Assembly (NCBI GenBank): GCA_030262895.1
Contig: JAJSZW010000001.1
Coordinates: forward strand, 16,360 to 80,359
From: Deltaproteobacteria bacterium
Lineage (GTDB): Bacteria; Desulfobacterota; Desulfobacteria; Desulfobacterales; ETH-SRB1
Direction of reading: 5' to 3'
DNA: 64,000 bases
Shown here: positions 1 to 64,000 of the stretch, one piece after another
How the letters are laid out: the number at the start of each line of letters is the position of its first letter
Numbering within the stretch: the first letter of the stretch is position 1
The notes under the pieces: generated by a model
The model's input: only the letters and a program-made list of their open reading frames with translations
Database searches by the model: none
Told to the model about the DNA's origin: nothing
Position numbers and translations under genes: made by a program

Positions 1-23
1 ATCCATTCCCATCCTCCCAGTCC

Positions 24-1526
24 TTAAAAGCTTGCAGGGACTGCAAACTGAATTACAGACGAAATGATCTTTCCGCTAAAGATGCCGAGGAGAATAACTC
101 CTGCAGCCGTGATAACAATAGGAACAAGCATAGTAAGAGGAGCCTCGTCTCTTTGTATCTCCTCATGTTTTGTTTCCCCGCCATTAAGGGCATATGCCGG
201 CTCCATCGGTTTTAAATAAGCGCATTCGATAACCCTGAAAAACAGCACAGCATTTATCAAGCTGCTGCATAAGAGCGCTGCCGCCCATACCCACTGCCCG
301 GCTTCGATAGTCCCCAGGATGAGATACCACTTGCTGAAAAAGCCACATGCCGGCGGTATACCAACCATGGAAAGAGCGGTTATCGTAAATGCGGCCATAG
401 TAAACGGCATTTTCTTGTTCAGGTGACGCAACTGTTGTATTTCCCGCGTTCCTGTCTTATACAATATAGCACCCACAACCAAAAACAGGCACGCCATCAT
501 AACAGCGTCGTTCATGATGTGAAGGATAGCCCCGGTAAGTCCCATTCGATTCGCTACACTCACACCAATAACAATATACCCGACTTCCGCTACAACAACA
601 TAAACAAGCATCCTCTTGAGGTCTGTTTGAGCAAGCGCTTTAATTCCTCCCCAAAAAATAGCCATGACTGACAGCCATCCCAATATGGGCATTACCGGCA
701 CCATGTTTACAGAAAAATTGGGCTGGAATACGGTAAACAATAGCCTAATCATCACATATGCAGCCACTTTGGTCATCAAAGGGGCAATCAGCGCACTCAC
801 CGCAGAAGGTGCAGTACAGTAAGCATCCGGCAGCCATGTATGCAATGGAAAGAGCCCTGCCTTAATGGCTAAACCAACAGTAAAAAAGGCAAAGGCGACA
901 AGAATAACCTTGGAGTGATACAGGTCCGGCAGGATATTAGCCAGATCCGCCATATTAAGGGAGCCGGTTGCTATATAAAGGTATCCAATACCTAACAGGT
1001 AAAAACATGCACCGATGGTACCTATGATAATATAATTAAAGGTGGCCATAGGCGCCCCTTCCTCACCGATTGCTATTAAGGCATAGCAGGAAAGCGCAGA
1101 TATCTCCAGGAATACAAAAAGATTGAATACATCACCAGTGATAACAATACCCATGAGTCCGGTGACGAGGAGAAGGAAAAGTGTATAAAAAGGAACTGTT
1201 TTCTCAGGGAGATTATCTTCAATACTCTTTTTTGAATAAATGGCAACAATCAGACTGATAGACGATACAATGACCAGCACAAATGCGCTAAGATGGTCCA
1301 GCATATATTCTATCCCCCAAGGAGGTGCCCAGCCACCCAGACGATAGGAAAATTTGCCTGTCGTCATAACAGTATTCAGCACACTTAAAGAGGAGATAAG
1401 AGGTATGACAAGGACGGCGACAACCCATGGATAACAAAGTCTCTTTTTCCACCACCCAATCACCGGGACAAAGAGGGAAGCAATCAAAGGAACTACTATA
1501 ATCAGCGCTGCAAATTGATCTGCCAT
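24..1526 (-). CDS. mrpD: Mrp/Mnh-type cation:proton antiporter subunit D (NuoN/NuoM-like proton-conducting membrane subunit)
   Basis: 500-aa polytopic membrane ORF with MnhD/NuoN-like blocks (HTWLPDAY, LIAPLMTK). It is the last complete gene of a co-directional mrp-like cluster. Confidence 0.8.
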   Translation of the reverse strand: MADQFAALIIVVPLIASLFVPVIGWWKKRLCYPWVVAVLVIPLISSLSVLNTVMTTGKFSYRLGGWAPPWGIEYMLDHLSAFVLVIVSSISLIVAIYSKKSIEDNLPEKTVPFYTLFLLLVTGLMGIVITGDVFNLFVFLEISALSCYALIAIGEEGAPMATFNYIIIGTIGACFYLLGIGYLYIATGSLNMADLANILPDLYHSKVILVAFAFFTVGLAIKAGLFPLHTWLPDAYCTAPSAVSALIAPLMTKVAAYVMIRLLFTVFQPNFSVNMVPVMPILGWLSVMAIFWGGIKALAQTDLKRMLVYVVVAEVGYIVIGVSVANRMGLTGAILHIMNDAVMMACLFLVVGAILYKTGTREIQQLRHLNKKMPFTMAAFTITALSMVGIPPACGFFSKWYLILGTIEAGQWVWAAALLCSSLINAVLFFRVIECAYLKPMEPAYALNGGETKHEEIQRDEAPLTMLVPIVITAAGVILLGIFSGKIISSVIQFAVPASF

Positions 1527-1527
1527 T

Positions 1528-1917
1528 TTAGGCTCCTGTTTCCTTTCTGATCTTCAGGATCTCGTCTTCTTCTAACGTGTTATATTTTCTATAGATTAAA
1601 ATGAGTGAAGCAAGCGCAATGCCGGTTGTGGCTATAGACACCACAATAGCCGTAAGCATGAGTACGTGGGGCAATGGATTAATATAGTTGGCAACCTCGA
1701 TAGCTTCATGGCCGTGGCCATGCCCGGACAGTATCGGAACTGTCGCGCCTGCTTTCACACCTATAGAAACGTAAAAAAGGATTATCGCGGACTGGAATAT
1801 ATTCATTCCGATTAATTTCTTGACAAGATTTTTCTTGCCAATCATCGCATAAAGCCCGATCATCATCAGAATTATATATATCCAAAAGTTGTATTTGCTG
1901 ATTACGTAGTCGAGCAT
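1528..1917 (-). CDS. mrpC: Mrp/Mnh antiporter subunit C (NuoK-like)
   Basis: ORF track gives 1528..1935. I prefer the ATG at 1917, which has GGAGG 5 nt upstream and lies just after the upstream stop. Small 3-TM protein with a NuoK/MnhC-like sequence (LIGMNIFQSAIILFYVSIG). Confidence 0.75.
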   Translation of the reverse strand: MLDYVISKYNFWIYIILMMIGLYAMIGKKNLVKKLIGMNIFQSAIILFYVSIGVKAGATVPILSGHGHGHEAIEVANYINPLPHVLMLTAIVVSIATTGIALASLILIYRKYNTLEEDEILKIRKETGA

Positions 1918-1918
1918 A

Positions 1919-2203
1919 TCAGCCTCCTTCACCATTGCGCTTTTTTCTCAACATCAGAATGCAGCCAATCGCTGCCGTAAAGACTACTACGGTCTCACCC
2001 ATCGTGTCATAACTCCTGTAATCCGCAAGCACAGCAGTAACAATATTAGGGGTTGCCGTCTTTTCCGTGGCCTCCTGAATATACTGTGGTGAAACATGCG
2101 AACTGGCCGGAGAATTGGGATCACTCCACTTAGGCATGTCTTCAACGCCATATATGAGTAATGCGCCTGTCATAATGACTGCGATTAAAGCAATAACTTT
2201 CAA
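1919..2203 (-). CDS. MnhB-related small membrane subunit
   Basis: 94 aa. Carries the motif NIVTAVLADYRSYDTMGE, typical of MnhB/Mbh-type subunits. Start overlaps the upstream stop by 4 nt. Confidence 0.65.
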   Translation of the reverse strand: MKVIALIAVIMTGALLIYGVEDMPKWSDPNSPASSHVSPQYIQEATEKTATPNIVTAVLADYRSYDTMGETVVVFTAAIGCILMLRKKRNGEGG

Positions 2204-2445
2204 TCTTTTGACCTCCTTTTTGTTTTACTAACCGCTGCAATAAACAAGACTGTTCCGACTCCAGCGCCTACGGAAGCCTCGGTAAAGGCTACATCCACCG
2301 CCCCCATTTCCGTCCATAGGAGACACATAAAGAAACTGTAAGCGCCCAAAATAATAACAGCACCCAAAAGATCTTTTACATTAATAGCAGCAATCGCACA
2401 GATTATAATAAAAAGGCAGAGTATAAGATCAAGTTGCCAGATCAT
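2200..2445 (-). CDS. MbhD/DUF4040-like small membrane subunit of the Mrp complex
   Basis: ORF track gives 2200..2481. The ATG at 2445 forms an ATGA overlap with the mrpG stop. 81 aa, hydrophobic (LILCLFIIICAIAAINVKDLLGAVIILGAYSF). Confidence 0.6.
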   Translation of the reverse strand: MIWQLDLILCLFIIICAIAAINVKDLLGAVIILGAYSFFMCLLWTEMGAVDVAFTEASVGAGVGTVLFIAAVSKTKRRSKD

Positions 2446-2768
2446 TTGCTTCCCTCCCTGGTCCATGGTTTGACACCGCACCGAAAAGCAGCTCTTGAAA
2501 TGGCGTGGGTTGCAGTGGGATTAGCCAAAAAAACAAAAACAGCGACAACGACTATCTTTATACTGTCTAAAATAGCCCCGTGATATGCTGCATGATATAT
2601 AGAAAGGCCGACAAGCGCTATAAGCACCGCCAGTGTGTCGCCTTTCCCCGTGGCATGCATCCGGGAATAAAAATCCGGAAAACGCAGGAAGCCAATGGTC
2701 CCTGTGGCAAAAAAGAAACAACCCACTAAAATCAGGATCATAGATATTCCTTTTACAATTTCCATCAA
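2442..2768 (-). CDS. mrpG: Mrp/Mnh antiporter subunit G
   Basis: 108 aa with the MnhG signature GTIGFLRFPDFYSRMHATGKGDTLA. 4-nt overlap with mrpF. Confidence 0.8.
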   Translation of the reverse strand: MMEIVKGISMILILVGCFFFATGTIGFLRFPDFYSRMHATGKGDTLAVLIALVGLSIYHAAYHGAILDSIKIVVVAVFVFLANPTATHAISRAAFRCGVKPWTREGSK

Positions 2769-3031
2769 ATTTCACCTCTCCCTTCAAAGTACTTTGCTGC
2801 CGCTAATGACCCGATAAAATTCAAAATAGCGTAAACCATGATGATATCCAAAAACATCTCTATCCTGCCATAGATAAAACCCATCAGCACCAGAACCACC
2901 AATGTTTTTGTGCCGATCGCTCCGACTCCTACAATCCGGTCTATAATAGTCGGCCCGTACACTACCCGATAGAGACAAAGTAAAACAAGCAAACAAAGGA
3001 AAATACTCACGCCTAAATAAAAATTTTCCAT
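2765..3031 (-). CDS. mrpF: Mrp/Mnh antiporter subunit F
   Basis: 88 aa, MnhF-like (LYRVVYGPTIIDRIVGVGAIGTKT). GGAG lies upstream of the ATG. Confidence 0.8.
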   Translation of the reverse strand: MENFYLGVSIFLCLLVLLCLYRVVYGPTIIDRIVGVGAIGTKTLVVLVLMGFIYGRIEMFLDIIMVYAILNFIGSLAAAKYFEGRGEI

Positions 3032-3103
3032 CTCAATACTCCAAAATTAGTTGTTAAGCTGATTAGCTGATTAGCTTAACAGCTTATTAGCCAGCTTATT
3101 GCT

Positions 3104-4039
3104 TTAATTAACCGTTAAGTTGTATTTATTAAGCTTTGAATACAATGTGCTGCGGCTCACATTAAGTTGTTTTGCAACTTTTAATTTGTTCCAGTTGTTC
3201 TCCTGCAAAATTTTCATAAGGAATCTTTTCTCATTTTCCTCAAAAGAGGTTATCCCTTCATTTTTTTCTTTTAACACTTCATGTAAAATGCGGGAAGGCA
3301 GTAACTCACGCTCAACTTTTTCACCCTTTGCCAGTAGGAAAGCGTGTTGTATTGAGTTTTCCAACTCCTTGACATTGCCTGGCCAGGAATAGTCCATTAA
3401 TATCTGCATTGTATCGGATGTAACACCGCTAACATTTTTCCCTATTTCTAGATTCAGTATTTCTAAAAAGCATTCTATTAGAAGGGGGATATCATCTTTC
3501 CTCTGCCTTAAGGAAGGCAGGTGTATATTAATTACATTCAGCATATAAGAAAATTCTTCATTAAAAGTTCCTTTTTCGACCTCTTTCCCAAGATCAGTAT
3601 TAACAGCGGCAATAATCCTGACATCTGTCTTAATCCTTTTTTTTCCTCCAAGCCTTTTTATAGACCCTTCCTGTAAAAAATCCTGAAGTTTGATCTGTGT
3701 CAATGGAGGCATTTTATCAATCTCACTCAAAAACACTGTGCCGCCATTATTCCGCTCCAGACATCCTTTCTTTTGAGATACCGCCCCTTCAAAGGCGCCT
3801 GTTTCATGACCAAAAAGTCCGCTTTCAACTATAAACCTCGGATAAGCTGAGCAGTTATACACATCAAAAGGTTTGTCTTTTCTTGAGCTGTTCAAATGGA
3901 TACATCTTGCCACCAATGCTTTCTCAGTACCCTCTTCACCCTGAACCACAACCGAGGTATCAGTAGGAGCCAGATTCAATATCATATTGTAGATCTGCTG
4001 CATTCTGGCAGACTGTTTATTGATCTCCTGTATCTTCAA
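3104..4039 (-). CDS. Receiver-less sigma-54 enhancer-binding-protein paralog with degenerate ATPase motifs and a C-terminal Fis-type HTH
   Basis: 311 aa, clearly paralogous to the AAA+/HTH part of the 623-aa activator at 12407..14278. Walker A reads GEEGTEKA (canonical GESGTGKE), Walker B reads FLSEI (canonical FLDEI), GAFTGA reads GAFEGA, and YYRLNV reads SYMLNV. The start overlaps the mrpB stop by 4 nt. Confidence 0.8.
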   Translation of the reverse strand: MKIQEINKQSARMQQIYNMILNLAPTDTSVVVQGEEGTEKALVARCIHLNSSRKDKPFDVYNCSAYPRFIVESGLFGHETGAFEGAVSQKKGCLERNNGGTVFLSEIDKMPPLTQIKLQDFLQEGSIKRLGGKKRIKTDVRIIAAVNTDLGKEVEKGTFNEEFSYMLNVINIHLPSLRQRKDDIPLLIECFLEILNLEIGKNVSGVTSDTMQILMDYSWPGNVKELENSIQHAFLLAKGEKVERELLPSRILHEVLKEKNEGITSFEENEKRFLMKILQENNWNKLKVAKQLNVSRSTLYSKLNKYNLTVN

Positions 4040-4530
4040 GCTCGCTTCCCTTGAATATTCTTTTCTTTTGAAGGAAGTCCTCCGGTTGCTATGTCTAAAA
4101 AGATCGAAATCATCGCAGCCATAACAGTGACCCCGACACCGACCTCAACGCCCAGAATACCGAGCGATCTTGCCTGCGCAATCCCCACATGCAGAATCTG
4201 ATCAAGTTCTGCATAGTCTAAAAAGTTACCTCCAAGTATTAAACACAACACCCCTATTCCTGCATATATAAAGACTCCTGTGCTACATAGAATGGTATTC
4301 AATTTCTCGCTCATCTTCCTTAAAGCATTGTCCAATCCATAGGTAATGACCAATAAAATAATACTTGCCCCAAGAATCACTCCACCTTGAAATCCTCCTC
4401 CAGGGCTGTAATGTCCATGAGCGATAACATACAGAGCATAAATCTGCATAAAGGGTATCAGCAGCCTGGAAAGTGTCTTTACAATAACGTCATCTGATTG
4501 TTTAGTCATCATATCGTTTACCCCGGTCAT
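4036..4530 (-). CDS. mrpB: Mrp/Mnh antiporter subunit B
   Basis: 164 aa with the MnhB-domain block HGHYSPGGGFQGGVILGASIIL. Start is ambiguous (4530, 4512 or 4509). Confidence 0.75.
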   Translation of the reverse strand: MTGVNDMMTKQSDDVIVKTLSRLLIPFMQIYALYVIAHGHYSPGGGFQGGVILGASIILLVITYGLDNALRKMSEKLNTILCSTGVFIYAGIGVLCLILGGNFLDYAELDQILHVGIAQARSLGILGVEVGVGVTVMAAMISIFLDIATGGLPSKEKNIQGKRA

Positions 4531-4548
4531 TTCCTAAGTCTTTTTGTT

Positions 4549-5262
4549 TTACTTTAGTGCTACAAAAACAGGTGCCATATCGAGAGTATCCTGTACATAT
4601 ACATGGTCGGCTTCCATGAATATATGCGCAATCCTGTCCTCCATCTCACCGGTCAGAAGGTCTTCAGCGGTCTTTTTACTCACAGCATGCACGTAATAAA
4701 CCCCATCTCTGATATCCAGGGTAATAGTTCCAGGCGTGAGAGTGATCGAATTGGCAAGTGTGACCAGAGAAATATCGCTTTCCAGTTTTGTCTTAAATTC
4801 TATTATCTTTGGATCTATCAGATTTTTTGGCCCCAAGGCTAATCTGGCAACATGCATGTTGGACAAAACGATCTGGTAGAGAAGCCATGGAATATAAGTA
4901 ATAAATCTTTTTACTATTACACGCATATCTCCTGCTCTTGGATTGGCAAAAAGAAGATCATGCGTTGCATGCGAAACCAGACCGCAACAAAGAATTCCGA
5001 TGCTGATATGAAATAAATCATAGTGCCCCGACAAGAGCAGCCAGCAACCAAACAAAATGATGAATGTTGCTGTAAATCTGGTAATCTCGGTCTTTGTTTG
5101 CCTGGCGCCTTTAAATATTGCCTCCACTCTTTTTCTTTGGACGGACTGGGCTTCTGAGGTTAATCGAGCAGCAATGTCCAAAACATCCTTGCTCCTCTCT
5201 CTTGCTTTCTCTAATATCTCAAAGGACTCATCCGTGGCCTGGACTAATATAGTTACTTCCAT
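4549..5262 (-). CDS. mrpE: Mrp/Mnh antiporter subunit E (with N-terminal extension)
   Basis: The C-terminal half is MnhE-like (LSNMHVARLALGP...SLVTLANSITLTPGTITLDI). The ORF-track start at 5316 lies inside repeat B3. The ATG at 5262 has GAGGA 5 nt upstream and is preferred. Confidence 0.7.
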   Translation of the reverse strand: MEVTILVQATDESFEILEKARERSKDVLDIAARLTSEAQSVQRKRVEAIFKGARQTKTEITRFTATFIILFGCWLLLSGHYDLFHISIGILCCGLVSHATHDLLFANPRAGDMRVIVKRFITYIPWLLYQIVLSNMHVARLALGPKNLIDPKIIEFKTKLESDISLVTLANSITLTPGTITLDIRDGVYYVHAVSKKTAEDLLTGEMEDRIAHIFMEADHVYVQDTLDMAPVFVALK

Positions 5263-5287
5263 TCCGTTCCTCTTCTTTCTAAATAGA

Positions 5288-5424
5288 GCCTGAACGAAAA
5301 CTGCTAATTTTTCCAATTTCTGCGCCAGGCTTAAATTTTAATCCTCAAAATACTCAATGTATTCCTGCGGTTAAAATTTGCGCCTTCCTTGAACTTGAAA
5401 AAATTTTCTAGTTTTCGTTCGGGC
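5288..5424 (-). repeat. B-family nested-palindrome element, copy B3 (inverted relative to B1/B2)
   Basis: The reverse complement matches the ~70-nt core of B1/B2 (gttcaaggaaggcg.aaatttta...ggaatacattgagtatt..gagg.ttaaaattt). It has its own terminal inverted repeat, cctgaacgaaaact / agttttcgttcggg. Confidence 0.8.
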
Positions 5425-5487
5425 ACTAAATGTGGCCTTATTTTCCTGCGTTCACACAAAAAATACGTTTTCCGAATTCAAAACGTT

Positions 5488-6288
5488 TTATCTAAAAGGA
5501 ACCAGCAATGCAGGAACAGGGGTTCTCTCTACTACGTTGCACGAAGATTTTCCTACTAGAATATCTTTAAAGCTTTGCCCCGACGTTGTCCCCATAACTA
5601 TTGATGTAGAATTATAATCTTGCGCTGCAAGAATAATCTCATCAACAGTTTTGCCTGCATATACATGATATTCTGCGTCAATTCCCTCTTTTATGCATTT
5701 GTTGCGCGTTTCTCTTAATTTTTCCATAAGCTGTCTCAGATCACGCACAGTCAATTTCTTGTGTATTACATTTACAATATCAAGCTCGTTGATTAATTGC
5801 TTAAAACCAAGTATAATCTGAAGCGCTTTTTCAGATGCCTGGGACCAATCGGTCGCAAACAAAACACGCTCAAATGCCCCTTTTGAAGTAAGCTTCAATC
5901 CTGTTTCATCTTTGTCAACTATCAGAACAGGCACGCTTGCCTCCTTAATAAGCTTTTTAACAATAGGATCGCCAAACAAAATTCTTCTTTTCTTTTTATC
6001 AAAATGAACCACGGCGAATGATATCTGATTTTCATGGATTGTACTCAAAACACAACTGGGCAAATCTCCAGAGTCAAATCTTATAGAAGCTTTCAAGCCA
6101 TAGCTGTTTAATTTTTCTTTCCATTGCTCAAACAGCTCAAGAGCTGCATCATTCTTGTCTTTTTCTTCATCTATTACACAAAGGAAAATTATTTCCTTGA
6201 AGCCAATATCGCTAAAACCTGACAATCCTTCCAGCACCTTGGAACTTGGGCGCCTAAGATCTGTAGCATATAATATTTTTCCGGCCAT
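5488..6288 (-). CDS. Tandem universal stress protein (two UspA domains)
   Basis: 266 aa with two Usp-like halves (YATDL..., FATDWS...IVMGTTSGQS). GGGGAGA Shine-Dalgarno upstream. Confidence 0.8.
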   Translation of the reverse strand: MAGKILYATDLRRPSSKVLEGLSGFSDIGFKEIIFLCVIDEEKDKNDAALELFEQWKEKLNSYGLKASIRFDSGDLPSCVLSTIHENQISFAVVHFDKKKRRILFGDPIVKKLIKEASVPVLIVDKDETGLKLTSKGAFERVLFATDWSQASEKALQIILGFKQLINELDIVNVIHKKLTVRDLRQLMEKLRETRNKCIKEGIDAEYHVYAGKTVDEIILAAQDYNSTSIVMGTTSGQSFKDILVGKSSCNVVERTPVPALLVPFR

Positions 6289-6353
6289 TATCTCCCCTTT
6301 TTAATAGATATCAATCTTATTCTAGCCTTAAAAAACTAAATTTTATTTTGTTA

Positions 6354-6370
6354 AAGCAACTTTCGTGCCT
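6354..6370 (-). promoter_or_regulatory. Candidate sigma-54 (-24/-12) promoter for the USP gene at 5488..6288
   Basis: The minus strand reads aGGCACGaaagTTGCTt, matching TGGCACG-N4-TTGCW with correct GG/GC spacing. It lies ~66 nt upstream of the ATG at 6288. Confidence 0.6.
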
Positions 6371-6880
6371 TTATGATGCAAAATGTATGTCTGATCCTGT
6401 TTTTTCAGGTGTTACCAGAATTTGAAGCTGCAGGCATGAATAATATCATCAACACAAAGTGACCAAATTTTGGACATATAATAGTAATTTTTCAGAAACA
6501 TCTTTATATCTTTGAATAATATTATGTAGGATTTTTGTACACATTTTGCCTAAAAACTGTACAACAATATTTTCCCATCTCTTTGAGCTTTAATACGCTT
6601 GTAAAAAAGGCCTTTTTTACAAGTAGTTGCGGATTTAGGACTTACAAATCATTAACGACTTGATAAAATTGGAAAAACCGCAATTTTTATACTTTTTTAC
6701 GAGATCATCAGTTTTAAAAAAGCTCAAGCGTGAACGCCTTCTTAACGCTCTTAATTGTGCTTAATAAACACTTGACAATTTAACAATTATCTGTTTAATT
6801 AATATTAAAAAAATTATAATTTAAAGATGAGGACTGATGTGCTCAGTTGACTGAAAAACTGTGATTAAGGAGGATATTCT

Positions 6881-7747
6881 ATGAATCTTAAAAAAATGCT
6901 GTTTGTGACCAATTTTGATAAATTGTGGTTTGACGCCCTGGAATCACTGATGGATCTCAGAAAATCAGGCCTTAATCATGTAGTTTTTCTCCATGTAATA
7001 GAAAAAGATAAAGTCGCAATGCGTCGTGGAAAAGGCTACCTCAAAGAGGAAGAGGTCGGTCTCAAACAAATGGCGGATGTGCGTTTTATAGATTGGGCCG
7101 AAAGCATATTTGAAAAAGGAATGGAATGCGGCGCCTATGTTGTAGTTGGTAATTATATCCCCAAGATTCTCTCAACGGCTGAAACAGAAAAAGCGGATCT
7201 CATAGTGATAGAATCCCATGAGAGGACAAAAGTAGAAAAACTGTACGTGGATTCAACGGTACTGGAACTCCTCCGGCGAGCCAAGACTCCTGTATTAGTG
7301 CATAAATATATGCTGCCATCGGGAAAGACCAACGAAAAGCCTTTTGAGGTACCCCTCTTTGCAACAGACTGGTCTTCTCCATGTGAAAGAGCATTGGAGC
7401 AGATTATCGACGTTAAAAACAGTGTTAAAAAAGTAGTAGTGGTTCATGTTGTCAGTGAGGATTCTATGAAGGGAAAATCTAAACATGACCTTCAAGTGCT
7501 TCAAAAAGAGAATAAGAAAAGGCTGGAAGATGTCCGTATTACTTTTGAAGACGAAGGAATAGAAACTGAGACTCATCTGTATATGGGAGAAGTTGTTCCG
7601 CAAATTGAAAACGCCTCGCGTGAACATGGCGCCACAATGATCATTACAGGCTCAACAGGGAAAGGAGCATGGCGAGAGCGATGGCTGGGAAGTATTTCTC
7701 AGCAATTGGCGGAATCATCGGAACTTCCCACGCTGTTAATACCTTAA
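6881..7747 (+). CDS. Tandem universal stress protein (two UspA domains)
   Basis: 288 aa with two Usp-like halves (FATDWS, IITGSTGKG). AAGGAGG Shine-Dalgarno upstream. Confidence 0.8.
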   Translation: MNLKKMLFVTNFDKLWFDALESLMDLRKSGLNHVVFLHVIEKDKVAMRRGKGYLKEEEVGLKQMADVRFIDWAESIFEKGMECGAYVVVGNYIPKILSTAETEKADLIVIESHERTKVEKLYVDSTVLELLRRAKTPVLVHKYMLPSGKTNEKPFEVPLFATDWSSPCERALEQIIDVKNSVKKVVVVHVVSEDSMKGKSKHDLQVLQKENKKRLEDVRITFEDEGIETETHLYMGEVVPQIENASREHGATMIITGSTGKGAWRERWLGSISQQLAESSELPTLLIP

Positions 7748-7804
7748 AACCCGGTCGAGTTGTTAAATAGTGGAGTAGTCGAGTCATTATTAAAAATTAA
7801 AAAA

Positions 7805-7831
7805 GGCGGATAAGCAATTATCCGCCTTTTT
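7805..7831 (+). terminator. Rho-independent terminator after the USP gene
   Basis: Stem ggcggataa / ttatccgcc (9 bp, 4-nt loop) followed by ttttt. Confidence 0.7.
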
Positions 7832-7837
7832 AATTTC

Positions 7838-8000
7838 AACCTAAGTTGAGCGATTTTTTGCGAAGAAATGTGCCGAGATCTTAATGCAGCTAGGTTTGCG
7901 AAAAGCGTAGGCATACCAATGGATATGTCGAGACTTTTCGCAAGTCCTTGATGCGCAAGAGATTGGTGCAGGTCGAGTAAAAAATTGCTCAATTTAGGTT
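7838..8000 (+). repeat. C-family nested-palindrome element, copy C1
   Basis: 22-nt terminal inverted repeat aacctaagttgagcgatttttt / aaaaaattgctcaatttaggtt (20/22). Inner repeat ttgcgaaaag / cttttcgcaa flanks the core cgtaggcataccaatggatatgtcgag. Confidence 0.75.
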
Positions 8001-8043
8001 CAATTCAGGCTGTTAAGTTTCCAGTTGGTTGCCTTGATCTTTT

Positions 8044-8207
8044 GTAACTACTCAGGTTGATAGGCTGAAGGCTGAAGACTGTTAGGAAAAAGCGCATTTT
8101 GAAGCCATGTTTGGTGCAAGAATCAGATGTTTCCGCTAAAGTACGGCAATCGTGCTCTTCTGACCCCTTCAGCCTTCAGCCTGACTACGTGACTACGTGA
8201 GTAGTTA
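8044..8207 (+). repeat. A-family MITE-like element, copy A1
   Basis: Termini gtaactactcagg...cgtgagtagtta. Arms ggctgaaggctgaag / cttcagccttcagcc. About 90% identical to the reverse complement of 56413..56584. The right end covers the stop codon of the receiver gene. Confidence 0.85.
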
Positions 8208-8597
8208 AGACAAAAGTTTCTTTATCATTGCCCCCAATTCTTCGGGCTCGACCGGTTTTTCAAGATAGGCTTCCGGTTCCGGCACCGGTTGATCTCCAAA
8301 CTCGTCAAGGGCCTTCTGAGAGCGGAGAAAGGTTCTTTTGGCTATTCCGGAAAGCACGATTACCGGAATGTCACTAAATTGAGAATCCGTTTTTAATGCA
8401 CGATACATCTTGATACCGCTTTCCTTAGGCATTAATATATCCAGGATAATTAAAGCCGGTTTTTCCTCTTTGACCTTACCCATACCCTCTTCGCCGTCTT
8501 TTGCAATCTCCGGCTTATAGCCACTGTCTTCCACAACGCTTGAAGAAAATGTTCTCACATCAACGTCATCATCAACAATCAGCACCTTTTTCGCCAT
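8205..8597 (-). CDS. Single-domain response regulator (CheY-like receiver)
   Basis: 130 aa. Carries VLIVDDDVDV, ILDILMPKESG and a conserved K region. Confidence 0.85.
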   Translation of the reverse strand: MAKKVLIVDDDVDVRTFSSSVVEDSGYKPEIAKDGEEGMGKVKEEKPALIILDILMPKESGIKMYRALKTDSQFSDIPVIVLSGIAKRTFLRSQKALDEFGDQPVPEPEAYLEKPVEPEELGAMIKKLLS

Positions 8598-8643
8598 AAT
8601 GAATTCCTCCTTTTAGTATAATTTTGTAAAAATCATTTTTGCC

Positions 8644-10272
8644 CTAAACCTTCTTTCCCTGAAGCCGGATGGTAAATGTTGTTCCCTTGCCGAGTCGGGA
8701 TACTACATCCATGGTTCCGCCGTGCTCATTTACAATCTTTTGTGTAACCAGTAACCCGAGGCCGGTACCTCGCGTTCCTTTTGTACTAAAAAATTCGGCA
8801 AAAAGCTTGCTTTGAGTTTCCTCGCCCATACCACAACCATTGTCTATAACTTCGAATTCCACGCCGCTCTTGTTCTCACGTCGTGTCCTTACTTTTACAT
8901 ACCACTGTTTTTGCGTATCAAGATCAAAAACACAGGCATCTATTGCATTTGAAACCAGATTAAGAAGACAACTATGTATTCCTTTTGGGTCAAGATATAT
9001 CTCACCCATCTCCCTGTCAATATCCCTGATCAGGTCGATATCATATTCCTTTGCCTTTGATTCCATAAGATCGCAGACTTCATCTGCTATAATATTCGGA
9101 TTATATATTTCATATTCAGGTTCTCGTTCTTTAGAATAAGTGAGAAGATCCAGAACAAGATCGGAAACTTTATGTATATTTCTTTCCACCATCTCCCAGC
9201 CGGTTTTCAATTTTTTTTGCTGGCGTTCCCTTTCAGTGTTTATATCTATAATTCGCTTCAGAGATCGTGCTTGAAGAGGCGCGGTAAACATATTGCTATA
9301 GTCTATTTTATTTTCCGCCGCCCAGTCAGCCGCTCCCTTTTTAAGAGCGGTATTTACTATGTAAAGACCGCCTTTCAAGCCATTTAAGATGTTTTTGACG
9401 CCATGAGCAAGACCGGCTACGGTCTGCCCTATAGCTGCCAGTCTTTCAGATTTAATCAGTTCTTTTTCCAGGCGTTTAATTTTTCTAAGATCCTGGAAAA
9501 AGCCGACACTTCCTATTGGCTTGTCGCCTTCATACAGCATTGCGCACGAAAATCTTACAGGCACTGCTTCGCCGCTCTTTGCTGAAACAAATGCTTCATC
9601 TCCAACAAAAATATCGCTTGCATTCCGATCTTTACCTGCAAAAACATCAGAGATTTTTTGAGATATCCCTTCAGGGTAAAAATTGCCGGCATTCATGGCA
9701 CTTTTGGCTTCATTCACAGTATATCCAAACATCTCTTCCGCAGCAGGATTAAATATTATTATATTCTCTTCTTTATCCGTGGCAACAATCCCATCGATCG
9801 AACGCTGTACAAGCTTATCCTCAAACTCATATCTTCTCTTGATCTCTTCGGTTTTTTCCTTTACCATATTCCAAAGATCATTGGCATAGTTATTCAATGT
9901 CTTTTTTGTTTTCAGCCGTTCCTCAGCCCTTTCTAAGGCAATTGAAAGGAGTTGATCGCTCACCGGCTTGGTTATAAAATCAGATGCTCCAAGATGAAGC
10001 GATTGTATGGCGGATTCCATATCACCATGTCCGGTAATAACAATTACCTCTACCTCAGGGTTAATCTCCTTGATTCTTCTCAAGACTTCTATTCCATCCA
10101 TCCCGGGCATCTTTATATCGGTAAGCACTATTGGAAAGAATTCTTTTTGAAACAAGTCAATTCCCTGCTGTCCGCTCGCTGCAGTTGCTACATCATATCC
10201 ATCACTTTTAAGAGATATGCTGAAGACTTTTCTAATGCCCTCTTCGTCATCGATCAGTAAAAGTTTTGACAT
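8644..10272 (-). CDS. Hybrid sensor histidine kinase (receiver-PAS-HisKA-HATPase)
   Basis: N-terminal receiver (LLLIDDEEG, TDIKMPGMDG), PAS region, H-box LAHGVKN, ATPase boxes NAIDA, DNGCGM and GTGLGL. ORF-track start is 10293; the ATG at 10272 (MSKLLLIDD) is preferred. Confidence 0.8.
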   Translation of the reverse strand: MSKLLLIDDEEGIRKVFSISLKSDGYDVATAASGQQGIDLFQKEFFPIVLTDIKMPGMDGIEVLRRIKEINPEVEVIVITGHGDMESAIQSLHLGASDFITKPVSDQLLSIALERAEERLKTKKTLNNYANDLWNMVKEKTEEIKRRYEFEDKLVQRSIDGIVATDKEENIIIFNPAAEEMFGYTVNEAKSAMNAGNFYPEGISQKISDVFAGKDRNASDIFVGDEAFVSAKSGEAVPVRFSCAMLYEGDKPIGSVGFFQDLRKIKRLEKELIKSERLAAIGQTVAGLAHGVKNILNGLKGGLYIVNTALKKGAADWAAENKIDYSNMFTAPLQARSLKRIIDINTERERQQKKLKTGWEMVERNIHKVSDLVLDLLTYSKEREPEYEIYNPNIIADEVCDLMESKAKEYDIDLIRDIDREMGEIYLDPKGIHSCLLNLVSNAIDACVFDLDTQKQWYVKVRTRRENKSGVEFEVIDNGCGMGEETQSKLFAEFFSTKGTRGTGLGLLVTQKIVNEHGGTMDVVSRLGKGTTFTIRLQGKKV

Positions 10273-10290
10273 ATAATTTCTGTTACCTCT

Positions 10291-10357
10291 CACAGTTGGC
10301 AGTTAACGGTTTCTCAAAACATAAAACCGTGAACTGTAAACCGACAACCGTGAACTG
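10291..10357. repeat. GTGAACCG-word hairpin element (copy a)
   Basis: cacagttggcagttaacggtt - loop - aaccgtgaactgtaaaccgacaaccgtgaactg. It fills the gap between two kinase genes. The right arm is nearly identical to the one at 38706..38731. Confidence 0.7.
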
Positions 10358-12397
10358 CTATTCTGAAATAGCGGGAAATGTCATTTTAAAGGAAGTCCCC
10401 ACATTTTCTTTACTTTCAACAGTGATCTCTCCCCCATAGTCTTTAACAATCTCATAACTTATAGACAACCCAAGTCCTGTTCCAGCGCCGATTTTTTTGG
10501 TTGTAAGAAATGGTTCAAAGATCTTGTCAATAATATCAGCCGGTATCCCCTTTCCGTTATCTGAAACTATTGCTACAACTTGTTTGTCTTCCGCAAAAGT
10601 CCTGACCTTTATAATTTTTTTCCAGGTTTTTCCTCTTTCCTCCAAAGCATCACGCGCATTAGTAATCAGATTAATAAATACCTGCTCCAGTCTGTTATGA
10701 TCCGCCAGTATTGGAGGAAGATTTTCAGCAAGATCCAACTCTATATCTATCTGATGAAGAATTAATTGCTGATTTAATACCTTGAAGACATCGGCAATCG
10801 GTTTATTGATATTAACCTCGGATCGTGTAGCGTCAGATGGTCTTGCAAATTCTCTCATATGATTGATTATCTCACTCGCCCGGTCAACATACCTGCTCAT
10901 CTCTTCTGCCATGGTACGAAATGTCTCTTTATCTATACTTTCACCTCTGCCTATCATCTTTATAAAAAAATCACTCCCCACCTTAATGACATTGAGCGGC
11001 TGATTCAACTCATGAGCAATGCCGGAAGCCATAGTGCCAAGTGCCGACATCTTGCCGGCCTGAATTAATTGAGCTTCTTTTTCAACGCTTTCAGTAACAT
11101 CAGAAGTCGTTATAATCAGCACATTTTGCTTCATATATTCTGCAGGACGTACATGAATGTTGACATAAAAAAATCCATTATCTTTCCTGCAATGCTGCCT
11201 TTTTAAATAAAGGAGAGTCTTGCCCTTTTTAATTGAAGCAAAATCATCAATTATATCTTTGTATGCTATGTTTGAAAGATCAAAAAAGGACTTTTGCAGA
11301 AATTCTTCTCGTGAATAGCCATAATAGCCTTGAGCTGTCTCATTTACATCCAGGATGGCAAATGTCCCGCCGTCGACAATAAAAATCGGATTCGGATCAG
11401 CATTGAACAGATCCCGGTATTTTTTTTCAGAAATTATCAATTCCATTTCAAATTGATTGAGACTGAAAAGCATGTGTTTAAATGAATCGGCCAGACGCGT
11501 TATTTCATCTCCGGAGTATTTTTTATAAATTTCGCACTTAATACACCCCTCAAGCTTTTCCGGAAACTTTTCTGAATGCTTTGACCGACAGAGAGTATTC
11601 TGCACAAACCAGCACGGCATGTCTGTCCCGCCATATGCAGGACACTCTGTTTTGTTACAATCCGATTCTTCCCAACACTTAATAGTTTTGCCGAATTGGA
11701 TTATGGATTTTCCGTGACTGGCCAGGTTTGCCATGGAGGTAAGCCTGGAAATAGGACGTGTAATATAATGCGAAAGCCACAGAGTCAGAAAAAACCCCGC
11801 AGCTCCAATAAGAATCAGGGTAACTACAATTTCACGGTTTCTAAGCGCTATAATTCTTTTTTCTGTTGGTAACCAGCTAATCCCCACAGACAATACACCC
11901 AGCATATTTTTTTCTGTTCCGTGACACTCATTGCAAGCTTTTTCATTTTTGATGGGCATAGCATAGCTGATAACTTTTTCTTTCCCATAGTATTCAAAGC
12001 CATTAACCAGGCTTTTGCTTTGCAAACTCCTTTTAGTAATTTCAGAATTAATTGAACTGCCGATAAGGTCGGCATTGCCGGCATGCTTTATAATTCCGTT
12101 CCAATCACAAAGAATGATTCTATGTAACTCTTCAGCTTCATTCAAGTCTTCTAATATTTTCTGAACATATTCCATCTCACCGTCGAGCATCGGATATTCA
12201 ATGCTTCGCATAACAATATTGCTGACCTTAAGCGCCCTGCTCTCTTGCTCCACAGTATAAAACTTTATCTGCCTTATTGTCTGGTAATAAGTAAAAAAGC
12301 CCATTACGCTACACAAAATCAGGGAGAACCCCAATATTATTTTATTTCTCAGGTTATTGCGAACAAGATTTGAGATAAAGGCTATTTTAAATGGCAT
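10358..12397 (-). CDS. Sensor histidine kinase with a periplasmic CXXCH (heme c) motif, a cytoplasmic Cys-rich module and PAS
   Basis: 679 aa. Two TM segments bracket a ~160-aa loop containing ACNECHG. After TM2 comes [30 protein letters not shown]...CIKC. Then PAS, H-box [11 protein letters not shown] and ATPase boxes [24 protein letters not shown]. Confidence 0.85.
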
Positions 12398-12406
12398 TGT
12401 TAAATA

Positions 12407-14278
12407 CTATTTACTCGAATGAATATTATACTTTTTTAGCTTTGCATAGAGAGTGCTGCGGCTGATGTTCAGTTTTTTTGCAACCTGCAATTTATTCCAT
12501 TTATACTCCTCCAGCACTCTGGCAAGAAACTTTTTTTCGTTATCTTGAAAGGAGCTTATTTTTTGCTCTTTGTTTACAATAGAGTATATATCAAGCGGAA
12601 GGCTTTGTCCGCTGATAAATTCATTTTTGGTAAGAATAAATGCATGTTCAATAATATTTTCCAATTCCCTTACATTCCCGGGCCAATTGTAACGCATCAA
12701 TGTGTCCATAGCTTCCGAAGAAATTCCTTTTACCTTTTTATTCCCTCGCAAGTTCAGCCTTTTTAAAAAATGTTCAACTATAAGCGATATATCATTTCGT
12801 CTCACCCGAAGGGGAGGAATATTTATTGGAATAACATTCAAACGATAATATAGGTCCTCCCGGAAGTTCCCATTTTCCACCTCTTTTTTTAAATCCTTGT
12901 TGGTAGCCGCTATTACTCTGATATCCACCTCAATAGTTTCTATACCCCCCGATCTTTCAAACTTTTGAAATTGAAGAAATCTGAGGAGTTTAACCTGTGA
13001 CATCAGAGGAATTTCTCCAATTTCATCCAAAAAAAGAGTTCCCTTGTCTGCTAATTCAAATCGTCCGAGCTTCCGATGGGTTGCGCCGGTAAATGCTCCT
13101 TTCTCATGGCCGAACAACTCGCTTTCAAGTAGTGTCTGTGGATAGGCGGAACAATTCACAACAATAAAAGGATTGTCTTTTCGATAACTATGCAAATGAA
13201 CGGCTCTTGCTACAAGCTCTTTCCCGGAACCGCTCTCTCCCTGAATCAGCACGGTTGCATCGGTAGGAGCTATATCCAAAATCAACTTATAGAGCTGCTG
13301 CATTTTATGATCTTTTCCGACAATACCTCCATAGCCTGAAAACATTTTGACCTTATTCTCCAGCTCCTTCATTTTTTCGTTGTTCAGGGCAATTCTTCTT
13401 ATAATGCCCGCAACCTGTGAAAGCATAAGATAGAGAAAGCGTAAATCTTTTCCGGAAAAAACAATATGCTCAGGGGCAAGCAAAATTACCACCCCAATAA
13501 CCTCATCTTCCTTAATTATCGGAACAAGGGAGATCGAGCCATAGCCGTCAAAGCTTTCCAACCAGGGATATCCACTATCTCTAAGTTCATCAATATTCAT
13601 GGGATGACGCATCAATGCAATATTCGAAATAAGGCCTTCTCTATCTTCAATACTCAGTTCTCTGTACCCATTAACCTTAACAAATCCTTTTTTCTCTTTA
13701 TTAAGAATAAGTGGGGCAATCTCTTCAAAAGAGAGTATATTTTTGGTTTGGTTGATTATAAAATCAAACGCCTCTCCAAGGGATTTCTTTTCACTGGTCC
13801 TGCGGGTTATATCGCAAAGAGATTCCATTTCCTTGTACGATTTTTCAAGTTCTCCGGTCTTTTCTTTTACAGCTTTTTCAAGATTGTAGGTATAATTTTT
13901 GAGTCTTTTTTTGATTTTCAATTTCTCTTCAGCGCGTTTTAATGCAACTGAAAGGGCTTCTTTACTGATAGGTTTTGTAATAAAATCAGATGCATCAAGC
14001 TGTAATGATTTTACAGCAAGCTTCATATCACCATCGCCTGTTATTACAATAACCTCTGTCTCCGGATTTATCTCTTTGATCCTTCTTAAAACACCTATAC
14101 CATCCGTTCCCGGCATTTTTATATCCGTCAAAACAATAGAAGGGGCTTCTTTTTCAAAAAGCTCAATTCCGCGCTTTCCGTTTTTCGCTGTTATAACATC
14201 ATAACCCTCACTTCTAAGCGATATGCTCAGCAGTTTTCTGATGCCCGCTTCATCATCTATTAACAAGATTTTTAACAT
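12407..14278 (-). CDS. Sigma-54-dependent response regulator (receiver-GAF-AAA+-HTH)
   Basis: 623 aa. Receiver ([19 protein letters not shown]), a central GAF-like region, intact [14 protein letters not shown] and FLDEIGE motifs, and a C-terminal HTH ([13 protein letters not shown]). Confidence 0.9.
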
Positions 14279-14295
14279 AACAATTCTTTATATTT

Positions 14296-14462
14296 TGAGA
14301 CCGTTGAAAAATGATCAGTTTTGTTACAGTTCAAGGAAGGCGAAAATTTTAAACGTAGTAATACATTGAGTATTTCGAGGCTTAAAATTTGAGCCTGACA
14401 CCGACACTTTAGTGAAGCTTTAGCGCTAATTGGACAAAAGGGGGCGTTTTGCAAAGGTCTCA
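14296..14462 (+). repeat. B-family nested-palindrome element, copy B1
   Basis: Terminal repeat tgagaccgttgaaaa / ttttgcaaaggtctca. About 88% identical to B2 (51076..51217) apart from a ~24-nt insertion. It starts 18 nt from the activator ATG at 14278. Confidence 0.85.
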
Positions 14463-14747
14463 TTTCAGGTTGTGCATCACTTCGATGTAATTCAAAATAG
14501 TTTGCTTTCGAAAATTAGAAATAATTTAAAAATAATAGGACAATATTTAGTGCATTGTCAATATAATAAGTGTTTAAGTGTTTAATTGAGCGCTGATTTT
14601 TGCCTTCTGTTTTGTTTACAAAAAACGGTTATCATGATATAAGTAAAATTTATATGATTTGTGAATCAATTCATAAGTATCTATAAATGTAAAGAATCCA
14701 GGTCAAGAAGACGTTTTTCTCTGACATATAAATATAGGGTGGAAAAA

Positions 14748-16418
14748 ATGAACACTGAACGCGAAAAGATCGAATTTGATGTGCTGTTTGTTGGCGGCGG
14801 CCCTGCAAGCCTTGCGGGCGCAATAAGATTGATGCAGATTGCAAGAGAAAAAGATATAAATCTTGAAGTGGCTCTCATTGAAAAAGGATCGGATATAGGA
14901 TCAAATGCTTTGAGCGGAGCTGTTTTAAATCCCATTGCATTAAAAGAGCTTGTACCTGATTTTCTGCAAAGAGGCTGTCCAATTGAAAAAACGGTAAGGG
15001 GTGACGAATTTTACTTCCTGACAAAGAATAAATATTATCATCTACCTATTATACCAAGATACATGCATAACAAAAATTTCTTTATTATCAGTCTATCTAA
15101 ATTTACAAAGTGGCTTGCGGGCATAGCAGAAGAACTTGGGGTAAATATATTCCCGGGTTTTGCAGGGAAAGAGATTCTTTATGCCTTAGATCAAAAGACA
15201 ATAACCGGAGTTCGCACAGGTGATAAAGGACTTGGAAAGGACGGTGCCCCAAAAGGCAATTTTGAACCAGGAATAGATTTGCTGGCTAAAGTTACTGTTT
15301 TGGGAGAAGGTTCAAAGGGAAGTCTCCTCAAAGATATTGAGGAAAAGCTTGATATTTTTTCCGGAAAGATGCCGCAGGTTTTTGAAACCGGGATTAAAGA
15401 AGTTATACAGCTTCCTGAAAAAAACTATTTTACAACCAGCAAAGGCAACGATATTCATACTTGCGGTTATCCATTAGGCATTAATACACCGGGTGGTGGA
15501 TTTATTTATGAAATGAAAGACAACAAGGTTTCCATAGGATTTCTTACAGCTCTGTCCTATAGGGACCCAAGGCTTGATCCTTACGAAGAATTCATAAAAT
15601 TCAAGCGACATCCTTTTGTGGCAGATATTATTAAAAATGGTAAAGTAATAGAACAAGGCGCAAGGACTGTTCCTACCGGAGGATATTTTACAATGCCGGT
15701 GCTCTCTGTTGATGGTGGAGTATTTGTCGGGGGCTGCGCTTCAATACATAATACTCCGGGGCTTAAAGGTATCCATGTATCTATGAAGTCCGGTATGCTG
15801 GCAGCAGAAGCGATTGTGGAATCTATTGAAAAGAACAGCTTTACTCAGAAGACTCTCGGTCATTATCATGAATTATTTGAAAAAAGCTGGGTAAAGGAAG
15901 AAATTTTTGAAGGAAGAAATTTTTCACAGGCGCTTTCGAAAAGCGGATTGTTTAAATTTATACTTCTTGGAGCTCAATATTTCACAAAAGGACGGGGTAT
16001 ATATGATAATATGCCTATTGAAGAAGATTGCAAAACATTAAGGATTGCAGAAAATGGTGGGCATGCCGGGAAAAATTTGGACAAAAAGGTTTTTGATGGT
16101 GTTTTGTATGTAGATAAACTTACAGGTGTTTATCTTTCAAAAACCATGCACAGGGAGGACCAGCCGTGCCACATTATAGTTCATGATAAGAATTTATGTG
16201 TTAATCAATGCTACACAAATTATCAATGCCCCTGCACTAAATTTTGTCCAGGTAATGTTTACGAAATTGAAATAGACGAAAAGACTTCTCAAAGACGACT
16301 TAAACTTAACCCAGCCAACTGCCTTCACTGCAAAACTTGCGAGATCAAGGATCCGTTCAGGAATATTACCTGGACATGCCCGGAGGGTGGCGATGGCCCA
16401 GGTTATACTATACTTTAG
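14748..16418 (+). CDS. Electron-transfer flavoprotein:quinone oxidoreductase (ETF-QO/FixC-FixX fusion type)
   Basis: FAD-binding fold DVLFVGGGPASLAGA at the N-terminus and a C-terminal ferredoxin-like Cys cluster (CPCTKFCP...CLHCKTCEIKDP). ORF-track start 14661 is a GTG; the ATG at 14748 is preferred. Confidence 0.85.
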   Translation: MNTEREKIEFDVLFVGGGPASLAGAIRLMQIAREKDINLEVALIEKGSDIGSNALSGAVLNPIALKELVPDFLQRGCPIEKTVRGDEFYFLTKNKYYHLPIIPRYMHNKNFFIISLSKFTKWLAGIAEELGVNIFPGFAGKEILYALDQKTITGVRTGDKGLGKDGAPKGNFEPGIDLLAKVTVLGEGSKGSLLKDIEEKLDIFSGKMPQVFETGIKEVIQLPEKNYFTTSKGNDIHTCGYPLGINTPGGGFIYEMKDNKVSIGFLTALSYRDPRLDPYEEFIKFKRHPFVADIIKNGKVIEQGARTVPTGGYFTMPVLSVDGGVFVGGCASIHNTPGLKGIHVSMKSGMLAAEAIVESIEKNSFTQKTLGHYHELFEKSWVKEEIFEGRNFSQALSKSGLFKFILLGAQYFTKGRGIYDNMPIEEDCKTLRIAENGGHAGKNLDKKVFDGVLYVDKLTGVYLSKTMHREDQPCHIIVHDKNLCVNQCYTNYQCPCTKFCPGNVYEIEIDEKTSQRRLKLNPANCLHCKTCEIKDPFRNITWTCPEGGDGPGYTIL

Positions 16419-16496
16419 GGTTTGTAAGGGCTCGGGGCTAATAATATTGCCACTTGACTGTTTTGTTAAACTGGCATAATTATTATAATAAACATT

Positions 16497-16740
16497 GTAA
16501 CCGTTCACGGTTACCGGTTATACAGTTCACGGTTCAAAAAGACAAAAAGCAGAAGCGAATTATGGGATCGGCTGCGGAGCTGAGAACACAGATTTATATT
16601 TCACGAGAGGTTAATATATTTTCTGATTTAGATGCGAAAGAATTAATTCAAAAGTTGAAATCAAGATCCAAAATGCTTCAATCGTTGCATAGTTCATTGA
16701 AAAAACTGTGAACTGTGAACCGACAACCGTGAACGGTTAC
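16497..16740. repeat. GTGAACCG-word nested-palindrome element (copy b, long form)
   Basis: Termini gtaaccgttcacggtt...aaccgtgaacggttac (perfect 16-nt inverted repeat). The arms are tandem cacggtt / gtgaac words around a ~170-nt core. Confidence 0.8.
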
Positions 16741-16773
16741 TAAACATTTATATCTTTGGAGAATAACTATTAT

Positions 16774-17523
16774 ATGCCTTTTTCAATTGCTCTGGCCGGA
16801 AAAGGAGGTACAGGCAAAACTACAATAGCCGGCATGCTGATAAAATATTTGGTGATCAAGGGGAAAGTCCCTGTACTTGCAGTAGATGCGGATTCAAATG
16901 CAAATCTAAACGAAGTGCTTGGCCTTGAGGTTAAAGATACACTTGGGAATGTCCGTGAAGAAATGAAAAAAGGAAAAGTCCCCAGCGGTATGACCAAAGA
17001 TGTCTTTATGTCAATGAAACTGGAACAGGCTATTGTTGAAACCGAAGGATATGATCTAATTGTTATGGGACAACCTGAAGGAACGGGTTGTTACTGTGCT
17101 GCTAATAATCTTCTAACAGGATTTCTTGAACGGCTTACAGGCAACTATCCTTATATAGTAATGGATAATGAGGCCGGCATGGAGCATATCAGCCGTTTAA
17201 CAACAAGAAACGTTGATGTTCTGCTTGTTGTTTCCGACACATCAAGGCGAGGACTTCAAACAGCTATTAGAATTAACCGACTTGCAGATAAATTAAATAT
17301 AGGGGTTTCAAAAAGCTGTCTGATTATCAATAAGGTAAAGGAGAAACCATCTGAAGTTGTATTCGATATGATTCAAAATAATGGTATTGAAATCGCCGGA
17401 ACAATACCTGACGATACTACACTTTACGAATATGACTTAAATGGAATCCCTACTATTAAAATGCCTAATGATAATAAAGCTGTTAAAGCGGCATTTGAAA
17501 TATTTAATACTATTATTAAATAA
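16774..17523 (+). CDS. CooC-type P-loop NTPase (Ni-insertion/maturation ATPase family)
   Basis: Deviant Walker A GKGGTGKTT and a CooC-like CxC motif (GTGCYCAAN). The ORF-track start 16756 is a TTG; the ATG at 16774 is preferred. Confidence 0.7.
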   Translation: MPFSIALAGKGGTGKTTIAGMLIKYLVIKGKVPVLAVDADSNANLNEVLGLEVKDTLGNVREEMKKGKVPSGMTKDVFMSMKLEQAIVETEGYDLIVMGQPEGTGCYCAANNLLTGFLERLTGNYPYIVMDNEAGMEHISRLTTRNVDVLLVVSDTSRRGLQTAIRINRLADKLNIGVSKSCLIINKVKEKPSEVVFDMIQNNGIEIAGTIPDDTTLYEYDLNGIPTIKMPNDNKAVKAAFEIFNTIIK

Positions 17524-17638
17524 TTTAATAGGAATTTCCATTGTAACTTCTCAAAAAGTTCGGCTAAAGATAAAAAAGATTCGCCCCAATCAGGGCGATC
17601 ACAAGGATCGCCCCTACTAATTTAATTAAGAGACAATT

Positions 17639-18589
17639 ATGAATAAAACCGGCTTTTTATATGATGAAAGATATTTACTTCACGATACCGGCCCATACCA
17701 TCCTGAAGTTCCTGCAAGGCTGGAAGCTATTTATAACGGAATAAAAGGCGCAAACCTTCTTTCCATGCTGACCTTGATCAACGCAAGCCATGCGGATCTT
17801 AAATGGATAGAAACTGTGCATGAGAGAGACTATATTAATCGCTTTAAAGAAGCTTGTCTTGCAGGAAAAAAGATATTCGACAGTCCGGACAATCAGATGT
17901 GCCCTGAAACTTATGATACAGCCCTGCTTGCAGTGGGAGGCATTCTTGATACAATAGATCTGGTCATGAAAAACAAAATTGATAATGCATTCTGTGCTGT
18001 AAGGCCTCCAGGGCATCATGCTGAAATTAACAAAGCTATGGGGTTCTGCTATTTTAACAATGTTGCAATTGCTGCAAGGTATCTTCAAAAAAAATGGGAT
18101 ATAAAAAAGGTCGGAATCTTGGATTTTGATGTCCATCATGGTAATGGGACTCAACATATTTTTGAAGAAGATCCATCTGTATTTTATTATTCAATTCATC
18201 AGCATCCCTCATTTGGATACCCGGGTACCGGCCGAGAATTTGAAAAGGGATCAGGGCCCGGCTATGGATTTACATTGAACTCTCCGGTTTTGCCGGACCA
18301 GGGAGACAGTGAATACAAGAAATTTTTTGAAAATGATCTTTTAGCTGCCTTTGAAACATTCAAGCCTGAAGTTATTATTGTATCTGCAGGTTTTGATGCT
18401 CATATTGATGATGATATGTCAGATATCAGGTTGTCAACAGAAGGCTTTTCATGGATAATGGAAAAAATAGTCGAAATGGCAGGCATTTATTCTAACGGTA
18501 GATTAATTTCCGTGCTGGAGGGAGGATATTCCCTTAAACGCCTTCCTGAGCTGGCAAAAAATCATGTTGAAATTTTATTAAATAGTTAA
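17639..18589 (+). CDS. Histone-deacetylase-family amidohydrolase (AcuC/acetylpolyamine type)
   Basis: 316 aa. Carries RPPGHHA, DFDVHHGNGTQ and GFDAH signature blocks. Confidence 0.85.
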   Translation: MNKTGFLYDERYLLHDTGPYHPEVPARLEAIYNGIKGANLLSMLTLINASHADLKWIETVHERDYINRFKEACLAGKKIFDSPDNQMCPETYDTALLAVGGILDTIDLVMKNKIDNAFCAVRPPGHHAEINKAMGFCYFNNVAIAARYLQKKWDIKKVGILDFDVHHGNGTQHIFEEDPSVFYYSIHQHPSFGYPGTGREFEKGSGPGYGFTLNSPVLPDQGDSEYKKFFENDLLAAFETFKPEVIIVSAGFDAHIDDDMSDIRLSTEGFSWIMEKIVEMAGIYSNGRLISVLEGGYSLKRLPELAKNHVEILLNS

Positions 18590-18622
18590 GTTGTTTGGAA
18601 GTCAAAATGTTTGGAGGATAAA

Positions 18623-19300
18623 ATGTTTGTCAGCCAATCGATGACCAGGGAGGTCATCACAATTAACAAAGATGCTGATATTTTTGAAGCAAAAGATAAA
18701 ATGACCAAACACCGTATACGCCATCTTCCGGTAGTGGGGAAGGATAATCGTATTATAGGGATTGTTTCAGATCGTGATATAAGAAGCGCTCTTCCCTGCA
18801 GTCTATTAAAAGATTACGATACAGGAAAAACAAGGGAAAAACTTTTAGAGTTTAAGATTAAAGATATCATGATAATTGATCCCTTTACTATTTCTTTGTC
18901 ATATACCATTCAAGATGCCCTTATGCTTATGCAGAAAACACGCGTTGGAGCATTTCCTGTTGTAGATAAACAAGGCAGAATTAAAGGCATCATCTCTACT
19001 CGTGACCTTTTACGCGCATTTATCAATGTTCTGGGTATAGAAGAATCCGGGACTCTATTATGTATTATTGTAGAAGAAAAAATTGGTCAGTTGAAAAAAA
19101 TTGTTGATGCCATCACCGAGGAAAATATTTCTTTTGGCAGCGTTCTTGTAGCCAGATACTGGGATGAAGGCAAGAAAGCCGTTTTTCCATACCTTTTAAC
19201 AAAAAAGGTAAGTCACGTGAAAAGAAAACTTAAGAAAATGGGCTACACTCTTCTCGACCCGACAGAATGGTATATCGACCAGATATCTCAAGATAAATGA
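18623..19300 (+). CDS. CBS-pair domain protein with C-terminal ACT-like region (AcuB-like)
   Basis: Two CBS motifs (HRIRHLPVV..., VGAFPVVDKQGRIKGIISTRDLL). The ATG at 18623 is preferred over the TTG at 18611. Confidence 0.75.
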   Translation: MFVSQSMTREVITINKDADIFEAKDKMTKHRIRHLPVVGKDNRIIGIVSDRDIRSALPCSLLKDYDTGKTREKLLEFKIKDIMIIDPFTISLSYTIQDALMLMQKTRVGAFPVVDKQGRIKGIISTRDLLRAFINVLGIEESGTLLCIIVEEKIGQLKKIVDAITEENISFGSVLVARYWDEGKKAVFPYLLTKKVSHVKRKLKKMGYTLLDPTEWYIDQISQDK

Positions 19301-19302
19301 TA

Positions 19303-19409
19303 TATAGACTTTCAGATAATTAATTTCACTGTGTTATCAGTCGTCGACGTATAGATTAATACGCCTTCCTCCTTCTATCCTTGTGAAATTAGTTATCTGA
19401 AAGTCTATA
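19303..19409. repeat. Small nested-palindrome element
   Basis: 27-nt arms tatagactttcagataattaatttcac / gtgaaattagttatctgaaagtctata (1 mismatch) around a 53-nt core. The core's reverse complement contains aggaaggcgtattaat, which resembles the B core. Confidence 0.7.
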
Positions 19410-19436
19410 ACTTCAGACCCTGAACAAGGGGGTAAA

Positions 19437-20276
19437 ATGTATATTAAATGCTGGGGATCAAGAGGTTCCATTCCTGTATCAGGGAAAGATTATATTAAAT
19501 ACGGCGGCGATACAACCTGTTTAGAAATAAGAAGCAAAAGCAATGATATAATTATCGTTGATACCGGCACTGGAATTCGAAGGCTTGGTAACCAGTTAAT
19601 AAAAGAAAGTCTATATAAATATAATATTATCTTCACACATGCCCACTGGGATCATATAATGGGCCTCCCTTTTTTTAAACCGCTTTATTCCAAACATGCC
19701 GAATTACGAATGCACAAATGTCCATTTCACGGTAAATTTGTGGAAACCATGCTTTCAAAAATTATGGCCCCGCCTTATTTTCCTGTAGGCGATTCTGATT
19801 TAAGGGCAAAAATATCCTATGAAGAAGCATGTAAAACAAAATTTGAAATAGGATCCGTCACAATAATACCCATTCCTATCAGTCATCCTAACCGGGGTAG
19901 TGGATATAAATTCATTGAAGACGGGAAATTTTTTGTTTTTCTTACAGACAATGAACTGGGCTTTATCCATCCTGGAGGTCTGGAGTATAAAGAATATCTT
20001 GAATTCTCTTATGAAGCGGATCTGCTTATTCACGATGCGGAATATACACCTAATGAATATAAAACAACTATTGAATGGGGCCACTCGGTATATACCGATG
20101 TGCTCAATCTTGCTTCTGAAGCCGGAGTAAAGAAATTGGGGCTTTTTCATATTAATCAGGAAAGAACTGATAGTGAAATGGATAAAATTGTTGAAGATTG
20201 TATGAAAAGCATAGCTGAAAAAGACCATAAATTTGAATGTCTCGCAATAAATAGCGACATGAGTTTCGTTTTATAA
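19437..20276 (+). CDS. MBL-fold metallo-hydrolase
   Basis: 279 aa with the HxHxDH motif (THAHWDH). Confidence 0.8.
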   Translation: MYIKCWGSRGSIPVSGKDYIKYGGDTTCLEIRSKSNDIIIVDTGTGIRRLGNQLIKESLYKYNIIFTHAHWDHIMGLPFFKPLYSKHAELRMHKCPFHGKFVETMLSKIMAPPYFPVGDSDLRAKISYEEACKTKFEIGSVTIIPIPISHPNRGSGYKFIEDGKFFVFLTDNELGFIHPGGLEYKEYLEFSYEADLLIHDAEYTPNEYKTTIEWGHSVYTDVLNLASEAGVKKLGLFHINQERTDSEMDKIVEDCMKSIAEKDHKFECLAINSDMSFVL

Positions 20277-20280
20277 ATTA

Positions 20281-21849
20281 ATGACAGAAAAAAATAATAA
20301 CAAAACCCTGATAAAAACTGTTTCATTAACCCCACCCTCTTTACAAGATAATACTGCGGATGCTGAACGGCTGATAAGGGCCATAAAATCTCATCTTAGG
20401 ACAAATACTGTTGATATTGATCTTTATTTATTAAGGCGGCTTCCCGGTCTTCTCAGGAAGTGGAACTATAATGTCCGCTGTATTTTTTTAAAAGACCGCA
20501 CAAGATGGATTCTTACAGGTATAACCAGCTCAATAGATACAATTCCCATTGCAGGCCTGGCTGTTGACTTAGGCACCACAAAAGTTGTTCTACGCATCAT
20601 AGACCTTTCAACAGATACAATTCTTGCTGAACATACCTTTGACAACCCCCAGATAGCTGTTGGGCCTGATATATTAACCAGGATACATTACTCTGATCAG
20701 GATGAAGGGCTGAAAAAGATAAACAGACTGATTATAGATGGTCTCAATCAAATGATTGAGAAATCGTGCAGCTCGTGCAACATCAAACCTGATAATATAT
20801 ACGCTGTTTCTGTTGCAGGTAATACTGCTATGACTCATCTTTTTATGGGGCTTAATCCATATTGGATAATACGAGAACCGTATATTCCTGTCGTAAACAA
20901 GCCCGGCCTTATTAAAGCGAAAGAATTGGGCATTAATGTTAATCCTCTTGCGAGAGTTATTATATTCCCAAATGTCGGCAGCTATTTTGGAGGCGACCTG
21001 ATAGCAGGTATTCTTTTCTCGGGTATTGATAAAAAAGAAGACGTATCCATTTTAGTAGACGTTGGGACAAATGCAGAGGTCTTGCTCGGCAATAAACATT
21101 GGCTTGTAGCATGCGCCGGCGCGGCAGGTCCTGCCCTCGAAGGGGGTGTAACCAAGATGGGAATGCTGGCTGGTCCCGGAGTTATTGATCGGATTACAAT
21201 TGACCCGGTTACTTTTAACATTAAAGCTCATACAATAGAGGATGAGCCTCCTAAGGGAATCTGCGGATCAGGACTTATAGACCTTGCGGCCTGTCTCTTT
21301 CTTTATGGCATTATCGACATCCGCGGCAAGTTTGTGCCATCAATGTGCGGTAACAGACTGAAAGATAAAGATGGTATGAAATATTACGTGGTAGTGCCTG
21401 CAAGCGAATCCGGAACAGGGTCTGATCTTATAATCAGCCAGGCGGATCTTGACAGCCTGATAAGATCTAAGGCCGCAATGTATACAATACTTGAAACTAT
21501 TACTTCTTCGGTAGGAATGTCGCTTAAAGATCTTTCTACATTTTTTGTGGCAGGCACCTTTGGTTCTTATATCAATCCCAAATCAGCCATTGCCATTGGA
21601 ATGCTTCCCGACTTGCCTGTTGATAGCTACAAAGCATTAGGCAACAGTTCATTAGGCGGAGCAACAATGGCAATTAGGTCAAATGATTGCCTAAATGAAA
21701 TTGATAATATCAGAGACAAAATAACCTATCTTGAGTTAAACGTAAATCAGGAATTTATGAACAGATTCAGTGCCGCCAAGTTTCTACCTCATACGGATAA
21801 CTCTCTTTTTCCTTCAGTTAAACATAGCCGTTCACGGCTTGAAACTTGA
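20281..21849 (+). CDS. ASKHA-fold (DUF4445-like) ATPase-domain protein, without an N-terminal ferredoxin domain
   Basis: 522 aa. Acetate/sugar-kinase-like phosphate motifs (LAVDLGTTKVV, VDVGTNAEV, VAGTFGSY) as found in corrinoid-reductive-activase-type proteins. No Cys cluster in the first ~80 aa. Confidence 0.6.
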   Translation: MTEKNNNKTLIKTVSLTPPSLQDNTADAERLIRAIKSHLRTNTVDIDLYLLRRLPGLLRKWNYNVRCIFLKDRTRWILTGITSSIDTIPIAGLAVDLGTTKVVLRIIDLSTDTILAEHTFDNPQIAVGPDILTRIHYSDQDEGLKKINRLIIDGLNQMIEKSCSSCNIKPDNIYAVSVAGNTAMTHLFMGLNPYWIIREPYIPVVNKPGLIKAKELGINVNPLARVIIFPNVGSYFGGDLIAGILFSGIDKKEDVSILVDVGTNAEVLLGNKHWLVACAGAAGPALEGGVTKMGMLAGPGVIDRITIDPVTFNIKAHTIEDEPPKGICGSGLIDLAACLFLYGIIDIRGKFVPSMCGNRLKDKDGMKYYVVVPASESGTGSDLIISQADLDSLIRSKAAMYTILETITSSVGMSLKDLSTFFVAGTFGSYINPKSAIAIGMLPDLPVDSYKALGNSSLGGATMAIRSNDCLNEIDNIRDKITYLELNVNQEFMNRFSAAKFLPHTDNSLFPSVKHSRSRLET

Positions 21850-21883
21850 AATTGGAAAGTATAAATTGGGGAGAGATAAAGTA

Positions 21884-21939
21884 GAAATTGGAAATTGGGA
21901 AGAACAGTACAAAAGCATGAAGGCCAAATTTCCAATTTC
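21884..21939. repeat. GAAATTG-word hairpin between convergent genes
   Basis: gaaattggaaattggg / ccaaatttccaatttc (15/16 complementary) with a 24-nt loop. No flanking T-run. Confidence 0.7.
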
Positions 21940-21955
21940 AATGTTCTCTTAGCCC

Positions 21956-23302
21956 CTACTTTATTTTTTTATTAAGATAAGCCTGTTTAACACCTATTGC
22001 TTTTGCTGTTTTAGAAATATTATTTTTATTCTGTAAAAGCTTTCTTTGAATAAATGCCTTTTCAAAGGCTCTTTTAGCATCCTTTAAGTAATCTATTAAA
22101 AAAAACTGTTCTTCGAAAGACCTTGTCTTTTCCATAGTTACCGGCTTATAAGCGTTCGGGATATCAGACGCCTCTATAATATCGCCTTCCACCATTATTG
22201 CCATCCTTTCAACAAGATTTTTCAACTCTCTGACATTTCCAGGCCACGAATAAGCGCGTATTACTTCAATTGCTTCTGCTGTCATGGTTTTTTTTGTACT
22301 TCGATTCTGTTTAGCACATTCATCAAGAAATGTTTCAATAAGTAAAGGAATATCTTCAGAACGCTCCCTTAAAGGTGGAACTTCAACAGGTATTACATTC
22401 AGCCTGTAATAAAGGTCTTCTCTGAAAGTACCCTTTTCAATCTCTTGCTCAAGATCCTTGTTGCTGGCAGCTATTATTCTTACATTCACTGTTAATATTC
22501 TATCGCCTCCAACTCGCTGAAATTGCTGCTCCTGTAGAACACGAAGAATTTTAGCCTGAGTTTTCAAGCTCATATCACCTATTTCATCCAGAAATATAGT
22601 GCCATTGTTAGCTAATTCGAATTTGCCTTTTTTCTTTGAAGTTGCTCCTGGAAAAGTGTTTTTCTCATGGCCGAACAGCTCACTCTCTATTAATTTCTCA
22701 GGAATTGCCGCACAATTTACAGCTATAAGAGGCTGATCAACCCTTGAACTCAACTGATGCATAGTACGGGCTACCAGTTCCTTTCCTGTGCCATTTTCGC
22801 CTGTTATTAATATCCAGGTATCAGTAGGGGCTACAAGCTCTATCTGCTTTTTCAGTGCTACAGTTGGCGGACTATTGCCGGTTATTGAATGTTTTTCAAT
22901 CGTCTTTTTGCGCAGATACCTGTTCTCTTCTTCAAGTCGTCTGAAATTAAGTGCATTGTTAATTGTAACAATAATGTTATCTATGGAAAGCGGCTTTTCT
23001 ATCAAGTCGTATGCTCCAAGCTTTGTTGCTTTTACTGCTGTTTCTATTGTCCCGTGACCGGTTATAATTATAACCGGAATAGTCGGATAATTTTTTTTTA
23101 TCTCTTTTAAGGTTTCAATACCATCAATACCCGGCATCCAGATATCAAGCAGAACAAGATCAGGAGATCTTTCTTCAACTATCTTTAATCCCTCATATCC
23201 ATTTGTGGCCGTTTCAATCTCAAATCCTTCATCAGCAAGCAGGCCGCTTAAAGATTGAAGTATGGAAGGCTCATCATCAACAATTAAAATAGATGGAAAC
23301 AT
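21956..23302 (-). CDS. Sigma-54-dependent response regulator (NtrC/NtrX-like: receiver-AAA+-HTH)
   Basis: 448 aa. Carries ILIVDDEPS, LDIWMPGIDG, GENGTGKE, FLDEIGD and a C-terminal HTH. The loop reads NTFPGA instead of GAFTGA. Confidence 0.85.
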   Translation of the reverse strand: MFPSILIVDDEPSILQSLSGLLADEGFEIETATNGYEGLKIVEERSPDLVLLDIWMPGIDGIETLKEIKKNYPTIPVIIITGHGTIETAVKATKLGAYDLIEKPLSIDNIIVTINNALNFRRLEEENRYLRKKTIEKHSITGNSPPTVALKKQIELVAPTDTWILITGENGTGKELVARTMHQLSSRVDQPLIAVNCAAIPEKLIESELFGHEKNTFPGATSKKKGKFELANNGTIFLDEIGDMSLKTQAKILRVLQEQQFQRVGGDRILTVNVRIIAASNKDLEQEIEKGTFREDLYYRLNVIPVEVPPLRERSEDIPLLIETFLDECAKQNRSTKKTMTAEAIEVIRAYSWPGNVRELKNLVERMAIMVEGDIIEASDIPNAYKPVTMEKTRSFEEQFFLIDYLKDAKRAFEKAFIQRKLLQNKNNISKTAKAIGVKQAYLNKKIK

Positions 23303-23313
23303 CTTGCATAGCT

Positions 23314-23478
23314 CCTTAGGGTTCGCTCAAAAATAAATTTACATTTTCAGGTGTTGAGGCGCTCGCATGGCAAGACGCAAGGAGGGCGAATAGCGAGCTA
23401 TTTAACCGACGAGCAACGTAGCCATGCGGGATGGATCGGCGCATCAAAATGTGAAGTTATTTTTGAGCGAGCCCTTAG
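23314..23478 (+). repeat. D-family nested-palindrome element, copy D1
   Basis: Terminal inverted repeat ccttagggttcgctcaaaaataa / ttatttttgagcgagcccttag. The core caaggagggcgaatagcgagctatttaaccgacgagcaacgtagccatgcggg is related to the reverse complement of 58332..58492. Confidence 0.8.
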
Positions 23479-23498
23479 TTCAGGGTTCAAGGTTTTAT

Positions 23499-25733
23499 TC
23501 AAACCGGAAGTTCAATTACAAATTTAGCTCCTTGGGGCTGGTTGTCTTGCACACGTATTCTTCCATTATGATCAGCAATTATAGTGCTGACAATTGTCAG
23601 CCCTAAACCCATTCCAGCTTTTTTGGTTGAAAAATAAGGTTCAAAGAGGCGTGTTTTATCTTCATCGGAAATACCTGCTCCATCATCAGCAACCTCTATT
23701 CTCACCATCTTTAATATAGGGTCATGAGCCAAAGTTATAACAATATTGCCCTGTTTCTTAATTGCAATTATTGCATTGTCAACCAGATTAATCATAGCTT
23801 GCTTTATTTGCTGACGATCAAGATTAATACGCGGGATCTTATCTGAAATTATAACCTTGAAATTAATGTTTTGATGACTTTCTTTGTAAAGTGCTACAGA
23901 CTCTTCGATTATTGGCGGCAATTCACAGGATTCAGGATTCGCCGTTGGGAATCTTGCAAAAGCAGAAAATTCATTTACCAGATTTCGAATCATATCAACA
24001 TGGTCAATTATCATCTGAGTACATTCCTCAAAAATCGGTTCATTTATCTTTTCCGAATATTTCCGTTTAAGTCTTTGGGCCGAAAGCGTTATCGGAGTTA
24101 GAGGGTTTTTTACTTCATGGGCAATCCTGCGAGCAACTTCACGCCACGCTATCATTCGCTGCGCTTTCTCCAAGTCAGTCAAATCATCAAAGACCATAAC
24201 TATACCCATATGGTTTCCGGAATTATCTTTGAGTTCATTAACATGTATCATAAAACTCCGAGGTCTTCCATCTATTGTAAGTTTTAAAGGAAGCTCGACA
24301 TGATCATCATGATAACCGGTAAGATTTTCTATTAGTTCTATTGCAGCGCCAAGATGTCGTCCTTTTAACAGCTTTTTATAGCTTTTGTTTAATATATCCC
24401 CGGATTTAAGATTCAGCATCTTTTCAGCAGACTTGTTAATTGTAGTAATAAATCCATTGGCCCCCAGAGTTATTACACCAGCGGAAACATTCTTTAAGAC
24501 AATTTCCATGTACTGCCGTCTTTCTTCAATTTCCACATTCTGCTCACGAAGCATTCGTGCAGAAAGTTCCAGTTGTTCTCTGCTGCTTCTGAGATCCCTT
24601 GTCATCTTATTAAATGAATCAACAAGACTTCCTATTTCATCATCAGCTACGGCACCTATGCTTACACTTAAATCTCCTTCCGCAACCCTTCGGGTGCCTT
24701 CAGCGAGCTCCATAATTGGTATTGTAATTGTCTTTGCCAGATAAAAACCAAACCATACTGCACAAAAGACAACAAGCAACGCCACTATTGAAAGATTTAT
24801 ATAATAAGTAACCTGAATAGGTCCTTTTAATAATTTTATCTGCTGGTATTCCTCGAAACCTCTTGAAATAGAAGCCATATTTTCTGAAAGATCCGAAGGA
24901 ATAAGAATATTCAATACAACAAATGCCTCGGCATCTTTATGTTTGACTCCAAAAGGGACTGTCCCGATAGTTCTTATTAACTCACCCGTATTAATGTTTT
25001 CAAAAACCGATATTACTTTTTTTGATTCAAAGTCTTTCCGGAGGTTATCTGCTGAAACAAGACTAAGATGTTCATTCTCTGGTCCCCGGACTATGGCAAA
25101 TGTAGTACGTTCTGAATTTATGTTATAAACTTCTACAGCATGGAAATTGAATGCCCGTTGGACTACCTGGATATAATGGGAAAGAGAACTTCTATTTTTA
25201 GGATCTAAAAATTGCTTGGTCTTAATCTGGTATGATATTTTTTCCATGAAAAACTGATTATTTTCCTCTGCATGTTTATAAACACTTCTTCCAACAAGCA
25301 GTGAATTTTCAAGAGCATGCTCGACAGGTACGTCAAACCAGAACTCGATGCTGGTTGTAATAAAATTGATCGAAAAGAAAAACAAAACAATGGTCGGCAG
25401 AAGGGTAAGGGCTATAAATGCAACAACAAGTCTCGTGCGGAGCTTTGCTCCCATGACTTTACGTTTTCTATCATAAAGAAGCTTTACCAGATTCCTGAAT
25501 ACAAGAAATATCAATAAGATAAGTAATAGCAAATTGATATTGATCAGAATGAACATAAGGATTGTGTTGGAAATTGGGATATCAGCTCCAAAATGAACAA
25601 TCCTGCTTTCAGCAAAAGTCAAAACCACTACGACAGCGATTATGGCGACAATCAAAATGCCTTCTCTTTTACGCCTTTTTCGTTCATCTTCTGAAATAAA
25701 GGATTTAAGCTTTTTAAATCTGTTCTTACGCAT
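23499..25733 (-). CDS. NtrY-like sensor histidine kinase (TM-HAMP-PAS-HisKA-HATPase)
   Basis: Multi-TM N-terminus, HAMP, PAS, H-box IAHEVKNPLTPI, ATPase boxes NLVDNAI, DDGAGI, GMGLGL. The ORF-track start 25793 is a TTG overlapping the upstream gene; the ATG at 25733 is preferred. Confidence 0.85.
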   Translation of the reverse strand: MRKNRFKKLKSFISEDERKRRKREGILIVAIIAVVVVLTFAESRIVHFGADIPISNTILMFILININLLLLILLIFLVFRNLVKLLYDRKRKVMGAKLRTRLVVAFIALTLLPTIVLFFFSINFITTSIEFWFDVPVEHALENSLLVGRSVYKHAEENNQFFMEKISYQIKTKQFLDPKNRSSLSHYIQVVQRAFNFHAVEVYNINSERTTFAIVRGPENEHLSLVSADNLRKDFESKKVISVFENINTGELIRTIGTVPFGVKHKDAEAFVVLNILIPSDLSENMASISRGFEEYQQIKLLKGPIQVTYYINLSIVALLVVFCAVWFGFYLAKTITIPIMELAEGTRRVAEGDLSVSIGAVADDEIGSLVDSFNKMTRDLRSSREQLELSARMLREQNVEIEERRQYMEIVLKNVSAGVITLGANGFITTINKSAEKMLNLKSGDILNKSYKKLLKGRHLGAAIELIENLTGYHDDHVELPLKLTIDGRPRSFMIHVNELKDNSGNHMGIVMVFDDLTDLEKAQRMIAWREVARRIAHEVKNPLTPITLSAQRLKRKYSEKINEPIFEECTQMIIDHVDMIRNLVNEFSAFARFPTANPESCELPPIIEESVALYKESHQNINFKVIISDKIPRINLDRQQIKQAMINLVDNAIIAIKKQGNIVITLAHDPILKMVRIEVADDGAGISDEDKTRLFEPYFSTKKAGMGLGLTIVSTIIADHNGRIRVQDNQPQGAKFVIELPV

Positions 25734-25765
25734 AATAATTTTGGAAAGAATTCTCGGACAGGCTC

Positions 25766-26329
25766 CTAGTAGATGAAATCTGTTGTATGCCAATCGGTTT
25801 TAAAGTCCTTTAGTGAAACATAATGCAGATAAAAAGGAAGGGTAAGTTTGCCACGCTCGGCTTTAGCTCTAATTTGATATTTCCCGCCTTTTTTTAGTTT
25901 GGCAAGCGGAACAATTTTTAAGCTATCAACTTGTGTCATCAACTTCTGAGCCTCTTCGAAAGATTTTGTTACAAAATGTTCTCCACTTTCTGATGAACGC
26001 GTTATAATAAATTCTTTTTTTAAATTATCATATTTAATTGTATGAGTTGTAGTTATGTCGGCTATTTTATTATCAAACCAAAAATTCTTAACTTGATAAA
26101 GACTAGTAAAAAACGTAAAAGTTGCTGGCACTCCGTTTAAGATAGCTTTTTTCGTGTCATCTCTAAAAGCCCCCTCAATATTTAAATAAAGAAGAAGATG
26201 GTCGCGTGTATTTGTTACTGTCATGTTGGCTATTCTTGCATTCTGATCCTGAGCAAAAGCCAAATTTTGCAACATGAAAATTATAGCAAAGAAAATAATC
26301 CAAGTTTTTCGATTAATTAATGTAATCAT
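25766..26329 (-). CDS. Secreted DUF4390-like protein (commonly precedes ntrY)
   Basis: 187 aa with a signal-peptide-like N-terminus. The position directly upstream of an NtrY/NtrX pair is typical for this family. The assignment rests on context and general sequence character only. Confidence 0.5.
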   Translation of the reverse strand: MITLINRKTWIIFFAIIFMLQNLAFAQDQNARIANMTVTNTRDHLLLYLNIEGAFRDDTKKAILNGVPATFTFFTSLYQVKNFWFDNKIADITTTHTIKYDNLKKEFIITRSSESGEHFVTKSFEEAQKLMTQVDSLKIVPLAKLKKGGKYQIRAKAERGKLTLPFYLHYVSLKDFKTDWHTTDFIY

Positions 26330-26333
26330 ATAT

Positions 26334-26407
26334 GTAACTGTTCAGGTTGCCGGTTCACGGTTTACGGTTCACGGTTGGTTGTATGGAACCGTGAACCGAG
26401 TAATTAC
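26334..26407. repeat. GTGAACCG-word hairpin element (copy c)
   Basis: gtaactgttcaggttgccggttcacggtttacggttcacggtt - loop - aaccgtgaaccgagtaattac. Confidence 0.75.
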
Positions 26408-26449
26408 AATATATGATACATAATTAAATGGCAAGTGATTTTGATTTAA

Positions 26450-26502
26450 GGATATGTCGAGATTTTTCGCAAATCCTTGATGCGCAAGACATTAGTGCAG
26501 GT
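26450..26502 (+). repeat. C-family element fragment (right half), copy C2
   Basis: ggatatgtcgagatttttcgcaaatccttgatgcgcaagacattagtgcagg matches 7921..7972 of C1 with a few substitutions. It abuts the lpxC stop. Confidence 0.7.
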
Positions 26503-27389
26503 TAAAGTGGGAGCAATTCATCAATATCATGGATTATGCGTGTTTCCCATGACTTCTTGTTTTCGAAGAATTTTTTCAGAAAAGCATGGTTGAAGGAATG
26601 GCCGGATTTGTTTACTATAATATGGCCTAAAACCGGCATGCCAAGAAGAGAAAAATCGCCTATGCAGTCGAGAATTTTATGCCTTACGAACTCATCCGGA
26701 AAGCGCAAACCATTTTTGTTTAATATGCCTTTTTCGTCAAGCACTATGACATTATCCAGCGAACCTCCACGCGCAAAGCCATACTTTTTCAAGTATTCAA
26801 TTTCTTGAAGAAAACCAAAAGTTCTGGCTCTGCATATTTCTTTTTCAAAAACTTGATCCGACACATCTATGGAATATGATTGTTCTTTTATTAGCGGATG
26901 ATCATAATATATTGTACATGTGATTTTAAATTTTGATGCCGGATAGATACCAACGAATTTTCCATCTTCTTTAAGTTCAATGGGCTCCTTTACAATAAAA
27001 AAATACTTTGGGCCAAGTTGTTCCTCTATTCCTGCGGTTTTTATATATGAAATAAAAGGGCCGGCGCTTCCATCCATTATTGGGAGCTCATAGGCATCGA
27101 GTTCAACAATTGCATTATCAATTGAAAAGCCGGCAAAAGTGGCCATAAGATGCTCTATTGTTGAGACAATAAAACCATCACAACCTATGACCGTTGCAAG
27201 ACTTGTATCCACAACCATATTAAAATGAGCGGAAACGCTTGGTTTATCAGTGAGATCAGTTCTCACAAATTTAATTCCATGATTAACAGGTGCCGGCTTA
27301 ATTGTCAGATTAACTTTTTTCCCTGAGTGTACGCCCACACCTGAAAAACTGACTGGCTTTGAAATCGTTCTTTGTCGAAAATGCATCAA
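26502..27389 (-). CDS. lpxC: UDP-3-O-acyl-N-acetylglucosamine deacetylase
   Basis: 295 aa, LpxC-like throughout (GVGVHSG, TIEHLMA, HKILDCIGD). Confidence 0.9.
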   Translation of the reverse strand: MMHFRQRTISKPVSFSGVGVHSGKKVNLTIKPAPVNHGIKFVRTDLTDKPSVSAHFNMVVDTSLATVIGCDGFIVSTIEHLMATFAGFSIDNAIVELDAYELPIMDGSAGPFISYIKTAGIEEQLGPKYFFIVKEPIELKEDGKFVGIYPASKFKITCTIYYDHPLIKEQSYSIDVSDQVFEKEICRARTFGFLQEIEYLKKYGFARGGSLDNVIVLDEKGILNKNGLRFPDEFVRHKILDCIGDFSLLGMPVLGHIIVNKSGHSFNHAFLKKFFENKKSWETRIIHDIDELLPL

Positions 27390-27401
27390 TTATAGATATC
27401 T

Positions 27402-27427
27402 CCAAAAAATTATCGCCCTTTGGGCGA
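27402..27427 (-). terminator. Terminator-like hairpin overlapping the stop of the 417-aa ORF, just upstream of lpxC
   Basis: The minus strand reads tcgccc-aaa-gggcga followed by taatttttt. It ends 13 nt before the lpxC ATG. Confidence 0.4.
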
Positions 27428-28663
27428 GCTATTAAGCTGTTGAGCTGTTGAGCTTATCAGCTTATCAGCACTATCGAGTCTATCATAAAGTAGATCAACA
27501 TGATTTTTTAAATTTTGTCTTATTATAGACAGTTCCGGAGCCATTGGATTATATGTATTAACTATGGAATTACATAGTTCCAGCAAATCTGTTTTTGAAA
27601 AGCATGAAATATAGTTTATGAAATCAGTTGCAGGGGTATCTGGAATTAAATTATTGTAAGATAGTTGGGACAGACCCTTTAAAAAGCCTTTTAGTGTTCC
27701 CTCAACGGCAATATTATCAGACCAGACTATTTCTCCGACGCCATCAAGCCTGTCAAGGCGGTTTCTTATTGAAAGATTAAGAAAAAATACAAGCATAGCT
27801 TCAAGCATTAAATAGATGTCACTATCTGTGTTATTTTTTGCGGTTTCATTTTTATTTTCAAGCATTGGCGCATATTGCCTGACTGTAATGAGCTTCATTT
27901 CCATATTGTTTTTTTGAAGTTTTATGACAAAATCTCCTGCCGCATGATGCCATGGAAATATTTGCTCAAAAGTCTCAGCATTATAGTAGCAGGTCAAAAT
28001 CATGGCTACCTGGCTGTATAGTTCCAGGGTTTCATCATCTGAAAGTAAAAAGTTTCCTTTTTCATGATCCCATACAACTATTTTTATACTTGAGTCTGTT
28101 TTAGCTTGTTTATATTTATTTTGGGAAATATGAAATTCATTAAAACCTTCGAACCATTCCCCCAAAAACATGCTGATTTCAACGTTTTTATTTTTTATAC
28201 ATATTTCACCCCGGCTATAAACTTTTGGAATAAATGAAAACGAAAACTCATTATTGAGTTTATTTAGAATTTCGAACTCCCTTTTAATAAAACCTTTGCC
28301 TGCACTTGATATGGCAGCGTTTAATACAAAAAGGATTCTTGATCCATTAATAAAGGTTTCAATCCTTGCGGGATGGTAAAATTCTCCATGTTTTTCCAAA
28401 TAGATACGTATTTCTTGTATTTCTTCGGGCTTTATCTTTTGATTTAAATGTTGAGAGATTGCAGAAGTAATAGATTTAAATTCGTCTTTTTCCAAAAAAG
28501 AGCGGATAGCATAAAAATAATCTCCATAAGTTACAGAAATTTCTTCAGCTTTCTGCGGCTTTTTAATGCTTAATGGAATTGGTAATGACCAGATGTCGGT
28601 TTTTTCATCTATAAAGTATTTTTTACTTTGAAGATAGTACTTGAATTGAGGCTTAGGGGGCAT
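27410..28663 (-). CDS. Hypothetical protein (417 aa), possibly a kinase/phosphotransferase-like fold
   Basis: Long uninterrupted ORF with coding-like composition. The only weak clue is FPWHHAAGDFVI. The last ~20 codons are encoded by an AGCTGTTG/AGCTTATC word repeat. Confidence 0.55.
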   Translation of the reverse strand: MPPKPQFKYYLQSKKYFIDEKTDIWSLPIPLSIKKPQKAEEISVTYGDYFYAIRSFLEKDEFKSITSAISQHLNQKIKPEEIQEIRIYLEKHGEFYHPARIETFINGSRILFVLNAAISSAGKGFIKREFEILNKLNNEFSFSFIPKVYSRGEICIKNKNVEISMFLGEWFEGFNEFHISQNKYKQAKTDSSIKIVVWDHEKGNFLLSDDETLELYSQVAMILTCYYNAETFEQIFPWHHAAGDFVIKLQKNNMEMKLITVRQYAPMLENKNETAKNNTDSDIYLMLEAMLVFFLNLSIRNRLDRLDGVGEIVWSDNIAVEGTLKGFLKGLSQLSYNNLIPDTPATDFINYISCFSKTDLLELCNSIVNTYNPMAPELSIIRQNLKNHVDLLYDRLDSADKLISSTAQQLNSSPKGR

Positions 28664-28675
28664 TTTTTATTAAGT

Positions 28676-28714
28676 CAAAAAAATGCGGCCCAATAAATAC
28701 TTAATTTGGGCCGC
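28676..28714 (-). terminator. Rho-independent terminator after the TPR gene
   Basis: The minus strand reads gcggccca-14 nt-tgggccgc followed by attttttt. Confidence 0.7.
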
Positions 28715-28733
28715 TTGATTAATTTAAGGTGAA

Positions 28734-29354
28734 TTATCTGTACTTATCAATTTCTTTTAGAATTTCAGGAGCTACCTCATAACCGAATTTGCTTGCTTTA
28801 TCACAATTTTCAACGGCTTTGTCATATTCACCTTTTTCCAAATACGCTATTGCTAAATTGTTGTAAGCAACTGCAAAATCAGGATCGAGTTCAATTACTT
28901 TTAAATTGGCTTCTATGCTTTCATCAATCAAGCCCGACATTAAATAAGCGCTTGCTAATGTAGAATGAGCCTGAATAAACCTGGAATTAAAAGTGAGAGC
29001 TTTTTTAAGGGCTGCGATAGCTTCTTCCGCCTCTCCCCTTTGAAGATGAACAAATCCCATATTACCATAACCTTCGAAAAAACCGGCCCTTGCCTTTGTT
29101 GCCCGTTTGTTGTATTCAAGGCAGCCGTCCAGGTCACCACGCTGCAGGCAGATCCCTCCAAGTTGTACGTAGGCTTCGGCAAGGCTTGGGCTGCAATCTA
29201 TCGCAGCATGCAGTTCTTTCTCAGCTTCATTGTATTTTTTCTGACCCATCAGGCCTACTGCAAGGTTATAGTGGGATGTTCCGCAATCCGGATTTGAAGC
29301 TACGCCGGTCCGTTGCATAGCAATATATTCTTCGACATTTTTTGCTTTTGGCAT
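28734..29354 (-). CDS. Tetratricopeptide-repeat protein
   Basis: 206 aa with repeated 34-aa TPR-like units (AxxxYxxLGxxxxxxGxxxEAxxxxxKAL pattern). Confidence 0.8.
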   Translation of the reverse strand: MPKAKNVEEYIAMQRTGVASNPDCGTSHYNLAVGLMGQKKYNEAEKELHAAIDCSPSLAEAYVQLGGICLQRGDLDGCLEYNKRATKARAGFFEGYGNMGFVHLQRGEAEEAIAALKKALTFNSRFIQAHSTLASAYLMSGLIDESIEANLKVIELDPDFAVAYNNLAIAYLEKGEYDKAVENCDKASKFGYEVAPEILKEIDKYR

Positions 29355-29401
29355 AATTTATTCCTTAAAAATTTTATTTAAAAAGTAGAATAAGATACAT
29401 A

Positions 29402-29471
29402 AGGAACGTGGACGAAATAACTTCCCCAAATCTATGCGCCTACTTTGGGAAGTTATTTCGTCCACGTTCCT
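29402..29471. repeat. Perfect 25-bp-stem hairpin in a divergent intergenic region
   Basis: aggaacgtggacgaaataacttccc (29402..29426) and its exact reverse complement (29447..29471), separated by a 20-nt loop caaatctatgcgcctacttt. Confidence 0.85.
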
Positions 29472-29706
29472 AAACGAGATGTCAAAATATTGAAAATTTT
29501 ATTTTGAGTTATTATAAAAATATTATCAACTAAAAACAGATTGAAGTCAATATTTAACTCTATAATATAACATCGATTCTTATCGAAATGTAAATTCAAG
29601 GGGAATATTTTTCCTTGACATGGTTATATATTTTATATAATTTCTTAACGTTATAGACTTATTGGGGGTAAATTTCTTCAACGTTGGGTTCAACAAGGAG
29701 GTTGTT

Positions 29707-30741
29707 ATGATAACAGGATCTTTCACAGCACTTATAACGCCATTTAATGATTTTGCCGTTGATTATGAAAATCTCGATAAGCTTGTGGATTTTCAGATAA
29801 AAAACGGCATAACGGGAATTTTGGCTGTTGGGACAACAGGCGAAAGCCCCTCTTTAACGTGGGATGAACACAATAAAGTTATAGAGAATATCGCAAAAAA
29901 AACAAAAGGTAAATCTGTTTGTATAGCAGGCACTGGAAGTAACAACACCAATGAAACTCTTGGAGCGACTGAGCATGCTGTCGGTGTTGGTGTTGATGCT
30001 GTGTTACTTGTGGACCCATATTATAACGGCCCAAGTTCACTTGAAATACGTAAAGAATATATTGGACCGGTTGCCAGAGCTTTTCCAGATGTTGAGATTA
30101 TTCCTTATGTAATTCCCGGCAGAACAGGCACACAGCTTTTACCTGAAGATTTAGCTTTCCTTAACAAGGAGTTTGGAAATGTTAATACAGTTAAAGAGGC
30201 AACTGGAAATATAGAAAATATGAGACATACCAGAGCTTGTTGCGGAAATAATTTTACCATTCTATCCGGTGATGATGGGATGACATATGATATGATGGTT
30301 GACCCGCAGATAAAAGCAGCCGGGGTTATTTCCGTTGTTTCAAATATCGCCCCAAAAGCTGTTTCTGAAATGGTTAAGTTCCTTGAGCAGGGTAACCAGG
30401 CCGAGGCCCAGAGACTGTTGTCAGCACTTGAACCGCTCTTTAAAATAGTTACTGTAAAAACCAGGGAAGTGACGCCATATGGGGAAGTTGTTTTCAGGGC
30501 AAGGAATCCTCTGGCCATAAAGGTACTGATGGCTATTCTTGGCGTTACATCCGGAGAATGCAGAAAGCCTTTGGGAAAAATAACAAAAAATGGTCTTGAT
30601 ATTGTTATTGAAGCGGCACGAAAGGTTCAGGCTGATAATCCTGAAATATTCCAGCCGGCAGCGGATTTCTTTGGAGTAGATATTGAGGCTCGTCTAAAAG
30701 ATCCTTCAAGCTGTGAAGGACTTTTTTATGAGGAATACTAA
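29707..30741 (+). CDS. dapA: 4-hydroxy-tetrahydrodipicolinate synthase (DapA family, with C-terminal extension)
   Basis: GTTGES, the DPYYN tyrosine region and the Schiff-base lysine context NTVKEATGN. The ATG at 29707 follows AAGGAGG; the ORF-track start 29662 is less likely. Confidence 0.8.
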   Translation: MITGSFTALITPFNDFAVDYENLDKLVDFQIKNGITGILAVGTTGESPSLTWDEHNKVIENIAKKTKGKSVCIAGTGSNNTNETLGATEHAVGVGVDAVLLVDPYYNGPSSLEIRKEYIGPVARAFPDVEIIPYVIPGRTGTQLLPEDLAFLNKEFGNVNTVKEATGNIENMRHTRACCGNNFTILSGDDGMTYDMMVDPQIKAAGVISVVSNIAPKAVSEMVKFLEQGNQAEAQRLLSALEPLFKIVTVKTREVTPYGEVVFRARNPLAIKVLMAILGVTSGECRKPLGKITKNGLDIVIEAARKVQADNPEIFQPAADFFGVDIEARLKDPSSCEGLFYEEY

Positions 30742-30756
30742 GCACAAAGGCATGTA

Positions 30757-30789
30757 AATGGTCGAGTAGTCAACCACTCGACCATTTTT
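30757..30789 (+). terminator. Hairpin terminator between convergent dapA and the YkgJ-like gene
   Basis: aatggtcgagt / actcgaccatt (11-bp stem, 8-nt loop) followed by tttt. Confidence 0.55.
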
Positions 30790-30803
30790 CCACTCAACCA
30801 GTA

Positions 30804-31598
30804 TCAATCAGATTTCTTCTTTTCTTTTATTTTGAAATCGCCGTCTTTAAAAAAGAGCCACTTCAGCCACTTGATTCCAAATTCTAATAGAGCAATTTCA
30901 TCTTTCTTTATTTTTTCAAGAGTTTCTTTTTCTATATCGTAGCGCTCAAGGAATGAACTTTCAAAAACAAACTCTCTGAACTTGTCAATATTGTAACTAA
31001 CCAAGAAAAACATTTTCTTGCTTTGTTCGGTGAGCATTACATTTTTTGGGAAAGATCTCTTTCTAACCAGCAAATCCGTCCAGCCGGCATTAATTTCATC
31101 GTGGATATCAACACCCTGATTTTTACGCCATTCACGTACAGTCCATATTTTTTCTTCTTCAAAGCCAAGGCAGTGAGGTTCATGTACAAAAAAATAGAAA
31201 TCCTTGTCATCGGCTCCTTCTTTGTGGCTCAACGAAGCAACGCCTAAAGGGTAATAACGACAGGTAGTGGGTCTGTCTTCATAAATTATGCATCCATCAT
31301 CCCTTACAAAAGGGCATGATTTTTCCTCATCGTCCATCAACTTTAAAGTTACAACAGGGAGATCTGTTTTCTCTAAAAGCTGTGGTTCAGTGTAGATTGC
31401 CAGGAATTCTTCTGATGAAAGCTGCAAACGATTTTTTAGCCTGATAATATCATAAGGGGTAAGATTAATGTTAATACCCCTGCAACACTTAGTAAAACAT
31501 TTTACACCCTTATGGCATTCGAACTTAAATTTGTCGTCAAGGCCGAATCTAACAGGTTCAATACCAGCCGTATCGGGCATATTATTTGACATATTCAT
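30804..31598 (-). CDS. YkgJ/UPF0153-like cysteine-cluster protein
   Basis: 264 aa with an N-terminal Cys cluster (CHKGVKCFTKCC) and later CPF...C...C residues. Confidence 0.55.
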   Translation of the reverse strand: MNMSNNMPDTAGIEPVRFGLDDKFKFECHKGVKCFTKCCRGININLTPYDIIRLKNRLQLSSEEFLAIYTEPQLLEKTDLPVVTLKLMDDEEKSCPFVRDDGCIIYEDRPTTCRYYPLGVASLSHKEGADDKDFYFFVHEPHCLGFEEEKIWTVREWRKNQGVDIHDEINAGWTDLLVRKRSFPKNVMLTEQSKKMFFLVSYNIDKFREFVFESSFLERYDIEKETLEKIKKDEIALLEFGIKWLKWLFFKDGDFKIKEKKKSD

Positions 31599-31773
31599 AT
31601 GTTATTTTTCCTTTCACAGGATTTAGATTGTATCAAAAAGCTTGACCTTTTCCTATCTGAATAAAAAAATGATGTCAATAGATCAGATTTTGTAATACAG
31701 GGCAAACGCATTTGGAAATTTTATTCCTTGATTTAAAGCGGAAATATTCTTATATATCAAAAGTTAAAATATC

Positions 31774-31955
31774 ATAACTACTCAGGTTGGTTAGGCTGAA
31801 GACTGAAGACTGAAGACCTTTAGGGAAAAGACTCCCAGAAGCCAATATTTTCTTAAAGCGGCCTGAAATTTTGTCTTAAACTTAGAGAATAACGCTCAGG
31901 AATCATCTGTTTCCTTCAGCCTTATAGCCTTCAGTCTAAACACCTGAGAACTTAC
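31774..31955 (+). repeat. A-family MITE-like element, copy A3 (long variant)
   Basis: ataactactcaggttggttaggctgaagactgaagactgaag ... ccttcagccttatagccttcagtctaaacacctgagaacttac. A4 is its inverted deletion derivative. Confidence 0.85.
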
Positions 31956-31987
31956 ATATACTTTCCACGGCTATAAACTGCGCTTTT

Positions 31988-32140
31988 TGAAACGGTCAGG
32001 ATTATAAGGAAAAATTAAACCACGAAGGACACGAAGGGGCACGAAGATTAGAATTAATGCTTTTTATAATTTCTTTGTGTTCTTCGTGAGCTTTGTGGTG
32101 AAAAAAACATAATAAAAAAGCTCAGATTTTGACCGTTCAC
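31988..32140. repeat. CACGAAG-word nested-palindrome element
   Basis: Outer repeat aacggtca / tgaccgtt. Inner arms accacgaaggacacgaaggggcacgaaga / tcttcgtgagctttgtggt. Confidence 0.6.
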
Positions 32141-32170
32141 AGTATAAATTGGATTTAACCTTTTATTTAT

Positions 32171-32650
32171 ATGAAGAATATATCTATAGCTGAATTTAAA
32201 CCCGGGCGTTTTTTTTTAGGAAAACTTCCTTTTGGCAAGGATTTGATAGCCTCTGTTGAGGATTTCTGTAAAGAAGCCTCAATCCGGATGGCCGTTTTTT
32301 CAGTTATTGGTTCTGTTTCATCTGTTACATTAGGATGTTATGACCAAAAACAACAGGTTTATGTAACTTTCAACGAAGAAGCTCCTCTTGAAATCACAGC
32401 ATGTATTGGTAACGTTTCAATAAAAGAGGGTAGTCCATTTGTACATGCGCACATTGTTTTAAGTGATGAAAAAGGTAAAATCATTGGAGGGCATGTTTTT
32501 TCAGAAACAATTATTTTTGCGGGCGAAATCAGTCTTCAGGAATTAAAAGGAAAGCCATTTGAAAGAGCTTATGATAATAAAACCGGTCTTATGTTATGGA
32601 ATTTATCTGGTAAAATCCGATCATCTATTTCGCTTAATGATGCGGGTTGA
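32171..32650 (+). CDS. PPC (DUF296) domain DNA-binding-like protein
   Basis: 159 aa with the typical DUF296 pattern (GSVSSVTLG...FVHAHIVLSDEKGKIIGGHV). Confidence 0.65.
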   Translation: MKNISIAEFKPGRFFLGKLPFGKDLIASVEDFCKEASIRMAVFSVIGSVSSVTLGCYDQKQQVYVTFNEEAPLEITACIGNVSIKEGSPFVHAHIVLSDEKGKIIGGHVFSETIIFAGEISLQELKGKPFERAYDNKTGLMLWNLSGKIRSSISLNDAG

Positions 32651-32660
32651 GGAGGCTTGA

Positions 32661-33728
32661 GTGCAAATAACTGTTAAAAGATGCGATAAATTGAAACAGC
32701 GGCCGGATGATTCCAGTCTTGGTTTTGGGTCGATATTTACAGACCATATGTTTAATATGGATTACAATCCTAAAGATGGATGGCATAATCCGCGCATAGA
32801 GCCATACTCATCCATCACAATGGATCCGGCGACAATGGTTCTTCATTATGGTCAGTCCATTTTTGAGGGGCTCAAATCTTTCAGGACAGAGTCAGGCATT
32901 ATTCAGCTTTTTCGACCGACAGATAATTTTACGAGGCTGAATAAATCTGCAAGAGCTCTATGCATCCCTGAGGTTGATGAGGACTTTCTCTTTCACGCTT
33001 TGAAACAGTTGCTGAATATTGAAAAGGACTGGGTCCCGAGTGCTCCGGAAACTTCCCTTTATATACGACCGGCAATTATTGCCATGGACCCGTTTCTGGG
33101 GGTACGTGCTTCTCATACCTATCGTTTGTTTATTATTCTTTCACCAGTTGGTGCATATTATAAAGAAGGCTTTAATCCGGTTAAAATCTGGGTAACAAAA
33201 AACCATGTTAGAGCCATACGCGGCGGTGTTGGAAATGTCAAAACAGCCGGAAACTATGCAGCAAGTCTTTATGCCGGCGAAGAAGCCCATAAAAAAGGTT
33301 ATACACAGGTTTTATGGCTTGACGGAGTTGAACATAAATATGTGGAAGAAGTTGGATCCATGAACATATTTTTTGTCATAGATGACGAGATTATTACTCC
33401 AATGTTAACCGGAAGCATACTTCCAGGTATTACCAGAGATTCTGTAATCTTCCTTGCAAAAATGTGGAATTTGAAAGTTGAAGAGAGGAAAATCAGTATA
33501 GACGAATTAATTGATGCACACGAATCAGGCAAGCTTCAAGAGATCTTCGGATCAGGCACCGCTGCCGTTATTTCACCTGTTGGTGAAATAAGATACGCCG
33601 AAAAGGTTTTAACCATAAACGACGGTAAAGTTGGTCCAATGGCAAACAAGTTTTACAATGCCATCACAGACTTACAGTATGGCAGGGCAGAAGATCCTTT
33701 TGGATGGATTGAGGGGGTATTTATTTGA
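32661..33728 (+). CDS. ilvE: Branched-chain-amino-acid aminotransferase
   Basis: 355 aa (GTG start). Class IV aminotransferase blocks (YGQSIFEGLK, GNVKTAGNYAASL, EEVGSMNIF). Confidence 0.9.
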   Translation: MQITVKRCDKLKQRPDDSSLGFGSIFTDHMFNMDYNPKDGWHNPRIEPYSSITMDPATMVLHYGQSIFEGLKSFRTESGIIQLFRPTDNFTRLNKSARALCIPEVDEDFLFHALKQLLNIEKDWVPSAPETSLYIRPAIIAMDPFLGVRASHTYRLFIILSPVGAYYKEGFNPVKIWVTKNHVRAIRGGVGNVKTAGNYAASLYAGEEAHKKGYTQVLWLDGVEHKYVEEVGSMNIFFVIDDEIITPMLTGSILPGITRDSVIFLAKMWNLKVEERKISIDELIDAHESGKLQEIFGSGTAAVISPVGEIRYAEKVLTINDGKVGPMANKFYNAITDLQYGRAEDPFGWIEGVFI

Positions 33729-35128
33729 AGAATCCGAGCGAACCAAAACATTTGCAGTCCTTTATATCAAAAATGAAAAAAGAGGGTATTCAGCCCATAG
33801 TTATTGATACATTTGTATATTATTATGAAAAAGTCGTTGCAGAGGAAAAAGGACTTATTTTTGACAGCGATATAAGACCCATTAATGCAGACGAGATTGA
33901 AGATGCAAGAGATGCATCTGAATATGCAGATGCCGGTGAAAAAGCATTAAAACATGTCGTTATGATAATTTTAAACGGCGGTCTGGGCACAACTATGGGC
34001 CTGACAAAAGCAAAGTCTTTAATACAGGCAAAAAATGACAAGACTTTTCTTGAAATAATATTGGATCAAGCGGAAAAATTCAATGTCAACCTGTGCCTTA
34101 TGAACAGTTTCAGTACTCATCAGGATACAATTTCCGCGCTGTCAATGATTAAACCATCCAGATTTCCCAGATTATTCCTTCAGCATAAGTTTCCCAAAAT
34201 CTTACATCATGATCTTTCTCCTGCAGACTGGCCAGGGAATCGACGCCTAGAGTGGAATCCGCCAGGGCATGGAGATGTTTATACAGCGCTGTTAACGTCC
34301 GGAATCCTTCAGCAACTGCTTGATGAAGGAATTAGATATGCTTTTATTGCAAATTCAGATAATTTAGTCGCCACTATAGACAAATCGCTCCTTGGATTTT
34401 TTTCTGAGAAAGGTTTCCCTTTTATGATGGAGGTCTCGGAAAGGATACCCGTTGATTTCAAAGGAGGACATATAGCCAGACATAAGAACGGCCATTTAAT
34501 TTTGCGTGAATCTGCTCAATGTCCGAAAAGGGATATTGAAAGGTGTAGGGATATAAGTCATTATAAATATTTTAATACAAATAATATCTGGCTTGATTTA
34601 AGATTTTTAAAGAGTTTAATTGAAAAACATGGGACAATTAAACTTCCGATGATCGTGAACCCAAAAAATTTAGATCCAAGAGATGAATTCAGCCCGTCCG
34701 TATACCAGATAGAAACCGCAATGGGATCGGCAATCTCAATTATTGAAGGGTCAACAGCAATCAGGGTTCCCAGATCCCGTTTTTTTCCTGTTAAAACATG
34801 CAATGAACTATTGGCTGTTCGTTCCGACTGCTTTTTATTTTCAGACGATAAACAGCTAATAGTAAACCCGGAAAGAGAACAAGATGATAACTGTTTCAAT
34901 ATAAATATAGATCTTGATCCCAGATATTACAGCAAAATAGATATGTTTAATAAAAGGTTTGCAAACGGCATTCCTTCTTTAATTGACTGCAACTCTTTGA
35001 AAATAATCGGGGATGTGTTTTTTGAGGGAAATGTAAAGATTAAGGGGAATGTTGTAATAAATAACAGGAGCGGGTTTCAGGCAGTTATAAAGGAAGGTAT
35101 GGTTATAGAAAGACACATTGAGTTTTAA
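33725..35128 (+). CDS. UTP--glucose-1-phosphate uridylyltransferase (UDPGP/eukaryote-type family)
   Basis: 467 aa. Carries LNGGLGTTMG and NSDNL blocks. The TTG start overlaps the ilvE stop by 4 nt. Confidence 0.8.
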   Translation: MKNPSEPKHLQSFISKMKKEGIQPIVIDTFVYYYEKVVAEEKGLIFDSDIRPINADEIEDARDASEYADAGEKALKHVVMIILNGGLGTTMGLTKAKSLIQAKNDKTFLEIILDQAEKFNVNLCLMNSFSTHQDTISALSMIKPSRFPRLFLQHKFPKILHHDLSPADWPGNRRLEWNPPGHGDVYTALLTSGILQQLLDEGIRYAFIANSDNLVATIDKSLLGFFSEKGFPFMMEVSERIPVDFKGGHIARHKNGHLILRESAQCPKRDIERCRDISHYKYFNTNNIWLDLRFLKSLIEKHGTIKLPMIVNPKNLDPRDEFSPSVYQIETAMGSAISIIEGSTAIRVPRSRFFPVKTCNELLAVRSDCFLFSDDKQLIVNPEREQDDNCFNINIDLDPRYYSKIDMFNKRFANGIPSLIDCNSLKIIGDVFFEGNVKIKGNVVINNRSGFQAVIKEGMVIERHIEF

Positions 35129-35323
35129 AATTTTCTTGACAAACTTATTTTCAATAAGTAAAGAGACTTCTTTCATTTGACGGCAATAAATTTCAGCCAA
35201 CTAATTAAATGTAATGGTGTTTTATAATCAGCTATTACTGTAACCATAGAGGATTGGATTGAGATGATGTAAATTCTTTTTCTAATTTGGAAATCACAGT
35301 TAATATAAATCCCCATATGGCAT

Positions 35324-35350
35324 AATCCCCAATGCGGGATTTTTTATTTT
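35324..35350 (+). terminator. Weak terminator-like hairpin upstream of the EF-G gene
   Basis: aatccc-caatgc-gggatt followed by ttttatttt. Only a 6-bp stem. Confidence 0.35.
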
Positions 35351-35388
35351 CAGTTTTTGTAATATTATAAATTCAGGGTAAAAACATT

Positions 35389-37473
35389 ATGGAAAAGACT
35401 TCTCACAAAGTTAGAAACTTAGGCATAAGCGCACATATTGATTCAGGCAAAACCACGCTTACCGAAAGGATTCTCTTTTACACCAAACGCATACATACAA
35501 TACATGACGTGAAAGGAAAAGATGGTGTTGGTGCAACAATGGATTCCATGGAGCTTGAAAAGGAGCGCGGCATAACTATAGCTTCAGCGGCAACATATTG
35601 TGAATGGCAGGACCATGAGATCAATATCATTGATACCCCGGGGCATGTTGATTTTACAATAGAGGTGGAAAGAGCTTTAAAGGTCCTTGACGGTGCAATA
35701 CTTGTTCTGTGTTCTGTGGGAGGTGTTCAGTCACAGTCCATTACTGTTGATCAGCAGATGAAGCGGTACAAAGTGCCTTGTCTGGCCTTTATCAATAAAT
35801 GTGACAGAAGCGGAGCCAACCCTTCCCGTGTAATCGAACAGTTGAAGAACAAGCTTGGGCACAATGCGGTTGCCATGCAGATTCCAATAGGGCTTGAAGC
35901 GGATTTTGAAGGTTTGGTTGACCTGGTTTCTATGAAGGCTGTTTATTTTGATGGTATAAATGGAGAAAATATTCGTGTTGAAGATATTCCTGAGAACCTT
36001 TTGCCGGAAGCCGTTGGAAAGCGTGAAGAACTGATTGATGTTGCTTCTATGTTTTCAGACGAACTCATGGAGGCTGCTCTTGAGGATAACATTACGGATG
36101 AACTCCTTATTTCTGCTGTGCGAAGAGGTACAATCGCCCGCGAAATAACTCCCGTTTTTATAGGATCAGCCTATAAAAACAAGGGGGTTCAGCTGATTCT
36201 TGATGCAGTAACAAATCTTTTGCCCTGTCCATCAGAGATAGAAAATCATGCCCTTGATCTTAGTAATAATGAGGCTGAAGTAATTCTTTCCAATGATTCA
36301 CAAAAACCGCTTGTTGCTTATGCTTTCAAGATAGAAGAAGGACAGTACGGGCAGCTTACCTATGTGCGTGTTTATCAGGGAGCGCTTGCAAAGGGAGATA
36401 CAATTTTTAATATCAGGACCGGAAAAAAGGTAAAAGTCGGCAGGGTTGCTCGCATGCATGCAAACCAGATGGAAGATATCGGGAAAATCTCGGCAGGATA
36501 TATAGGGGCTCTTTTTGGTATTGATTGTGCTTCAGGCGATACTTTTGCGTCTAAAGACGTTAATCTTACCATGACATCCATGTATATACCGGAACCTGTT
36601 ATTTCATTCGCCATTATTCCTAAAGATAGCACGGCTGAAATCAATATGTCCAAAGCCCTGAACCGTTTTTCAAAGGAAGATCCAACCTTTATAACATATG
36701 TAAGCGAGGAGACAGGCGATACAATTATTTCGGGAATGGGAGAGCTGCACCTTGATGTATATATAGAAAGGATGCGTCGCGAGTACAACGCAGAAGTTAC
36801 AACCGGTACTCCTACCGTATCTTATAGAGAAACTATTACGAGACTGGCTGAATTCAACTATACACATAAAAAACAGACAGGTGGCGCCGGGCAGTTTGGC
36901 CGTGTAGCTGGTTATATGGAACCGGTTATTGAAGAAGAATTTGTATTTGAAAACAAAATTACTGGTGGATCAATTCCAACACAGTTTATTCCTGCATGTG
37001 AAAAGGCGTTCAAAAAGTGTCTTGAAAAAGGGCCTAAAATGGAATTCCCGGTTACTGGCATTAAAATTGTTATCAATGACGGACAATCTCATTCTGTTGA
37101 TTCGTCGGAGATGGCATTCCAGGCGGCTGCCCGTGGAGCTTTTCTGGAAGGTTATGCAAAAGCCAAGCCGGTTATTCATGAGCCTATAATGAAGGTTGTT
37201 GTTGAGACACCTACTGAATATCAGGGCGCTGTTATGGGTTCTCTTAACCAGAGGCGGGGAATAATTCTTGCTTCTCAGGATGAAGGTTACATATGTGTTA
37301 TCGAAGCTCAGATTCCTCTTGCTGAGATGTTTGGTTATTCCACTGTATTGAGATCGTTAACTCAAGGTAAGGCTCAGTTTACCATGGAATTTTATATATA
37401 TAAACAGGTCCCCAATTCGATCGCTGAGGAACTGGCAAAAAAGGCCGCGGAAGAAAAGAAGAATGTTGCGTAG
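35389..37473 (+). CDS. fusA: Elongation factor G (paralog, EF-G2-like context)
   Basis: 694 aa. GTPase motifs [18 protein letters not shown], and EF-G domains II-V. It is not next to rpsG/tuf. Confidence 0.85.
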
Positions 37474-37484
37474 CAATTTATTAG

Positions 37485-37508
37485 CGGTTCACGATTCACG
37501 GTTTTTTT
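37485..37508. repeat. GTGAACCG-word fragment (copy d) after the EF-G stop
   Basis: gcggttcacgattcacggttttttt. One arm only, followed by a T-run. Confidence 0.5.
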
Positions 37509-37562
37509 CAGAAAACAGCGACAAGCAGTAAGATCATTTACCTTAAAGAAAGGAATTTTAAT

Positions 37563-38258
37563 ATGTTAAAAAAGAAACTAATCTTCCGTAATCCTCTGAG
37601 GCTTATGGGGCATAAAGCAGAGGATATTCTTCATTCAGGAGGGTTTGGCGCTGTATTGGCGCGGGCTGGTTTAGGTAAAACAGCAATTCTTGTGCAGTTA
37701 GCGTTGGATAGTCTTCTGAGAAGCAGAAATGTTCTTCACATAAGTTTGGATGATCCAGTAAAAAAAGTGTGCCTGTGGTATGAAGAGGTGTTCCGAAATA
37801 TTGCGGATCAATATAATATTCGTCAGACAGAGCAGTTATGGGAGACCATAGTGTCTAACCGGCTTATAATGACGTTTAAGGTAGATAGCTTTAGCGTGCC
37901 CAAACTTGAAGAAAGGCTGACCGATCTGATAGAGCAGAACATTTTTTTACCGCAGGCAATTCTTATTGACGGCCTTCCATTTGATAAAGACATAAGAGAA
38001 TCTTTAACAGAATTAAAAAAACTTGCTGAAAACCGTTCTATGCATGTCTGGTTTACAGTAAGGACGCACCGCCATGATGAACCTGGTCCGGATGATATGC
38101 CCGCTTCTCTTTTGCACCTGGCTGATCTTTTTGATATTATTATTCAGCTTCAACCCGAAGGAAAAGAAATTCATGTTAAAGCGCTAAAAGGAGGACTTGA
38201 AGCTTGTAACTATCCTGAATTGCTTTTGGATCCTTCTACCATGCTGGTAAAAGGATAG
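37563..38258 (+). CDS. Small P-loop protein (RecA/KaiC-like fold suspected), function unknown
   Basis: 231 aa. Walker-A-like ARAGLGKT, and a hydrophobic strand plus Asp (AILIDGLPFD) as a possible Walker B. Confidence 0.55.
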   Translation: MLKKKLIFRNPLRLMGHKAEDILHSGGFGAVLARAGLGKTAILVQLALDSLLRSRNVLHISLDDPVKKVCLWYEEVFRNIADQYNIRQTEQLWETIVSNRLIMTFKVDSFSVPKLEERLTDLIEQNIFLPQAILIDGLPFDKDIRESLTELKKLAENRSMHVWFTVRTHRHDEPGPDDMPASLLHLADLFDIIIQLQPEGKEIHVKALKGGLEACNYPELLLDPSTMLVKG

Positions 38259-38263
38259 CATTG

Positions 38264-38632
38264 TCAAATCCAGGTTATCATCACCGTTCCAATTACTATT
38301 GAAATTATTCCAAACAGCCTGTAAGTTTGATCCGAAGCTGTATTTAAATACCAGTTCCTGATATTATCAAAAGAATTTTTGGGATTAAAAAGAACAAATA
38401 ATCCTTTGCCTATTGCAATAATTCCAAGAACTACTATGAACCAGAAGCCTTGTGCCTGAAATGCTGAAATAATAAGCAGAAGGCCTATTATAATTGCTGA
38501 AGCTGCAATAATTTTTTCATAATTTTTAGTCAGCACATTTTTAAGCAGCTCTCTGCATTGTATGGTATAAAGAATAAAACATGAACCTGACGCGATCAAA
38601 CTAAAACTAATAAGATAGAGAAACCATTTCAT
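38264..38632 (-). CDS. Small integral membrane protein (4 TM), unknown function
   Basis: 122 aa, strongly hydrophobic. Last gene of the minus-strand radical-SAM operon. Confidence 0.55.
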   Translation of the reverse strand: MKWFLYLISFSLIASGSCFILYTIQCRELLKNVLTKNYEKIIAASAIIIGLLLIISAFQAQGFWFIVVLGIIAIGKGLFVLFNPKNSFDNIRNWYLNTASDQTYRLFGIISIVIGTVMITWI

Positions 38633-38647
38633 TGCCGATGCACTCCT

Positions 38648-38731
38648 TTCACGGTTTACAGTTAACGGTCTACAGTTAACTGTTGCTCAAAAATATAAAA
38701 CTATTAACTGTAAACCGACAACCGTGAACCG
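38648..38731. repeat. GTGAACCG-word hairpin element (copy e)
   Basis: ttcacggtttacagttaacggtctacagttaactgtt - loop - aactgtaaaccgacaaccgtgaaccg. Confidence 0.75.
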
Positions 38732-38737
38732 CTACAA

Positions 38738-40276
38738 TTATAGATTTTTATTTATCCTTTCAAGATTCTCCCTTACAGAAGCCATACCAGGATCCAAAGA
38801 CAGGGCTTTTTTGTACATCCTAATTGCCATGTTAAGATCTCCTTTTTCGCGGTAATTTGATCCAAGGCTGGCATAATCAATAGCTGAAAAAGGATCAATT
38901 TCAACAGCTATTTTAAGGTTTTCAATAGACTTGTCATAGTCTTTAAGCTTGAAATAAGAAAAGCCGAGAGAGTTATAAACTTCTTTCACATTACCTGCCG
39001 TTTCCTTAGCCTTTTCCAATTCGCCTACGGCCTGTTCATACTTTCCAAGGTTGTTGAAACATGTTCCTCTATAGATCAAAATCCTGATCCGGTCATCATG
39101 TTGGGGCTTCGAGCGCAAGGCATTTGAAAATTCCTCCAGGGCTGTGGTATAGTTTTCTGTTCCAAAATAACAAAGCCCCTTGTAGAAGTGGAAAAAGTAC
39201 TGCCCCTGATATGCTATCTCAACACTTTTAAAGGCTTTAAGGGCTTGATCGTAGTGTCCGATTTTTGTGTATCCAAGGCCAAGTCGGAAATAAATAGGAT
39301 CGGTTTCTTCAATTGGAGAGAGGTTTAGGGATTGCTTAAAGTTTTTTATTGCCTGGAAATCGTCTTCTGAATCCTGGCGTAACATTCCAAAATGATAGAG
39401 CAACGCTCCTATTTCTTGGTCAGTTGCAAGCGACTTGGGCAAATCTACAAAAGAATCAAGCATTTGTTCTCTGCATCCAAGGCAGTCTCTTTTCGACTTA
39501 TCCTGTTGATAATAATCGGCCAAAAGTTCTTCCAGGCTGCGCATTTCATAAATTTTTGCCATACCTTCATTTTTGAGGAATGCATCCATGCAACAGTAAA
39601 CATTACCATCTTGAGCCGAGATAATAAGCGAATCCGGACAAGATTCTGTCATAGACAAGTCGTTATTCTCTAACTTATCCAATGAATCATCAAGGATATC
39701 TTGACGAAATAGATTGCAAACGATGTCTGTCATCTCTCTGGAGTTTCCGATGCCGTAATAAACCTTGTCCGTCAAAGACAGAAGCTTTTCATCTTGAGCC
39801 AGATCTAAAGTGTCCTTGTTCAGGTAAAGGCTGGACAACAAAAAAGAGTTTTTTAGCACATCAAGGAGGTCAATGAGTTGGATGGGCTTGACCTGGTCAT
39901 TGGGAACAAGAACCGGCAGCAATATGAGTCTTGGCAATTCCTGGTGTCTGTAACCTTCCTGGTCAAATTTGTCAGTTGACTGTTTCAGGTATTTGTAACA
40001 TAGTCTTATGTCATCCATGGCCGATGGGGGGGCAGGATGGACAATATGAACATAAAGCCTGGCAAAGAGGTGCTCACTGAGAAACTCGTTGATATTTTTC
40101 TGGATACGTTCCACCTGGGGCATGCCGGCAGGAAGATTTTCCGAAACAATATAAATATTTGATGTCAGGTTAAGATGTGAATACAGGAACGATAACGTCT
40201 GCAAAACCCATTCAAGATTTTCCTTATCTTGTTCGCCAAGTATTATATATATTTTCTTAAATGCAGGCTTGGTCAT
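38738..40276 (-). CDS. TPR protein with a novel Cys-containing N-terminal domain
   Basis: The C-terminal ~200 aa are TPR units. The N-terminal ~300 aa have no recognisable family but contain CPDS...DGNVYCCMDAF...CLGC. The ATG at 40276 is preferred over 40363, which would overlap the upstream gene by 71 nt. Confidence 0.65.
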   Translation of the reverse strand: MTKPAFKKIYIILGEQDKENLEWVLQTLSFLYSHLNLTSNIYIVSENLPAGMPQVERIQKNINEFLSEHLFARLYVHIVHPAPPSAMDDIRLCYKYLKQSTDKFDQEGYRHQELPRLILLPVLVPNDQVKPIQLIDLLDVLKNSFLLSSLYLNKDTLDLAQDEKLLSLTDKVYYGIGNSREMTDIVCNLFRQDILDDSLDKLENNDLSMTESCPDSLIISAQDGNVYCCMDAFLKNEGMAKIYEMRSLEELLADYYQQDKSKRDCLGCREQMLDSFVDLPKSLATDQEIGALLYHFGMLRQDSEDDFQAIKNFKQSLNLSPIEETDPIYFRLGLGYTKIGHYDQALKAFKSVEIAYQGQYFFHFYKGLCYFGTENYTTALEEFSNALRSKPQHDDRIRILIYRGTCFNNLGKYEQAVGELEKAKETAGNVKEVYNSLGFSYFKLKDYDKSIENLKIAVEIDPFSAIDYASLGSNYREKGDLNMAIRMYKKALSLDPGMASVRENLERINKNL

Positions 40277-40292
40277 TATTTTATTGTTCCGT

Positions 40293-41576
40293 TCACGACA
40301 CAATTCGTTTTCCGCCATCCAGGGAATTAGCTTGCCACATTTGTCGGATCTGATGTAACTCACTGCGGCCCATGTAATCGGTTTCGTACTGAGACCCGAT
40401 AGACAGATAGGCTGGACGGTTGTTGTTCAACGGGCGTATATTGTAGTCCTCATAATGTTGAGCCATATGTGTACCAAAATAGATTTGCAATTGCTGGGAG
40501 TTTGTATTGCCCATTATCTTGACCTTGTTTTTCTTCACAAACTCCAGGGTTTTCACCGCATCCTCAAAGGTCTCATAAGGAAGGCCGTATATGGTAAAAA
40601 GTTCAACTTCTATGCCCTGGTTCTGTGCAAGCCTAATTGCCTCGGCCACCTTTTCACTGGTTATATGCTTACCCAGCCTTGACAGGACACGCTCTGAGGC
40701 CGACTCAAGTCCAAAGGCAATGGTACTTACACCCGCCCTTTTCATTTTTTTCAGCAACTCCGGAGTTACAAGGTCCGCACGAGTCTGCAACCACATTTCA
40801 GTCTCAAGACCTTCTTTTAGGATTCTATCAAGAATTTCTATAAGCCGTGACGGCTTATAAGAAATATTCGGATCAGCAAACCAAAATCTCTTTACACCTT
40901 TTTTTCTTATCCATCTGATTTCTTCAATAACTCTTTCAACGGAATGAAAGCTTATTTTGTGCTTGAAGGCATGGGGGGTGTAACAGTATATGCAGTGGTG
41001 CGGACAACCGCGAGAGGTCAGCATAATTGCCTCCCTCATGCGTGAGTAATCAAAAACGTCATCCAGATAGGCTGAGGGATAACGATCTAAATCGCTGTAG
41101 CCTTCAAGCTCCGGTGTATCAAAAACAGCATTATTGTCATCTTTGTAACTAACGCCGGAAAGATCCAAAAATGGCGTTCCATTTTCAATAGCTCGCGCAA
41201 TTCCCAGCAACGTAGGCTCGCCCGGAGATCGGCATATATAATCTACATCAGGTAGCTCTGCAAAAGCAGCAGAAGGCATGAAGGTAGCCTGAGGACCGCC
41301 AATAGCTATCTTAATATTATTGTCAATCGATTTTATGAATTTGGCAAGTCCTGTTATATATAGCATAATTCTCTGATAGGCGGAAAACCCAATCAGGGAA
41401 GGTTTAAAGGTGCTGATAAGCTCCTGAAAAGCGGAATGTGATAAGGAAGTGTTTTGTCCAATAGACAATATTTTTACACTAAAGCCTTTGGATTTGAGGA
41501 AGGACGCAATATATCCCAGTGAGACAGGTGTTGTTTCCTGTACAAAAGGGTTTATTTCAATCAGCAGAACATTCAT
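40293..41576 (-). CDS. B12-binding-domain radical SAM enzyme
   Basis: N-terminal cobalamin-binding-like domain, then the radical SAM CxxxCxxC motif (GCPHHCIYC). The ATG at 41576 (MNVLLIE) is preferred over 41615. Confidence 0.8.
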   Translation of the reverse strand: MNVLLIEINPFVQETTPVSLGYIASFLKSKGFSVKILSIGQNTSLSHSAFQELISTFKPSLIGFSAYQRIMLYITGLAKFIKSIDNNIKIAIGGPQATFMPSAAFAELPDVDYICRSPGEPTLLGIARAIENGTPFLDLSGVSYKDDNNAVFDTPELEGYSDLDRYPSAYLDDVFDYSRMREAIMLTSRGCPHHCIYCYTPHAFKHKISFHSVERVIEEIRWIRKKGVKRFWFADPNISYKPSRLIEILDRILKEGLETEMWLQTRADLVTPELLKKMKRAGVSTIAFGLESASERVLSRLGKHITSEKVAEAIRLAQNQGIEVELFTIYGLPYETFEDAVKTLEFVKKNKVKIMGNTNSQQLQIYFGTHMAQHYEDYNIRPLNNNRPAYLSIGSQYETDYMGRSELHQIRQMWQANSLDGGKRIVS

Positions 41577-41881
41577 AGAGAAAAGTTTTATAGGAAACAG
41601 ACAGGTTAATGTCAAGGTAAAACGTAACTACTTAGGTTCGCGGTTTTTTTTAAAATGAATTTTTGGCTACCAACTTAAGGCGGAACGCTTCTGATCAAAA
41701 ACCCTGTCAAGAAAAATATCTTGTTGTTTTCAAAAAAATCATGTTTGCTGTTTGAGCCATATATTGCTATAAATAAAATCCACCTGCACACGTTTTGCCG
41801 ATTTTGTGGGGTATTTATAGACCAGCTATTTCAAATGGCAAAAACCGCTCAATTTAGGTTTAAACAAAGGAAGATGTAAAA

Positions 41882-42121
41882 ATGAATAAGGCAGCCTTAA
41901 CAAAGCATGAGATTTACAATAAGCTGTTTGGATTTACCGAACATGATTTAGATGCTATTGCCAATTTTATCGATTTTATGAGGCATAAGAAAAAGCTTGA
42001 AACAAAAAAGGTATTCAAACTTGAAGGCATTCTTAAGGATCATGATATAGACTTTTCTGATCTGAAGGAGTTCAAACAGCAAACCTGGAAGCATGTTGAC
42101 CAGGAGTTTGGAAATGGATAG
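41882..42121 (+). CDS. Antitoxin-like small protein (DUF2281/VapB-like)
   Basis: 79 aa with an IANFIDFMRHKKK-type helix. Its stop overlaps the ATG of a PIN-like ORF (ATGGATAG), the classic toxin-antitoxin gene coupling. Confidence 0.55.
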   Translation: MNKAALTKHEIYNKLFGFTEHDLDAIANFIDFMRHKKKLETKKVFKLEGILKDHDIDFSDLKEFKQQTWKHVDQEFGNG

Positions 42122-42224
42122 TTTTGTGACCGACACTCAGGCCCTTGTAAAATTTATGATGGGCAAAAAGCCAGGTAGGGTGCATTCTATGCACTATCAA
42201 CGGCATATGGTATCATCTATATAA
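42114..42224 (+). pseudogene. Truncated PIN (VapC-like) toxin, only ~19 native codons left
   Basis: MDSFVTDTQALVKFMMGKK resembles a VapC N-terminus with the first catalytic Asp. The reading frame then runs into REP doublet A and stops. Confidence 0.45.
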
Positions 42225-42306
42225 TGATAAAATGTCTTGATGAGCAAAATTGAATGTTTTTTGGTGCGTAAAACACGCCCTGCGGTTTACAAACAATGAT
42301 TGAGCA
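42169..42306 (+). repeat. REP doublet A (two inverted GTAG-hairpin REPs plus spacer)
   Basis: gtagggtgcattctatgcac and, inverted, ggtgcgtaaaacacgccctgc. About 85% identical over ~140 nt to 46189..46329. Lies directly upstream of the RayT remnant. Confidence 0.8.
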
Positions 42307-42312
42307 CGGCTT

Positions 42313-42450
42313 ATGCCGAACTATCGACGGGCAAATATTAAAGGTGGCGCTTATTTCTTTACCGTGGTGACTTATCGGCGACAAAATTTCTATGCAATAA
42401 AAATGTCCGAAAGGCATTACTTGATGGTATCCGGCATAGGGTGGGCGATG
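42313..42450 (+). pseudogene. REP-associated tyrosine transposase (RayT/TnpA_REP) 5' remnant, frameshifted and truncated
   Basis: MPNYRRANIKGGAYFFTVVTYRRQNF matches the RayT N-terminus (E. coli YafM has YYIKGGTWFFTVNLRNRR). A 1-nt loss in a T-run near 42388 shifts the frame to LCNKNVRKALLDGIRHRV. Similarity ends near 42440, and that frame continues into the methyltransferase ORF. Confidence 0.7.
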
Positions 42451-42494
42451 ATAAAACGGTTTGTAACAAAACAATTTTGATAGGATTTGCTACA

Positions 42495-45353
42495 ATGGCT
42501 ACTAATTCCCTTCAATTAGTTGACTTTATTAACCCTGACGGCATTTATATCCCAGGTTTGATACCTATAGGCAGCGCCACGGATACGATAGGTCTTAGCA
42601 TCGACGAGCAAGTTGCGGTCTTTGATGCTGAGTCGTTTAAACACATAAATTTCGTATTTTTTCGCCGTTTTTCAGATGGCCGATCATCTCAAATTTTGGC
42701 TTACGTTGTCGATAACTCTGACGAACGGCTTGACGAAAAGGCATTAGCCGAACTTCACTTGCAGGTTTGGCTTCATGGTACGGCGCCATTGCTCTATATC
42801 GCCTGGCCAAGTCGAATTGATGTGTTGACATGCGCGCGAGGACCGGATTTCTGGAAAGCTGAAAACGAGGAGTGCCAGTATAATCCTGCGAAGAGACTTG
42901 AAGCTGAAGCTCTGAAAACTGCCGGCGCTATCACCAGTGAACTACAAAAGTTCTCAGCGTTGCGCCTTGCTGATGGAACATTTTGGGAAGAGCCTGGCAA
43001 TAAGAAATTAGCAGACCACGACAAGGCGGCGCACCAATCGCTAATTCAGGCAGTGGTGGAAGCTGATAGTGATCTTGATGGAGAAAAAAATCCTATTCTA
43101 CGTCGTCTGCTTCTGTTAATGGTGCTGATTAAGTATCTTGAGGATCGCCGAGTCTTTCCAAATAGAGGTTGGTTTGGCACGTTCCACAAAGGAGCAAAAA
43201 GCTTTTTTGATGTCCTGCAAGGCGGTGAACCTGAAGAGGTAAACAGGCTGTTGAATTTCCTAGAACGAAGATTCAATGGTGACATATTTGCTTTCCAGCG
43301 AGAAGATATCACAAAATCAATCCTTAAAACATTTGCATATCTTGTTGAAGCCAAAACGCTGAAAAAGCAGCGATACCTTTGGCAGCAATTTTCTTTCGAG
43401 CATCTGCCGGTTGAAATAATCAGCCATCTGTACCAGCGATTCGTTGAGGGCGGGCATGGTACTGTTTACACGCCTCCTTTCCTGGCATCTTTGCTTTTGG
43501 ATCACGCAATACCCTACGATAAAATCACCGGTAGAGAACGCATTTTAGACCCGGCTTGTGGATCGGGAGTTTTTCTTGTTGGAGCATTCCGGAGATTGGT
43601 CAATGTCTGGCGTAGTCGTAATGACTGGGAGCGTCCAAACGTCAATACTCTTAAACGAATTCTTATAGAGAGCATTTATGGGATCGAATTAGATTCAAAC
43701 GCTGTTGATCTGACAGCGTTTAGCTTGTGCCTGGCTATCTGTGATGCATTACAGCCGGATGTCATCTGGCGAGACTTAAAATTTAATCCTCTGCGCAAAT
43801 CAAATCTGTTTGAAGCAGATTTTTTTAGCGTTCTTCTTGAATCCCAGCAAGGTGAATCTATTGTTTGTGAAGGAGGATTCGATGTAATCATAGGCAATCC
43901 GCCCTTTGAATCCAAACTTTCAACCGCCGGGGAAAAAGTTAATAAAATTGCTCAACAGCAAGACAGTATTCGCGGAAAACTGCCGGACAAACAAACGGCA
44001 TATCTATTTCTGGAACAGGCATTGAATCTTCTTCGGCCTAACGGCAAAATTTGTTTAATTCAGCCATCGGGCCTGCTGTATAATCGCAAGACCGAAAACT
44101 TTCGTAATGCAATAGCTCGAAAGTGCAGAATCAAGACAATCCTTGACTTTACTTCTATTCGCAAACTCTATGAAGCGGACCCTAAAACCGTTGCAATATT
44201 TGCTGAAGTGGGTAAACCCAAAGAAAATCATTGGATTGCTCACTGGACATTTCGTCGAACAGTAAGTGTCAACGAGAGGATCTGCTTTGAACTGGATCAT
44301 TACGACCGGCATCGTGTTACACAAAAACAGGCCGAAACTGATTCCTTTGTATGGCGTGCGAATCTTCTTGGTGGCGGACGATTGCTTGATATGTCACAAC
44401 GTCTTCGGAGCATGCGTACACTTGCAGAATATGTTGAGCAGAATGGATGGGATTATGGGGAGGGGTTCATCGCCGGAAAAACGGGGAAACGAGCCCCCGC
44501 ACCTTTTTTAACGGGCAAGCCATTTCTTCCTACTCGGGCTTTCACCGATTCGGGTATTGACGAGACCAAAATTGAAACGGTTACAGATACACTATTTGAG
44601 AGCCCAAGATCAGAGGATCGTTTTACTCCACCACTCATTTTAATAAAAGAGAATGAGTCTCTCCCAGTTGTTTTTTGGAATAAAGGGTTTATTGCATACC
44701 GCGATAAGATCGTTGGAATCCATGCGCTCAAGTCCCAGGTTTCTGACCTACGCAACTTTTATAAATTTTTCCTCAGTAATCACGACATCTATCGGTTCTG
44801 TTGCACCCTGAATGGAACACAATCGTTGGTGGGCAAGTCCACCGCGATCCTTAAGCAAGATCTTGATATATTGCCTTGTCCCGAAGATTCGGAAGACCTT
44901 TCTTTCTCTTTTTGGGAGGAGGCGCTATGCGAAGATGTCCTTAAATATATGACCAGCTATGTACGACTCGGACAGAATTCAGAGTTACTAAAAACAGCAG
45001 CGGATATCAACGATCTTCGAGAGTATGCCGGCATGTTTATTCGTATGCTTGGCAGTGTATACGATAACTTGCAGGCATCCGACCCTGTTTTTCTTAATGG
45101 ATTGACCTGCCAACCATTCTATTTTGGCGAACGCCCAAATCTCAACTGGCTTACTGAACATCCGGAAGATGAACTGCGAAAACTTATCTATAGCGAAAAT
45201 CACGAACATTTGCGGACAGTCAGGTTGTTGCGATTGTACTGCGAAAACGTCCTGTTGCTTGTGAAGCCGGACCGGTTACGTTACTGGATACGCTCAACAG
45301 CAATTCGAGATGCCGATGAGACTCTTTTAGATTTACGCAGGCAGGGATACTAA
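42495..45353 (+). CDS. Large N6-adenine DNA methyltransferase with MmeI/PglX-like architecture (N-terminal domain, helical connector, gamma-class MTase, C-terminal specificity region)
   Basis: Motif I ILDPACGSGVFLVGAF, motif IV IIGNPPFES, and TVYTPPFLA upstream. Connector LRRLLLLMVLIKYLEDRRVF...FLERRFNGDIF. The ORF track starts at GTG 42441, inside the RayT remnant; the first ATG is 42495 and the true start is uncertain. Confidence 0.8.
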   Translation: MATNSLQLVDFINPDGIYIPGLIPIGSATDTIGLSIDEQVAVFDAESFKHINFVFFRRFSDGRSSQILAYVVDNSDERLDEKALAELHLQVWLHGTAPLLYIAWPSRIDVLTCARGPDFWKAENEECQYNPAKRLEAEALKTAGAITSELQKFSALRLADGTFWEEPGNKKLADHDKAAHQSLIQAVVEADSDLDGEKNPILRRLLLLMVLIKYLEDRRVFPNRGWFGTFHKGAKSFFDVLQGGEPEEVNRLLNFLERRFNGDIFAFQREDITKSILKTFAYLVEAKTLKKQRYLWQQFSFEHLPVEIISHLYQRFVEGGHGTVYTPPFLASLLLDHAIPYDKITGRERILDPACGSGVFLVGAFRRLVNVWRSRNDWERPNVNTLKRILIESIYGIELDSNAVDLTAFSLCLAICDALQPDVIWRDLKFNPLRKSNLFEADFFSVLLESQQGESIVCEGGFDVIIGNPPFESKLSTAGEKVNKIAQQQDSIRGKLPDKQTAYLFLEQALNLLRPNGKICLIQPSGLLYNRKTENFRNAIARKCRIKTILDFTSIRKLYEADPKTVAIFAEVGKPKENHWIAHWTFRRTVSVNERICFELDHYDRHRVTQKQAETDSFVWRANLLGGGRLLDMSQRLRSMRTLAEYVEQNGWDYGEGFIAGKTGKRAPAPFLTGKPFLPTRAFTDSGIDETKIETVTDTLFESPRSEDRFTPPLILIKENESLPVVFWNKGFIAYRDKIVGIHALKSQVSDLRNFYKFFLSNHDIYRFCCTLNGTQSLVGKSTAILKQDLDILPCPEDSEDLSFSFWEEALCEDVLKYMTSYVRLGQNSELLKTAADINDLREYAGMFIRMLGSVYDNLQASDPVFLNGLTCQPFYFGERPNLNWLTEHPEDELRKLIYSENHEHLRTVRLLRLYCENVLLLVKPDRLRYWIRSTAIRDADETLLDLRRQGY

Positions 45354-45355
45354 AC

Positions 45356-46075
45356 ATGAATAAGGAGCGCACTGAAGGAAAACTCACATCCGGAATTGAT
45401 CGGGCCACGAGTACGCTTGTTCTGAGAACGATCACCTTTGTGCGTCAGCAATTGCCGGCCTGGAGGGACGACCCTGATCGGCCTGATGAACAATTAGAAA
45501 ACAAATTGAATTTGCAATTGTGCAAGTTCCTCGACTCACGCGCCAGGAACGATTTTCCTATGGTTCGCTTTGATCATGAAGAGTATCAGACAGGGCGTCG
45601 TAGCGTCGATCTTTCAGCATCTCCGGTTGAAAAAATGGTAATCGGTGCACAAATGTATGCCATCTACAACCCTTTCCTCGTCTTTGAATGTAAGCGACTT
45701 CCTGCCCCTTCAAAAGACCGTAAAAAGGAGTATGTTACAGGAGGGGTAGATAAAATAAGTGGCGGGATTCAACGATTTAAACTTGGCCTTCACGGCGCAG
45801 GTCTGGATTCTGTAGTAATGATTGGTTATGTGCAAGAGTACTCCTTACGCTACTGGTTCCGCAAAATCAATGAATGGATTTCGGAACTTGCCATCAGCGC
45901 CATAGCAGATACCTGCATTTGGAATGATAGCGAATTACTTGAGATGATAGATGAATACGTGCCAAAGGGTCTCGCGACCTGTCGATCTGTCCATATGCGA
46001 ACTGATAGCACGACGAGTAGTGATATAACAATCCATCATCTTTGGATTGCGATGAACAGGCAACCCGAAAAATAA
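45356..46075 (+). CDS. PD-(D/E)xK nuclease-like protein, partner of the methyltransferase
   Basis: 239 aa. Starts 3 nt after the MTase stop. Candidate catalytic core: DHEEY, RRSVDLS, then ~25 aa, then LVFECKRL. Confidence 0.6.
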   Translation: MNKERTEGKLTSGIDRATSTLVLRTITFVRQQLPAWRDDPDRPDEQLENKLNLQLCKFLDSRARNDFPMVRFDHEEYQTGRRSVDLSASPVEKMVIGAQMYAIYNPFLVFECKRLPAPSKDRKKEYVTGGVDKISGGIQRFKLGLHGAGLDSVVMIGYVQEYSLRYWFRKINEWISELAISAIADTCIWNDSELLEMIDEYVPKGLATCRSVHMRTDSTTSSDITIHHLWIAMNRQPEK

Positions 46076-46188
46076 TACGATTGATTCGGCAAATGAACCG
46101 ATTTAGTCAAGAACTTGCAGAATCTGTTGCAGGCCGCCGATGTTTACCTTATGGGAATTTATGTAGAAGAAAGTAGTGGACATCCCAT

Positions 46189-46329
46189 AGCCAGGTAGGG
46201 TGCATTCTATGTACCATCAGCGGCATGCCTATCATCGCATACATGAATGATAAAATATCTTGACGGGCAAAATCGAATGTTTTCTGGTGCGTAAAACGCA
46301 CCCTACGATTTACAAACAATGATTGAGCA
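46189..46329 (+). repeat. REP doublet B
   Basis: gtagggtgcattctatgtacc and, inverted, ggtgcgtaaaacgcaccctac (perfect REP hairpin gggtgcg-tttta-cgcaccc on the minus strand). Direct repeat of 42169..42306. Followed by fic instead of rayT. Confidence 0.8.
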
Positions 46330-46364
46330 TGATCTGATATGCAAGGAACTTAGGGAAATATATT

Positions 46365-47192
46365 ATGCTTAGTTTTTTAGAAGGTCTTGACGGCGATATT
46401 TGCAAAGCGCTTATGGCTCAACTGCGCAACCTCTGGACACACACATCTACGGCGATTGAAGGCAATACCCTGACTCTTGGTGAAACAGCATTTGTTCTTG
46501 AGGAAGGGCTTACGATTTCAGGCAAATCTCTCAAGGATCATGAAGAGGTTGTTGGACACGCCAGGGCAATTGATTTTGTTTATGATCTTATTAGAAGAGA
46601 ATCCGATCTAACTGAAAAAGACCTGTTTGATTTGCATAAGGCTGTGCAGACGGAACAGATTTTTGATGTCTATAAGCCCGTTGGCGCATGGAAAGTAGAA
46701 CCGAATTCCACGGTTGTTGTTTCCGGCGATACCCAGACCATCTTTGAATATGCTCTCCCAAAAGATGTGCCGGAACTCATGCAAAGCTGGCTTGCCTTGT
46801 TTCAAGAAACCTGTAAAGAAAATGTAGTAAAAAAAGAGGCGGCATTGACAGCCTATGTGTATCTTCATGTTTCCTTTGTCAGAATTCATCCGTTTTGGGA
46901 CGGAAATGGCCGGATGGCTCGTCTCATCGCAAATGTTCCTGTAATCAGGGCTGGTTATCCCCCTATCATTATTCCAAAAGAGCGTCGTCAGGAATACATA
47001 GAGGCCCTGTCGGAATATCATCTATCGGTAGGCACTGTTACCGCCCGGAGTGAATTGTTGCCTGATGTTAATAAGCTGGACAGGTTCAAACAGTTCTGCG
47101 CTGAATCCTGGTCAGGGTCGATCAAGTTGGTGGATAATGCCCGTAGAAAGCAGCAGGAGCGAAACCAACAGAAAAACAAAGGTATTAAATAA
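46365..47192 (+). CDS. fic: Fic-domain protein (AMPylase family) with N-terminal auto-inhibitory motif
   Basis: Active-site motif HPFWDGNGRMAR, which fits HxFx(D/E)GNGRxxR. The N-terminal STAIEG fits the (S/T)xxxE(G/N) inhibitory helix. Confidence 0.85.
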   Translation: MLSFLEGLDGDICKALMAQLRNLWTHTSTAIEGNTLTLGETAFVLEEGLTISGKSLKDHEEVVGHARAIDFVYDLIRRESDLTEKDLFDLHKAVQTEQIFDVYKPVGAWKVEPNSTVVVSGDTQTIFEYALPKDVPELMQSWLALFQETCKENVVKKEAALTAYVYLHVSFVRIHPFWDGNGRMARLIANVPVIRAGYPPIIIPKERRQEYIEALSEYHLSVGTVTARSELLPDVNKLDRFKQFCAESWSGSIKLVDNARRKQQERNQQKNKGIK

Positions 47193-47306
47193 AAGATCGT
47201 CTCATCTACCAGACAAAATTAGCACTGGATGCCCCCAAGCCCTGAATACGCCCGGAGAAAAGCATTCAAAAAATCTGTAATTGTCGGCTAAACTTATAGG
47301 TTTTCG

Positions 47307-47445
47307 CAGATGAATTGATACTCTATATTGCATGATGCGACCAATGTAACACTGTGTATAGTATGCTGATTTTTAGCGCCTAAGCGCAGATTCCCTTTTT
47401 TTAAGTGAAATCAAGAGGATATATATTTTAGTATCAATTCATGTG
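47307..47445. repeat. Small palindromic element at the right edge of the island
   Basis: cagatgaattgatact (47307..47322) and agtatcaattcatgtg (47430..47445) are 15/16 complementary, flanking ~107 nt. Confidence 0.6.
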
Positions 47446-47460
47446 CGAAGATCTATAGGT

Positions 47461-50175
47461 TTAATTATAATTGTCGCTCATATTGCGCAGAACGTAAGCC
47501 AGTATCCCGCCATGCCTGTAGTAACTGAGTTCTATTGGAGAATCAATTCTTGCAATGACCCGGAATTCAGTTTTTTTGCCGTCTTTTCCTTGAGCAAAAA
47601 CACTGAGTTCCTTCAACGGCTCAAATTTATTTTCTATTCCAGCTACTTCATAAATCTCTGTTCCATCCAGACCCAGGGATTTATGGTTTTCACCCTGTTT
47701 GAACTGGAGCGGCAGGATTCCCATACATATTAGGTTGCTTCTGTGTATGCGTTCAAAACTTTCAGCAATTACCGCCTTTATACCTATGAGATATGTTCCC
47801 TTGGCGGCCCAGTCGCGTGAACTGCCGGTACCATAATTTTTTCCTGCAATTACAAGCAATGGCGTAGCTTCTTTTTGGTATTGCATTGCCGCTTCATATA
47901 TTGTCATTTTTTGTCCATCTGGTAAAAAAACCGTCCAGCCGCCGTCAATGCCGGGTACAAGCTTATTTTTTAAGCGGATGTTTCCAAATGTTCCTCTCAG
48001 CATTACTTCATGATTCCCGCGGCGTGAACCAAACGAATTAAACTCAGAAGGAGTTAAACCCTGGTCGATAAGATATGCCCCTGCCGGGCTGTCAACCGGA
48101 ATTACCCCTGCCGGCGATATGTGATCGGTTGTTATGCTATCGCCCAGCAATGCCAGAATCCTGGCTCTTTTTATATCCTGAAGTTCAGGAATTGTTTTGT
48201 TTATGTCTTTTAAAAAAGGGGGTTCTTTGATGTATGTGGATTTTGAGTCCCAATTAAAGAGTGTTCCTTCAGGAACAGGGAGAGTTTTCCATTGATTTGA
48301 TCCTTCAAACGCATTTTCATAAGCTTTTTTATACATTTCAGGACGTATAACTCTTTTCACGGTGTTTTTAATTTCTTCTGTGGATGGCCAGATTTCACGA
48401 AGATATACAGGCTTGTCGTTGTTATCCAATGCAATTGGTTCTTTATCAAAATCAATATTTATCTTTCCGGAAATTGCAAAAGCAATGACTAATGCCGGTG
48501 AAGCGAGGAAATTCGCTCTGGTAAGAGGAGAAATTCTTCCTTCAAAATTGCGGTTGCCGCTGACAACAGATGCTGCCACAAGGTCATGGTCTTTTACCGC
48601 ATCAGCTACCGCCTTTGGCAGAGGGCCGCTGTTTCCAATACAGGTAGCACATCCATATGCCACAAGATGGAACTTTAAAGCCTCAAGATACGGCATAAGC
48701 TCTGCTGCTTTTAGATAATTGATTGCAGCTTTTGATCCTGGAGCAAAGCTGGTTTTGACCCATGGTTTTACTGATAGTCCCCGTTCAACGGCTTTTTTGG
48801 CCAGCAGTCCTGCGCCGATCAGGACATTTGGATTTGATGTATTGGTACAGCTTGTGATTGATGCAATTACAACTGATCCGTGGCTGATCTTAAATTTTTC
48901 GCCATGCATATCTATATCAATTTCATTTTTTATACTAACTTCTGTAGATGGTCCGTCAGTTGAAGACGCATCCTTAAAGTCATTTAAAAAAGTTTTTTTG
49001 ATTTTAGAGAGAGGAATTCTTTCTTGTGGACGTCTTGGGCCTGCCATGCTCGGCTCTATGTCGCTCATGTCGAGTTGTATTGTATCGTTAAAAAGCGGAT
49101 CTTCCGTTGTTTTTGTTCTGAAAAGCCCCTGTTCTTTACAATAGCTTTCTATCAGGGTAATAACTTTTTCAGAGCGACCGGTTAAACGAAGGTATTTTAT
49201 TGTTTCATCATCCACAGGGAAAAAACCCATTGTTGCACCATATTCAGGAGCCATATTTGCTATAGTAGCACGATCTTCCAAGCTTAAGGCATTAACGCCG
49301 GGTCCAAAGAATTCAACAAATTTTCCAACCACTCCTTTTTTTCGCAGTAACTCGGTAATGGTGAGCACCAGATCTGTGGCTGTTGTTCCTTCAGGTAGTT
49401 CGCCGGTTAATTGAAAACCTGTCACTTGTGGCGTAAGCAGGTAATATGGACTGCCCAGCATAACAGCTTCCGCCTCTATACCTCCGACGCCCCAGCCGAC
49501 CACACCGATTCCATTGATCATTGTTGTATGTGAATCAAGGCCGACAAGGGTGTCAGGGAAAGCCATCCTCTGGCCGTCATTATTTTTGACAAATATAACT
49601 CTTGCAAGATATTCCAGGTTTACCTGGTGTATTATACCCGTGGCTGGAGGTACGACGCTTAAATTTTCGAAATTTTTCTGGCCCCATCGCAAAAAGGTGT
49701 ATCGCTCAAAATTACGTTTGAATTCTTTTTTAACATTATATTCAAAAGATTCTTTGGACCCAAAAGAATCAACCTGAACCGAATGGTCTATGACCAGCTC
49801 AACAGGAATATGAGGATTTATCTTTATTGGATTTATCTGCAAACGTTTTGCAGCTTCACGCATACCAGCCATATCCACTAAAGAGGGGACTCCGGTAAAA
49901 TCCTGCAACAGTATGCGGGCAGGCATAAAAGGCACTTCATGATATACCGGGGCATCAGCTTTCCATCCGGCCATATTTTCTATATCGCTTTTTTTTATAA
50001 TATTACTGTCTTCATTTCTAACAAGGTTTTCAAGCAAGATTTTTATGCTAAAGGGCAATCGGTCAATTCCAGTAAAACCGGAATCCGCTAATTTGCTGAG
50101 ACTGAAATAATTAACTTGACCATCTGAAGTGTTTAAGGTGGATTTTGTTCCAAAACTGTTCTTGAAATCAGCCAT
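47461..50175 (-). CDS. acnA: Aconitate hydratase A
   Basis: 904 aa. AcnA/IRP-type aconitase throughout, with Fe-S ligand regions (ITSCTNTSNP, YGCATCIGNSG). Confidence 0.95.
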   Translation of the reverse strand: MADFKNSFGTKSTLNTSDGQVNYFSLSKLADSGFTGIDRLPFSIKILLENLVRNEDSNIIKKSDIENMAGWKADAPVYHEVPFMPARILLQDFTGVPSLVDMAGMREAAKRLQINPIKINPHIPVELVIDHSVQVDSFGSKESFEYNVKKEFKRNFERYTFLRWGQKNFENLSVVPPATGIIHQVNLEYLARVIFVKNNDGQRMAFPDTLVGLDSHTTMINGIGVVGWGVGGIEAEAVMLGSPYYLLTPQVTGFQLTGELPEGTTATDLVLTITELLRKKGVVGKFVEFFGPGVNALSLEDRATIANMAPEYGATMGFFPVDDETIKYLRLTGRSEKVITLIESYCKEQGLFRTKTTEDPLFNDTIQLDMSDIEPSMAGPRRPQERIPLSKIKKTFLNDFKDASSTDGPSTEVSIKNEIDIDMHGEKFKISHGSVVIASITSCTNTSNPNVLIGAGLLAKKAVERGLSVKPWVKTSFAPGSKAAINYLKAAELMPYLEALKFHLVAYGCATCIGNSGPLPKAVADAVKDHDLVAASVVSGNRNFEGRISPLTRANFLASPALVIAFAISGKINIDFDKEPIALDNNDKPVYLREIWPSTEEIKNTVKRVIRPEMYKKAYENAFEGSNQWKTLPVPEGTLFNWDSKSTYIKEPPFLKDINKTIPELQDIKRARILALLGDSITTDHISPAGVIPVDSPAGAYLIDQGLTPSEFNSFGSRRGNHEVMLRGTFGNIRLKNKLVPGIDGGWTVFLPDGQKMTIYEAAMQYQKEATPLLVIAGKNYGTGSSRDWAAKGTYLIGIKAVIAESFERIHRSNLICMGILPLQFKQGENHKSLGLDGTEIYEVAGIENKFEPLKELSVFAQGKDGKKTEFRVIARIDSPIELSYYRHGGILAYVLRNMSDNYN

Positions 50176-50306
50176 ATGACCTCCGAACTCTGCTAAGTTA
50201 GTAACACTTTAGCTTTTTTACAAAAAAAGACTCTAAAAAACATAAAAAAATTAACTTTACAACCTTTTGTTATTAAATTTAGTAATTGCTTATCATTTTT
50301 TTATTC

Positions 50307-50335
50307 TTGACAAGATGCAGTAATTTGTTTATAAG
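50307..50335 (+). promoter_or_regulatory. Candidate sigma-70 promoter
   Basis: TTGACA (50307..50312), 17-nt spacer, TATAAG (50330..50335). About 125 nt upstream of the 50461 ORF. Confidence 0.45.
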
Positions 50336-50460
50336 ATAAAAGTTAAAAGCTTGATACATATGTTTTACTGCTTGTTTTTGTTATTAATTTGTTTGAGTGT
50401 CATCAAGTTGGCGTAGGAGTCACTTTTTTATAAATACGATTTTAGGAGTGTGCCCGAGAT

Positions 50461-50991
50461 ATGAGGCTGAATAATTTATTAGAGCGAAATAAAGATGGTA
50501 TTGTAAAACAATGGCTGGTCTCAGCTATTGATAACTATCCTGCCGACAGTGCCAAATTTATGAAGAGCCAGAAAGATCCTTTTGCCAATCCGGTTGGAAA
50601 TACTCTTTCTGTAAATTTAGGGCCGCTTTTCGACGAACTTCTTAATGAAATGGATTATGAATCCATAACATCTTATCTTTATCCTATTTTAAGAATCAGA
50701 GCTGTACAGCCCATTTTATCCACTTCACAATCAACCGGCTTTATCTTTTTGTTAAAAAAGGTTATCAGAGAGGTTTTAAAAAAAGAACTTTCAGATTCTG
50801 ATATTTCAAAAGAGTTGTTACATTTTGAATCAAAGATAGATGAACTAACTTTAATTGCCTTTGATGTTTATCTAAAATGCAGGGAGAAGGTTTATGATAT
50901 AAAGGCAAAAGAGGAGAGAAACAGAACCTTCCGCGCATTTGAGAGGGCGGGTTTGTTAACTGAGATTCCGGCAGATGGACCGAGTCTCTGA
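50461..50991 (+). CDS. Hypothetical protein upstream of dsrMKJOP (possibly an RsbRD-N-like domain)
   Basis: 176-aa ORF with coding-like composition. The family guess rests only on my recollection of similar genes and is weak. Confidence 0.45.
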   Translation: MRLNNLLERNKDGIVKQWLVSAIDNYPADSAKFMKSQKDPFANPVGNTLSVNLGPLFDELLNEMDYESITSYLYPILRIRAVQPILSTSQSTGFIFLLKKVIREVLKKELSDSDISKELLHFESKIDELTLIAFDVYLKCREKVYDIKAKEERNRTFRAFERAGLLTEIPADGPSL

Positions 50992-51075
50992 AGATTCAAA
51001 TATTACTATGGAGGCTTCAGGCAGCAAGTAAAAGGTTGTTCAAAATAAGTTTGAAAGTTGCTGTGAAGCCATAGA

Positions 51076-51217
51076 GAGACCTTTGAAAAATGTTCAATTT
51101 TGTTCAAGTTCAAGGAAGGCGAAAATTTTAAATGTAGGAATACATTGAGTATTTCGAGGCTTAAAATTTGAGACTGACGCTGAAATTGGGCAAAAGGGGG
51201 CGTATTGCAAAGGTTTC
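51076..51217 (+). repeat. B-family nested-palindrome element, copy B2
   Basis: gagacctttgaaaaatg...gttcaaggaaggcgaaaattttaaatgtaggaatacattgagtatttcgaggcttaaaatttgag...cgtattgcaaaggtttc. Ends 14 nt before the dsrM ATG. Confidence 0.85.
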
Positions 51218-51230
51218 GTAGAGCGAGGTA

Positions 51231-52238
51231 ATGTTAATGAATGAAAAGTATTTGTATTCCCTCATGGCAGTTATTGCTCTTTTTCTGGTTGCCTATGCGG
51301 GCGTTGAAGCGATAGGGCTTCAGTGGCTATTCGGGATCATTATTCCCTACCTGGCCTTGATTACATTTATTGTGGGATTTGTGATGCGAGTTAATGACTG
51401 GGCGCGTTCTCCAGTTCCATTTGCTATTCCCACAACATGCGGTCAGCAAGAATCACTTCCATGGATTAAACCCAGTAAGATTGATAATCCATTTTCAACA
51501 GGCGGCGTTATAATAAGGATGGCCCTGGAAATATTGTTATTCCGTTCCTTATTCAGGAATACAACATGCAAAATAAACGAAGGGCCAGTGATTTCTTATG
51601 TATGGGAAAAGTGGCTGTGGTTGTTTTCACTGGCGTTTCACTATTCATTCCTTGTAGTGCTGGTGAGACATCTGCGTTTTTTTCTTGAGCCCGTTCCTGT
51701 GTGTTTTCAAATTCTTGATAAGATTGACGGGTTTCTCCAGATCGGGCTGCCTGGTGTCATGATTTCCGGTGTGGTTCTTCTGGCGGCGGCAATGTTTTTG
51801 CTTCTCAGGAGAATAATAATCTCACAGGTAAGATATTTTTCACTTGCCGCAGACTTTTTTCCCTTATTCCTCATTATCGGTATCGCCGTATCCGGAATTA
51901 TGATGCGATATTTTACAAAGGTAGATATCGTTGGCGTTAAAGAGCTGACAATGGGTCTGGTAACATTTCATCCACACATTCCGGATGGGATTGGTGCCAT
52001 TTTTTATGTTCATGTATTTTTTGTCAGTGTTCTGCTGGCATATTTTCCTTTCAGTAAACTAATGCATTTAGGTGGGGTATTCCTGAGTCCGACGAGAAAT
52101 CTCCGTTGTAACACCAGGGCTCATAGACACATAAATCCTTGGAATCCAAAAGTTAAGGTTCATACATATGCAGAGTATGAAGATGATTTTAGGGAAAAAA
52201 TGATAGAAGCTGGACTCCCAGTGGAAAAGGAGTTATAA
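51231..52238 (+). CDS. dsrM: DsrM, membrane diheme cytochrome b (NarI-like) of the DsrMKJOP complex
   Basis: 335 aa, multi-TM, NarI/HdrE-like. First gene of a dsrMKJOP-ordered operon. Confidence 0.85.
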   Translation: MLMNEKYLYSLMAVIALFLVAYAGVEAIGLQWLFGIIIPYLALITFIVGFVMRVNDWARSPVPFAIPTTCGQQESLPWIKPSKIDNPFSTGGVIIRMALEILLFRSLFRNTTCKINEGPVISYVWEKWLWLFSLAFHYSFLVVLVRHLRFFLEPVPVCFQILDKIDGFLQIGLPGVMISGVVLLAAAMFLLLRRIIISQVRYFSLAADFFPLFLIIGIAVSGIMMRYFTKVDIVGVKELTMGLVTFHPHIPDGIGAIFYVHVFFVSVLLAYFPFSKLMHLGGVFLSPTRNLRCNTRAHRHINPWNPKVKVHTYAEYEDDFREKMIEAGLPVEKEL

Positions 52239-53899
52239 TGGCAGATTTAAAACCAGATGAACTAATTGCAAGGACAGATTTTACTCCGCCCAGAACAGGG
52301 TGGATGGACACCCCCACTGTAATTAGAGAGGGGATGTTTTGCTATGCTGCTAAACCTAAGAGCGTTGAAACACTTGGCCTTCCATATCCAAGAGAATGGA
52401 ATCCGCTTCATGATGACTGGAAACTTCCCGAAAATTGGAAAGAAATCATTATAGAGGGGATGAAGGACAGGCTGGAAAGGTTTAGAACATTTAAAATTTT
52501 CATGGACATTTGTGTGCGTTGCGGTGCCTGCGCTGACAAATGTCATTTTTTTATCGGAACAGGCGATCCCAAAAACATGCCTGTTGTTCGAGCAGAGCTT
52601 CTCAGGTCGATATACAGAAATGAATTTACCAAGGCCGGCAAAATACTTGGCAGGCTGGCCGGAGCAAGGGAGCTTACTTTGGATGTTCTGAAAGAGTGGT
52701 GGTATTATTTCTTTCAGTGCAGTGAATGCAGGCGATGTTCGGTATTCTGCCCTTATGGTATTGATACGGCAGAAATCACAATGATGGGCAGAGAGTTGCT
52801 TAATCTCTTGGGCTTAAACATAGACTGGATCGCAACCCCGGTAGCAAATTGCTACATGACAGGAAATCACATGGGAATCCAGCCGCAAGCATTTGTAGAT
52901 ATGCTGGATTTTTTTGCTGATGAAATTGAAGACACAACCGGCGTAAGGGTTCACCCGACATACAACAAGAAAGGTGCAGATATCCTGTTTACAACTCCTT
53001 CCGGCGATGTATTCGGCGATCCAGGCACATATACTGCTATGGGGTATATGATACTTTTCCATTATTTAAAGGAGAAATACGGGCTCGATGTTACATGGAG
53101 TACGTTTAATTCTGAAGGTGGAAATTTTGGCCTTTTTACCTCGAACGAGGTAATGAAAAGGTTGAATATAAAAATGTATGCCGAGGCAAAAAGGCTTGGT
53201 GTTAAATGGATTCTTGGCGGTGAATGCGGTCACATGTGGCGGGCGATAAACCAGTATATGGATACCATGAACGGTCCTGCTGATTTCCTTGAAGAACCGG
53301 TTAATCCAATAACAGGCACTAAGTTTGAGAATGCAAAATCCACAAAAATGGTACATATTGTTGAATTTACTGCCGATCTGATCAAACACAACAAGCTGGA
53401 ACTTGATCCCAGCCGAAATGATAATTTAAAGGTTACTTTTCATGATTCATGCAACCCAGCCAGGGGTATGGGAATGTTTGATGAACCACGGTATGTAATC
53501 AAGAATGTATGTAATAATTTTTATGAGATGCCGAGGAATTGTATTCGGGAACAAACTTTTTGTTGTGGAAGTGGATCAGGGCTTAATGCAAGTGAAGATA
53601 TGGAATTGAGGTTGTCCGGTGGATTGCCCAGGGCAAATGCAGTAAAATATGTTCAAGAAAAACACGGGGTTAATATGCTGGCCTGTATTTGTGCAATTGA
53701 CAGGGCGGTTCTTCCACCGTTAATGGGGTACTGGGTTCCCGAAGTAGATGTTACCGGCATTCACGAGTTAGTAACTAATGCCTTGATAATACCCGGTGAA
53801 CAGGAAAAAACAGTGAACTTGCGTGGAGAAGATATTCTTAATAAGGATGAGGTTGGTCCTGATGAATATTATACACGCCCTGATTTTTCCGGCCGGTAG
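52238..53899 (+). CDS. dsrK: DsrK, HdrD-like iron-sulfur catalytic subunit
   Basis: 553 aa. Two ferredoxin-type motifs (CVRCGACADKC, CSECRRCSVFCP) and a CCG domain (FCCGSGSG). Confidence 0.9.
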   Translation: MADLKPDELIARTDFTPPRTGWMDTPTVIREGMFCYAAKPKSVETLGLPYPREWNPLHDDWKLPENWKEIIIEGMKDRLERFRTFKIFMDICVRCGACADKCHFFIGTGDPKNMPVVRAELLRSIYRNEFTKAGKILGRLAGARELTLDVLKEWWYYFFQCSECRRCSVFCPYGIDTAEITMMGRELLNLLGLNIDWIATPVANCYMTGNHMGIQPQAFVDMLDFFADEIEDTTGVRVHPTYNKKGADILFTTPSGDVFGDPGTYTAMGYMILFHYLKEKYGLDVTWSTFNSEGGNFGLFTSNEVMKRLNIKMYAEAKRLGVKWILGGECGHMWRAINQYMDTMNGPADFLEEPVNPITGTKFENAKSTKMVHIVEFTADLIKHNKLELDPSRNDNLKVTFHDSCNPARGMGMFDEPRYVIKNVCNNFYEMPRNCIREQTFCCGSGSGLNASEDMELRLSGGLPRANAVKYVQEKHGVNMLACICAIDRAVLPPLMGYWVPEVDVTGIHELVTNALIIPGEQEKTVNLRGEDILNKDEVGPDEYYTRPDFSGR

Positions 53900-53935
53900 T
53901 GGGAACCCGATTTTGAGTAATGTAAGTAATGGGGG

Positions 53936-54355
53936 ATGAAACCTATGTATGATAAAAACAAGATAGTTGCCGGCTTGGTTATTTTTGTTGCAATTGTAAC
54001 ATTGCCTTTTTGGTATAATTTAGGAAAAGCAACTTCCGCACCTGAGCCAAAGTTGTCTGAAAAGGCTAAAGCTGCAAAAGAATGTGTTGTGCCTAAAGTG
54101 GATATGAAATCAGAGCATATGCAGATTCTTGACCTGTGGAGAGATACAGTAGTGCGGGATGCCAACAGGGCTTACAATACCGGCAAAGGTAAGACATTTA
54201 ACATGAGCCTTTCCACTGGAGAAGATTCGTGCATGGGATGTCATGAGAATAAGGCTGAATTTTGTGATAAATGCCATAATTATGCTTCGGTAGACCCTTA
54301 CTGCTGGGATTGCCACATAGCGCCGAAGGAGAAGAAGCCGGAGGAGAATAAGTAA
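53936..54355 (+). CDS. dsrJ: DsrJ, periplasmic triheme cytochrome c
   Basis: 139 aa with an N-terminal TM anchor and three CXXCH motifs (CMGCH, CDKCH, CWDCH). Confidence 0.9.
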   Translation: MKPMYDKNKIVAGLVIFVAIVTLPFWYNLGKATSAPEPKLSEKAKAAKECVVPKVDMKSEHMQILDLWRDTVVRDANRAYNTGKGKTFNMSLSTGEDSCMGCHENKAEFCDKCHNYASVDPYCWDCHIAPKEKKPEENK

Positions 54356-55143
54356 TGGGAAACAGCAGAAGAAGCTTTTTGAAAGTAGCTGGAATAACAG
54401 CTTTAGGGATAGGGACAAAGCCGGTTCTTGATGTATTTGCTGCATCAGGAGGACACGGCGCAGAACCCAAACCGGAAGTCTCTCAAAATGAAGAAGCCCT
54501 AACAGCTAAGAGATGGGGAATGGTAATAGACACCAGGAAATTTCATTCAGCAGAGGATCTTGACCCGATTATTGAAGCCTGTCATAAGATCCATAATGTT
54601 CCAGAACTTACAGAGCCAAGACATAAGATTATGTGGCTTTGGGGGGATGAGTATAAACATGTCTTTACTCACAGGGAACATGAATTGATTAATGACAGAA
54701 TTAAACATCTGCCGTTCCTGGTATTATGCAATCACTGCGAAAAACCAGCATGTGTCAGAGCATGCCCTACAAAAGCAACATTTAAAAGGGATGACGGAAT
54801 TGTTTTGATGGACTTTCACCGGTGTATTGGGTGCAGATTCTGCATGGCGGCATGTCCATATGGATCAAGAAGTTTTAACTTCAGAGATCCGCGTCCTTTC
54901 ATCAAAGAGGAAAACAAGGAATTCCCCACGAGGATGAAGGGTGTTGTGGAAAAGTGCAATTTTTGTGCTGAAAGACTGGCTGTCGGCAAAATGCCGGCCT
55001 GCGTTGAGGCATCAAATGGTGCAATAACATTTGGTGATCTTGATGATTCTGAGTCGGAAGTAAGAGAAGTATTAAGAACAAACTACACTATTCGACGTAA
55101 ACCAGACCTTGGTGCTGGGCCGTCTGTTTACTACATAGTATGA
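54355..55143 (+). CDS. dsrO: DsrO, periplasmic ferredoxin-like iron-sulfur subunit
   Basis: 262 aa with a Tat-type signal (SRRSFLK) and several 4Fe-4S Cys motifs. Confidence 0.9.
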   Translation: MGNSRRSFLKVAGITALGIGTKPVLDVFAASGGHGAEPKPEVSQNEEALTAKRWGMVIDTRKFHSAEDLDPIIEACHKIHNVPELTEPRHKIMWLWGDEYKHVFTHREHELINDRIKHLPFLVLCNHCEKPACVRACPTKATFKRDDGIVLMDFHRCIGCRFCMAACPYGSRSFNFRDPRPFIKEENKEFPTRMKGVVEKCNFCAERLAVGKMPACVEASNGAITFGDLDDSESEVREVLRTNYTIRRKPDLGAGPSVYYIV

Positions 55144-55149
55144 TGTGAG

Positions 55150-56337
55150 GTGGTTATGCTTGAATTAGCTCTTAAAGGAGACAAAAAATACTGGGGATGG
55201 GTAATTGCATTGCTTGCCGTTATAGGTGTAGCCTTTGCTGTTTACCTGAAGCAGCTTGATTTTGGTTTGGGAATTACAGGTATGAGCAGAGATGTTTCCT
55301 GGGGTTTTTACATTGCTCAGTTTACATTTCTTGTCGGAGTAGCTGCAGGGGGTGTTATGGTAGTTCTTCCCAGATATCTGCACGATTATAAAGCATTCGG
55401 CAGAATTACGATTCTGGGAGAGTTTTTGGCTATTGCTGCAGTTGTAATGTGTTTATTGTTTATTATTGCTGACCTTGGGCAGCCGATGCGTGCATTTAAT
55501 GTTATATTGTATCCCACGCCAGGGTCCGTCCTTTTTTGGGATATGATCGTATTAAATGGTTACCTTTTGTTAAATATAGTAATCGGCTGGAATGTTCTTG
55601 AGGCTGAGCGAAACAATATTCATTATGCAAAGTGGGTGAAACCATTGATAATTACATCAATCATATGGGCACCAGCCATACATACGGTTACGGCATTTCT
55701 ATACTGCGGTTTACCTGGAAGAGGATTTTGGATGACTGCTATTCTTGCACCAAGATTTCTTGCCTCGGCTTTTGCTGCCGGTCCTGCATTGTTAATTTTG
55801 CTCTGCCTTATAATCAGAAAGGTTACTAAGTTTGATCCGGGAAGAGAGCAGATTCAATCTTTGGCTAAGATAGTTACTTATGCCATAATTATAAATGTAT
55901 TTTTCTTGCTGTGTGAAGTGTTTGTGGTATTCTACAGTAGAATACCGAGCCATATGTCCCATCTGCAATATCTTTTTGTCGGACTTCACGGGCATGGAGC
56001 TTTAGTTCCATGGATGTGGACATCGATGGCTCTTATGGCGACAAGTATCGTTTTACTGGTAATCCCTGCTGTAAGAAAGAATGAGAGTGTACTTGCTTTT
56101 GCCTGTGTGATTTTGTTCATAGGTACCTGGATTGATAAGGGCATGGGTATGATATCAGGTGGTTTTGTACCCAACCCGCTTCATCATGTTACTGAATATA
56201 TGCCTACGCTACCTGAAATCCTTATCACCCTTGGTGTATATGCAACCGGACTTCTTGTATTAACAATTCTATTCAAGGTCGCTGTGGGCGTTAAGGAAGA
56301 AGTTTCAGGCGTAAAAGATACTTGTGAGAGTTGCTAA
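55150..56337 (+). CDS. dsrP: DsrP, NrfD/PsrC-family integral membrane subunit
   Basis: 395 aa, ~10 TM, NrfD-like. Last gene of the operon. Confidence 0.85.
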   Translation: MVMLELALKGDKKYWGWVIALLAVIGVAFAVYLKQLDFGLGITGMSRDVSWGFYIAQFTFLVGVAAGGVMVVLPRYLHDYKAFGRITILGEFLAIAAVVMCLLFIIADLGQPMRAFNVILYPTPGSVLFWDMIVLNGYLLLNIVIGWNVLEAERNNIHYAKWVKPLIITSIIWAPAIHTVTAFLYCGLPGRGFWMTAILAPRFLASAFAAGPALLILLCLIIRKVTKFDPGREQIQSLAKIVTYAIIINVFFLLCEVFVVFYSRIPSHMSHLQYLFVGLHGHGALVPWMWTSMALMATSIVLLVIPAVRKNESVLAFACVILFIGTWIDKGMGMISGGFVPNPLHHVTEYMPTLPEILITLGVYATGLLVLTILFKVAVGVKEEVSGVKDTCESC

Positions 56338-56412
56338 GTATAAGAAATAGAAATAATTATCGCTGATTAAAAAAGGGTTTGTTCTATTAATTGGACAAGC
56401 CCTTTTTATTTT

Positions 56413-56584
56413 GTGACTACTCACGTAGTCAGGCTGAAGCTGTTTAGGCTGAAGGCTGAAGGGGTCAAAAAAGCACGATTGCAGTACTTTGGCGGAAATA
56501 TCTGATTCTTGCACCAAACATGGCTTCAAAATGCGCTTTTCCCTAACAGTCTTCAGCCTTCAGCCTATCCACCTGAGTAGTTAC
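56413..56584 (-). repeat. A-family MITE-like element, copy A2 (inverted)
   Basis: gtgactactcacgtagtcaggctgaag...cttcagccttcagcctatccacctgagtagttac. Its reverse complement aligns with A1 at ~90% identity, with one indel near one end. Lies between convergent dsrP and fdhD. Confidence 0.85.
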
Positions 56585-56594
56585 TTTATTTTAA

Positions 56595-57395
56595 TTATAC
56601 TAGACGAGATTTGCCGCAGAACACATATAAACCGGATTTTTCGGCAAGGCATGCTATTGTAATGTTTAGCTGTGATGCAAGTTTAACGGCATTGGATGTT
56701 GGACGTGATATCGCAAGAATCACAGGGATACCGGCTCTCGCGGCTTTTTGGACAAGTTCGCAATTTATTCGCGAAGAAAGAATTAAAAGAGAGGCTTTGC
56801 AAAGCGTGTTATCGAGAAAAAGCTTGCCTATTGTTTTATCAAGAGCATTATGCCGGCCACCGTCTTCAGAAATAGATAAAAGTTCAAAATCTGAGCTGTA
56901 AAGGGCGGCTGCGTGAGATGAGCGAGTGCTTTTTCGTAAAGGCTGAATAGAGGAAAGATTTTCGAGGCGGTAAAGAGCATTAGAGAAGTCTAATTTAATA
57001 TTATCTTTTTCTACAGGGCAAATGACCTGGAAGTGAGTTCTAATTATATGCGAATAGCTAATATTCGATTCCTTTTGGGATGTTAAAGAAAATTTCTCAA
57101 ACAGTTGAGAAATCTCATTTCTTCTTGATTTATTTAGCAAGAGATTAACTTTATTACCATCTGATTTATTTGAAAAAGATAGTGATTTAATATCGTCCGG
57201 TTTGTCCACAATACCCTCGGAAAGACAAAATCCGACTGCAAGTGGCAGTTCGTCGCCCGGGGTTCGCATTGTAATAGAATATAATCTATCCTGTATAATT
57301 ATTTTAAGAGGTTCTTCACTAATTAGCTTGTGATGGGAAGAAGTGGTTTTGTTTTTATCCATATAGACCGCTGAATGTTTTAAAAAAGTATCCAA
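56595..57395 (-). CDS. fdhD: Formate dehydrogenase accessory sulfurtransferase FdhD
   Basis: 266 aa. FdhD blocks (GFCLSEGI, GGRHNALDKTIG, SRPTSNAVKLA). Confidence 0.85.
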   Translation of the reverse strand: MDTFLKHSAVYMDKNKTTSSHHKLISEEPLKIIIQDRLYSITMRTPGDELPLAVGFCLSEGIVDKPDDIKSLSFSNKSDGNKVNLLLNKSRRNEISQLFEKFSLTSQKESNISYSHIIRTHFQVICPVEKDNIKLDFSNALYRLENLSSIQPLRKSTRSSHAAALYSSDFELLSISEDGGRHNALDKTIGKLFLDNTLCKASLLILSSRINCELVQKAARAGIPVILAISRPTSNAVKLASQLNITIACLAEKSGLYVFCGKSRLV

Positions 57396-57437
57396 AATCG
57401 ATCACCTTTTTATGAAAGATAAGTGCATATAAAATGA

Positions 57438-57514
57438 GGTTCAGGGTCCAAGGTTAGAGAGCAATGAAGAAATCAAGGCAATCAACCGTGAACCCTTGAA
57501 CTGTTATAGTTACT
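57438..57514. repeat. Word hairpin related to the GTGAACCG family (copy f)
   Basis: ggttcagggtccaaggtt ... aaccgtgaacccttgaac, then ctgttatagttac. Confidence 0.5.
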
Positions 57515-57617
57515 GTTAAATCAAAATGCAAATATATCTTGACAAAAATTATGAATAGAATAATTATTAAAATTTTTAATTTTAAATATTATTGTAGTTT
57601 ATCAGGGAGGATATTTC

Positions 57618-57935
57618 ATGTACGCTGTAGTTTCTTCAGGCGGAAAACAATATAAAGTTCAGAAAGGTGAAATCCTTAGAGTCGAAAAGATCTCAGGGGA
57701 TATTGGCGTTCCTGTTACATTTGACAAAGTCCTCATGTTTTCGGACGGTGAAAATGTTAACATAGGACAGCCTGTTCTTGAAAATGTTTTAGTTAATGGT
57801 CATATAGTTGAACAGGATAAAGCAAAAAAGATTATTGTTTTCAAATACAAAAGGCGCAAAAGATATCGCAGGAAACAGGGACATCGTCAGCAGTATACTG
57901 CTGTCAAAATAGACGATATCTTGCAAAATAGTTAG
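57618..57935 (+). CDS. rplU: 50S ribosomal protein L21
   Basis: MYAVVSSGGKQYKV...; 105 aa; GGGAGG Shine-Dalgarno. Confidence 0.95.
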   Translation: MYAVVSSGGKQYKVQKGEILRVEKISGDIGVPVTFDKVLMFSDGENVNIGQPVLENVLVNGHIVEQDKAKKIIVFKYKRRKRYRRKQGHRQQYTAVKIDDILQNS

Positions 57936-57942
57936 TTTTATT

Positions 57943-58059
57943 GTAACTACTCAGGCGTTTAGACTGAAGGTTATAGGCTGAAGGAAACAGATGATTCCTG
58001 AGTGTTATTCTCTTTCCTAAAAGTCTTCAGTCTTCAGCCTAACCAACCTGAGTAGTTAC
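57943..58059 (-). repeat. A-family MITE-like element, copy A4 (short, inverted) between rplU and rpmA
   Basis: gtaactactcaggcgtttagactgaagg...cttcagtcttcagcctaaccaacctgagtagttac. Its reverse complement equals A3 minus a ~60-nt internal segment. Confidence 0.85.
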
Positions 58060-58088
58060 GTTTTATTTTATATTAAGGAGTTGTAGTA

Positions 58089-58385
58089 ATGGCACACAAA
58101 AAAGCAGGCGGCAGTTCGAGGAATGGTCGGGACAGTAATGCGCAGAGGCGCGGTGTAAAACGATTTGGCGGAGAAAATGTGAGGGCCGGCAATATATTGG
58201 TTCGCCAGTTGGGCACTAAAATACATCCAGGAGAGAATGTTGGGTTAGGAAAAGATTATACCCTGTTTGCTAAAATAGATGGTATTGTTGCTTATGAGCG
58301 AATGGGACGTTCTCGTAAAAAGGTAAGTGTTTATACCTCGGAAGGCCACAACTTGCGATCTTTCGCCGGCACTGAACACCAATAG
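58089..58385 (+). CDS. rpmA: 50S ribosomal protein L27 (C-terminal ~17 codons supplied by repeat D2)
   Basis: [16 protein letters not shown]... L27 similarity ends near KKVSVY. The tail [16 protein letters not shown] is read from the inserted element. Confidence 0.9.
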
Positions 58386-58492
58386 CTGCGTTGCTCAGGC
58401 TTGAAATAGCTTGTTATTCCGCACCTTCGCGCCTTGCTCTTGATGCTCATTGCTCACCGAAAAAAACGCAATTTATGGCCTTCCGAGGTATA
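58332..58492 (-). repeat. D-family nested-palindrome element, copy D2
   Basis: 17-nt perfect terminal inverted repeat tatacctcggaaggcca / tggccttccgaggtata. The reverse complement of the core (gcaaggcgcgaaggtgcggaataacaagctatttcaagcctgagcaacgcagc) is related to the D1 core. Confidence 0.8.
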
Positions 58493-58496
58493 CAGA

Positions 58497-59507
58497 GTGA
58501 AATTTATTGATGAGGCTATTATTACCGTTCAGTCCGGCGATGGAGGCAGAGGGTGTGTTAGTTTTAGGCGTGAAAAATTTATCCCGCGGGGAGGGCCGGA
58601 CGGCGGAGATGGAGGTAAAGGCGGAGATGTAATTTTAGAGGCATCATCTCAAAAACGCACACTTTATTTTTTTAGATATAGAAAAGATTTTAAAGCAAAA
58701 AATGGTGCCGGTGGTCAAGGCAAACGCAAGGCAGGCAAACATGGCGATGACCTTGTTTTAGAAATTCCTCCAGGAACCGTGATTGGCGACGCTGATACGG
58801 GACAAGTAATCAAAGATCTTACAAAACCCGGTGAAAAATATATAATAGCTAAAGGCGGCAGAGGTGGACGGGGTAACGCTCGTTTTAAAACATCAACAAA
58901 CCGTGCGCCTCGTTTTGCTCAGCCAGGTGAATCAGGTGAAATATTAAAACTTAAACTCGAACTCAAACTTCTTGCCGATGTTGGTATAATCGGTCTTCCC
59001 AATGCCGGCAAATCCACCCTTATCAGCGCAATTTCTTCAGCACATCCCAAAACAGGAAGTTATCCTTTTACAACTCTTGTCCCAAATCTCGGCGTTGTTA
59101 AAACAGACTGGGGAGAGCCTTTTGTCGTGGCAGATATTCCAGGTTTGATAGAAGGTGCACATAAAGGCGCCGGGCTTGGTATAAGATTTTTGCGCCACAT
59201 AGAAAGAACACGTATTCTTATTCATTTGATAGATTCGTCATCCATTGATCCGGCAGATCCACTTATGTCATATAAAACTATAAATAAAGAACTGGAAATG
59301 TATAATAAGGAGCTTGCAAAAAAATCTCAAATAGTTGTTCTTAACAAGATTGATATGCCTGATGCTAAAAAGGCTGTTGATATTTTTCAAGCTTTTGCCA
59401 AGGGGATCAAAATCATATTGATTTCGGCTTTAACCGGAGAAGGAATTGATAATTTAAAATCAAAAATTGTTCAATCCCTAGATAAATTAGACAAATTAGA
59501 TGAATGA
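58497..59507 (+). CDS. obg: GTPase Obg/CgtA
   Basis: (V)KFIDEAIITVQSGDGGRGCVSFRREKF, GLPNAGKST, DIPGLIEGA, NKID. GTG start at 58497 with GAGG upstream; the ORF-track start 58434 lies inside repeat D2. Confidence 0.9.
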   Translation: MKFIDEAIITVQSGDGGRGCVSFRREKFIPRGGPDGGDGGKGGDVILEASSQKRTLYFFRYRKDFKAKNGAGGQGKRKAGKHGDDLVLEIPPGTVIGDADTGQVIKDLTKPGEKYIIAKGGRGGRGNARFKTSTNRAPRFAQPGESGEILKLKLELKLLADVGIIGLPNAGKSTLISAISSAHPKTGSYPFTTLVPNLGVVKTDWGEPFVVADIPGLIEGAHKGAGLGIRFLRHIERTRILIHLIDSSSIDPADPLMSYKTINKELEMYNKELAKKSQIVVLNKIDMPDAKKAVDIFQAFAKGIKIILISALTGEGIDNLKSKIVQSLDKLDKLDE

Positions 59508-60645
59508 TAAAAGAAAAATATGTTTTGAAGACGCAAAACGCATAGTCGTAAAGGTAGGCAGCGGCGTTCTTACAGAAGATAATGGATTAAATTTAAAGGC
59601 TCTTAGATCAATCAGCAGACAGATTTGCCAACTTGCCGACAGGGGATTAGAGATAATTCTGGTATCATCCGGCGCAATGGCTTCAGGTATAAAAAAAATA
59701 GGACTTTCTAAAAGACCGGATGAAATCCCAAAAAGACAGGCCATTGCAGCCGTTGGTCAAGCCGGTTTAATCATGGAATACGAAAAGTCTTTTGCGCGAT
59801 ATAATAAAAAGGTTGCGCAGATACTTCTAACAAGTGACGATCTCGTGAATCGAAAGAGATATTTAAATGCACGCAATACTCTTTGTACCCTGCTGTCATG
59901 GCAGGTTATTCCAATAATAAATGAAAACGATACAGTTGTGGTTGAAGAGATAAAGTTCGGGGATAATGATAACCTTGCTGCAATGATAACCTTGCTTATG
60001 GATGCAGATATTCTTATTAACCTTACTGATATTGATGGTCTTTACACCAAGGATCCGCGCAAGAATAAGGATGCTGAACTTATTCCAGTAGTTACGACAA
60101 TTAAAAAAGATATTGAAAAATACGCAACCGATATTCCTGGTCCTTTGGGAACCGGTGGCATGCTCAGCAAGATAATAGCGGCAAAAAAGGTTACCGCCGC
60201 AGGCATACCTATGTTAATAGCCGGGGGTGAAAAGCATGATATTCTGATAAAACTCTTTGCCGGCAAAGAGCATGGTACTTTTTTTATTCCAAAAAAAGAA
60301 AAGCTGGCAAACCGCAAATGCTGGATAGCTTTTACATTAAAGCCTAAAGGAACCATCATGATTGATAATGGAGCTGCGGCTGCTATCCTTAAAAGCGGCA
60401 AGAGCCTTCTGCCGAGCGGTATTGTAAGAGTAGATGGGGAATTTAGCGTGGGTGCCGCAGTTGAATTCAGAAAAGAAAGCAATAATGAGATTTTGGGGAC
60501 AGGCCTTGTAAATTACTGTGCTTCCGATATACGAAAGATAATGGGGCTCAAGTCCGGCAAGATAAAAAAATATCTCGGGCATAAGTCCTATGATGAAGTT
60601 ATACATAGAGATAATCTGGCAATAACATATGAATGTAATGCATAG
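59500..60645 (+). CDS. proB: Glutamate 5-kinase (with PUA domain)
   Basis: 381 aa. Carries VVKVGSGVLT, SSGA and a C-terminal PUA domain. Overlaps the obg stop by 8 nt. Confidence 0.9.
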   Translation: MNDKRKICFEDAKRIVVKVGSGVLTEDNGLNLKALRSISRQICQLADRGLEIILVSSGAMASGIKKIGLSKRPDEIPKRQAIAAVGQAGLIMEYEKSFARYNKKVAQILLTSDDLVNRKRYLNARNTLCTLLSWQVIPIINENDTVVVEEIKFGDNDNLAAMITLLMDADILINLTDIDGLYTKDPRKNKDAELIPVVTTIKKDIEKYATDIPGPLGTGGMLSKIIAAKKVTAAGIPMLIAGGEKHDILIKLFAGKEHGTFFIPKKEKLANRKCWIAFTLKPKGTIMIDNGAAAAILKSGKSLLPSGIVRVDGEFSVGAAVEFRKESNNEILGTGLVNYCASDIRKIMGLKSGKIKKYLGHKSYDEVIHRDNLAITYECNA

Positions 60646-60656
60646 GAACAGTGCGC

Positions 60657-60850
60657 TTCAGGTATAATCAAATTCAAACCATGAAAAACTCACGCATAAG
60701 ATATCGTAAAGAAAGAACTTGCCACGAATGAAAACAATAGTAACAGTTGCCAATCCCTTAATAAACTATGACAAGATCCTGCAAAGTTCTTTCTTAACGA
60801 TCTCTATTGCGCTCAAACAGTTTCCTGTTTTGAATTCGATCACACCTGAA
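60657..60850. repeat. Nested-palindrome element between proB and proA
   Basis: Outer repeat ttcaggtataatcaaattcaaa / tttgaattcgatcacacctgaa. Inner repeat cgtaaagaaagaacttgc / gcaaagttctttcttaacg. The core contains gttgccaatccc. Confidence 0.7.
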
Positions 60851-60937
60851 ACTCACGTTCAGCCAGTTTGTTTCATAAAGGTTGCATAAAAATGAGTTTG
60901 TAAATTTCTGAAAAAACACAGCTTGAGGAGGAATCAG

Positions 60938-62194
60938 ATGTCTGTTGAGTCAACAATTGTTGAGATGGCAAAAGCAGCTAGAGCAGCTTCCGTTGAAATG
61001 GCAAGATGCCCTTCGGATAAAAAAAACGAAGCGCTTATAAGGATAGCTGATAATATTGAGAAAGAGGCGCCCTATATCCAGAAGGAAAATGAAAAGGATC
61101 TTTTACGCGCCGGGGAAATGGGGCTTTCCAATGCAATGATTGATCGGCTCACTGTAAAGGATTCAACAATTAAATCCATGGCAGATGGGCTCAGAGAGGT
61201 TGTCCGGATTCCGGACCCTGTGGGCTCGATGAGTAATACATGGCTTAGGCCCAACGGGTTGGAAGTGTCACGTATGCGCATACCTCTCGGGGTTATTGGT
61301 ATTATCTATGAGTCAAGGCCAAATGTCACTGTAGATGCCGCCGGTCTTTGCTTGAAAGCTGGAAATGCAGTGATACTTCGTGGAGGTTCTGAAGCTCTTC
61401 ATTCGAATCAGGCGCTATCTGCTATAATAAGTAATGCCCTTAAAGAATCCGGACTTCCTGAGGGAGCAGCGCAAGTTGTTCCTATAAGAGACAGAGATGC
61501 TGTTAATGTTCTTTTGAAACAGGAAGAATTTATTGATCTTATTATTCCTCGAGGCGGCGAAGGCCTGATACGTTTTGTGGTAGAGAACTCGAAAATACCA
61601 GTTTTAAAACATTACAAGGGCGTATGCCATGTATATGTTGATGAAGGGGCGGATATTGCAATGGCTGAGGATATTTGTTTTAATGCAAAAGTTCAGCGTC
61701 CGGGTGTTTGCAATGCTATGGAAACAATGCTTGTCCACAAATCCGTATCTGAGAATTTTCTGCCGGCCATGGGAAAACGTTTTGTTGAAGCAGGTGTAGA
61801 AATAAGGGGCTGCCCTGAAACATGTCGAATTTTGCCAGAGGCGGCAAATGCCGTGGAAGAGGACTGGCCGGCGGAATTCCTTGATCTTGTTCTTGCAGTG
61901 AAAGTTGTGGAAGATATGAAAGAAGCTATTACGCACATCGCAAGATATGGATCAAGCCATACAGATGTAATCGTGACTTCGGATTATAACAGGGCAAGGC
62001 GTTTTGTACGTGAAGTGGATTCATCAGTTGTTATTGTCAATGCCTCTACTCGTTTTAACGATGGGGGGCAGCTTGGACTTGGAGCGGAAATAGGTATAAG
62101 CACTTCAAAACTTCATGCCTTTGGGCCTATGGGTGTTAATGAACTAACAACAACCAAGTTTGTTGTTTTTGGAGAGGGACAGGTCAGGGATTAG
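60938..62194 (+). CDS. proA: Glutamate-5-semialdehyde dehydrogenase
   Basis: The ATG at 60938 follows GAGGAGG. Aldehyde-dehydrogenase-type ProA blocks ([19 protein letters not shown]). Confidence 0.9.
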
Positions 62195-62203
62195 GGATCG
62201 GGC

Positions 62204-62233
62204 AAAACCGTAAACCGTGAACTGTAAACCGTT
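62204..62233. repeat. GTGAACCG-word fragment (copy g) after proA
   Basis: aaaaccgtaaaccgtgaactgtaaaccgtt. One arm only. Confidence 0.55.
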
Positions 62234-62259
62234 ATTATTTATCATGAAAGGTCTATTTT

Positions 62260-62940
62260 TTGGAACATATAGGGTTGTTCGGAGGGACTTTTAATCCGAT
62301 TCACGTAGGGCATCTTAGAGCTATTCAGGAGGTGCAAAATCGTTTTGCCCTGGATAAATTTTATATAATCCCAACAGCCCTTCCTCCACACAAGGAGCCG
62401 GGTGATGTGGTCGATGCAAAATACCGCCTTGAGATGATTCGGCTATCTGTTTCAGAATATCCTGAACTTTTGAAGTCAGTTATTATTTCCGATGTTGAGC
62501 TAAAGCGTTCGGGCCCATCATATACCATTGATACCGTTAACCACTTTAAATCCATTCTGCCGGATTATTCCAATCTTTATCTTATTCTTGGTATTGACGC
62601 CTTCCTTGAAATAGATACCTGGAAATCTTTTTCAGATCTTTTTTATCTTACATCTTTTATTGTTATGACACGGCCCGGAGGTGTAGATGCTGAGGGAGCG
62701 TTGAAATGGAAAGTTCTTGAAGATTATATTAAGGGAAAAATATCCGGCACCTATAAATTTTCCATTTCCCGATCATGTTTTGTCCATGAAAAAAAACAGG
62801 CGATTTTTTATGTGGATATAAATTCACCTGATATATCATCAACTAAAATTCGTGATCTTATTAAGAAAGGCATGCCAATTAATTCCCTGGTTCCTAAGAA
62901 GGTGGATGACTTTATTATCAACAAAGGACTTTATATATGA
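62260..62940 (+). CDS. nadD: Nicotinate-nucleotide adenylyltransferase
   Basis: (M)EHIGLFGGTFNPIHVGH. Apparent TTG start; the nearest upstream ATG (62244) is out of frame. Confidence 0.85.
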   Translation: MEHIGLFGGTFNPIHVGHLRAIQEVQNRFALDKFYIIPTALPPHKEPGDVVDAKYRLEMIRLSVSEYPELLKSVIISDVELKRSGPSYTIDTVNHFKSILPDYSNLYLILGIDAFLEIDTWKSFSDLFYLTSFIVMTRPGGVDAEGALKWKVLEDYIKGKISGTYKFSISRSCFVHEKKQAIFYVDINSPDISSTKIRDLIKKGMPINSLVPKKVDDFIINKGLYI

Positions 62941-63290
62941 TTTATGAACACGATCCCTCTCTTGACGTTTACGTTAAATCAGCTTTGGAAAAAAAAGTTA
63001 TAGGACTGGTTGTTTTGGATGTTCGAGGGCTGACTTCTATTGCAGATTATTTTATAATTTGCAGCGGGCTTTCTAATCGTCAGGTTAGAGCGGTTGCTGA
63101 ATCTATTCAGGTAGATCTGAAAAAAAATGGAATAAAGCCGCTTAGCGTTGAGGGTCAAAAAGAAGGGCACTGGGTTGTTATGGATTATGGCCATGTTATT
63201 ATTCATATTTTTTATGAACCGGTGCGTACTTTATATGATCTCGAAAGCCTCTGGATAGATGCGAAAAGGATTACCGACTATAATGAATGA
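62937..63290 (+). CDS. rsfS: Ribosomal silencing factor RsfS
   Basis: 117 aa with the RsfS/IojAP pattern (ADYFIICSG.SNRQVRA..., WVVMDYGHVIIHIF). Confidence 0.9.
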   Translation: MIYEHDPSLDVYVKSALEKKVIGLVVLDVRGLTSIADYFIICSGLSNRQVRAVAESIQVDLKKNGIKPLSVEGQKEGHWVVMDYGHVIIHIFYEPVRTLYDLESLWIDAKRITDYNE

Positions 63291-64000
63291 TAAAAAATTT
63301 TGCATGCTGATTATCCTGGATGGATGGGGAATTAGTTCTAATAGCGAAGGCAATGCTGTCAAGCTGGCCAAAACTCCTTATCTTGACAGGCTTGAGAAAG
63401 AATATCCCCACACCAGCCTTTTATGTTCCGGAAAAGCTGTAGGCCTTCCGGAAGGAATTATGGGAAATTCCGAGGTCGGGCATCTTAATATCGGAGCCGG
63501 AAGGGTAGTATATCAAGCTCTTCTAAGAATAGATAAATCAATAAGATGCGGAGAGTTTTTTGAAAATAATGTTTTAAAGTCTGTAATATCAAAAGTTAAA
63601 GCAAATGACTCTGCCTTACATTTAATGGGACTTGTTTCAGATGGCGGCGTTCACAGCCATTTCAGTCATTTGCTGGCTTTGCTGAACATGGCAAAGAAAG
63701 AAGATATCAAAAATGTTTACATCCATGCTATTCTTGATGGTCGGGATACTCCTCCCGACAGCGGGGATGATTACATAAAAAGTTTGCAGAATCATATAAA
63801 TAAAACCGGCTTTGGAACTATTGTTAGTATCTGCGGGCGTTATTTTGCAATGGATCGCGATAAAAGATGGGACCGGATTGAAAAGGCCTATCGTCTATAT
63901 ACGCTTGGCGAAGGTGTTAAGGAAACGCATCCCGTTGAAGCTGTAAAAAATGCATACAGCCGGAATGAAACTGATGAATTTATACAACCGGTTGTTATTA
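63283..64000 (+). CDS. gpmI: 2,3-bisphosphoglycerate-independent phosphoglycerate mutase (5' part, runs off the window)
   Basis: MNDKKFCMLIILDGWGI...GNSEVGHLNIGAGR...DGGVHSH. No stop codon before the window end. Confidence 0.9.
   Translation, partial: MNDKKFCMLIILDGWGISSNSEGNAVKLAKTPYLDRLEKEYPHTSLLCSGKAVGLPEGIMGNSEVGHLNIGAGRVVYQALLRIDKSIRCGEFFENNVLKSVISKVKANDSALHLMGLVSDGGVHSHFSHLLALLNMAKKEDIKNVYIHAILDGRDTPPDSGDDYIKSLQNHINKTGFGTIVSICGRYFAMDRDKRWDRIEKAYRLYTLGEGVKETHPVEAVKNAYSRNETDEFIQPVVI

Follow-up and report, generated by a model that had tools for sequence, protein, structure and literature searches.

The 5,855 bp that separate acnA from a B12/radical-SAM gene (rSAM) at positions 41624–47478 are, with a probability we put at roughly 0.85, the present occupant of a strain-variable site for defense and addiction cargo that lies between acnA and the radical-SAM/TPR operon and opened in one uncultured Desulfobacterales lineage (Eth-SRB1 relatives), and they were built stepwise rather than as one element. 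An empty site, both of its junctions, independent distribution of the segments, and alternative cargos in sibling strains were all observed. The window, meaning the whole 64,000-nucleotide stretch of DNA that was analyzed, had been given a preliminary description in which an accessory island was placed at 41620–47460; this is within ∼20 bp of the borders computed by comparison with empty-site relatives. The components listed there also exist, as judged from ORFs, domains, and repeats: a 79-aa antitoxin, REP doublets A and B, a RayT stub, a 952-aa Eco57I/N6_Mtase protein with a 239-aa neighbor (p239), and a Fic protein. All of these genes, and the stub of a PIN toxin, are carried on the + strand. 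The features of the locus are shown in Table 1.

Table 1. Features of the acnA-rSAM locus, in order of their first position in the window.
Feature	Position	Strand	Remarks
B12/radical-SAM gene (rSAM)	40293–41576	-	ORF and domain calls
Left border, rSAM promoter region	41577–41623	-	TTGACA 41615–41610, 17-nt spacer, TATAAA 41592–41587; hexamers read from the sequence
Degenerate remnant of the ancestral acnA-rSAM intergenic palindrome (GTGAACC-type repeats)	41624–41660		Compared with intergenic sequences of L007, L008, and L001
79-aa antitoxin, orphaned	41882–42121	+	356 homologues found
PIN (VapC-type) toxin stub	42114–42170	+	Codons 1–19 only; 3' side cut by REP doublet A
REP doublet A (REPIN-like), then rayT leader	42169–42310	+	REPs 42175–42194(+) and 42264–42283(-)
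rayT pseudogene	42313–42480	+	Codons 1–26, 1-nt frameshift, break at 42431; 42432–42473 are rayT codons ∼76–89
Traveling unit: rayT fragment, methyltransferase, and 239-aa gene	42432–46089	+	90% nucleotide identity in other contexts
Gamma-class N6-adenine DNA methyltransferase, 952 aa	42495–45353	+	Pfam Eco57I 2.9e-25, N6_Mtase 2.3e-19
p239, 239-aa partner protein	45356–46075	+	Candidate PD-(D/E)xK nuclease: D85, E111-x-K113
Low-divergence block: spacer, REP doublet B, Fic, end element	46076–47478	+	99–100% identical to L067–L072
REP doublet B and rayT leader copy	46189–46330	+	REPs 46195–46214(+) and 46287–46306(-)
Fic protein, 275 aa	46365–47192	+	Canonical HPFWDGNGRMAR motif and N-terminal S-x-x-x-E-G inhibitory motif, read from the translation
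MITE-like element, 150 bp	47304–47453		19-nt inverted ends 47304–47322 and 47430–47448
New acnA C-terminus SDNYN and stop, from island DNA	47461–47478	-	...LRNM-stop in L007, ...LRNMSDNYN-stop in the window
acnA	47461–50175	-	ORF and domain calls

The site is empty in seven genomes at two phylogenetic depths. In L007 and L008, whose rSAM genes are ∼90% identical to that of the window, acnA lies directly upstream of rSAM, and the same adjacency is seen at 70–76% identity in L012, L016 (Eth-SRB1), L020 (Ca. Desulfaltia), L025, and L035. The gap between the two genes in these relatives is 44–180 bp, and L007 also keeps the wider order RsbRD-acnA-rSAM-TPR-p231. The gene order of the window is therefore not conserved, and the comparison of synteny that had been suggested as a check, having turned up empty alleles, supports reading the stretch as an accessory island.

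Similarity to the empty-site relatives stops at ∼41623 and returns at 47479. The left border is kept in all close relatives regardless of their upstream content, with similarity breaking at 41622–41627 in every allele, just upstream of the rSAM -35 hexamer. Empty alleles possess both the native acnA stop and the intergenic palindrome, whereas only the palindrome remnant is present in the window, and by comparison of these sequences the exact left junction lies somewhere within 41624–41660. At the right junction (47478/47479, corresponding to acnA codon 899) the native acnA stop has been replaced. The window contains no tRNA and neither an integrase nor an intact transposase domain, att-type repeats are absent from the island ends, and an Rfam scan of 41000–48000 gave zero matches.

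In other close relatives (L002, L003, L005, L009, and L031) the genes upstream of rSAM are unrelated ones with housekeeping or secretion roles, such that either the same breakpoint also serves larger rearrangements or some of the MAG contigs are chimeric. With neighbors varying this widely among close relatives, and a source that is uncultured and known from MAGs only, the arrangement in the window might itself be a chimera of assembly or binning. We find this scarcely credible, since the junctions recur in independent NCBI MAG, ENA, JGI, and Logan assemblies; two Logan contigs that are 100% identical to the window jointly span 39957–47308, a range that takes in the left junction as well as the internal joins, and the right junction in acnA is present in the separate contigs L067, L069, and L072.

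The direction of the change also has to be considered, as the region could be ancestral and the apparently empty alleles secondary deletions. Adjacency of acnA and rSAM at ∼90% and again at 70–76% identity, in lineages with different names (Eth-SRB1 and Ca. Desulfaltia), argues against this, as does the retention in the empty alleles of a native stop and a palindrome of which the window has a remnant. Losses or rearrangements certainly occurred, because L002 and L031, which lack the island, are nearer to the window (rSAM 94–95%) than is L004 (93%), which bears the toxin-antitoxin pair. The cargo families, however, are found across phyla at 60–70% identity and the composition of the island deviates, and we regard an ancestral origin as very improbable.

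This deviation in composition is real but modest. Hand counts had suggested 38–58% GC inside the island against 30–47% in neighboring genes; a deviation is indeed present, but its size was overstated, the computed GC content being 0.430 in the island and 0.397 over the whole window, with rSAM at 0.431 and acnA at 0.417, and the contrast with the immediate neighbors is almost nil. The profile of GC and k-mers that had been proposed as a test is nonetheless not flat: among equal-sized windows the island ranks in the top 5.7% by GC and, by tetranucleotide distance, in the top 2.6%, and the window-wide maxima of both are centered on it.

At the left end of the island, the 79-aa antitoxin has no Pfam or NCBIfam match of its own, and one 80%-identical homologue is labeled DUF2281 in UniRef. 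In all contexts examined, a 129-aa PIN gene lies directly 3' of the antitoxin homologues and overlaps them, by 8 nt in all intact copies, and the window gene belongs to this overlapping arrangement of a VapBC-type system (DUF2281-like antitoxin and PIN). It differs in that the toxin is cut to 19 codons, such that the antitoxin alone remains. An intact 129-aa PIN gene with the same first 19 codons is present in L004, L213, and L218, and the L004 copy matches PF01850 at 1.2e-11. The toxin had been called decapitated, and the gene is damaged, but it is the 3' part that is missing and not the start. We consider the antitoxin to be probably a non-functional remnant, and the pair, which is intact in sibling strains, is an older segment of the island. 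A toxin-antitoxin pair beside the cassette in D. oleivorans was considered as kin and rejected, as the two are unrelated on comparison.

Strains with flanks 95–99% identical to the window (L213, L215, L218, and L220) carry alternative cargo, and in L213, L215, and L218 the antitoxin is identical too. At this site L213 has a type IIG-like fragment and a nucleotidyltransferase pair, beyond which acnA is retained. The cargo of L215 consists of DUF499, DUF3780, and a DUF1156 methyltransferase, and that of L218 of a DruE-like helicase (Druantia-like) with an SNF2 protein. PADLOC matches in the window and sibling cargo comprise REase_MTase_IIG, PDC-S04, DruE, DUF499/DUF3780/DUF1156_MTase, and PDC-S09.

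The two REP doublets are 142-bp direct repeats, 89–92% identical, with two inverted GTAG-tagged hairpins in each. All four REP matches in the 64-kb window are at the island locus, against 0.02 expected by chance. The single REP at 42172–42200 folds into a hairpin with a z of -4.0, and the tested REP of doublet B folds with a z of -4.5. Doublet A shares ∼88–90% identity with its counterpart in the intact REPtron of L124, and REPs of this class occur in at least 120 metagenome stretches, some of them beside RayT genes. The rayT stub, mapped by tblastn and by alignment to the L124 RayT (182 aa), is a pseudogene of 55 codons with a frameshift and an internal break, and lacks the catalytic HUH region (HLH in the L124 RayT); the NCBIfam model REP_Tyr_transpos aligns to it only at positions 1–25 of 146 (9.4e-5). 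GTAG-tagged inverted hairpin pairs beside a rayT gene are features of REPtrons and REPIN-RAYT systems described by Nunvar 2010 and by Bertels and Rainey 2011 (PMC3116915), although here the rayT is degenerate, the REPs number only four and sit at one locus, and a 3.6-kb foreign cassette is fused to rayT at ∼codon 89. The REPtron of the window is presumably a non-functional remnant.

The second piece of rayT (42432–42473) travels with the cassette in other contexts, and the stub was therefore rejected as the product of one internal deletion. Simple insertion of the cassette into rayT was likewise rejected, there being no convincing match to the 3' end of the L124 rayT between p239 and doublet B. 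In L199–L202 the traveling unit matches 42432–46077, and in L203–L205 it matches 42444–46089. As the direct repeats bracket the rayT stub and the cassette, the segment from doublet A to doublet B (42169–46330) could be seen as a REP-bounded composite unit, moved by RayT in trans with a restriction-modification cassette as its passenger; yet the doublets revealed no target duplication, and no rayT 3' remnant follows p239. The rayT fragment does stay with the cassette in three different contexts, and in L199 and L201 a REP variant immediately precedes it, but these other contexts lack the doublets (there is no GTAGGGTGC core in L199–L204) and differ at their left ends. REPs of this class are widespread, and L124 has REP copies around an ATPase cargo beside its intact rayT; RayT-type enzymes, however, are known for acting on short REP or REPIN DNA rather than on units of 4 kb (PMC3116915, PMC3337134). 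On balance we think a composite unit of this kind unlikely.

In the methyltransferase of the cassette, motif I (LDPACGSG) and motif IV (NPPF) are accompanied by a long C-terminal region of the DNA-recognition type that is unusually conserved, at 65–70% identity across phyla; neither LDPACGSG nor GNPPF varies in alignments A3 and A6. It resembles Type IIG (Eco57I-MmeI-type) enzymes and the BREX protein PglX in its class, in these motifs, and in an N-terminal portion that is long and apparently helical. It matches type IIG models, BpuSI, DrdV, PglX, and CamA best, with PDB sequence and fold searches also returning BsaXI. NCBIfam scores are far under the cut-offs (63 bits against 720 for MADS MAD2, 56 against 500 for PglX), and no PglZ, BrxC, or other MADS genes are near the methyltransferase. 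No nuclease domain is recognizable in the 952-aa protein, whose alignments to the PADLOC type IIG models begin no earlier than residue 138 or 197. The full-length AF2 model is poor (pLDDT 65, pTM 0.39).

In contrast to Type IIG enzymes and PglX, this large protein is always followed by the separate and conserved p239, which lies directly 3' of the methyltransferase in eight independent contexts, alphaproteobacterial plasmids included. There are 1873 homologues of p239 (828 representatives at 50% clustering), and none of the best 150 of the 828 representatives is fused to a methyltransferase. We found no significant family or fold match for p239 in Pfam (down to E 10), by profile against PDB sequences, or by fold search. 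Its conserved residues D85, E111, and K113 are on predicted strands (AF2 model pLDDT 83.9), and the putative nuclease role is suggested by this D...ExK motif and a compatible strand order. Without the rayT fragment, the cassette occurs across phyla and on plasmids, near AbiE, AbiH, and SIR2 genes. The pair may work as a restriction-modification-like system in which own DNA would be marked at N6-adenine and p239 would act as the nuclease. A literature search for a described Eco57I-type two-gene system yielded nothing specific. Tentatively, and at somewhat less than even odds, we suggest that the methyltransferase and p239 constitute an undescribed two-gene restriction-modification-like defense system (a ‘split type IIG’) with a nuclease from a new PD-(D/E)xK-like family, and that in this lineage the cassette spreads together with part of a transposase gene of the REP-associated kind. 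The pair is widely distributed (∼830 clusters at 50% identity, many phyla, alphaproteobacterial conjugative plasmids).

The segment to the right of the cassette has a different history. L067–L072, which are nearly identical to the window in the low-divergence block, are 97.8–98.8% identical in the methyltransferase, 94.6–97.2% in p239, and 97.7–98.1% in acnA, such that divergence is ∼0.1–0.4% in the Fic block versus ∼2% in its neighbors. This block is the island segment most recently shared between strains. The Fic protein matches Pfam Fic (1.1e-15) and the PADLOC models PDC-S04 (4.7e-31) and SoFic (5.8e-21). Its HPFWDGNGRMAR satisfies the consensus HxFx(D/E)GNGRxxR, and (S/T)xxxE(G/N) is satisfied by STAIEG, N-terminal to the core, which we take to be the inhibitory helix. 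These features liken it to Class II Fic proteins, PDC-S04, and SoFic, and it is probably an auto-inhibited AMP-transferase of the PDC-S04 defense-candidate type, albeit one that reaches just 18 bits where the NCBIfam cut-off for SoFic is 550, and that has no partner gene.

A terminal palindromic element had been reported at 47307–47445. The palindrome is present, but its arms extend over 47289–47322 and 47430–47463 (34 nt, 88% complementary), and its nature is different from that of an island end or a terminator, both of which were rejected. It is a later 150-bp MITE-like insertion, flanked by a 9-bp direct repeat, TATAGGTTT, at 47295–47303 and 47454–47462; the sibling allele L213 precisely lacks it, with a single CTTAGGTTC at the site and 161 bp absent. 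The SDNYN tail of acnA is also present in L213 and thus predates the element. In its size, 19-nt terminal inverted repeats, flanking duplication, and precise empty allele the element resembles MITEs, and its RNA folds with a z of -4.1. Unlike them, it is single-copy in the sequence at hand: neither the window nor the 222 fetched loci yielded a second copy, and no parent insertion sequence came to light.

These observations bear on whether the island could have arrived once, in the form of one integrated mobile element, for instance a transposon or integrative element that has since decayed. Several strains hold the entire 5.9 kb at 96–98% identity, and the cargo genes share one strand, but integrase, intact transposase, tRNA, and matching end repeats are all lacking. 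The repeats that seem to bound the cargo are the REP doublets and the terminal inverted repeat, the latter belonging to the MITE-like insertion within the border and not to an island end. Moreover, the segments occur apart, the toxin-antitoxin pair with other cargo and the cassette by itself elsewhere, and their divergences are unequal. A single arrival is largely refuted already, and we give it very little credence. The description of the island as a mosaic stands, because its segments differ in history, distribution, and divergence.

Stepwise assembly of the island probably proceeded as follows. The antitoxin-PIN pair and right-border sequence would have been inserted at the acnA stop codon. 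In the sub-lineage of the window, the PIN body and earlier cargo would then have been replaced by a dead REPtron (REP doublets and rayT stub) carrying the two-gene cassette joined to rayT at ∼codon 89. The block in which a second REP doublet precedes the Fic gene, the one most recently shared between strains, would have come next, and finally the MITE-like element would have landed in the right border. Cargo was probably exchanged for the most part through homologous recombination within the conserved flanking sequences, namely rSAM with the antitoxin at one end and acnA at the other, once DNA from related strains had been taken up, and local illegitimate joins presumably accompanied this.

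Defense-island hotspots flanked by core genes have been described for E. coli and Pseudomonas pan-genomes. The site in the window likewise has conserved core flanks and is empty in relatives, and its cargo swaps from strain to strain among different defense systems with toxin-antitoxin modules alongside. It differs in being very small (∼4–6 kb) and without an integrase or tRNA anchor, in having as its left anchor a toxin-antitoxin pair that is itself destroyed in the window allele, and in its host, an uncultured syntrophic sulfate-reducer lineage. Because sibling strains bear other defense genes at the site, the locus is an ordinary but well-documented defense hotspot, and, the methyltransferase and p239 aside, the island is an ordinary case of a well-known phenomenon. 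It nonetheless provides a clean and fully mapped instance of defense-gene turnover in a lineage whose mobile-element biology is hardly known: the empty site and the two junctions are documented, the alternative cargos number at least four, and sub-segments have been dated. The conserved pair within it has a small partner that is unnamed in protein-family libraries and ‘hypothetical’ in annotation pipelines, and it is a concrete candidate for a restriction-modification variant that would merit experimental characterization.

All of the features between rSAM, the B12-binding radical-SAM gene, and acnA lie on the plus strand, and every component named in the preliminary description (an antitoxin, REP doublets, a RayT remnant, a methyltransferase pair, a Fic gene and a terminal palindrome) was found there.

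Features of the rSAM-acnA island and its flanking genes (window positions).
Feature	Position	Strand	Remarks
rSAM, B12-binding radical-SAM gene	40293-41576	minus	TPR gene next
79-aa ORF (antitoxin)	41882-42121	plus	
Short ORF with PIN-toxin-like start	after the 79-aa ORF	plus	
REP doublet A, first copy of 142-bp repeat	42169-42310		
rayT stub, 55-codon ORF		plus	residues 1-25 match REP-associated tyrosine transposase model NF047646 (9.4e-5)
Methyltransferase, 952 aa	42495-45353	plus	Eco57I, N6_Mtase and MmeI_Mtase domains
p239, 239-aa ORF	45356-46075	plus	no family
REP doublet B, second copy of 142-bp repeat	46189-46330		89-92% identical to first copy
Fic protein	46365-47192	plus	Pfam 1.1e-15; PADLOC PDC-S04 4.7e-31
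34-nt inverted repeat pair	47289-47322 and 47430-47463		
acnA	47461-50175	minus	other flank of island

A scan with the rSAM protein, using one genome per species, recovered 37 orthologous loci, all of them in uncultured Desulfobacterales or 'Deltaproteobacteria' MAGs, several of which are labelled Eth-SRB1. In L007 and L008 (L numbers denote loci or contigs of relatives or metagenomes fetched for comparison) acnA is followed by rSAM with nothing between, the rSAM genes being about 90% identical in nucleotide sequence, and L007 keeps the wider order RsbRD-acnA-rSAM-TPR-p231. The same adjacency is present in L012, L016 (Eth-SRB1), L020 (Ca. Desulfaltia bathyphila), L025 and L035, at 70-76% protein identity; these loci provide the empty-site allele that had been proposed as a check.

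DNA similarity to the empty alleles is lost on the left at ∼41623, just upstream of an rSAM promoter (TTGACA, 17 nt, TATAAA) conserved in every relative, and returns on the right at 47479, within the final acnA codons. AcnA ends ...LRNM-stop in L007 and ...LRNMSDNYN-stop in the window, showing that acnA lost its native stop codon to the insertion. Between acnA and rSAM the empty alleles have a GTGAACC-type palindrome, of which a degenerate remnant persists in the window at 41624-41660. From the similarity limits and the stop-codon comparison, the island is thus 5,855 bp (41624-47478) in place of ∼44-180 bp, and the earlier limits of 41620-47460 were correct to within 20 bp. Two observations contradict the idea that the region is ancestral and was lost in other lineages: acnA and rSAM are adjacent at two phylogenetic depths, and the acnA stop codon has been replaced. 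Recurrence of the same junctions across independent assemblies contradicts an assembly artefact; two Logan contigs with 100% identity to the window jointly span 39957-47308 (the left junction and internal joins), and the right junction with acnA is present on separate contigs L067, L069 and L072.

The ancestral spacer contains a palindrome of GGTTCA/TGAACC-type repeats (L008 1790-1910; L007 9915-9953; window 41624-41660). In at least five close relatives, rearrangement breakpoints lie no more than ∼25 bp from this palindrome, immediately 5′ of the rSAM -35 hexamer. The palindrome may serve as the acnA terminator or be prone to recombination. Unrelated genes (Mut7-C, RtcB, trigger factor, gyrB, and SNF2 with type VI secretion) precede the same rSAM promoter in L002, L003, L005/6, L009 and L031, so the breakpoint is also used by larger rearrangements. 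Elsewhere in the neighborhood, a 122-aa membrane-protein gene between the TPR and 231-aa genes (38264-38737) is polymorphic for presence, independently of the island allele: it is missing from L007, L008, L213, L214 (=L067), L217 and L219, and found in L001/L216, L002, L004, L006, L027 and L031. An 82-aa ORF at 7744-7992 (minus strand) shares 87% identity over 55 aa with an ORF near rSAM in L005 (2102-2425) and L006, which hints at a small gene placed differently among related genomes.

Sibling strains, retrieved by exact antitoxin protein look-up and with flanks 95-99% identical to the window, carry different cargo at the same site. In L213 and L219, rSAM is followed by the antitoxin, an intact 129-aa PIN, a 497-aa type IIG-like fragment and an NTase_sub_bind/NTP_transf_2 pair (PDC-S09); L213 runs on into acnA, and the L219 contig stops short of it. 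L215 contains DUF499, DUF3780 and a DUF1156 methyltransferase, L218 a 1696-aa DruE-like helicase with an SNF2 protein (flanks 97.9-99.3% identical), and L220 a second PIN/PhdYeFM pair. All five match the window exactly up to 42170, codon 19 of the PIN gene, and then continue into an intact toxin, as does L004 (PF01850, 1.2e-11). REP doublet A has therefore cut off the 3′ part of the toxin gene in the window; the gene was previously described as decapitated, which is the wrong end, since codons 1-19 are kept. The antitoxin has 356 homologues, one named DUF2281 in UniRef, and an overlapping PIN gene follows it in every context examined.

Each 142-bp repeat consists of two inverted copies of GTAGGGTGC-N6-GCAC, which matches four times in the window against 0.02 expected, and one REP tested from each doublet forms its own hairpin (z of -4.0 and -4.5). 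At least 120 metagenome stretches contain the REP core, with RayT homologues beside it in about ten of those listed. An intact unit is present on contig L124, consisting of a REP doublet, a rayT gene for 182 aa and another REP; window 42169-42431 aligns to it at ∼88-90% identity. The window rayT is frameshifted by 1 nt past codon 26 and broken at 42431, and the 42 nt after the break (42432-42473) match rayT codons ∼76-89; a search downstream of p239 in the window found no recognizable rayT 3′ end. The presumed RayT remnant is borne out, with a model match over its first 25 residues and loss of the HUH region. In L124 (860-3910), a 363-aa ATPase-like ORF comes after rayT (1044-1592), and then a REP-doublet copy (3803-3909), so that there too a cargo gene is bracketed by REP copies. 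The same core also forms regular tandem arrays (L103 8709-8790, L158 5980-6092, L100 3604-4029), with a 31-bp period in two contigs and 66-133 bp in the third.

The methyltransferase and p239 form a widespread cassette. There are 1873 p239 homologues, 60-70% identical across Planctomycetota, Bacteroidales, Nitrospirota, Desulfosudis and Thiosymbion, and a profile search gave 828 representatives when clustered at 50%, almost all of them free-standing proteins 210-250 aa long; no fusion to a methyltransferase was seen among the best 150. In every context inspected, p239 immediately follows a ∼950-aa methyltransferase (816 aa in one plasmid): beside AbiE in D. oleivorans, in two further chromosomal contexts, on Agrobacterium plasmid pTiAg57 beside a SIR2 gene and Mu transposase, and on an Asticcacaulis plasmid beside AbiH and Tn3. 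That the two REP doublets bound a composite unit is improbable, as the other cassette contexts offer no support for it. Copies of the cassette with 90% nucleotide identity are present in different neighborhoods on contigs L199-L205, with homology beginning at window 42432 or 42444; the homology therefore includes a rayT fragment (codon 67/76/81-89) joined to the same methyltransferase leader. This variant was once attached to a rayT gene, and the scar has accompanied its later movement. In L199 (1-7086) genes for a 1023-aa SMC_N/AAA_15/AAA_23 protein and a 683-aa N6_N4 methyltransferase lie upstream of the cassette, in what looks like another defence-type neighborhood, and a REP variant, GCAGGGTACATCCCATGCACC, lies directly 5′ of the rayT fragment.

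The methyltransferase has invariant LDPACGSG and NPPF motifs and resembles PglX, BsaXI, CamA, BpuSI and DrdV in sequence or fold, with all curated family scores far below cut-off. PADLOC type IIG models cover it only from residue 138 or 197, and hence no nuclease domain is seen. In p239, annotated by PGAP as a hypothetical protein, E111 is invariant and D85 and K113 nearly so; the three lie on consecutive predicted strands (confident model, pLDDT 83.9), an order compatible with a PD-(D/E)xK core. Searches of PDB, BFVD and Pfam returned no significant match, so p239 remains a putative nuclease.

The Fic protein has a canonical HPFWDGNGRMAR motif with STAIEG upstream. Segment 46076-47478 is 99-100% identical to L067-L072 (2-5 differences in 1,403 nt), where the methyltransferase is 97.8-98.8%, p239 94.6-97.2% and acnA 97.7-98.1% identical; this block has thus been shared or homogenized more recently than its neighbors. 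The right border common to the window and L213 cargo types comprises ∼47249-47294 and 47456-47478, including the SDNYN tail of acnA. Inside it the window has 161 extra bp, containing a 150-bp element with 19-nt inverted ends (47304-47322 and 47430-47448; TCGCAGATGAATTGATACT) and flanked by the direct repeat TATAGGTTT. By these features it behaves like a MITE insertion, albeit single-copy, with no second copy in the window or 222 fetched loci; on the acnA transcript it forms a long hairpin (z -4.1). The terminal palindrome is thus present, but its extent had been drawn too narrowly at 47307..47445.

GC content is 0.430 in the island and 0.397 in the window (SD of equal-sized windows 0.019), and the flanking genes are similar (rSAM 0.431, acnA 0.417), such that hand counts had overstated the contrast. 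As previously surmised, the profile is not flat: the 5.9-kb windows of highest GC in the whole 64 kb are centered on the island and have the largest tetranucleotide distance (0.206-0.213 versus 0.155 ± 0.022) and the lowest correlation (0.87), although composition would not carry the argument alone. Separately, GC troughs of 0.32-0.33 occur at 6001-7000 and 27501-29000, and 23001-25500 has raised tetranucleotide distance (0.19-0.20) with normal correlation.

Sequence comparison documents the empty site, both junctions, the alternative cargos and, segment by segment, distinct distributions and divergences. These results support the reading of a foreign, mosaic accessory island, and the independent segment histories contradict a single mobile element. 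We propose that the site opened once, when the TA pair and right border inserted at the acnA stop codon, and that related strains now swap cargo, probably through homologous recombination within the conserved flanks, accompanied now and then by illegitimate joins. ORF/domain and tRNA scans found no integrase, intact transposase or tRNA in the window. The TA pair and the REPtron (REP repeats plus rayT) of this allele would be dead; its likely functional cargo is the methyltransferase/p239 pair and Fic, whose reading frames and motifs are intact.

The preliminary observation was thus largely right and its interpretation is supported. The rSAM-acnA site is a small strain-variable defence hotspot, an ordinary kind of object documented here in unusual detail. 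Real potential for novelty is confined to the unannotated methyltransferase/p239 pair, for which the cultured Desulfosudis oleivorans, with a complete genome (L073; CP000859, 3760737-3777450) and its cassette amid AbiEi/AbiEii, an AAA_14/DUF4143 protein and an unrelated antitoxin-PIN pair, offers a tractable strain for experiments.

Follow-up and report, generated by a model that had tools for sequence, protein, structure and literature searches.

The locus analysed here is, with a probability that we put at roughly 70%, the wreck of one REPtron inside a horizontally exchanged block of defence genes. Its anatomy, homologies, breakpoints and allelic variation are observed directly, and we infer an order of events as follows. 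The normal element would carry the unit AGCCAG-REP(+)-spacer-REP(-)-tail on either side of rayT, in direct orientation. A module encoding a methyltransferase and a 239-aa protein would have been joined after rayT codon 88, replacing the half of the gene that holds the catalytic tyrosine. Later, the gene would have suffered a frameshift of 1 nt and a 101-nt deletion at a microhomology, with loss of the HUH motif, and the flanking units would persist as direct repeats A and B of ~140 bp, fic lying shortly past B. The whole block would have come to lie at a hotspot between vapBC and acnA, with vapC deleted beyond codon 19.

Two direct repeats built from paired REP hairpins

The window, by which we mean the whole 64,000-nt stretch of DNA analysed, comes from a Desulfobacterales metagenome-assembled genome (MAG) close to Eth-SRB1/SEEP-SRB1-type bacteria. 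Repeat copy A (42169-42306, plus strand, 138 nt) and repeat copy B (46189-46329, plus strand, 141 nt) share 122 identical positions over 143 alignment columns, or 85.3% (89.7% without the gap columns), in agreement with the ~85% identical direct repeats of the original prediction, which had been made from this DNA alone. The longest exact runs common to the two copies are 23 and 21 nt. Each repeat is composed of an inverted pair of GTAG-hairpin REPs, a spacer of ~70 nt between them and a tail of ~25 nt. Copy A reads AGCCAG, REP(+) at 42175-42194, a 69-nt spacer, a decayed REP(-) at 42264-42284 and the tail GGTTTACAAACAATGATTGAGCA; copy B has the same order, with AGCCAG, REP(+) at 46195-46214, a 72-nt spacer, REP(-) at 46286-46306 and the tail.

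The REP unit consists of GTAG followed directly by a perfect 6-7-bp stem with a 3-nt loop (GGTGCRT-NNN-AYGCACC), and GTAGGGTGCRTNNNAYGCACC is the pattern for counting such units. Allowing up to 3 mismatches, the REP motif GTAGGGTGCRTTYTAYGCAC has 4 matches in the 64-kb window against 0.03 expected, all within repeats A and B and one on each strand of each repeat, the plus-strand matches at 42175-42194 and 46195-46214 and the minus-strand ones at 42264-42283 and 46287-46306. Two inverted GTAG units per repeat had been predicted: the inverted doublets are indeed there, but GTAG with a 6-7-bp stem and 3-nt loop is found in only three of the four units, since the minus-strand REP of copy A is degenerate, reading GCAGGGCGTG... 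with GTAG changed to GCAG and one mismatch in the stem. The plus-strand REP of copy B carries one stem change (GCAC to GTAC) and its REP(-) has a perfect 7-bp stem; the stem variants GCAT..ATGC and GCGT..ACGC are both present in the window. A looser scan of the window for GTAGG plus a hairpin returned one further, unrelated hairpin (17593-17617), and no dispersed REPs were found beyond these four units at one locus, either in the 64 kb or in the sister haplotypes described below. Folding of the whole doublets was no better than that of shuffled sequences (z -0.5 to -1.5) and lends no support to any REPIN hairpin longer than the local stems of the REPs. The doublets matched no Rfam family, and sigma-70-like or terminator-like sites within them did not exceed the shuffle expectation.

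The same REP occurs well outside this genome. Scanned for exact matches to GTAGGGTGCRTNNNAYGCAC, a set of one genome per species yielded at least 120 stretches, and those listed come from Gammaproteobacteria, Desulfobacterota, Planctomycetota and other groups. Stem covariation was assessed with R and Y left free in the pattern, on instances from L001-L120 among the matches listed. Of the 181 listed instances, 178 have complementary bases at the R/Y stem pair (149 G..C and 29 A..T); the loop varies freely, and in 93% a C follows the motif and extends the stem to its full 7 bp. The listed instances form 37 inverted pairs with GTAG outward (spacers of 5-129 nt) against 2 with GTAG inward; both copies in the window are of the outward kind, with spacers of 69-72 nt. 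A rayT-like N-terminus lies within the fetched stretch at only 3 of the listed REP loci, as expected for dispersed REPs. These counts show the REP to be a real and widespread family, with a hairpin that compensatory changes have preserved. The window units are REPs of the GTAG-hairpin type, and intact rayT relatives carry the same doublet.

A rayT pseudogene joined to a methyltransferase module

The ORF after copy A begins MPNYRRANIKGG... at 42313 and is the first part of a rayT pseudogene (42313-42434, plus strand, codons 1-41). The predicted loss of 1 nt in a T-run (42387-42389), which shifts the frame at codon 26, is borne out when the ORF is set against its intact relatives in L158 and L140. 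With the frame repaired, the remnant (42313-42440) aligns to positions 1-43 of the 146 in the NCBIfam profile NF047646 REP_Tyr_transpos (E=2.4e-7); being a fragment, it scores 30.8 bits and stays under the cut-off of 80. Together with ~90% identity to the L158 protein, this match confirms that the stump is a RayT pseudogene. The repaired remnant has no Pfam match, and when 5.8 billion proteins were searched with the 44-aa remnant, only two fragments came up (L138 and L140) and no intact gene. At the DNA level, the remnant is 91% identical to the intact rayT of L170.

Similarity to RayT had been thought to end near 42440, but this overlooked a second piece of the gene (42435-42476, plus strand, codons 75-88, GIGWAMIKRFVTKQ) that continues up to the methyltransferase junction. 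This piece is in the original frame (WAMIKRFVTKQ) and is 97.7% identical to positions 946-989 of L158. The two parts are separated by a 101-nt internal deletion between TCCGG and TTCGG (TCGG/CCGG microhomology), which removes codons 42-74 and, by alignment to the intact L158 rayT, takes out the HUH motif H60-L61-H62. Everything past codon 88 is missing, the region of the catalytic Tyr included, and unrelated sequence follows; with the catalytic-tyrosine half absent, the window rayT is dead. As also foreseen, the ORF map has the same frame running on into the methyltransferase ORF.

The module joined to this stump (42477-46085, plus strand) encodes a 952-aa methyltransferase and a 239-aa protein. 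The former (42495-45353, plus strand) is an Eco57I/type IIG-like N6-adenine methyltransferase by its Pfam matches (Eco57I, 2.8e-25; N6_Mtase, 2.2e-19) and its match to PADLOC REase_MTase_IIG (3.7e-38). The 239-aa protein (45356-46075, plus strand) has no sequence match in Pfam, NCBIfam, PADLOC or the PDB, and its structure model (pLDDT 64.7) gave no Foldseek match with E below 0.2. The one hint that the protein might be a PD-(D/E)XK nuclease is a D...ExK pattern (D85, E111 and K113) conserved across 30 homologues; the earlier nuclease label finds no support in the profile, sequence and fold searches.

The module is shared with other genomes, and its left limit differs between them in an informative way. 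Loci L141-L150, in other genomic contexts, match the stretch 42442-46085 (35 nt of it belonging to the rayT piece) with 94.6% DNA identity, and there the module follows a HEC-01 pair (PARIS-like AAA_15 plus DUF4276) between metabolic genes. Homology to L141 starts at 42442, so that rayT codons 77-88 have been carried along with the module, and L141 also keeps a partial doublet (a decayed REP(+) and spacer) upstream of the HEC-01 genes. L154 has the doublet, then a rayT whose internal deletions differ from those of the window but which is joined to the methyltransferase at the same codon-88 junction, all among unrelated neighbour genes. Another defence cluster, L151, is 89% identical over 42476-46059; its homology begins at 42476, just past the rayT piece, and it has the module with neither rayT piece nor REP. 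The earlier proposal that cargo recombined into a rayT gene is upheld by the module being joined after codon 88, and since the same junction recurs in L154 and in the L141 group, the fusion of codon 88 to the module predates the split of these lineages. Comparison of the copies indicates that the composite has been remodelled differently in each lineage since the fusion. Beyond ~46100, a search for module homology gave nothing significant. The 103 nt between the module and copy B (46086-46188) are unassigned; compared with rayT 3' ends and with what follows the module in L141 and L151, they gave no significant match.

Short microhomologies lie at several of the joins: AG where vapC meets the doublet, CGG at the 101-nt deletion, and T (CAAT/T) where rayT meets the module. 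The joins probably arose by illegitimate or microhomology recombination, perhaps favoured by RayT nicking or by hairpins at REP ends.

A strain-variable block, intact relatives and alternative readings

The last conserved gene to the left of the variable block is a 79-aa ORF (41882-42121, plus strand; weak DUF2281 hit), a putative antitoxin paired with vapC, whose protein is identical on 18 contigs. In sister haplotypes it overlaps by 8 nt an intact 129-aa PIN gene (PF01850, E=7e-11 for the protein of L121). In the window, a stump of this vapC toxin gene is left (42114-42170, plus strand, codons 1-19), cut at the left end of copy A. From there a 5.3-kb accessory block (42171-47455) extends to the acnA stop codon, with a GC content of 43.9% against 39-40% in the flanks. 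On the left, the block is bounded by the outer end of doublet A (AAAAAG, then CCAGGTAGGG, with a 2-nt ambiguity). Toward its right side lies a gene for a 275-aa Fic-domain protein (46365-47192, plus strand; Pfam Fic, 1.1e-15), a defence candidate by its matches to PADLOC PDC-S04 (4.7e-31) and SoFic (5.8e-21). The right edge is marked by a long inverted repeat (47289-47463, 34-nt arms, 107-nt loop) that abuts the acnA stop codon and is not REP-like (RNA fold -64.6 kcal/mol, z=-7.3).

Look-ups with the 79-aa protein and with Fic yielded 17 related loci (L121-L137) from 25 contigs. Six of these haplotypes (L121, L123, L125, L126, L128 and L129) have an intact PIN gene and flanks 93-99% identical to the window; all six lose similarity to it at 42170, L121 regains it at 47456, and a search of the six for the repeat and the REPs found neither. 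The 5.3-kb block was also assembled independently in L122, L124, L127 and L134. The six PIN-intact haplotypes carry quite different cargo, comprising a 497-aa protein plus HEPN/MNT, a DUF499/DUF3780/DUF1156/DUF3800 set, a 1696-aa DEAD/MZB helicase plus SNF2, or a second PIN/Phd pair, and at least five alternative cargo sets occupy this one locus among closely related strains. The block is thus an accessory insert at a defence hotspot, with vapC truncated at codon 19; an 'empty site' is not definable here because acnA synteny is not conserved in more distant relatives. No integrase or attachment site was identified at the hotspot, where the REPtron relic is the sole trace of a mobile element. 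Recombination between repeats A and B is possible in principle; recombinant or deleted alleles were absent from the 17 related loci, and the related contigs gave no sign of present activity.

The normal form of the element can be read from its intact relatives. A metagenome scan with the doublet-spacer pattern gave 9 matches, of which L153 and L160 are chance matches inside a coding region, and led to the intact cognate locus L158, with doublet, tail and a 182-aa rayT ~90% identical over the N-terminal stump of the window. The L158 RayT scores 186 bits against NCBIfam REP_Tyr_transpos (cut-off 80) and matches E. coli TnpA_REP (PDB 4ER8) with E=8e-43. In L158 and L167, an intact rayT is preceded by a unit of the copy A type; L140, whose doublet is 87% identical to copy B, has such a unit ahead of a rayT N-terminus at which the contig ends. 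L167 has full REP(+)-spacer-REP(-)-tail doublets on both sides of its intact rayT, in direct orientation; the gene in L158 is preceded by a full doublet and followed by a half unit made up of REP(-) and tail. REPs likewise flank rayT in L169 and L170, and in the window they flank the rayT remnant with its cargo, A upstream and B downstream. Every doublet with this type of spacer seen so far is linked to rayT, and none is dispersed. The intact relatives also occur in non-defence settings, between Tc-toxin genes (L167-L169) or beside carbamoyltransferase genes (L170), so the lineage is not confined to defence islands.

Given a unit on both sides of an intact rayT, one locus overwritten from codon 88 predicts two bracketing repeats. 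Copy B may, on sequence comparison, be the 3' flank of the same rayT locus with fic outside it, an assignment that is one of parsimony and not proof, since 46086-46188 holds no trace of a rayT 3' end. A second reading, to which we give well under even odds, is that two rayT 5' regions were each overwritten by cargo, the second being replaced by fic almost from its start codon. Copy B has a full tail, after which TATGCAAGGAACT (~46338-46350) resembles the rayT start TATGCCGAACT, and duplication of this kind does happen, since the one locus L158 contains several independent 5' fragments of rayT (codons 1-12). However, the vestige after copy B matches at just 11 of 13 nt, and downstream of the intact rayT of L158 the REP(-) is likewise followed by the tail and an ATG-like vestige (1300-1357), with a tail-like stretch also after the 3' doublet of L167; these features are therefore part of a repeat unit on both sides of one gene. 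The earlier claim that cargo replaced RayT loci twice thus holds once, at the codon-88 join, and for the second event comes down to ~13 nt resembling a rayT start after copy B.

The tails of L140 and L158 contain a clean 44-nt single-REP insertion 3' of TTTAC, bounded by TAC/A on both sides and absent from the window and from L154; it shows that REPs of this lineage move, by IS608-like target-specific insertion. A Septu PtuA gene in L158 has pieces of the repeat unit (REP, tail and rayT start) on either side, and the rayT of L138 is interrupted at codon 41 by a REP, after which comes Uma2. As a side observation, the left ends of REP(+) abut cut genes, namely vapC in the window and rayT in L138 and L158. 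In L140, the left end of the REP abuts a short unannotated ORF with no Pfam hit, whose truncation is putative; a reading of this ORF as a RhuM N-terminus was dropped, as it has no Pfam hit. Three independent rearrangements also fall in rayT codons 38-43, these being the window deletion, the L138 REP insertion and a 14-nt deletion in L154, a cluster noticed post hoc among ~10 breakpoints and taken as a lead only. The gene-abutting REP ends and the codon 38-43 rearrangements hint at a process more site-directed than random decay.

Such events raise the question of an active capture or mobilisation platform, in which the REP(+) units would act as transposon-like ends for RayT supplied in trans, and one-ended or peel-and-paste events, or adjacent deletions initiated by RayT, would assemble REP-bounded defence segments, loosely as in ISCR/IS91 capture or IS200/IS605 transposition. 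We consider this unlikely for the present locus. The left boundary of the block in vapC does lie within 2 nt of the outer end of doublet A, the arrangement doublet-rayT'-methyltransferase recurs in a second context (L154), again from AGCC and preceded by ATTTAC, and the 44-nt insertion, the bracketed PtuA gene and the cut rayT of L138 all accord with it. The cargo junctions, however, are scattered in rayT (codons 88, ~12, 41 and ~2) and in the spacer (L141) and are not REP cleavage sites, the right ends of the module (~46085) and of the block (47455) are away from REPs, and L151 has the module with no REP at all. In addition, rayT is dead, one REP has the GCAG that nearly abolishes cleavage in published assays (PMC8266576), related loci L121-L137 include no excision or recombinant alleles, and intact relatives reside in non-defence contexts. 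The broader proposition, that REPtrons of this lineage are platforms for capturing and shuffling genes of defence islands, we hold to be quite improbable. RayT would then nick at REP(+) ends with a TTTAC-type target preference, giving one-ended joins or adjacent deletions, and defence modules would be fused repeatedly into or beside rayT and carried between genomes. If true, this would be an HUH-driven, single-strand analogue of ISCR or of integron-style cassette assembly.

We likewise give little credence to the doublets being kept for the sake of the cassettes, as transcript punctuation, for mRNA stabilisation or as expression signals of the rayT leader. In enterobacteria, REPs have known effects on mRNA stability, and here both cargo genes begin a short way past leader sequence derived from rayT, the methyltransferase ATG 19 nt past its junction and the fic ATG 36 nt past copy B. 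Against such a role, the doublets have no excess of promoters or terminators and no Rfam match, they fold as a whole no better than shuffles, one REP is visibly decaying, and the module functions elsewhere (L151) without them. An assembly chimera, conceivable because the source is a MAG and repeats are able to mis-join contigs, has next to no probability, as the same arrangement, including the junction of the vapC stump with doublet A, was assembled independently in NCBI, ENA, JGI and Logan data, and L134 is 100% identical over 42096-47308.

The single decayed REPtron thus remains our preferred account. The REPs and rayT are inert here, given the GCAG and broken stem in one REP, the lack of a transposase and the lack of other copies in the 64 kb, and the repeats probably have no current function beyond that of possible recombination substrates.

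Comparison with known REP and transposon systems

TnpA_REP binds single-stranded REP hairpins, needs GTAG, cleaves at CT (or CA) beside the REP and can rejoin strands (PMC3333891, PMC8266576); in one system, GCAG nearly abolishes cleavage (PMC8266576). The present lineage resembles the E. coli REPtron (PDB 4ER8; PMC3333891, PMC3479197, PMC8266576) in its Y1 HUH transposase, as the L158 match attests, and in a gene flanked by inverted pairs of 5' GTAG-hairpin REPs. It differs in that the stem forms a perfect palindrome of 7 bp around a 3-nt loop, without the bulge that E. coli REPs need. Moreover, the window rayT is a pseudogene without HUH motif and catalytic Tyr, and the locus is strain-variable accessory DNA, with no dispersed REP population in the window.

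The shape of the REPs is rather that of group 3 REPtrons (Stenotrophomonas maltophilia, Marinomonas), which have perfect palindromic, GTAG-adjacent REPs with a 3-nt loop, the likeness being one of REP shape, and which cleave at CT or CA near the REP (PMC8266576). With REPIN-RAYT systems of Pseudomonas fluorescens and others (PMC3116915, bioRxiv 10.1101/2021.07.10.451892), the locus shares an inverted doublet of ~100 bp with a less conserved spacer beside a RAYT gene. RAYTs are described as single-copy genes at a fixed extragenic position, vertically inherited and absent from horizontally transferred elements (PMC3116915, bioRxiv 10.1101/2021.07.10.451892). The window locus, in contrast, is absent from six sister haplotypes, near-identical pieces of it lie in other contexts (L154, L141), and its doublets are linked to rayT and not dispersed.

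A Y1 HUH enzyme and subterminal hairpins are also found in the IS200/IS605 family, to which IS608 belongs. IS608 inserts 3' of TTAC, and the single-REP insertion 3' of TTTAC in L140 and L158 resembles this targeting. Membership of IS200/IS605 was nevertheless rejected, the L158 RayT scoring 20 bits against the IS200 model (cut-off 55) with no tnpB; gene and ends do not appear to move together as an element. Two further classes were set aside. An integron attC cassette does not fit, with no RYYYAAC/GTTRRRY core sites at the repeat ends and no integrase among the ORFs of 39-50 kb, and neither does a MITE, with no target duplications. In its alternative cargo (methyltransferase, Fic, HEPN/MNT, DUF499/DUF1156, helicases and PIN/Phd), the site is like defence islands and hotspots with toxin-antitoxin borders.

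Recognising the relic prevents mis-annotation of the stump and the repeats. It also places a RayT locus of the E. coli type within horizontally exchanged defence DNA of sulfate-reducing Desulfobacterales, where rayT has been repeatedly cut and fused to defence genes in several genomes; were this pattern non-random, it would link HUH single-strand nicking to the turnover of defence islands. The single-REP insertion 3' of TTTAC is a clean natural example and a possible guide to the cleavage sites of this RayT group. Set beside the known systems, the element is a decayed copy of a known kind, and its departure from the textbook RAYT is its horizontally shared, strain-variable setting.

A hypervariable interval between a vapB-like gene and acnA

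A hypervariable defence hotspot lies between the vapB-like gene and acnA (42114-47455 in the window). Across the window and five sister haplotypes of the same locus (L121, L123, L125, L126 and L128), at least five distinct cargo sets occupy this interval, and the flanks of these strains are 93-99% identical. The vapC gene is intact in every one of these haplotypes except that of the window. At the right edge of the window's 5.3-kb accessory block, an inverted repeat (47289-47463; 34-nt arms, 107-nt loop) abuts the acnA stop codon and folds much more strongly than its shuffled versions (z = -7.3). It bears no relation to the REPs and could be a MITE-like or structured element.

Within the block, the 239-aa partner of the methyltransferase (45356-46075) is a member of a family that numbers at least 1873 proteins, all unnamed, with conserved residues D85, E111 and K113; profile and fold searches with this protein returned no match. 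Directly after the 239-aa gene in locus L141, we found a MITE-like insert (8730-8935) with terminal inverted repeats of about 22 nt and a 9-bp duplication, AAGATTAAT.

Rearrangements and relatives of rayT

Three independent rearrangements, at most about 14 nt apart, fall in codons 38-43 of rayT: a 101-nt deletion in the window, a REP insertion in L138 and a 14-nt deletion in L154, where the codons correspond to 42424-42434, about 6115-6128 and about 395-410, respectively. These codons could represent a fragile site, a targeted site or a coincidence. In L158, a single locus (300-3620) carries an intact rayT together with three incomplete copies of the unit made up of doublet, tail and rayT start. 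Two of the three share one cut point, after codon 12, and such partial units bracket a Septu PtuA gene (PADLOC, 6.5e-141).

Intact RayT relatives (74-80% identical) were also detected in L167-L169, three contigs from separate samples, where they sit inside Tc-toxin clusters, with TcB/TcC-like genes on one side and TcA-like genes on the other. This site is a conserved, non-defence position.

Other repeats in the window and a REP insertion in L140 and L158

Several further dispersed repeat families are present in the window (8044-8182/56446-56584; 5308-5431/14292-14404/51076-51194; 31766-31956/57942-58067; and 10316, 16695, 38690 and 62204), including an inverted pair (139 nt, 95%), a family of three copies of about 100 nt each, repeats rich in CTGAAG and four copies of a 45-nt repeat of the AACCGTGAAC type. 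A single GTAG-hairpin of another sequence class, GTAGGGGCGATC-CTTGT-GATCGCCC with an 8-bp stem, lies on the minus strand of an intergenic gap (17593-17617) and may be a singleton from another REP family.

In L140 (3400-3445) and L158 (660-703), a 44-nt segment with a single REP is cleanly inserted 3' of TTTAC within the tail, giving TTTAC|AGCCATGTAGCCAG-REP-...GGTAC|AAAC; neither the window nor L154 has this insertion. ATTTAC also precedes the L154 doublet. The 44-nt insertion is a natural case of target-specific REP insertion.

Follow-up and report, generated by a model that had tools for sequence, protein, structure and literature searches.

The window, the 64,000-nt stretch of DNA analyzed here, contains three copies of a repeat, designated B1 to B3, beside genes of energy metabolism. 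B2 (51076..51217, + strand) lies in sense orientation in the dsrT-dsrM spacer; Pfam searches identified a NarI-like DsrM and DsrK (Fer4 and CCG domains) downstream of it and an RsbRD_N (DsrT-like) gene upstream. B3 (5286..5426, − strand) occupies the usp-mnhE spacer, likewise in sense orientation, with MNHE and MnhB domains encoded downstream, and B1 (14297..14461, + strand) has a divergent sigma-54 response-regulator gene (Sigma54_activat; antisense, 18 nt away) on one side and an ETF-QO gene (sense) on the other. These refined boundaries were drawn from the terminal inverted repeats. Two core patterns match the window exactly three times each (0 expected from shuffles), and a covariance model derived from relatives recovers the same copies at 51076-51217 (+, 157 bits), 5285-5426 (−, 145 bits), and 14297-14435 (+, 104 bits), with no further strong match in the window and a single weak match at 58355-58469. 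The first dsrM ATG (51231) is 14 nt past the end of B2, and a better-placed start is probably the ATG at 51237, served by a GAGG Shine-Dalgarno sequence at 51225-51228. B1 is 286 nt from the ETF-QO ATG (14748), and B3 is separated from the mnhE ATG (5262) by 24 to 26 nt, according to which boundary is taken.

An initial annotation had described these repeats as three copies of a ~70-nt, partly self-folding core placed immediately upstream of, and in the same orientation as, three bioenergetic operons (dsrMKJOP, mrp, and ETF-QO). The copies lie essentially where it put them, as both the pattern matches and the covariance model confirm, and its distances to dsrM, the regulator, ETF-QO, and mnhE hold, as do its gene identities (dsrM/dsrK, mnh, ETF-QO, and the sigma-54 activator). 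The self-folding is real and extends to the whole element, since each copy forms one rod hairpin (B2, −47.2 kcal/mol; B1, −46.3; B3, −51.0; z = −6.5, −3.1, and −8.0, respectively, against shuffles). The orientation claim stands for B2 and B3 and in part for B1, which is sense to the farther ETF-QO gene and antisense to its nearest gene, the regulator.

B2 is a 142-bp element of terminus class T1 (GAGACC...GGTYTC). It opens with the left terminal inverted repeat GAGACCTTTGAAAAATG (51076..51092, +), a terminus found in 61 T1 copies elsewhere, and closes with the right terminal inverted repeat, located by terminus mapping (51201..51217, −; GAAACCTTTGCAATACG on the − strand). Its apical hairpin, GGAATAC-ATTGA-GTATTTC (51137..51155, +), stands between two conserved unpaired motifs, ...AA(A/C)(Y)GYAGG and YGAGG(A/C)TT. 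Immediately outside the element stand the two copies of a target-site duplication, ATAGA on the left (51071..51075) and GTAGA on the right (51218..51222; 4/5 identical to the left copy), the latter 2 nt before the dsrM Shine-Dalgarno sequence. B1 is a 165-bp T1 element, made up of the 142-bp element plus a 23-nt nested module (CACTTTAGTGAAGCTTTAGCGCT; 14405..14427, +) that is not in B2 or B3 and that turns up again, either way round and at different internal positions, in elements of other genomes; the B1 target-site duplication reads ATTTT on the left (14292..14296) and ATTTC on the right (14462-14466). Two contigs from the same strain (L205, L206) break off within B1. B3 is a 141-bp element of class T2 (GTGCCCGAACG...CGTTCAGGCTC) with a 6-bp target-site duplication, TAAATA (5280..5285) and TAAATG (5427-5432) on the + strand, or CATTTA/TATTTA when read on the − strand.

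The terminal inverted repeats read GAGACCKTTGMAAAAYG at either end of B1 and B2 and GTGYCYGAACGAAAACT at either end of B3, and likewise in 119 loci from the genome scan described below. Three-way alignment bears out the earlier remark that the outer inverted repeats differ around a conserved core: the outer arms of B1 and B2 (GAGACCKTTGAAAAATG ... CGTTTTGCAAAGGTCTC) are distinct from those of B3 (GTGCCCGAACGAAAACTAG ... CAGTTTTCGTTCAGGCTC) yet still pair, and the ~70-nt interior is nearly invariant. A possible fourth, highly diverged relative lies antisense between rplU/rpmA and obg (58332..58492, −). It has the same rod architecture (−88.7 kcal/mol, z = −8.9), the motifs CAAG.GCAAGGCG ... GGAATA-loop-TATTTC ... 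AACGCAG.TATTGG, different termini (TATACCTCGGAAGGCCA), and a covariance-model match of 23.9 bits (E ~1e-3).

A scan of species-representative genomes with the exact 21-nt apical core as query placed these repeats in a much larger family, with the 21-mer present in at least 119 stretches from at least 73 species-level assemblies. Among the matches listed, the carrier assemblies are almost all metagenome-assembled genomes (MAGs) from marine sediment, seep, or vent, labelled Desulfobacterales, Desulfobacteraceae, or "Deltaproteobacteria." The 21-mer core had no match in viral contigs, so phage carriage is without evidence. Alignment of at least 129 copies from the 119 loci revealed a single homologous interior joined to several terminus classes (T1, GAGACC...; T2, GTGCCCGAACG...; T3, GAGCCACTTTC...; T4, GTGTCCATCC...; T5, GGAGGCTGTC...; T6, GAAGCTAACCC...), which by eye have a common pattern, G-W-G-N-C-...-AAA-.... 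T1 elements are 142 bp long in 35 of 61 copies, and the variants (141 to 246 bp) arise from nested inserts. B-family elements have a G+C content of 37 to 40% and terminal inverted repeats of 17 to 20 bp, and the copies are not clustered. A covariance model built from 76 copies detected ~20 further diverged copies within the 119 listed loci, and the more distant relatives in four loci (L043, L082, L155, and L194) do not have the unpaired motifs. Since copies were collected by an exact 21-mer within the core, core conservation looks inflated. The family has no conserved open reading frame (by eye): a 13-codon ORF in T1 is missing from T2, and a coding reading based on it or on a TTG-initiated frame after GAGG was rejected, as neither frame is kept between classes.

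The flanks of these copies carry the marks of insertion. Among the matches listed, 5-bp direct repeats flank T1 copies perfectly in 35 of the 61 cases in which both ends are present and with a 4/5 match in 19 more, compared with 1.1% perfect matches when flanks are paired at random by shuffling, and the 35 perfect 5-mers include 33 different sequences. T2 and T4 elements have 6-bp duplications, mostly TAnnTA, and T3 duplications are ~4 bp. Mini-elements of 36 to 37 bp consisting of terminal inverted repeats only are also flanked by duplications (positions 6834-6869 of locus L058, with GACCA, and 1256-1292 of L008).

Empty sites were recovered for two of the three window copies. For B2, we scanned metagenomes for relatives of DsrM and examined loci with an 86 to 97% identical protein. 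The dsrT-dsrM spacer in eight of them (L120, L122-L125, and L127-L129) reads ...GTGAAGCCATAGAGCGAGGTAATG..., which is exactly what the window sequence becomes on removal of B2 and one ATAGA; in seven of these (all except L125) a single ATAGA stands between GAAGCC and GCGAGG. The intact spacer of relatives lacking B2 is ~50 to 75 nt long, and among the DsrM relatives examined one locus alone (L126, 91% identity) has an element at the B2 site. For B3, contigs encoding a 100% identical MnhB (L200 and L201) read ...AAGGCCACATTTAGAAAGAAGAGG..., which is the window sequence once B3 and one CATTTA are taken out. For B1 the search yielded no empty site, only same-strain contigs that break inside the repeat. 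The presence in close relatives of empty sites, each with the target unduplicated, marks B2 and B3 as recent insertions that vary between strains; with those sites empty, the dsrM and mnhE operons of these relatives function without the element.

The B elements are thus small, have no transposase gene, and carry terminal inverted repeats; they have copy-specific target duplications and, for B2 and B3, empty sites; and their copies are dispersed and mostly intergenic. We conclude with high confidence that they are small non-autonomous transposable elements of the miniature inverted-repeat type (MITEs), not regulatory leaders, and of the explanations offered by the initial annotation it is the mobile element that is borne out, by the duplications, the empty sites, and the copies in many genomes. 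An autonomous insertion sequence (IS) with matching termini was sought among solo and paired termini 0.6 to 3.5 kb apart and among ORFs beside solo termini; neither the window nor the ~1.1 Mb of loci searched contained one, and the search turned up remnants and ordinary genes only.

The other explanation offered was a shared cis-regulatory leader or structured RNA for energy-metabolism operons, considered here as a conserved 5′ leader (a riboswitch-like or attenuator RNA) coordinating the dsrMKJOP, mrp, and ETF-QO operons. Its attraction is plain from the window, where each of the three copies precedes such an operon, the sense-oriented B2 and B3 stop a few nucleotides short of a ribosome-binding site, and the structure is strongly covarying and strand biased (see below). 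The wider family does not repeat this arrangement. By tblastn, none of the ~126 other copies in the 119 listed loci has a homologue of DsrM, DsrK, MnhE, MnhB, or ETF-QO beside it, the sole DsrK match being a 26%-identical paralogue. The co-oriented genes downstream of 20 sampled other copies have no common functional theme: the functions include helicase, IMPDH, CobS, PSP1, dienelactone hydrolase, ABC transporter, O-antigen ligase, BioB, aldolase, amino-acid permease, GpsA, two ETF-alpha proteins, and one Fe-S protein. Sigma-54 activator genes adjoin copies in five other loci, which by a rough estimate is near chance for activator-rich genomes.

Orientation points the same way. Based on crude ORF calls, 85 copies have an ORF on both sides, of which 37 are sense, 18 antisense, 17 between convergent genes, and 13 between divergent genes. 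Within the 55 tandem contexts, sense copies outnumber antisense copies 37 to 18 (binomial P = 0.014). The antisense third of tandem copies argues against a leader, and for the 17 convergent copies no 5′ leader is possible. Target-site duplications and the empty B2 and B3 sites, as marks of insertion, weigh against it too, and Rfam 15 returned nothing at gathering thresholds for the window and, for B2 at E ≤ 10, chance-level matches to miRNA models only. A shared leader for energy operons is therefore very improbable and, as a general account, refuted, and the placement of B1 to B3 ahead of bioenergetic operons is a coincidence.

A preference for promoter-proximal insertion, also proposed, does not survive the wider sample. 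Approximately 95% of copies among the matches listed lie outside crudely called ORFs (6 of 129 inside), mostly in short intergenic spacers, and their ends are near stop codons at least as often as near start codons. In 11 of 27 cases the right end is within 3 nt of the stop codon of an antisense gene. This adjacency to stop codons probably stems from the very short spacers or from a preference for AT-rich targets.

Placement and flanks also bear on whether the copies might be independent small-RNA genes with their own promoters, forming a multicopy small RNA family. The stable, conserved, strand-specific structure and the wide distribution of the family would be expected of such genes. Against this, B2 has no sigma-70-type promoter or intrinsic terminator in or around the element, copies fill intercistronic spacers to within a few nucleotides of stop and start codons, and the target duplications and empty sites are again marks of insertion, so that we consider small-RNA genes highly unlikely. 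A candidate sigma-54 promoter (GG-N10-GC) in the right arm was rejected on inspection by eye, as none of the three copies has the right spacing.

The structure of the MITE interior is nonetheless of interest. When 76 copies were aligned with MAFFT without regard to structure, 89% of cells in the full rod were paired and compensatory changes occurred at 32 of 52 pairs; the covariation score was 0.264, and sliding the partners by 1 to 3 columns brought it to 0.113 or less. The apical stem is invariant by construction in copies collected with the 21-mer; in copies found free of that constraint it covaries as well (AATAC/GTATT, CATAT/ATATT, CATAGC/GCTAT, and AATAG/CTATT), and these diverged copies retain the unpaired motifs CAAGG, ACCGCAGG, YGAGGAUU, and AACGC. 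The structure also has a preferred strand: RNA folding energy averages −50.5 kcal/mol for the + strand and −38.3 kcal/mol for the − strand, the + strand is favored in 107 of 117 copies, and for B2 the covariance-model score is 157 bits on one strand versus 51 on the opposite one. There are 454 G·U cells to 110 A·C cells, a bias that lies in the inner stems and is missing from the outermost 12 pairs, the presumed transposase-binding termini. Within T1 alone, there are 18 rare double compensatory changes, for which a rough estimate under independent mutation is <1. Compensatory changes, strand preference, and conserved unpaired motifs together suggest selection on a single-stranded hairpin, probably RNA.

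Several considerations temper this reading. All copies are homologous, so that a small number of master copies could have handed down the strand bias and much of the covariation without selection on each copy, and arm-to-arm gene conversion within the palindrome could mimic covariation. Within T1, rare variants are about as frequent at conserved unpaired positions (0.97 per column) as at paired positions (1.02), and the excess of G·U over A·C cells is only 26 to 13 (P = 0.053). Across classes the termini are no better conserved than the interior, opposite to the pattern in most MITE families, and collection by the 21-mer accounts for part of this. Two candidate protein-binding sites, both judged by eye, were rejected: an integration host factor (IHF)-like site in the apical loop (AATACATTGAGT versus YAANNNNTTGATW), because diverged copies alter the loop and keep the hairpin, and CsrA-type GGA motifs, because GGA is not conserved and is replaced by GGC in T3, T4, and diverged copies.

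A folded single strand could also be a DNA substrate, as in REP/BIME-type or REPIN palindromes moved by a RAYT (HUH) transposase or in IS200/IS605-derived palindromes. The whole element is an imperfect palindrome with covarying stems, as expected if a folded single strand is recognized, and the strand bias is compatible with such recognition. Direct duplications of 4 to 6 bp and empty sites with a single target are not products of HUH-type mobilization, however, and B elements are AT-rich, 142 bp long, and unclustered, in contrast to the 20- to 40-nt GC-rich units of those families. We regard mobilization of this kind as improbable in the extreme.

A further reading accepts transposition and turns on what the interior is for. 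The interior might be a functional RNA module, a protein-binding or RNase-processing signal (CAAGG / ACCGCAGG-hairpin-YGAGGAUU / AACGC), that has been spread by several transposon classes and retained by the host for its effect. Consistent with this, one homologous interior is found with at least five kinds of terminus and three duplication lengths, the unpaired motifs persist while the stems, the apical stem included, covary, the strand bias is limited to the inner stems, and tandem contexts have a 2:1 excess of sense copies. The duplication-flanked mini-elements further suggest that termini alone may suffice for mobility, in which case the interior would be cargo. Set against these points, the unpaired motifs within T1 give no sign of purifying selection after insertion, the insertions at dsrM and mnhE are strain variable and dispensable, core conservation is inflated by the collecting 21-mer, and the four more distant relatives are without the motifs. 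On balance, a module kept for its effect in the host is unlikely, but more probable than the leader, small-RNA, or HUH-type readings.

The MITE reading can be cast as a mechanism. A transposase supplied in trans would move B elements by cut-and-paste, and staggered target cuts followed by repair would leave the short direct duplications, of 5 bp in the GAGACC class (B1 and B2) and of 6 bp in the GTGYCC class (B3). The mobilizing enzymes may be DDE-type transposases of one IS family, with partners that have diverged to give 4-, 5-, and 6-bp duplications. B2 and B3 inserted recently in the short spacers just ahead of the dsrM and mnhE ribosome-binding sites, and B1 is a third insertion, in a divergent promoter region. 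Copies are most likely transcribed passively within host mRNAs, which we infer because they lie inside transcription units and have no promoter-like or terminator-like signal. The interior appears to be under selection to fold, on one strand, as a stable, rod-shaped hairpin that carries a small number of conserved unpaired motifs. By analogy with the ERIC and Correia repeats discussed below, the transcribed hairpin likely makes the insertion tolerable or acts as an RNase-processing or stability element.

These results dispose of a tempting false lead, namely that the dsrMKJOP, mrp, and ETF-QO operons of sulfate reducers have a leader RNA in common, and they document a MITE family that is very widespread in uncultivated marine Desulfobacterales and apparently undescribed. 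The repeats have a practical consequence in that they break metagenome assemblies, as at B1 in the two same-strain contigs, and their insertions create strain-level variation directly ahead of core energy genes and might be used to mark strains. Should the strand-specific structure act on mRNA, the filled and empty alleles of dsrM and mnhE would offer a natural experiment on how the central sulfate-respiration complex is expressed. Were the interior an RNA module, it would be kept by selection on one strand and would have been seeded, by transposon shells of at least four terminus and duplication classes, in hundreds of operons across marine sulfate reducers, recruiting a common RNA-binding protein or RNase, and lineages with filled sites (e.g., at dsrTMKJOP here) would gain a shared post-transcriptional input.

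The B family has close architectural parallels among known repeats. Prokaryotic MITEs have been defined as elements of 50 to 800 bp with terminal inverted repeats of at least 10 to 15 bp, target-site duplications of 2 to 10 bp, no transposase, and ~90% intergenic location (PMC11602168), and the B family agrees with every item of this definition. That census (Nucleic Acids Res 2024) drew on RefSeq genomes, whereas the B family is known here from MAGs alone; its sole "Desulfo" mention concerns phage MITEs of Desulfobaccales, and the B family is not described in it. We likewise found no description of the family in the searchable literature on MITEs and repeats in Desulfobacter-type bacteria. ERIC elements of Enterobacteriaceae and Vibrionaceae are ~127-bp imperfect palindromes that form a long hairpin and lie in intergenic positions within transcription units; they occur in many species at very different copy numbers, have size variants due to extra sequence at fixed internal sites, and have reported effects on transcript stability via an exposed RNase E site (PMC10969869). 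In architecture, the level at which the two were compared, the B family comes closest to ERIC, which it resembles in size, rod hairpin, intercistronic location, multispecies spread, and nested internal inserts; no sequence relationship was apparent, and the B family differs in belonging to another host phylum and in having clear target duplications of variable length (4 to 6 bp) and several terminus classes. Correia elements (CREE/NEMIS) of Neisseria are ~100- to 155-bp MITEs with terminal inverted repeats, often near gene starts and co-transcribed, whose transcript hairpin is cut by RNase III at the paired termini and can modulate operons such as mtrCDE (PMC10969869). B2 and B3, again compared in architecture only, resemble them in being sense-oriented insertions a few nucleotides upstream of a ribosome-binding site. 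Correia elements, however, have a TA duplication and an IHF site and can create sigma-70 promoters, whereas B2 is without a promoter-like site, and their range is a single genus, against at least 73 species-level assemblies for the B family. The B family therefore looks like an undescribed family of an already known kind, the MITE, with its own sequence, host range, and duplication lengths.

Among the loci from species-representative genomes that carry the 21-mer core of the B family, a hairpin MITE (L001 to L119), target duplications differ in length in step with terminus class: GAGCCAC-type copies have duplications of about 4 bp, GAGACC-type copies 5 bp, and GTGYCC-type copies 6 bp, with the 6-bp duplications of the last class being mostly TAnnTA. 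The difference in duplication length among terminus classes implies different cognate transposases and, with them, that one homologous B-family interior has been served by more than one such enzyme. We also found mini-elements of 36 to 37 bp that consist of the two terminal inverted repeats alone, with direct duplications still flanking them (GACCA at L058, 6834 to 6869; TATGGTA at L008, 1256 to 1292). Either the termini are mobile by themselves or the interior was lost by deletion after insertion.

B-family copies are themselves hosts to smaller inserts. Many contain a nested module of 23 to 24 nt, AGCGCTAAAGCTTCACTNNGTGC or its reverse complement, as at 14405 to 14427 within window copy B1 and in L016, L031, L067 (1511 to 1675), L072, L087, L102, and L107. 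The module occupies at least two different internal positions, occurs in both orientations, and is sometimes present twice in a single element. The module resembles a very small, independent insertion unit. Further short GC-rich hairpins, such as CCCCAGTACGATCTGCCGGACCTACGGGGCAGGC, CCCGCCAAAGTTCGGTGGCGGG, and TCCCGCCAATGGCGGGA, recur at fixed positions within the element (L027, 4126 to 4349; L095, 7503 to 7713; L109; L111; L047, 329 to 525; L049), and these inserts account for mosaic copies of 180 to 246 bp.

In L001 to L119, an element often ends right at a stop codon. Where the right end adjoins an antisense gene, that gene's stop lies within 3 nt of the end in 11 of 27 cases, and some stops are TGA or TAG codons completed by the first bases of the element (T|GA, TA|G).

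We compared the site of B2 in the dsrT-dsrM spacer (window 51071 to 51222) with the same locus in relatives (L120 to L129). The relatives nearest by DsrM identity (94 to 97%) lack B2, and the more distant L126 (91% DsrM identity) carries it at the identical site; this patchy presence could stem from a polymorphism older than the divergence of the strains, from recombination, or from more than one insertion event at that position. Two contigs from the window's own strain and sample (SRR12398184) terminate within B1 (L205, 1 to 92; L206, 1 to 111); short-read assemblies are broken by the B-family repeat. Canonical GAGACC-type and GAGCCAC-like copies were also present on two short contigs in archaeal bins, one a "Candidatus Iainarchaeum" MAG (L017) and one a Methanosarcinales MAG (L050), for which binning contamination from co-occurring Desulfobacterales is the likeliest source.

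The window holds other repeats as well. A MITE-like family unrelated to the B family, presumably the "A family" of the initial annotation, has four copies (8044 to 8182, 56446 to 56584, 31766 to 31956, and 57942 to 58067) with termini GTAACTACTCAGGTTG.TAGGCTGAAG(G/A)CTGAAGACT; two of the four are inverted relative to each other and 95% identical. A direct repeat of ~140 nt (89 to 92% identity) has copies 4 kb apart, at 42169 to 42306 and 46189 to 46329, just upstream of the plus-strand open reading frames at 42441 and 46365, respectively, and could have arisen by duplication of a promoter or leader region. Short repeats assembled from AACCGTGAACTGTAAACCG-like units are found in both orientations at the ends of genes (10316 to 10360, 16695 to 16739, 26345 to 26376, 38651 to 38734, and 62204 to 62248).

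In the mrp/mnh operon of relatives, a 37-nt unit, GGGACACAATGCATAGTGCCCCTACGTGTCAGGAA, is repeated in tandem ~3.5 times in the mnhE-mnhB spacer (L200, 1666 to 1800; L201; L203); this spacer is only 18 nt long in the window (4531 to 4548) and in L202. Between mnhB and mrpF, the operon encloses a sigma-54 activator gene (3104 to 4039, minus strand) encoding AAA+ and helix-turn-helix domains only, without a receiver domain, an arrangement kept in all five related contigs (L200 to L204).
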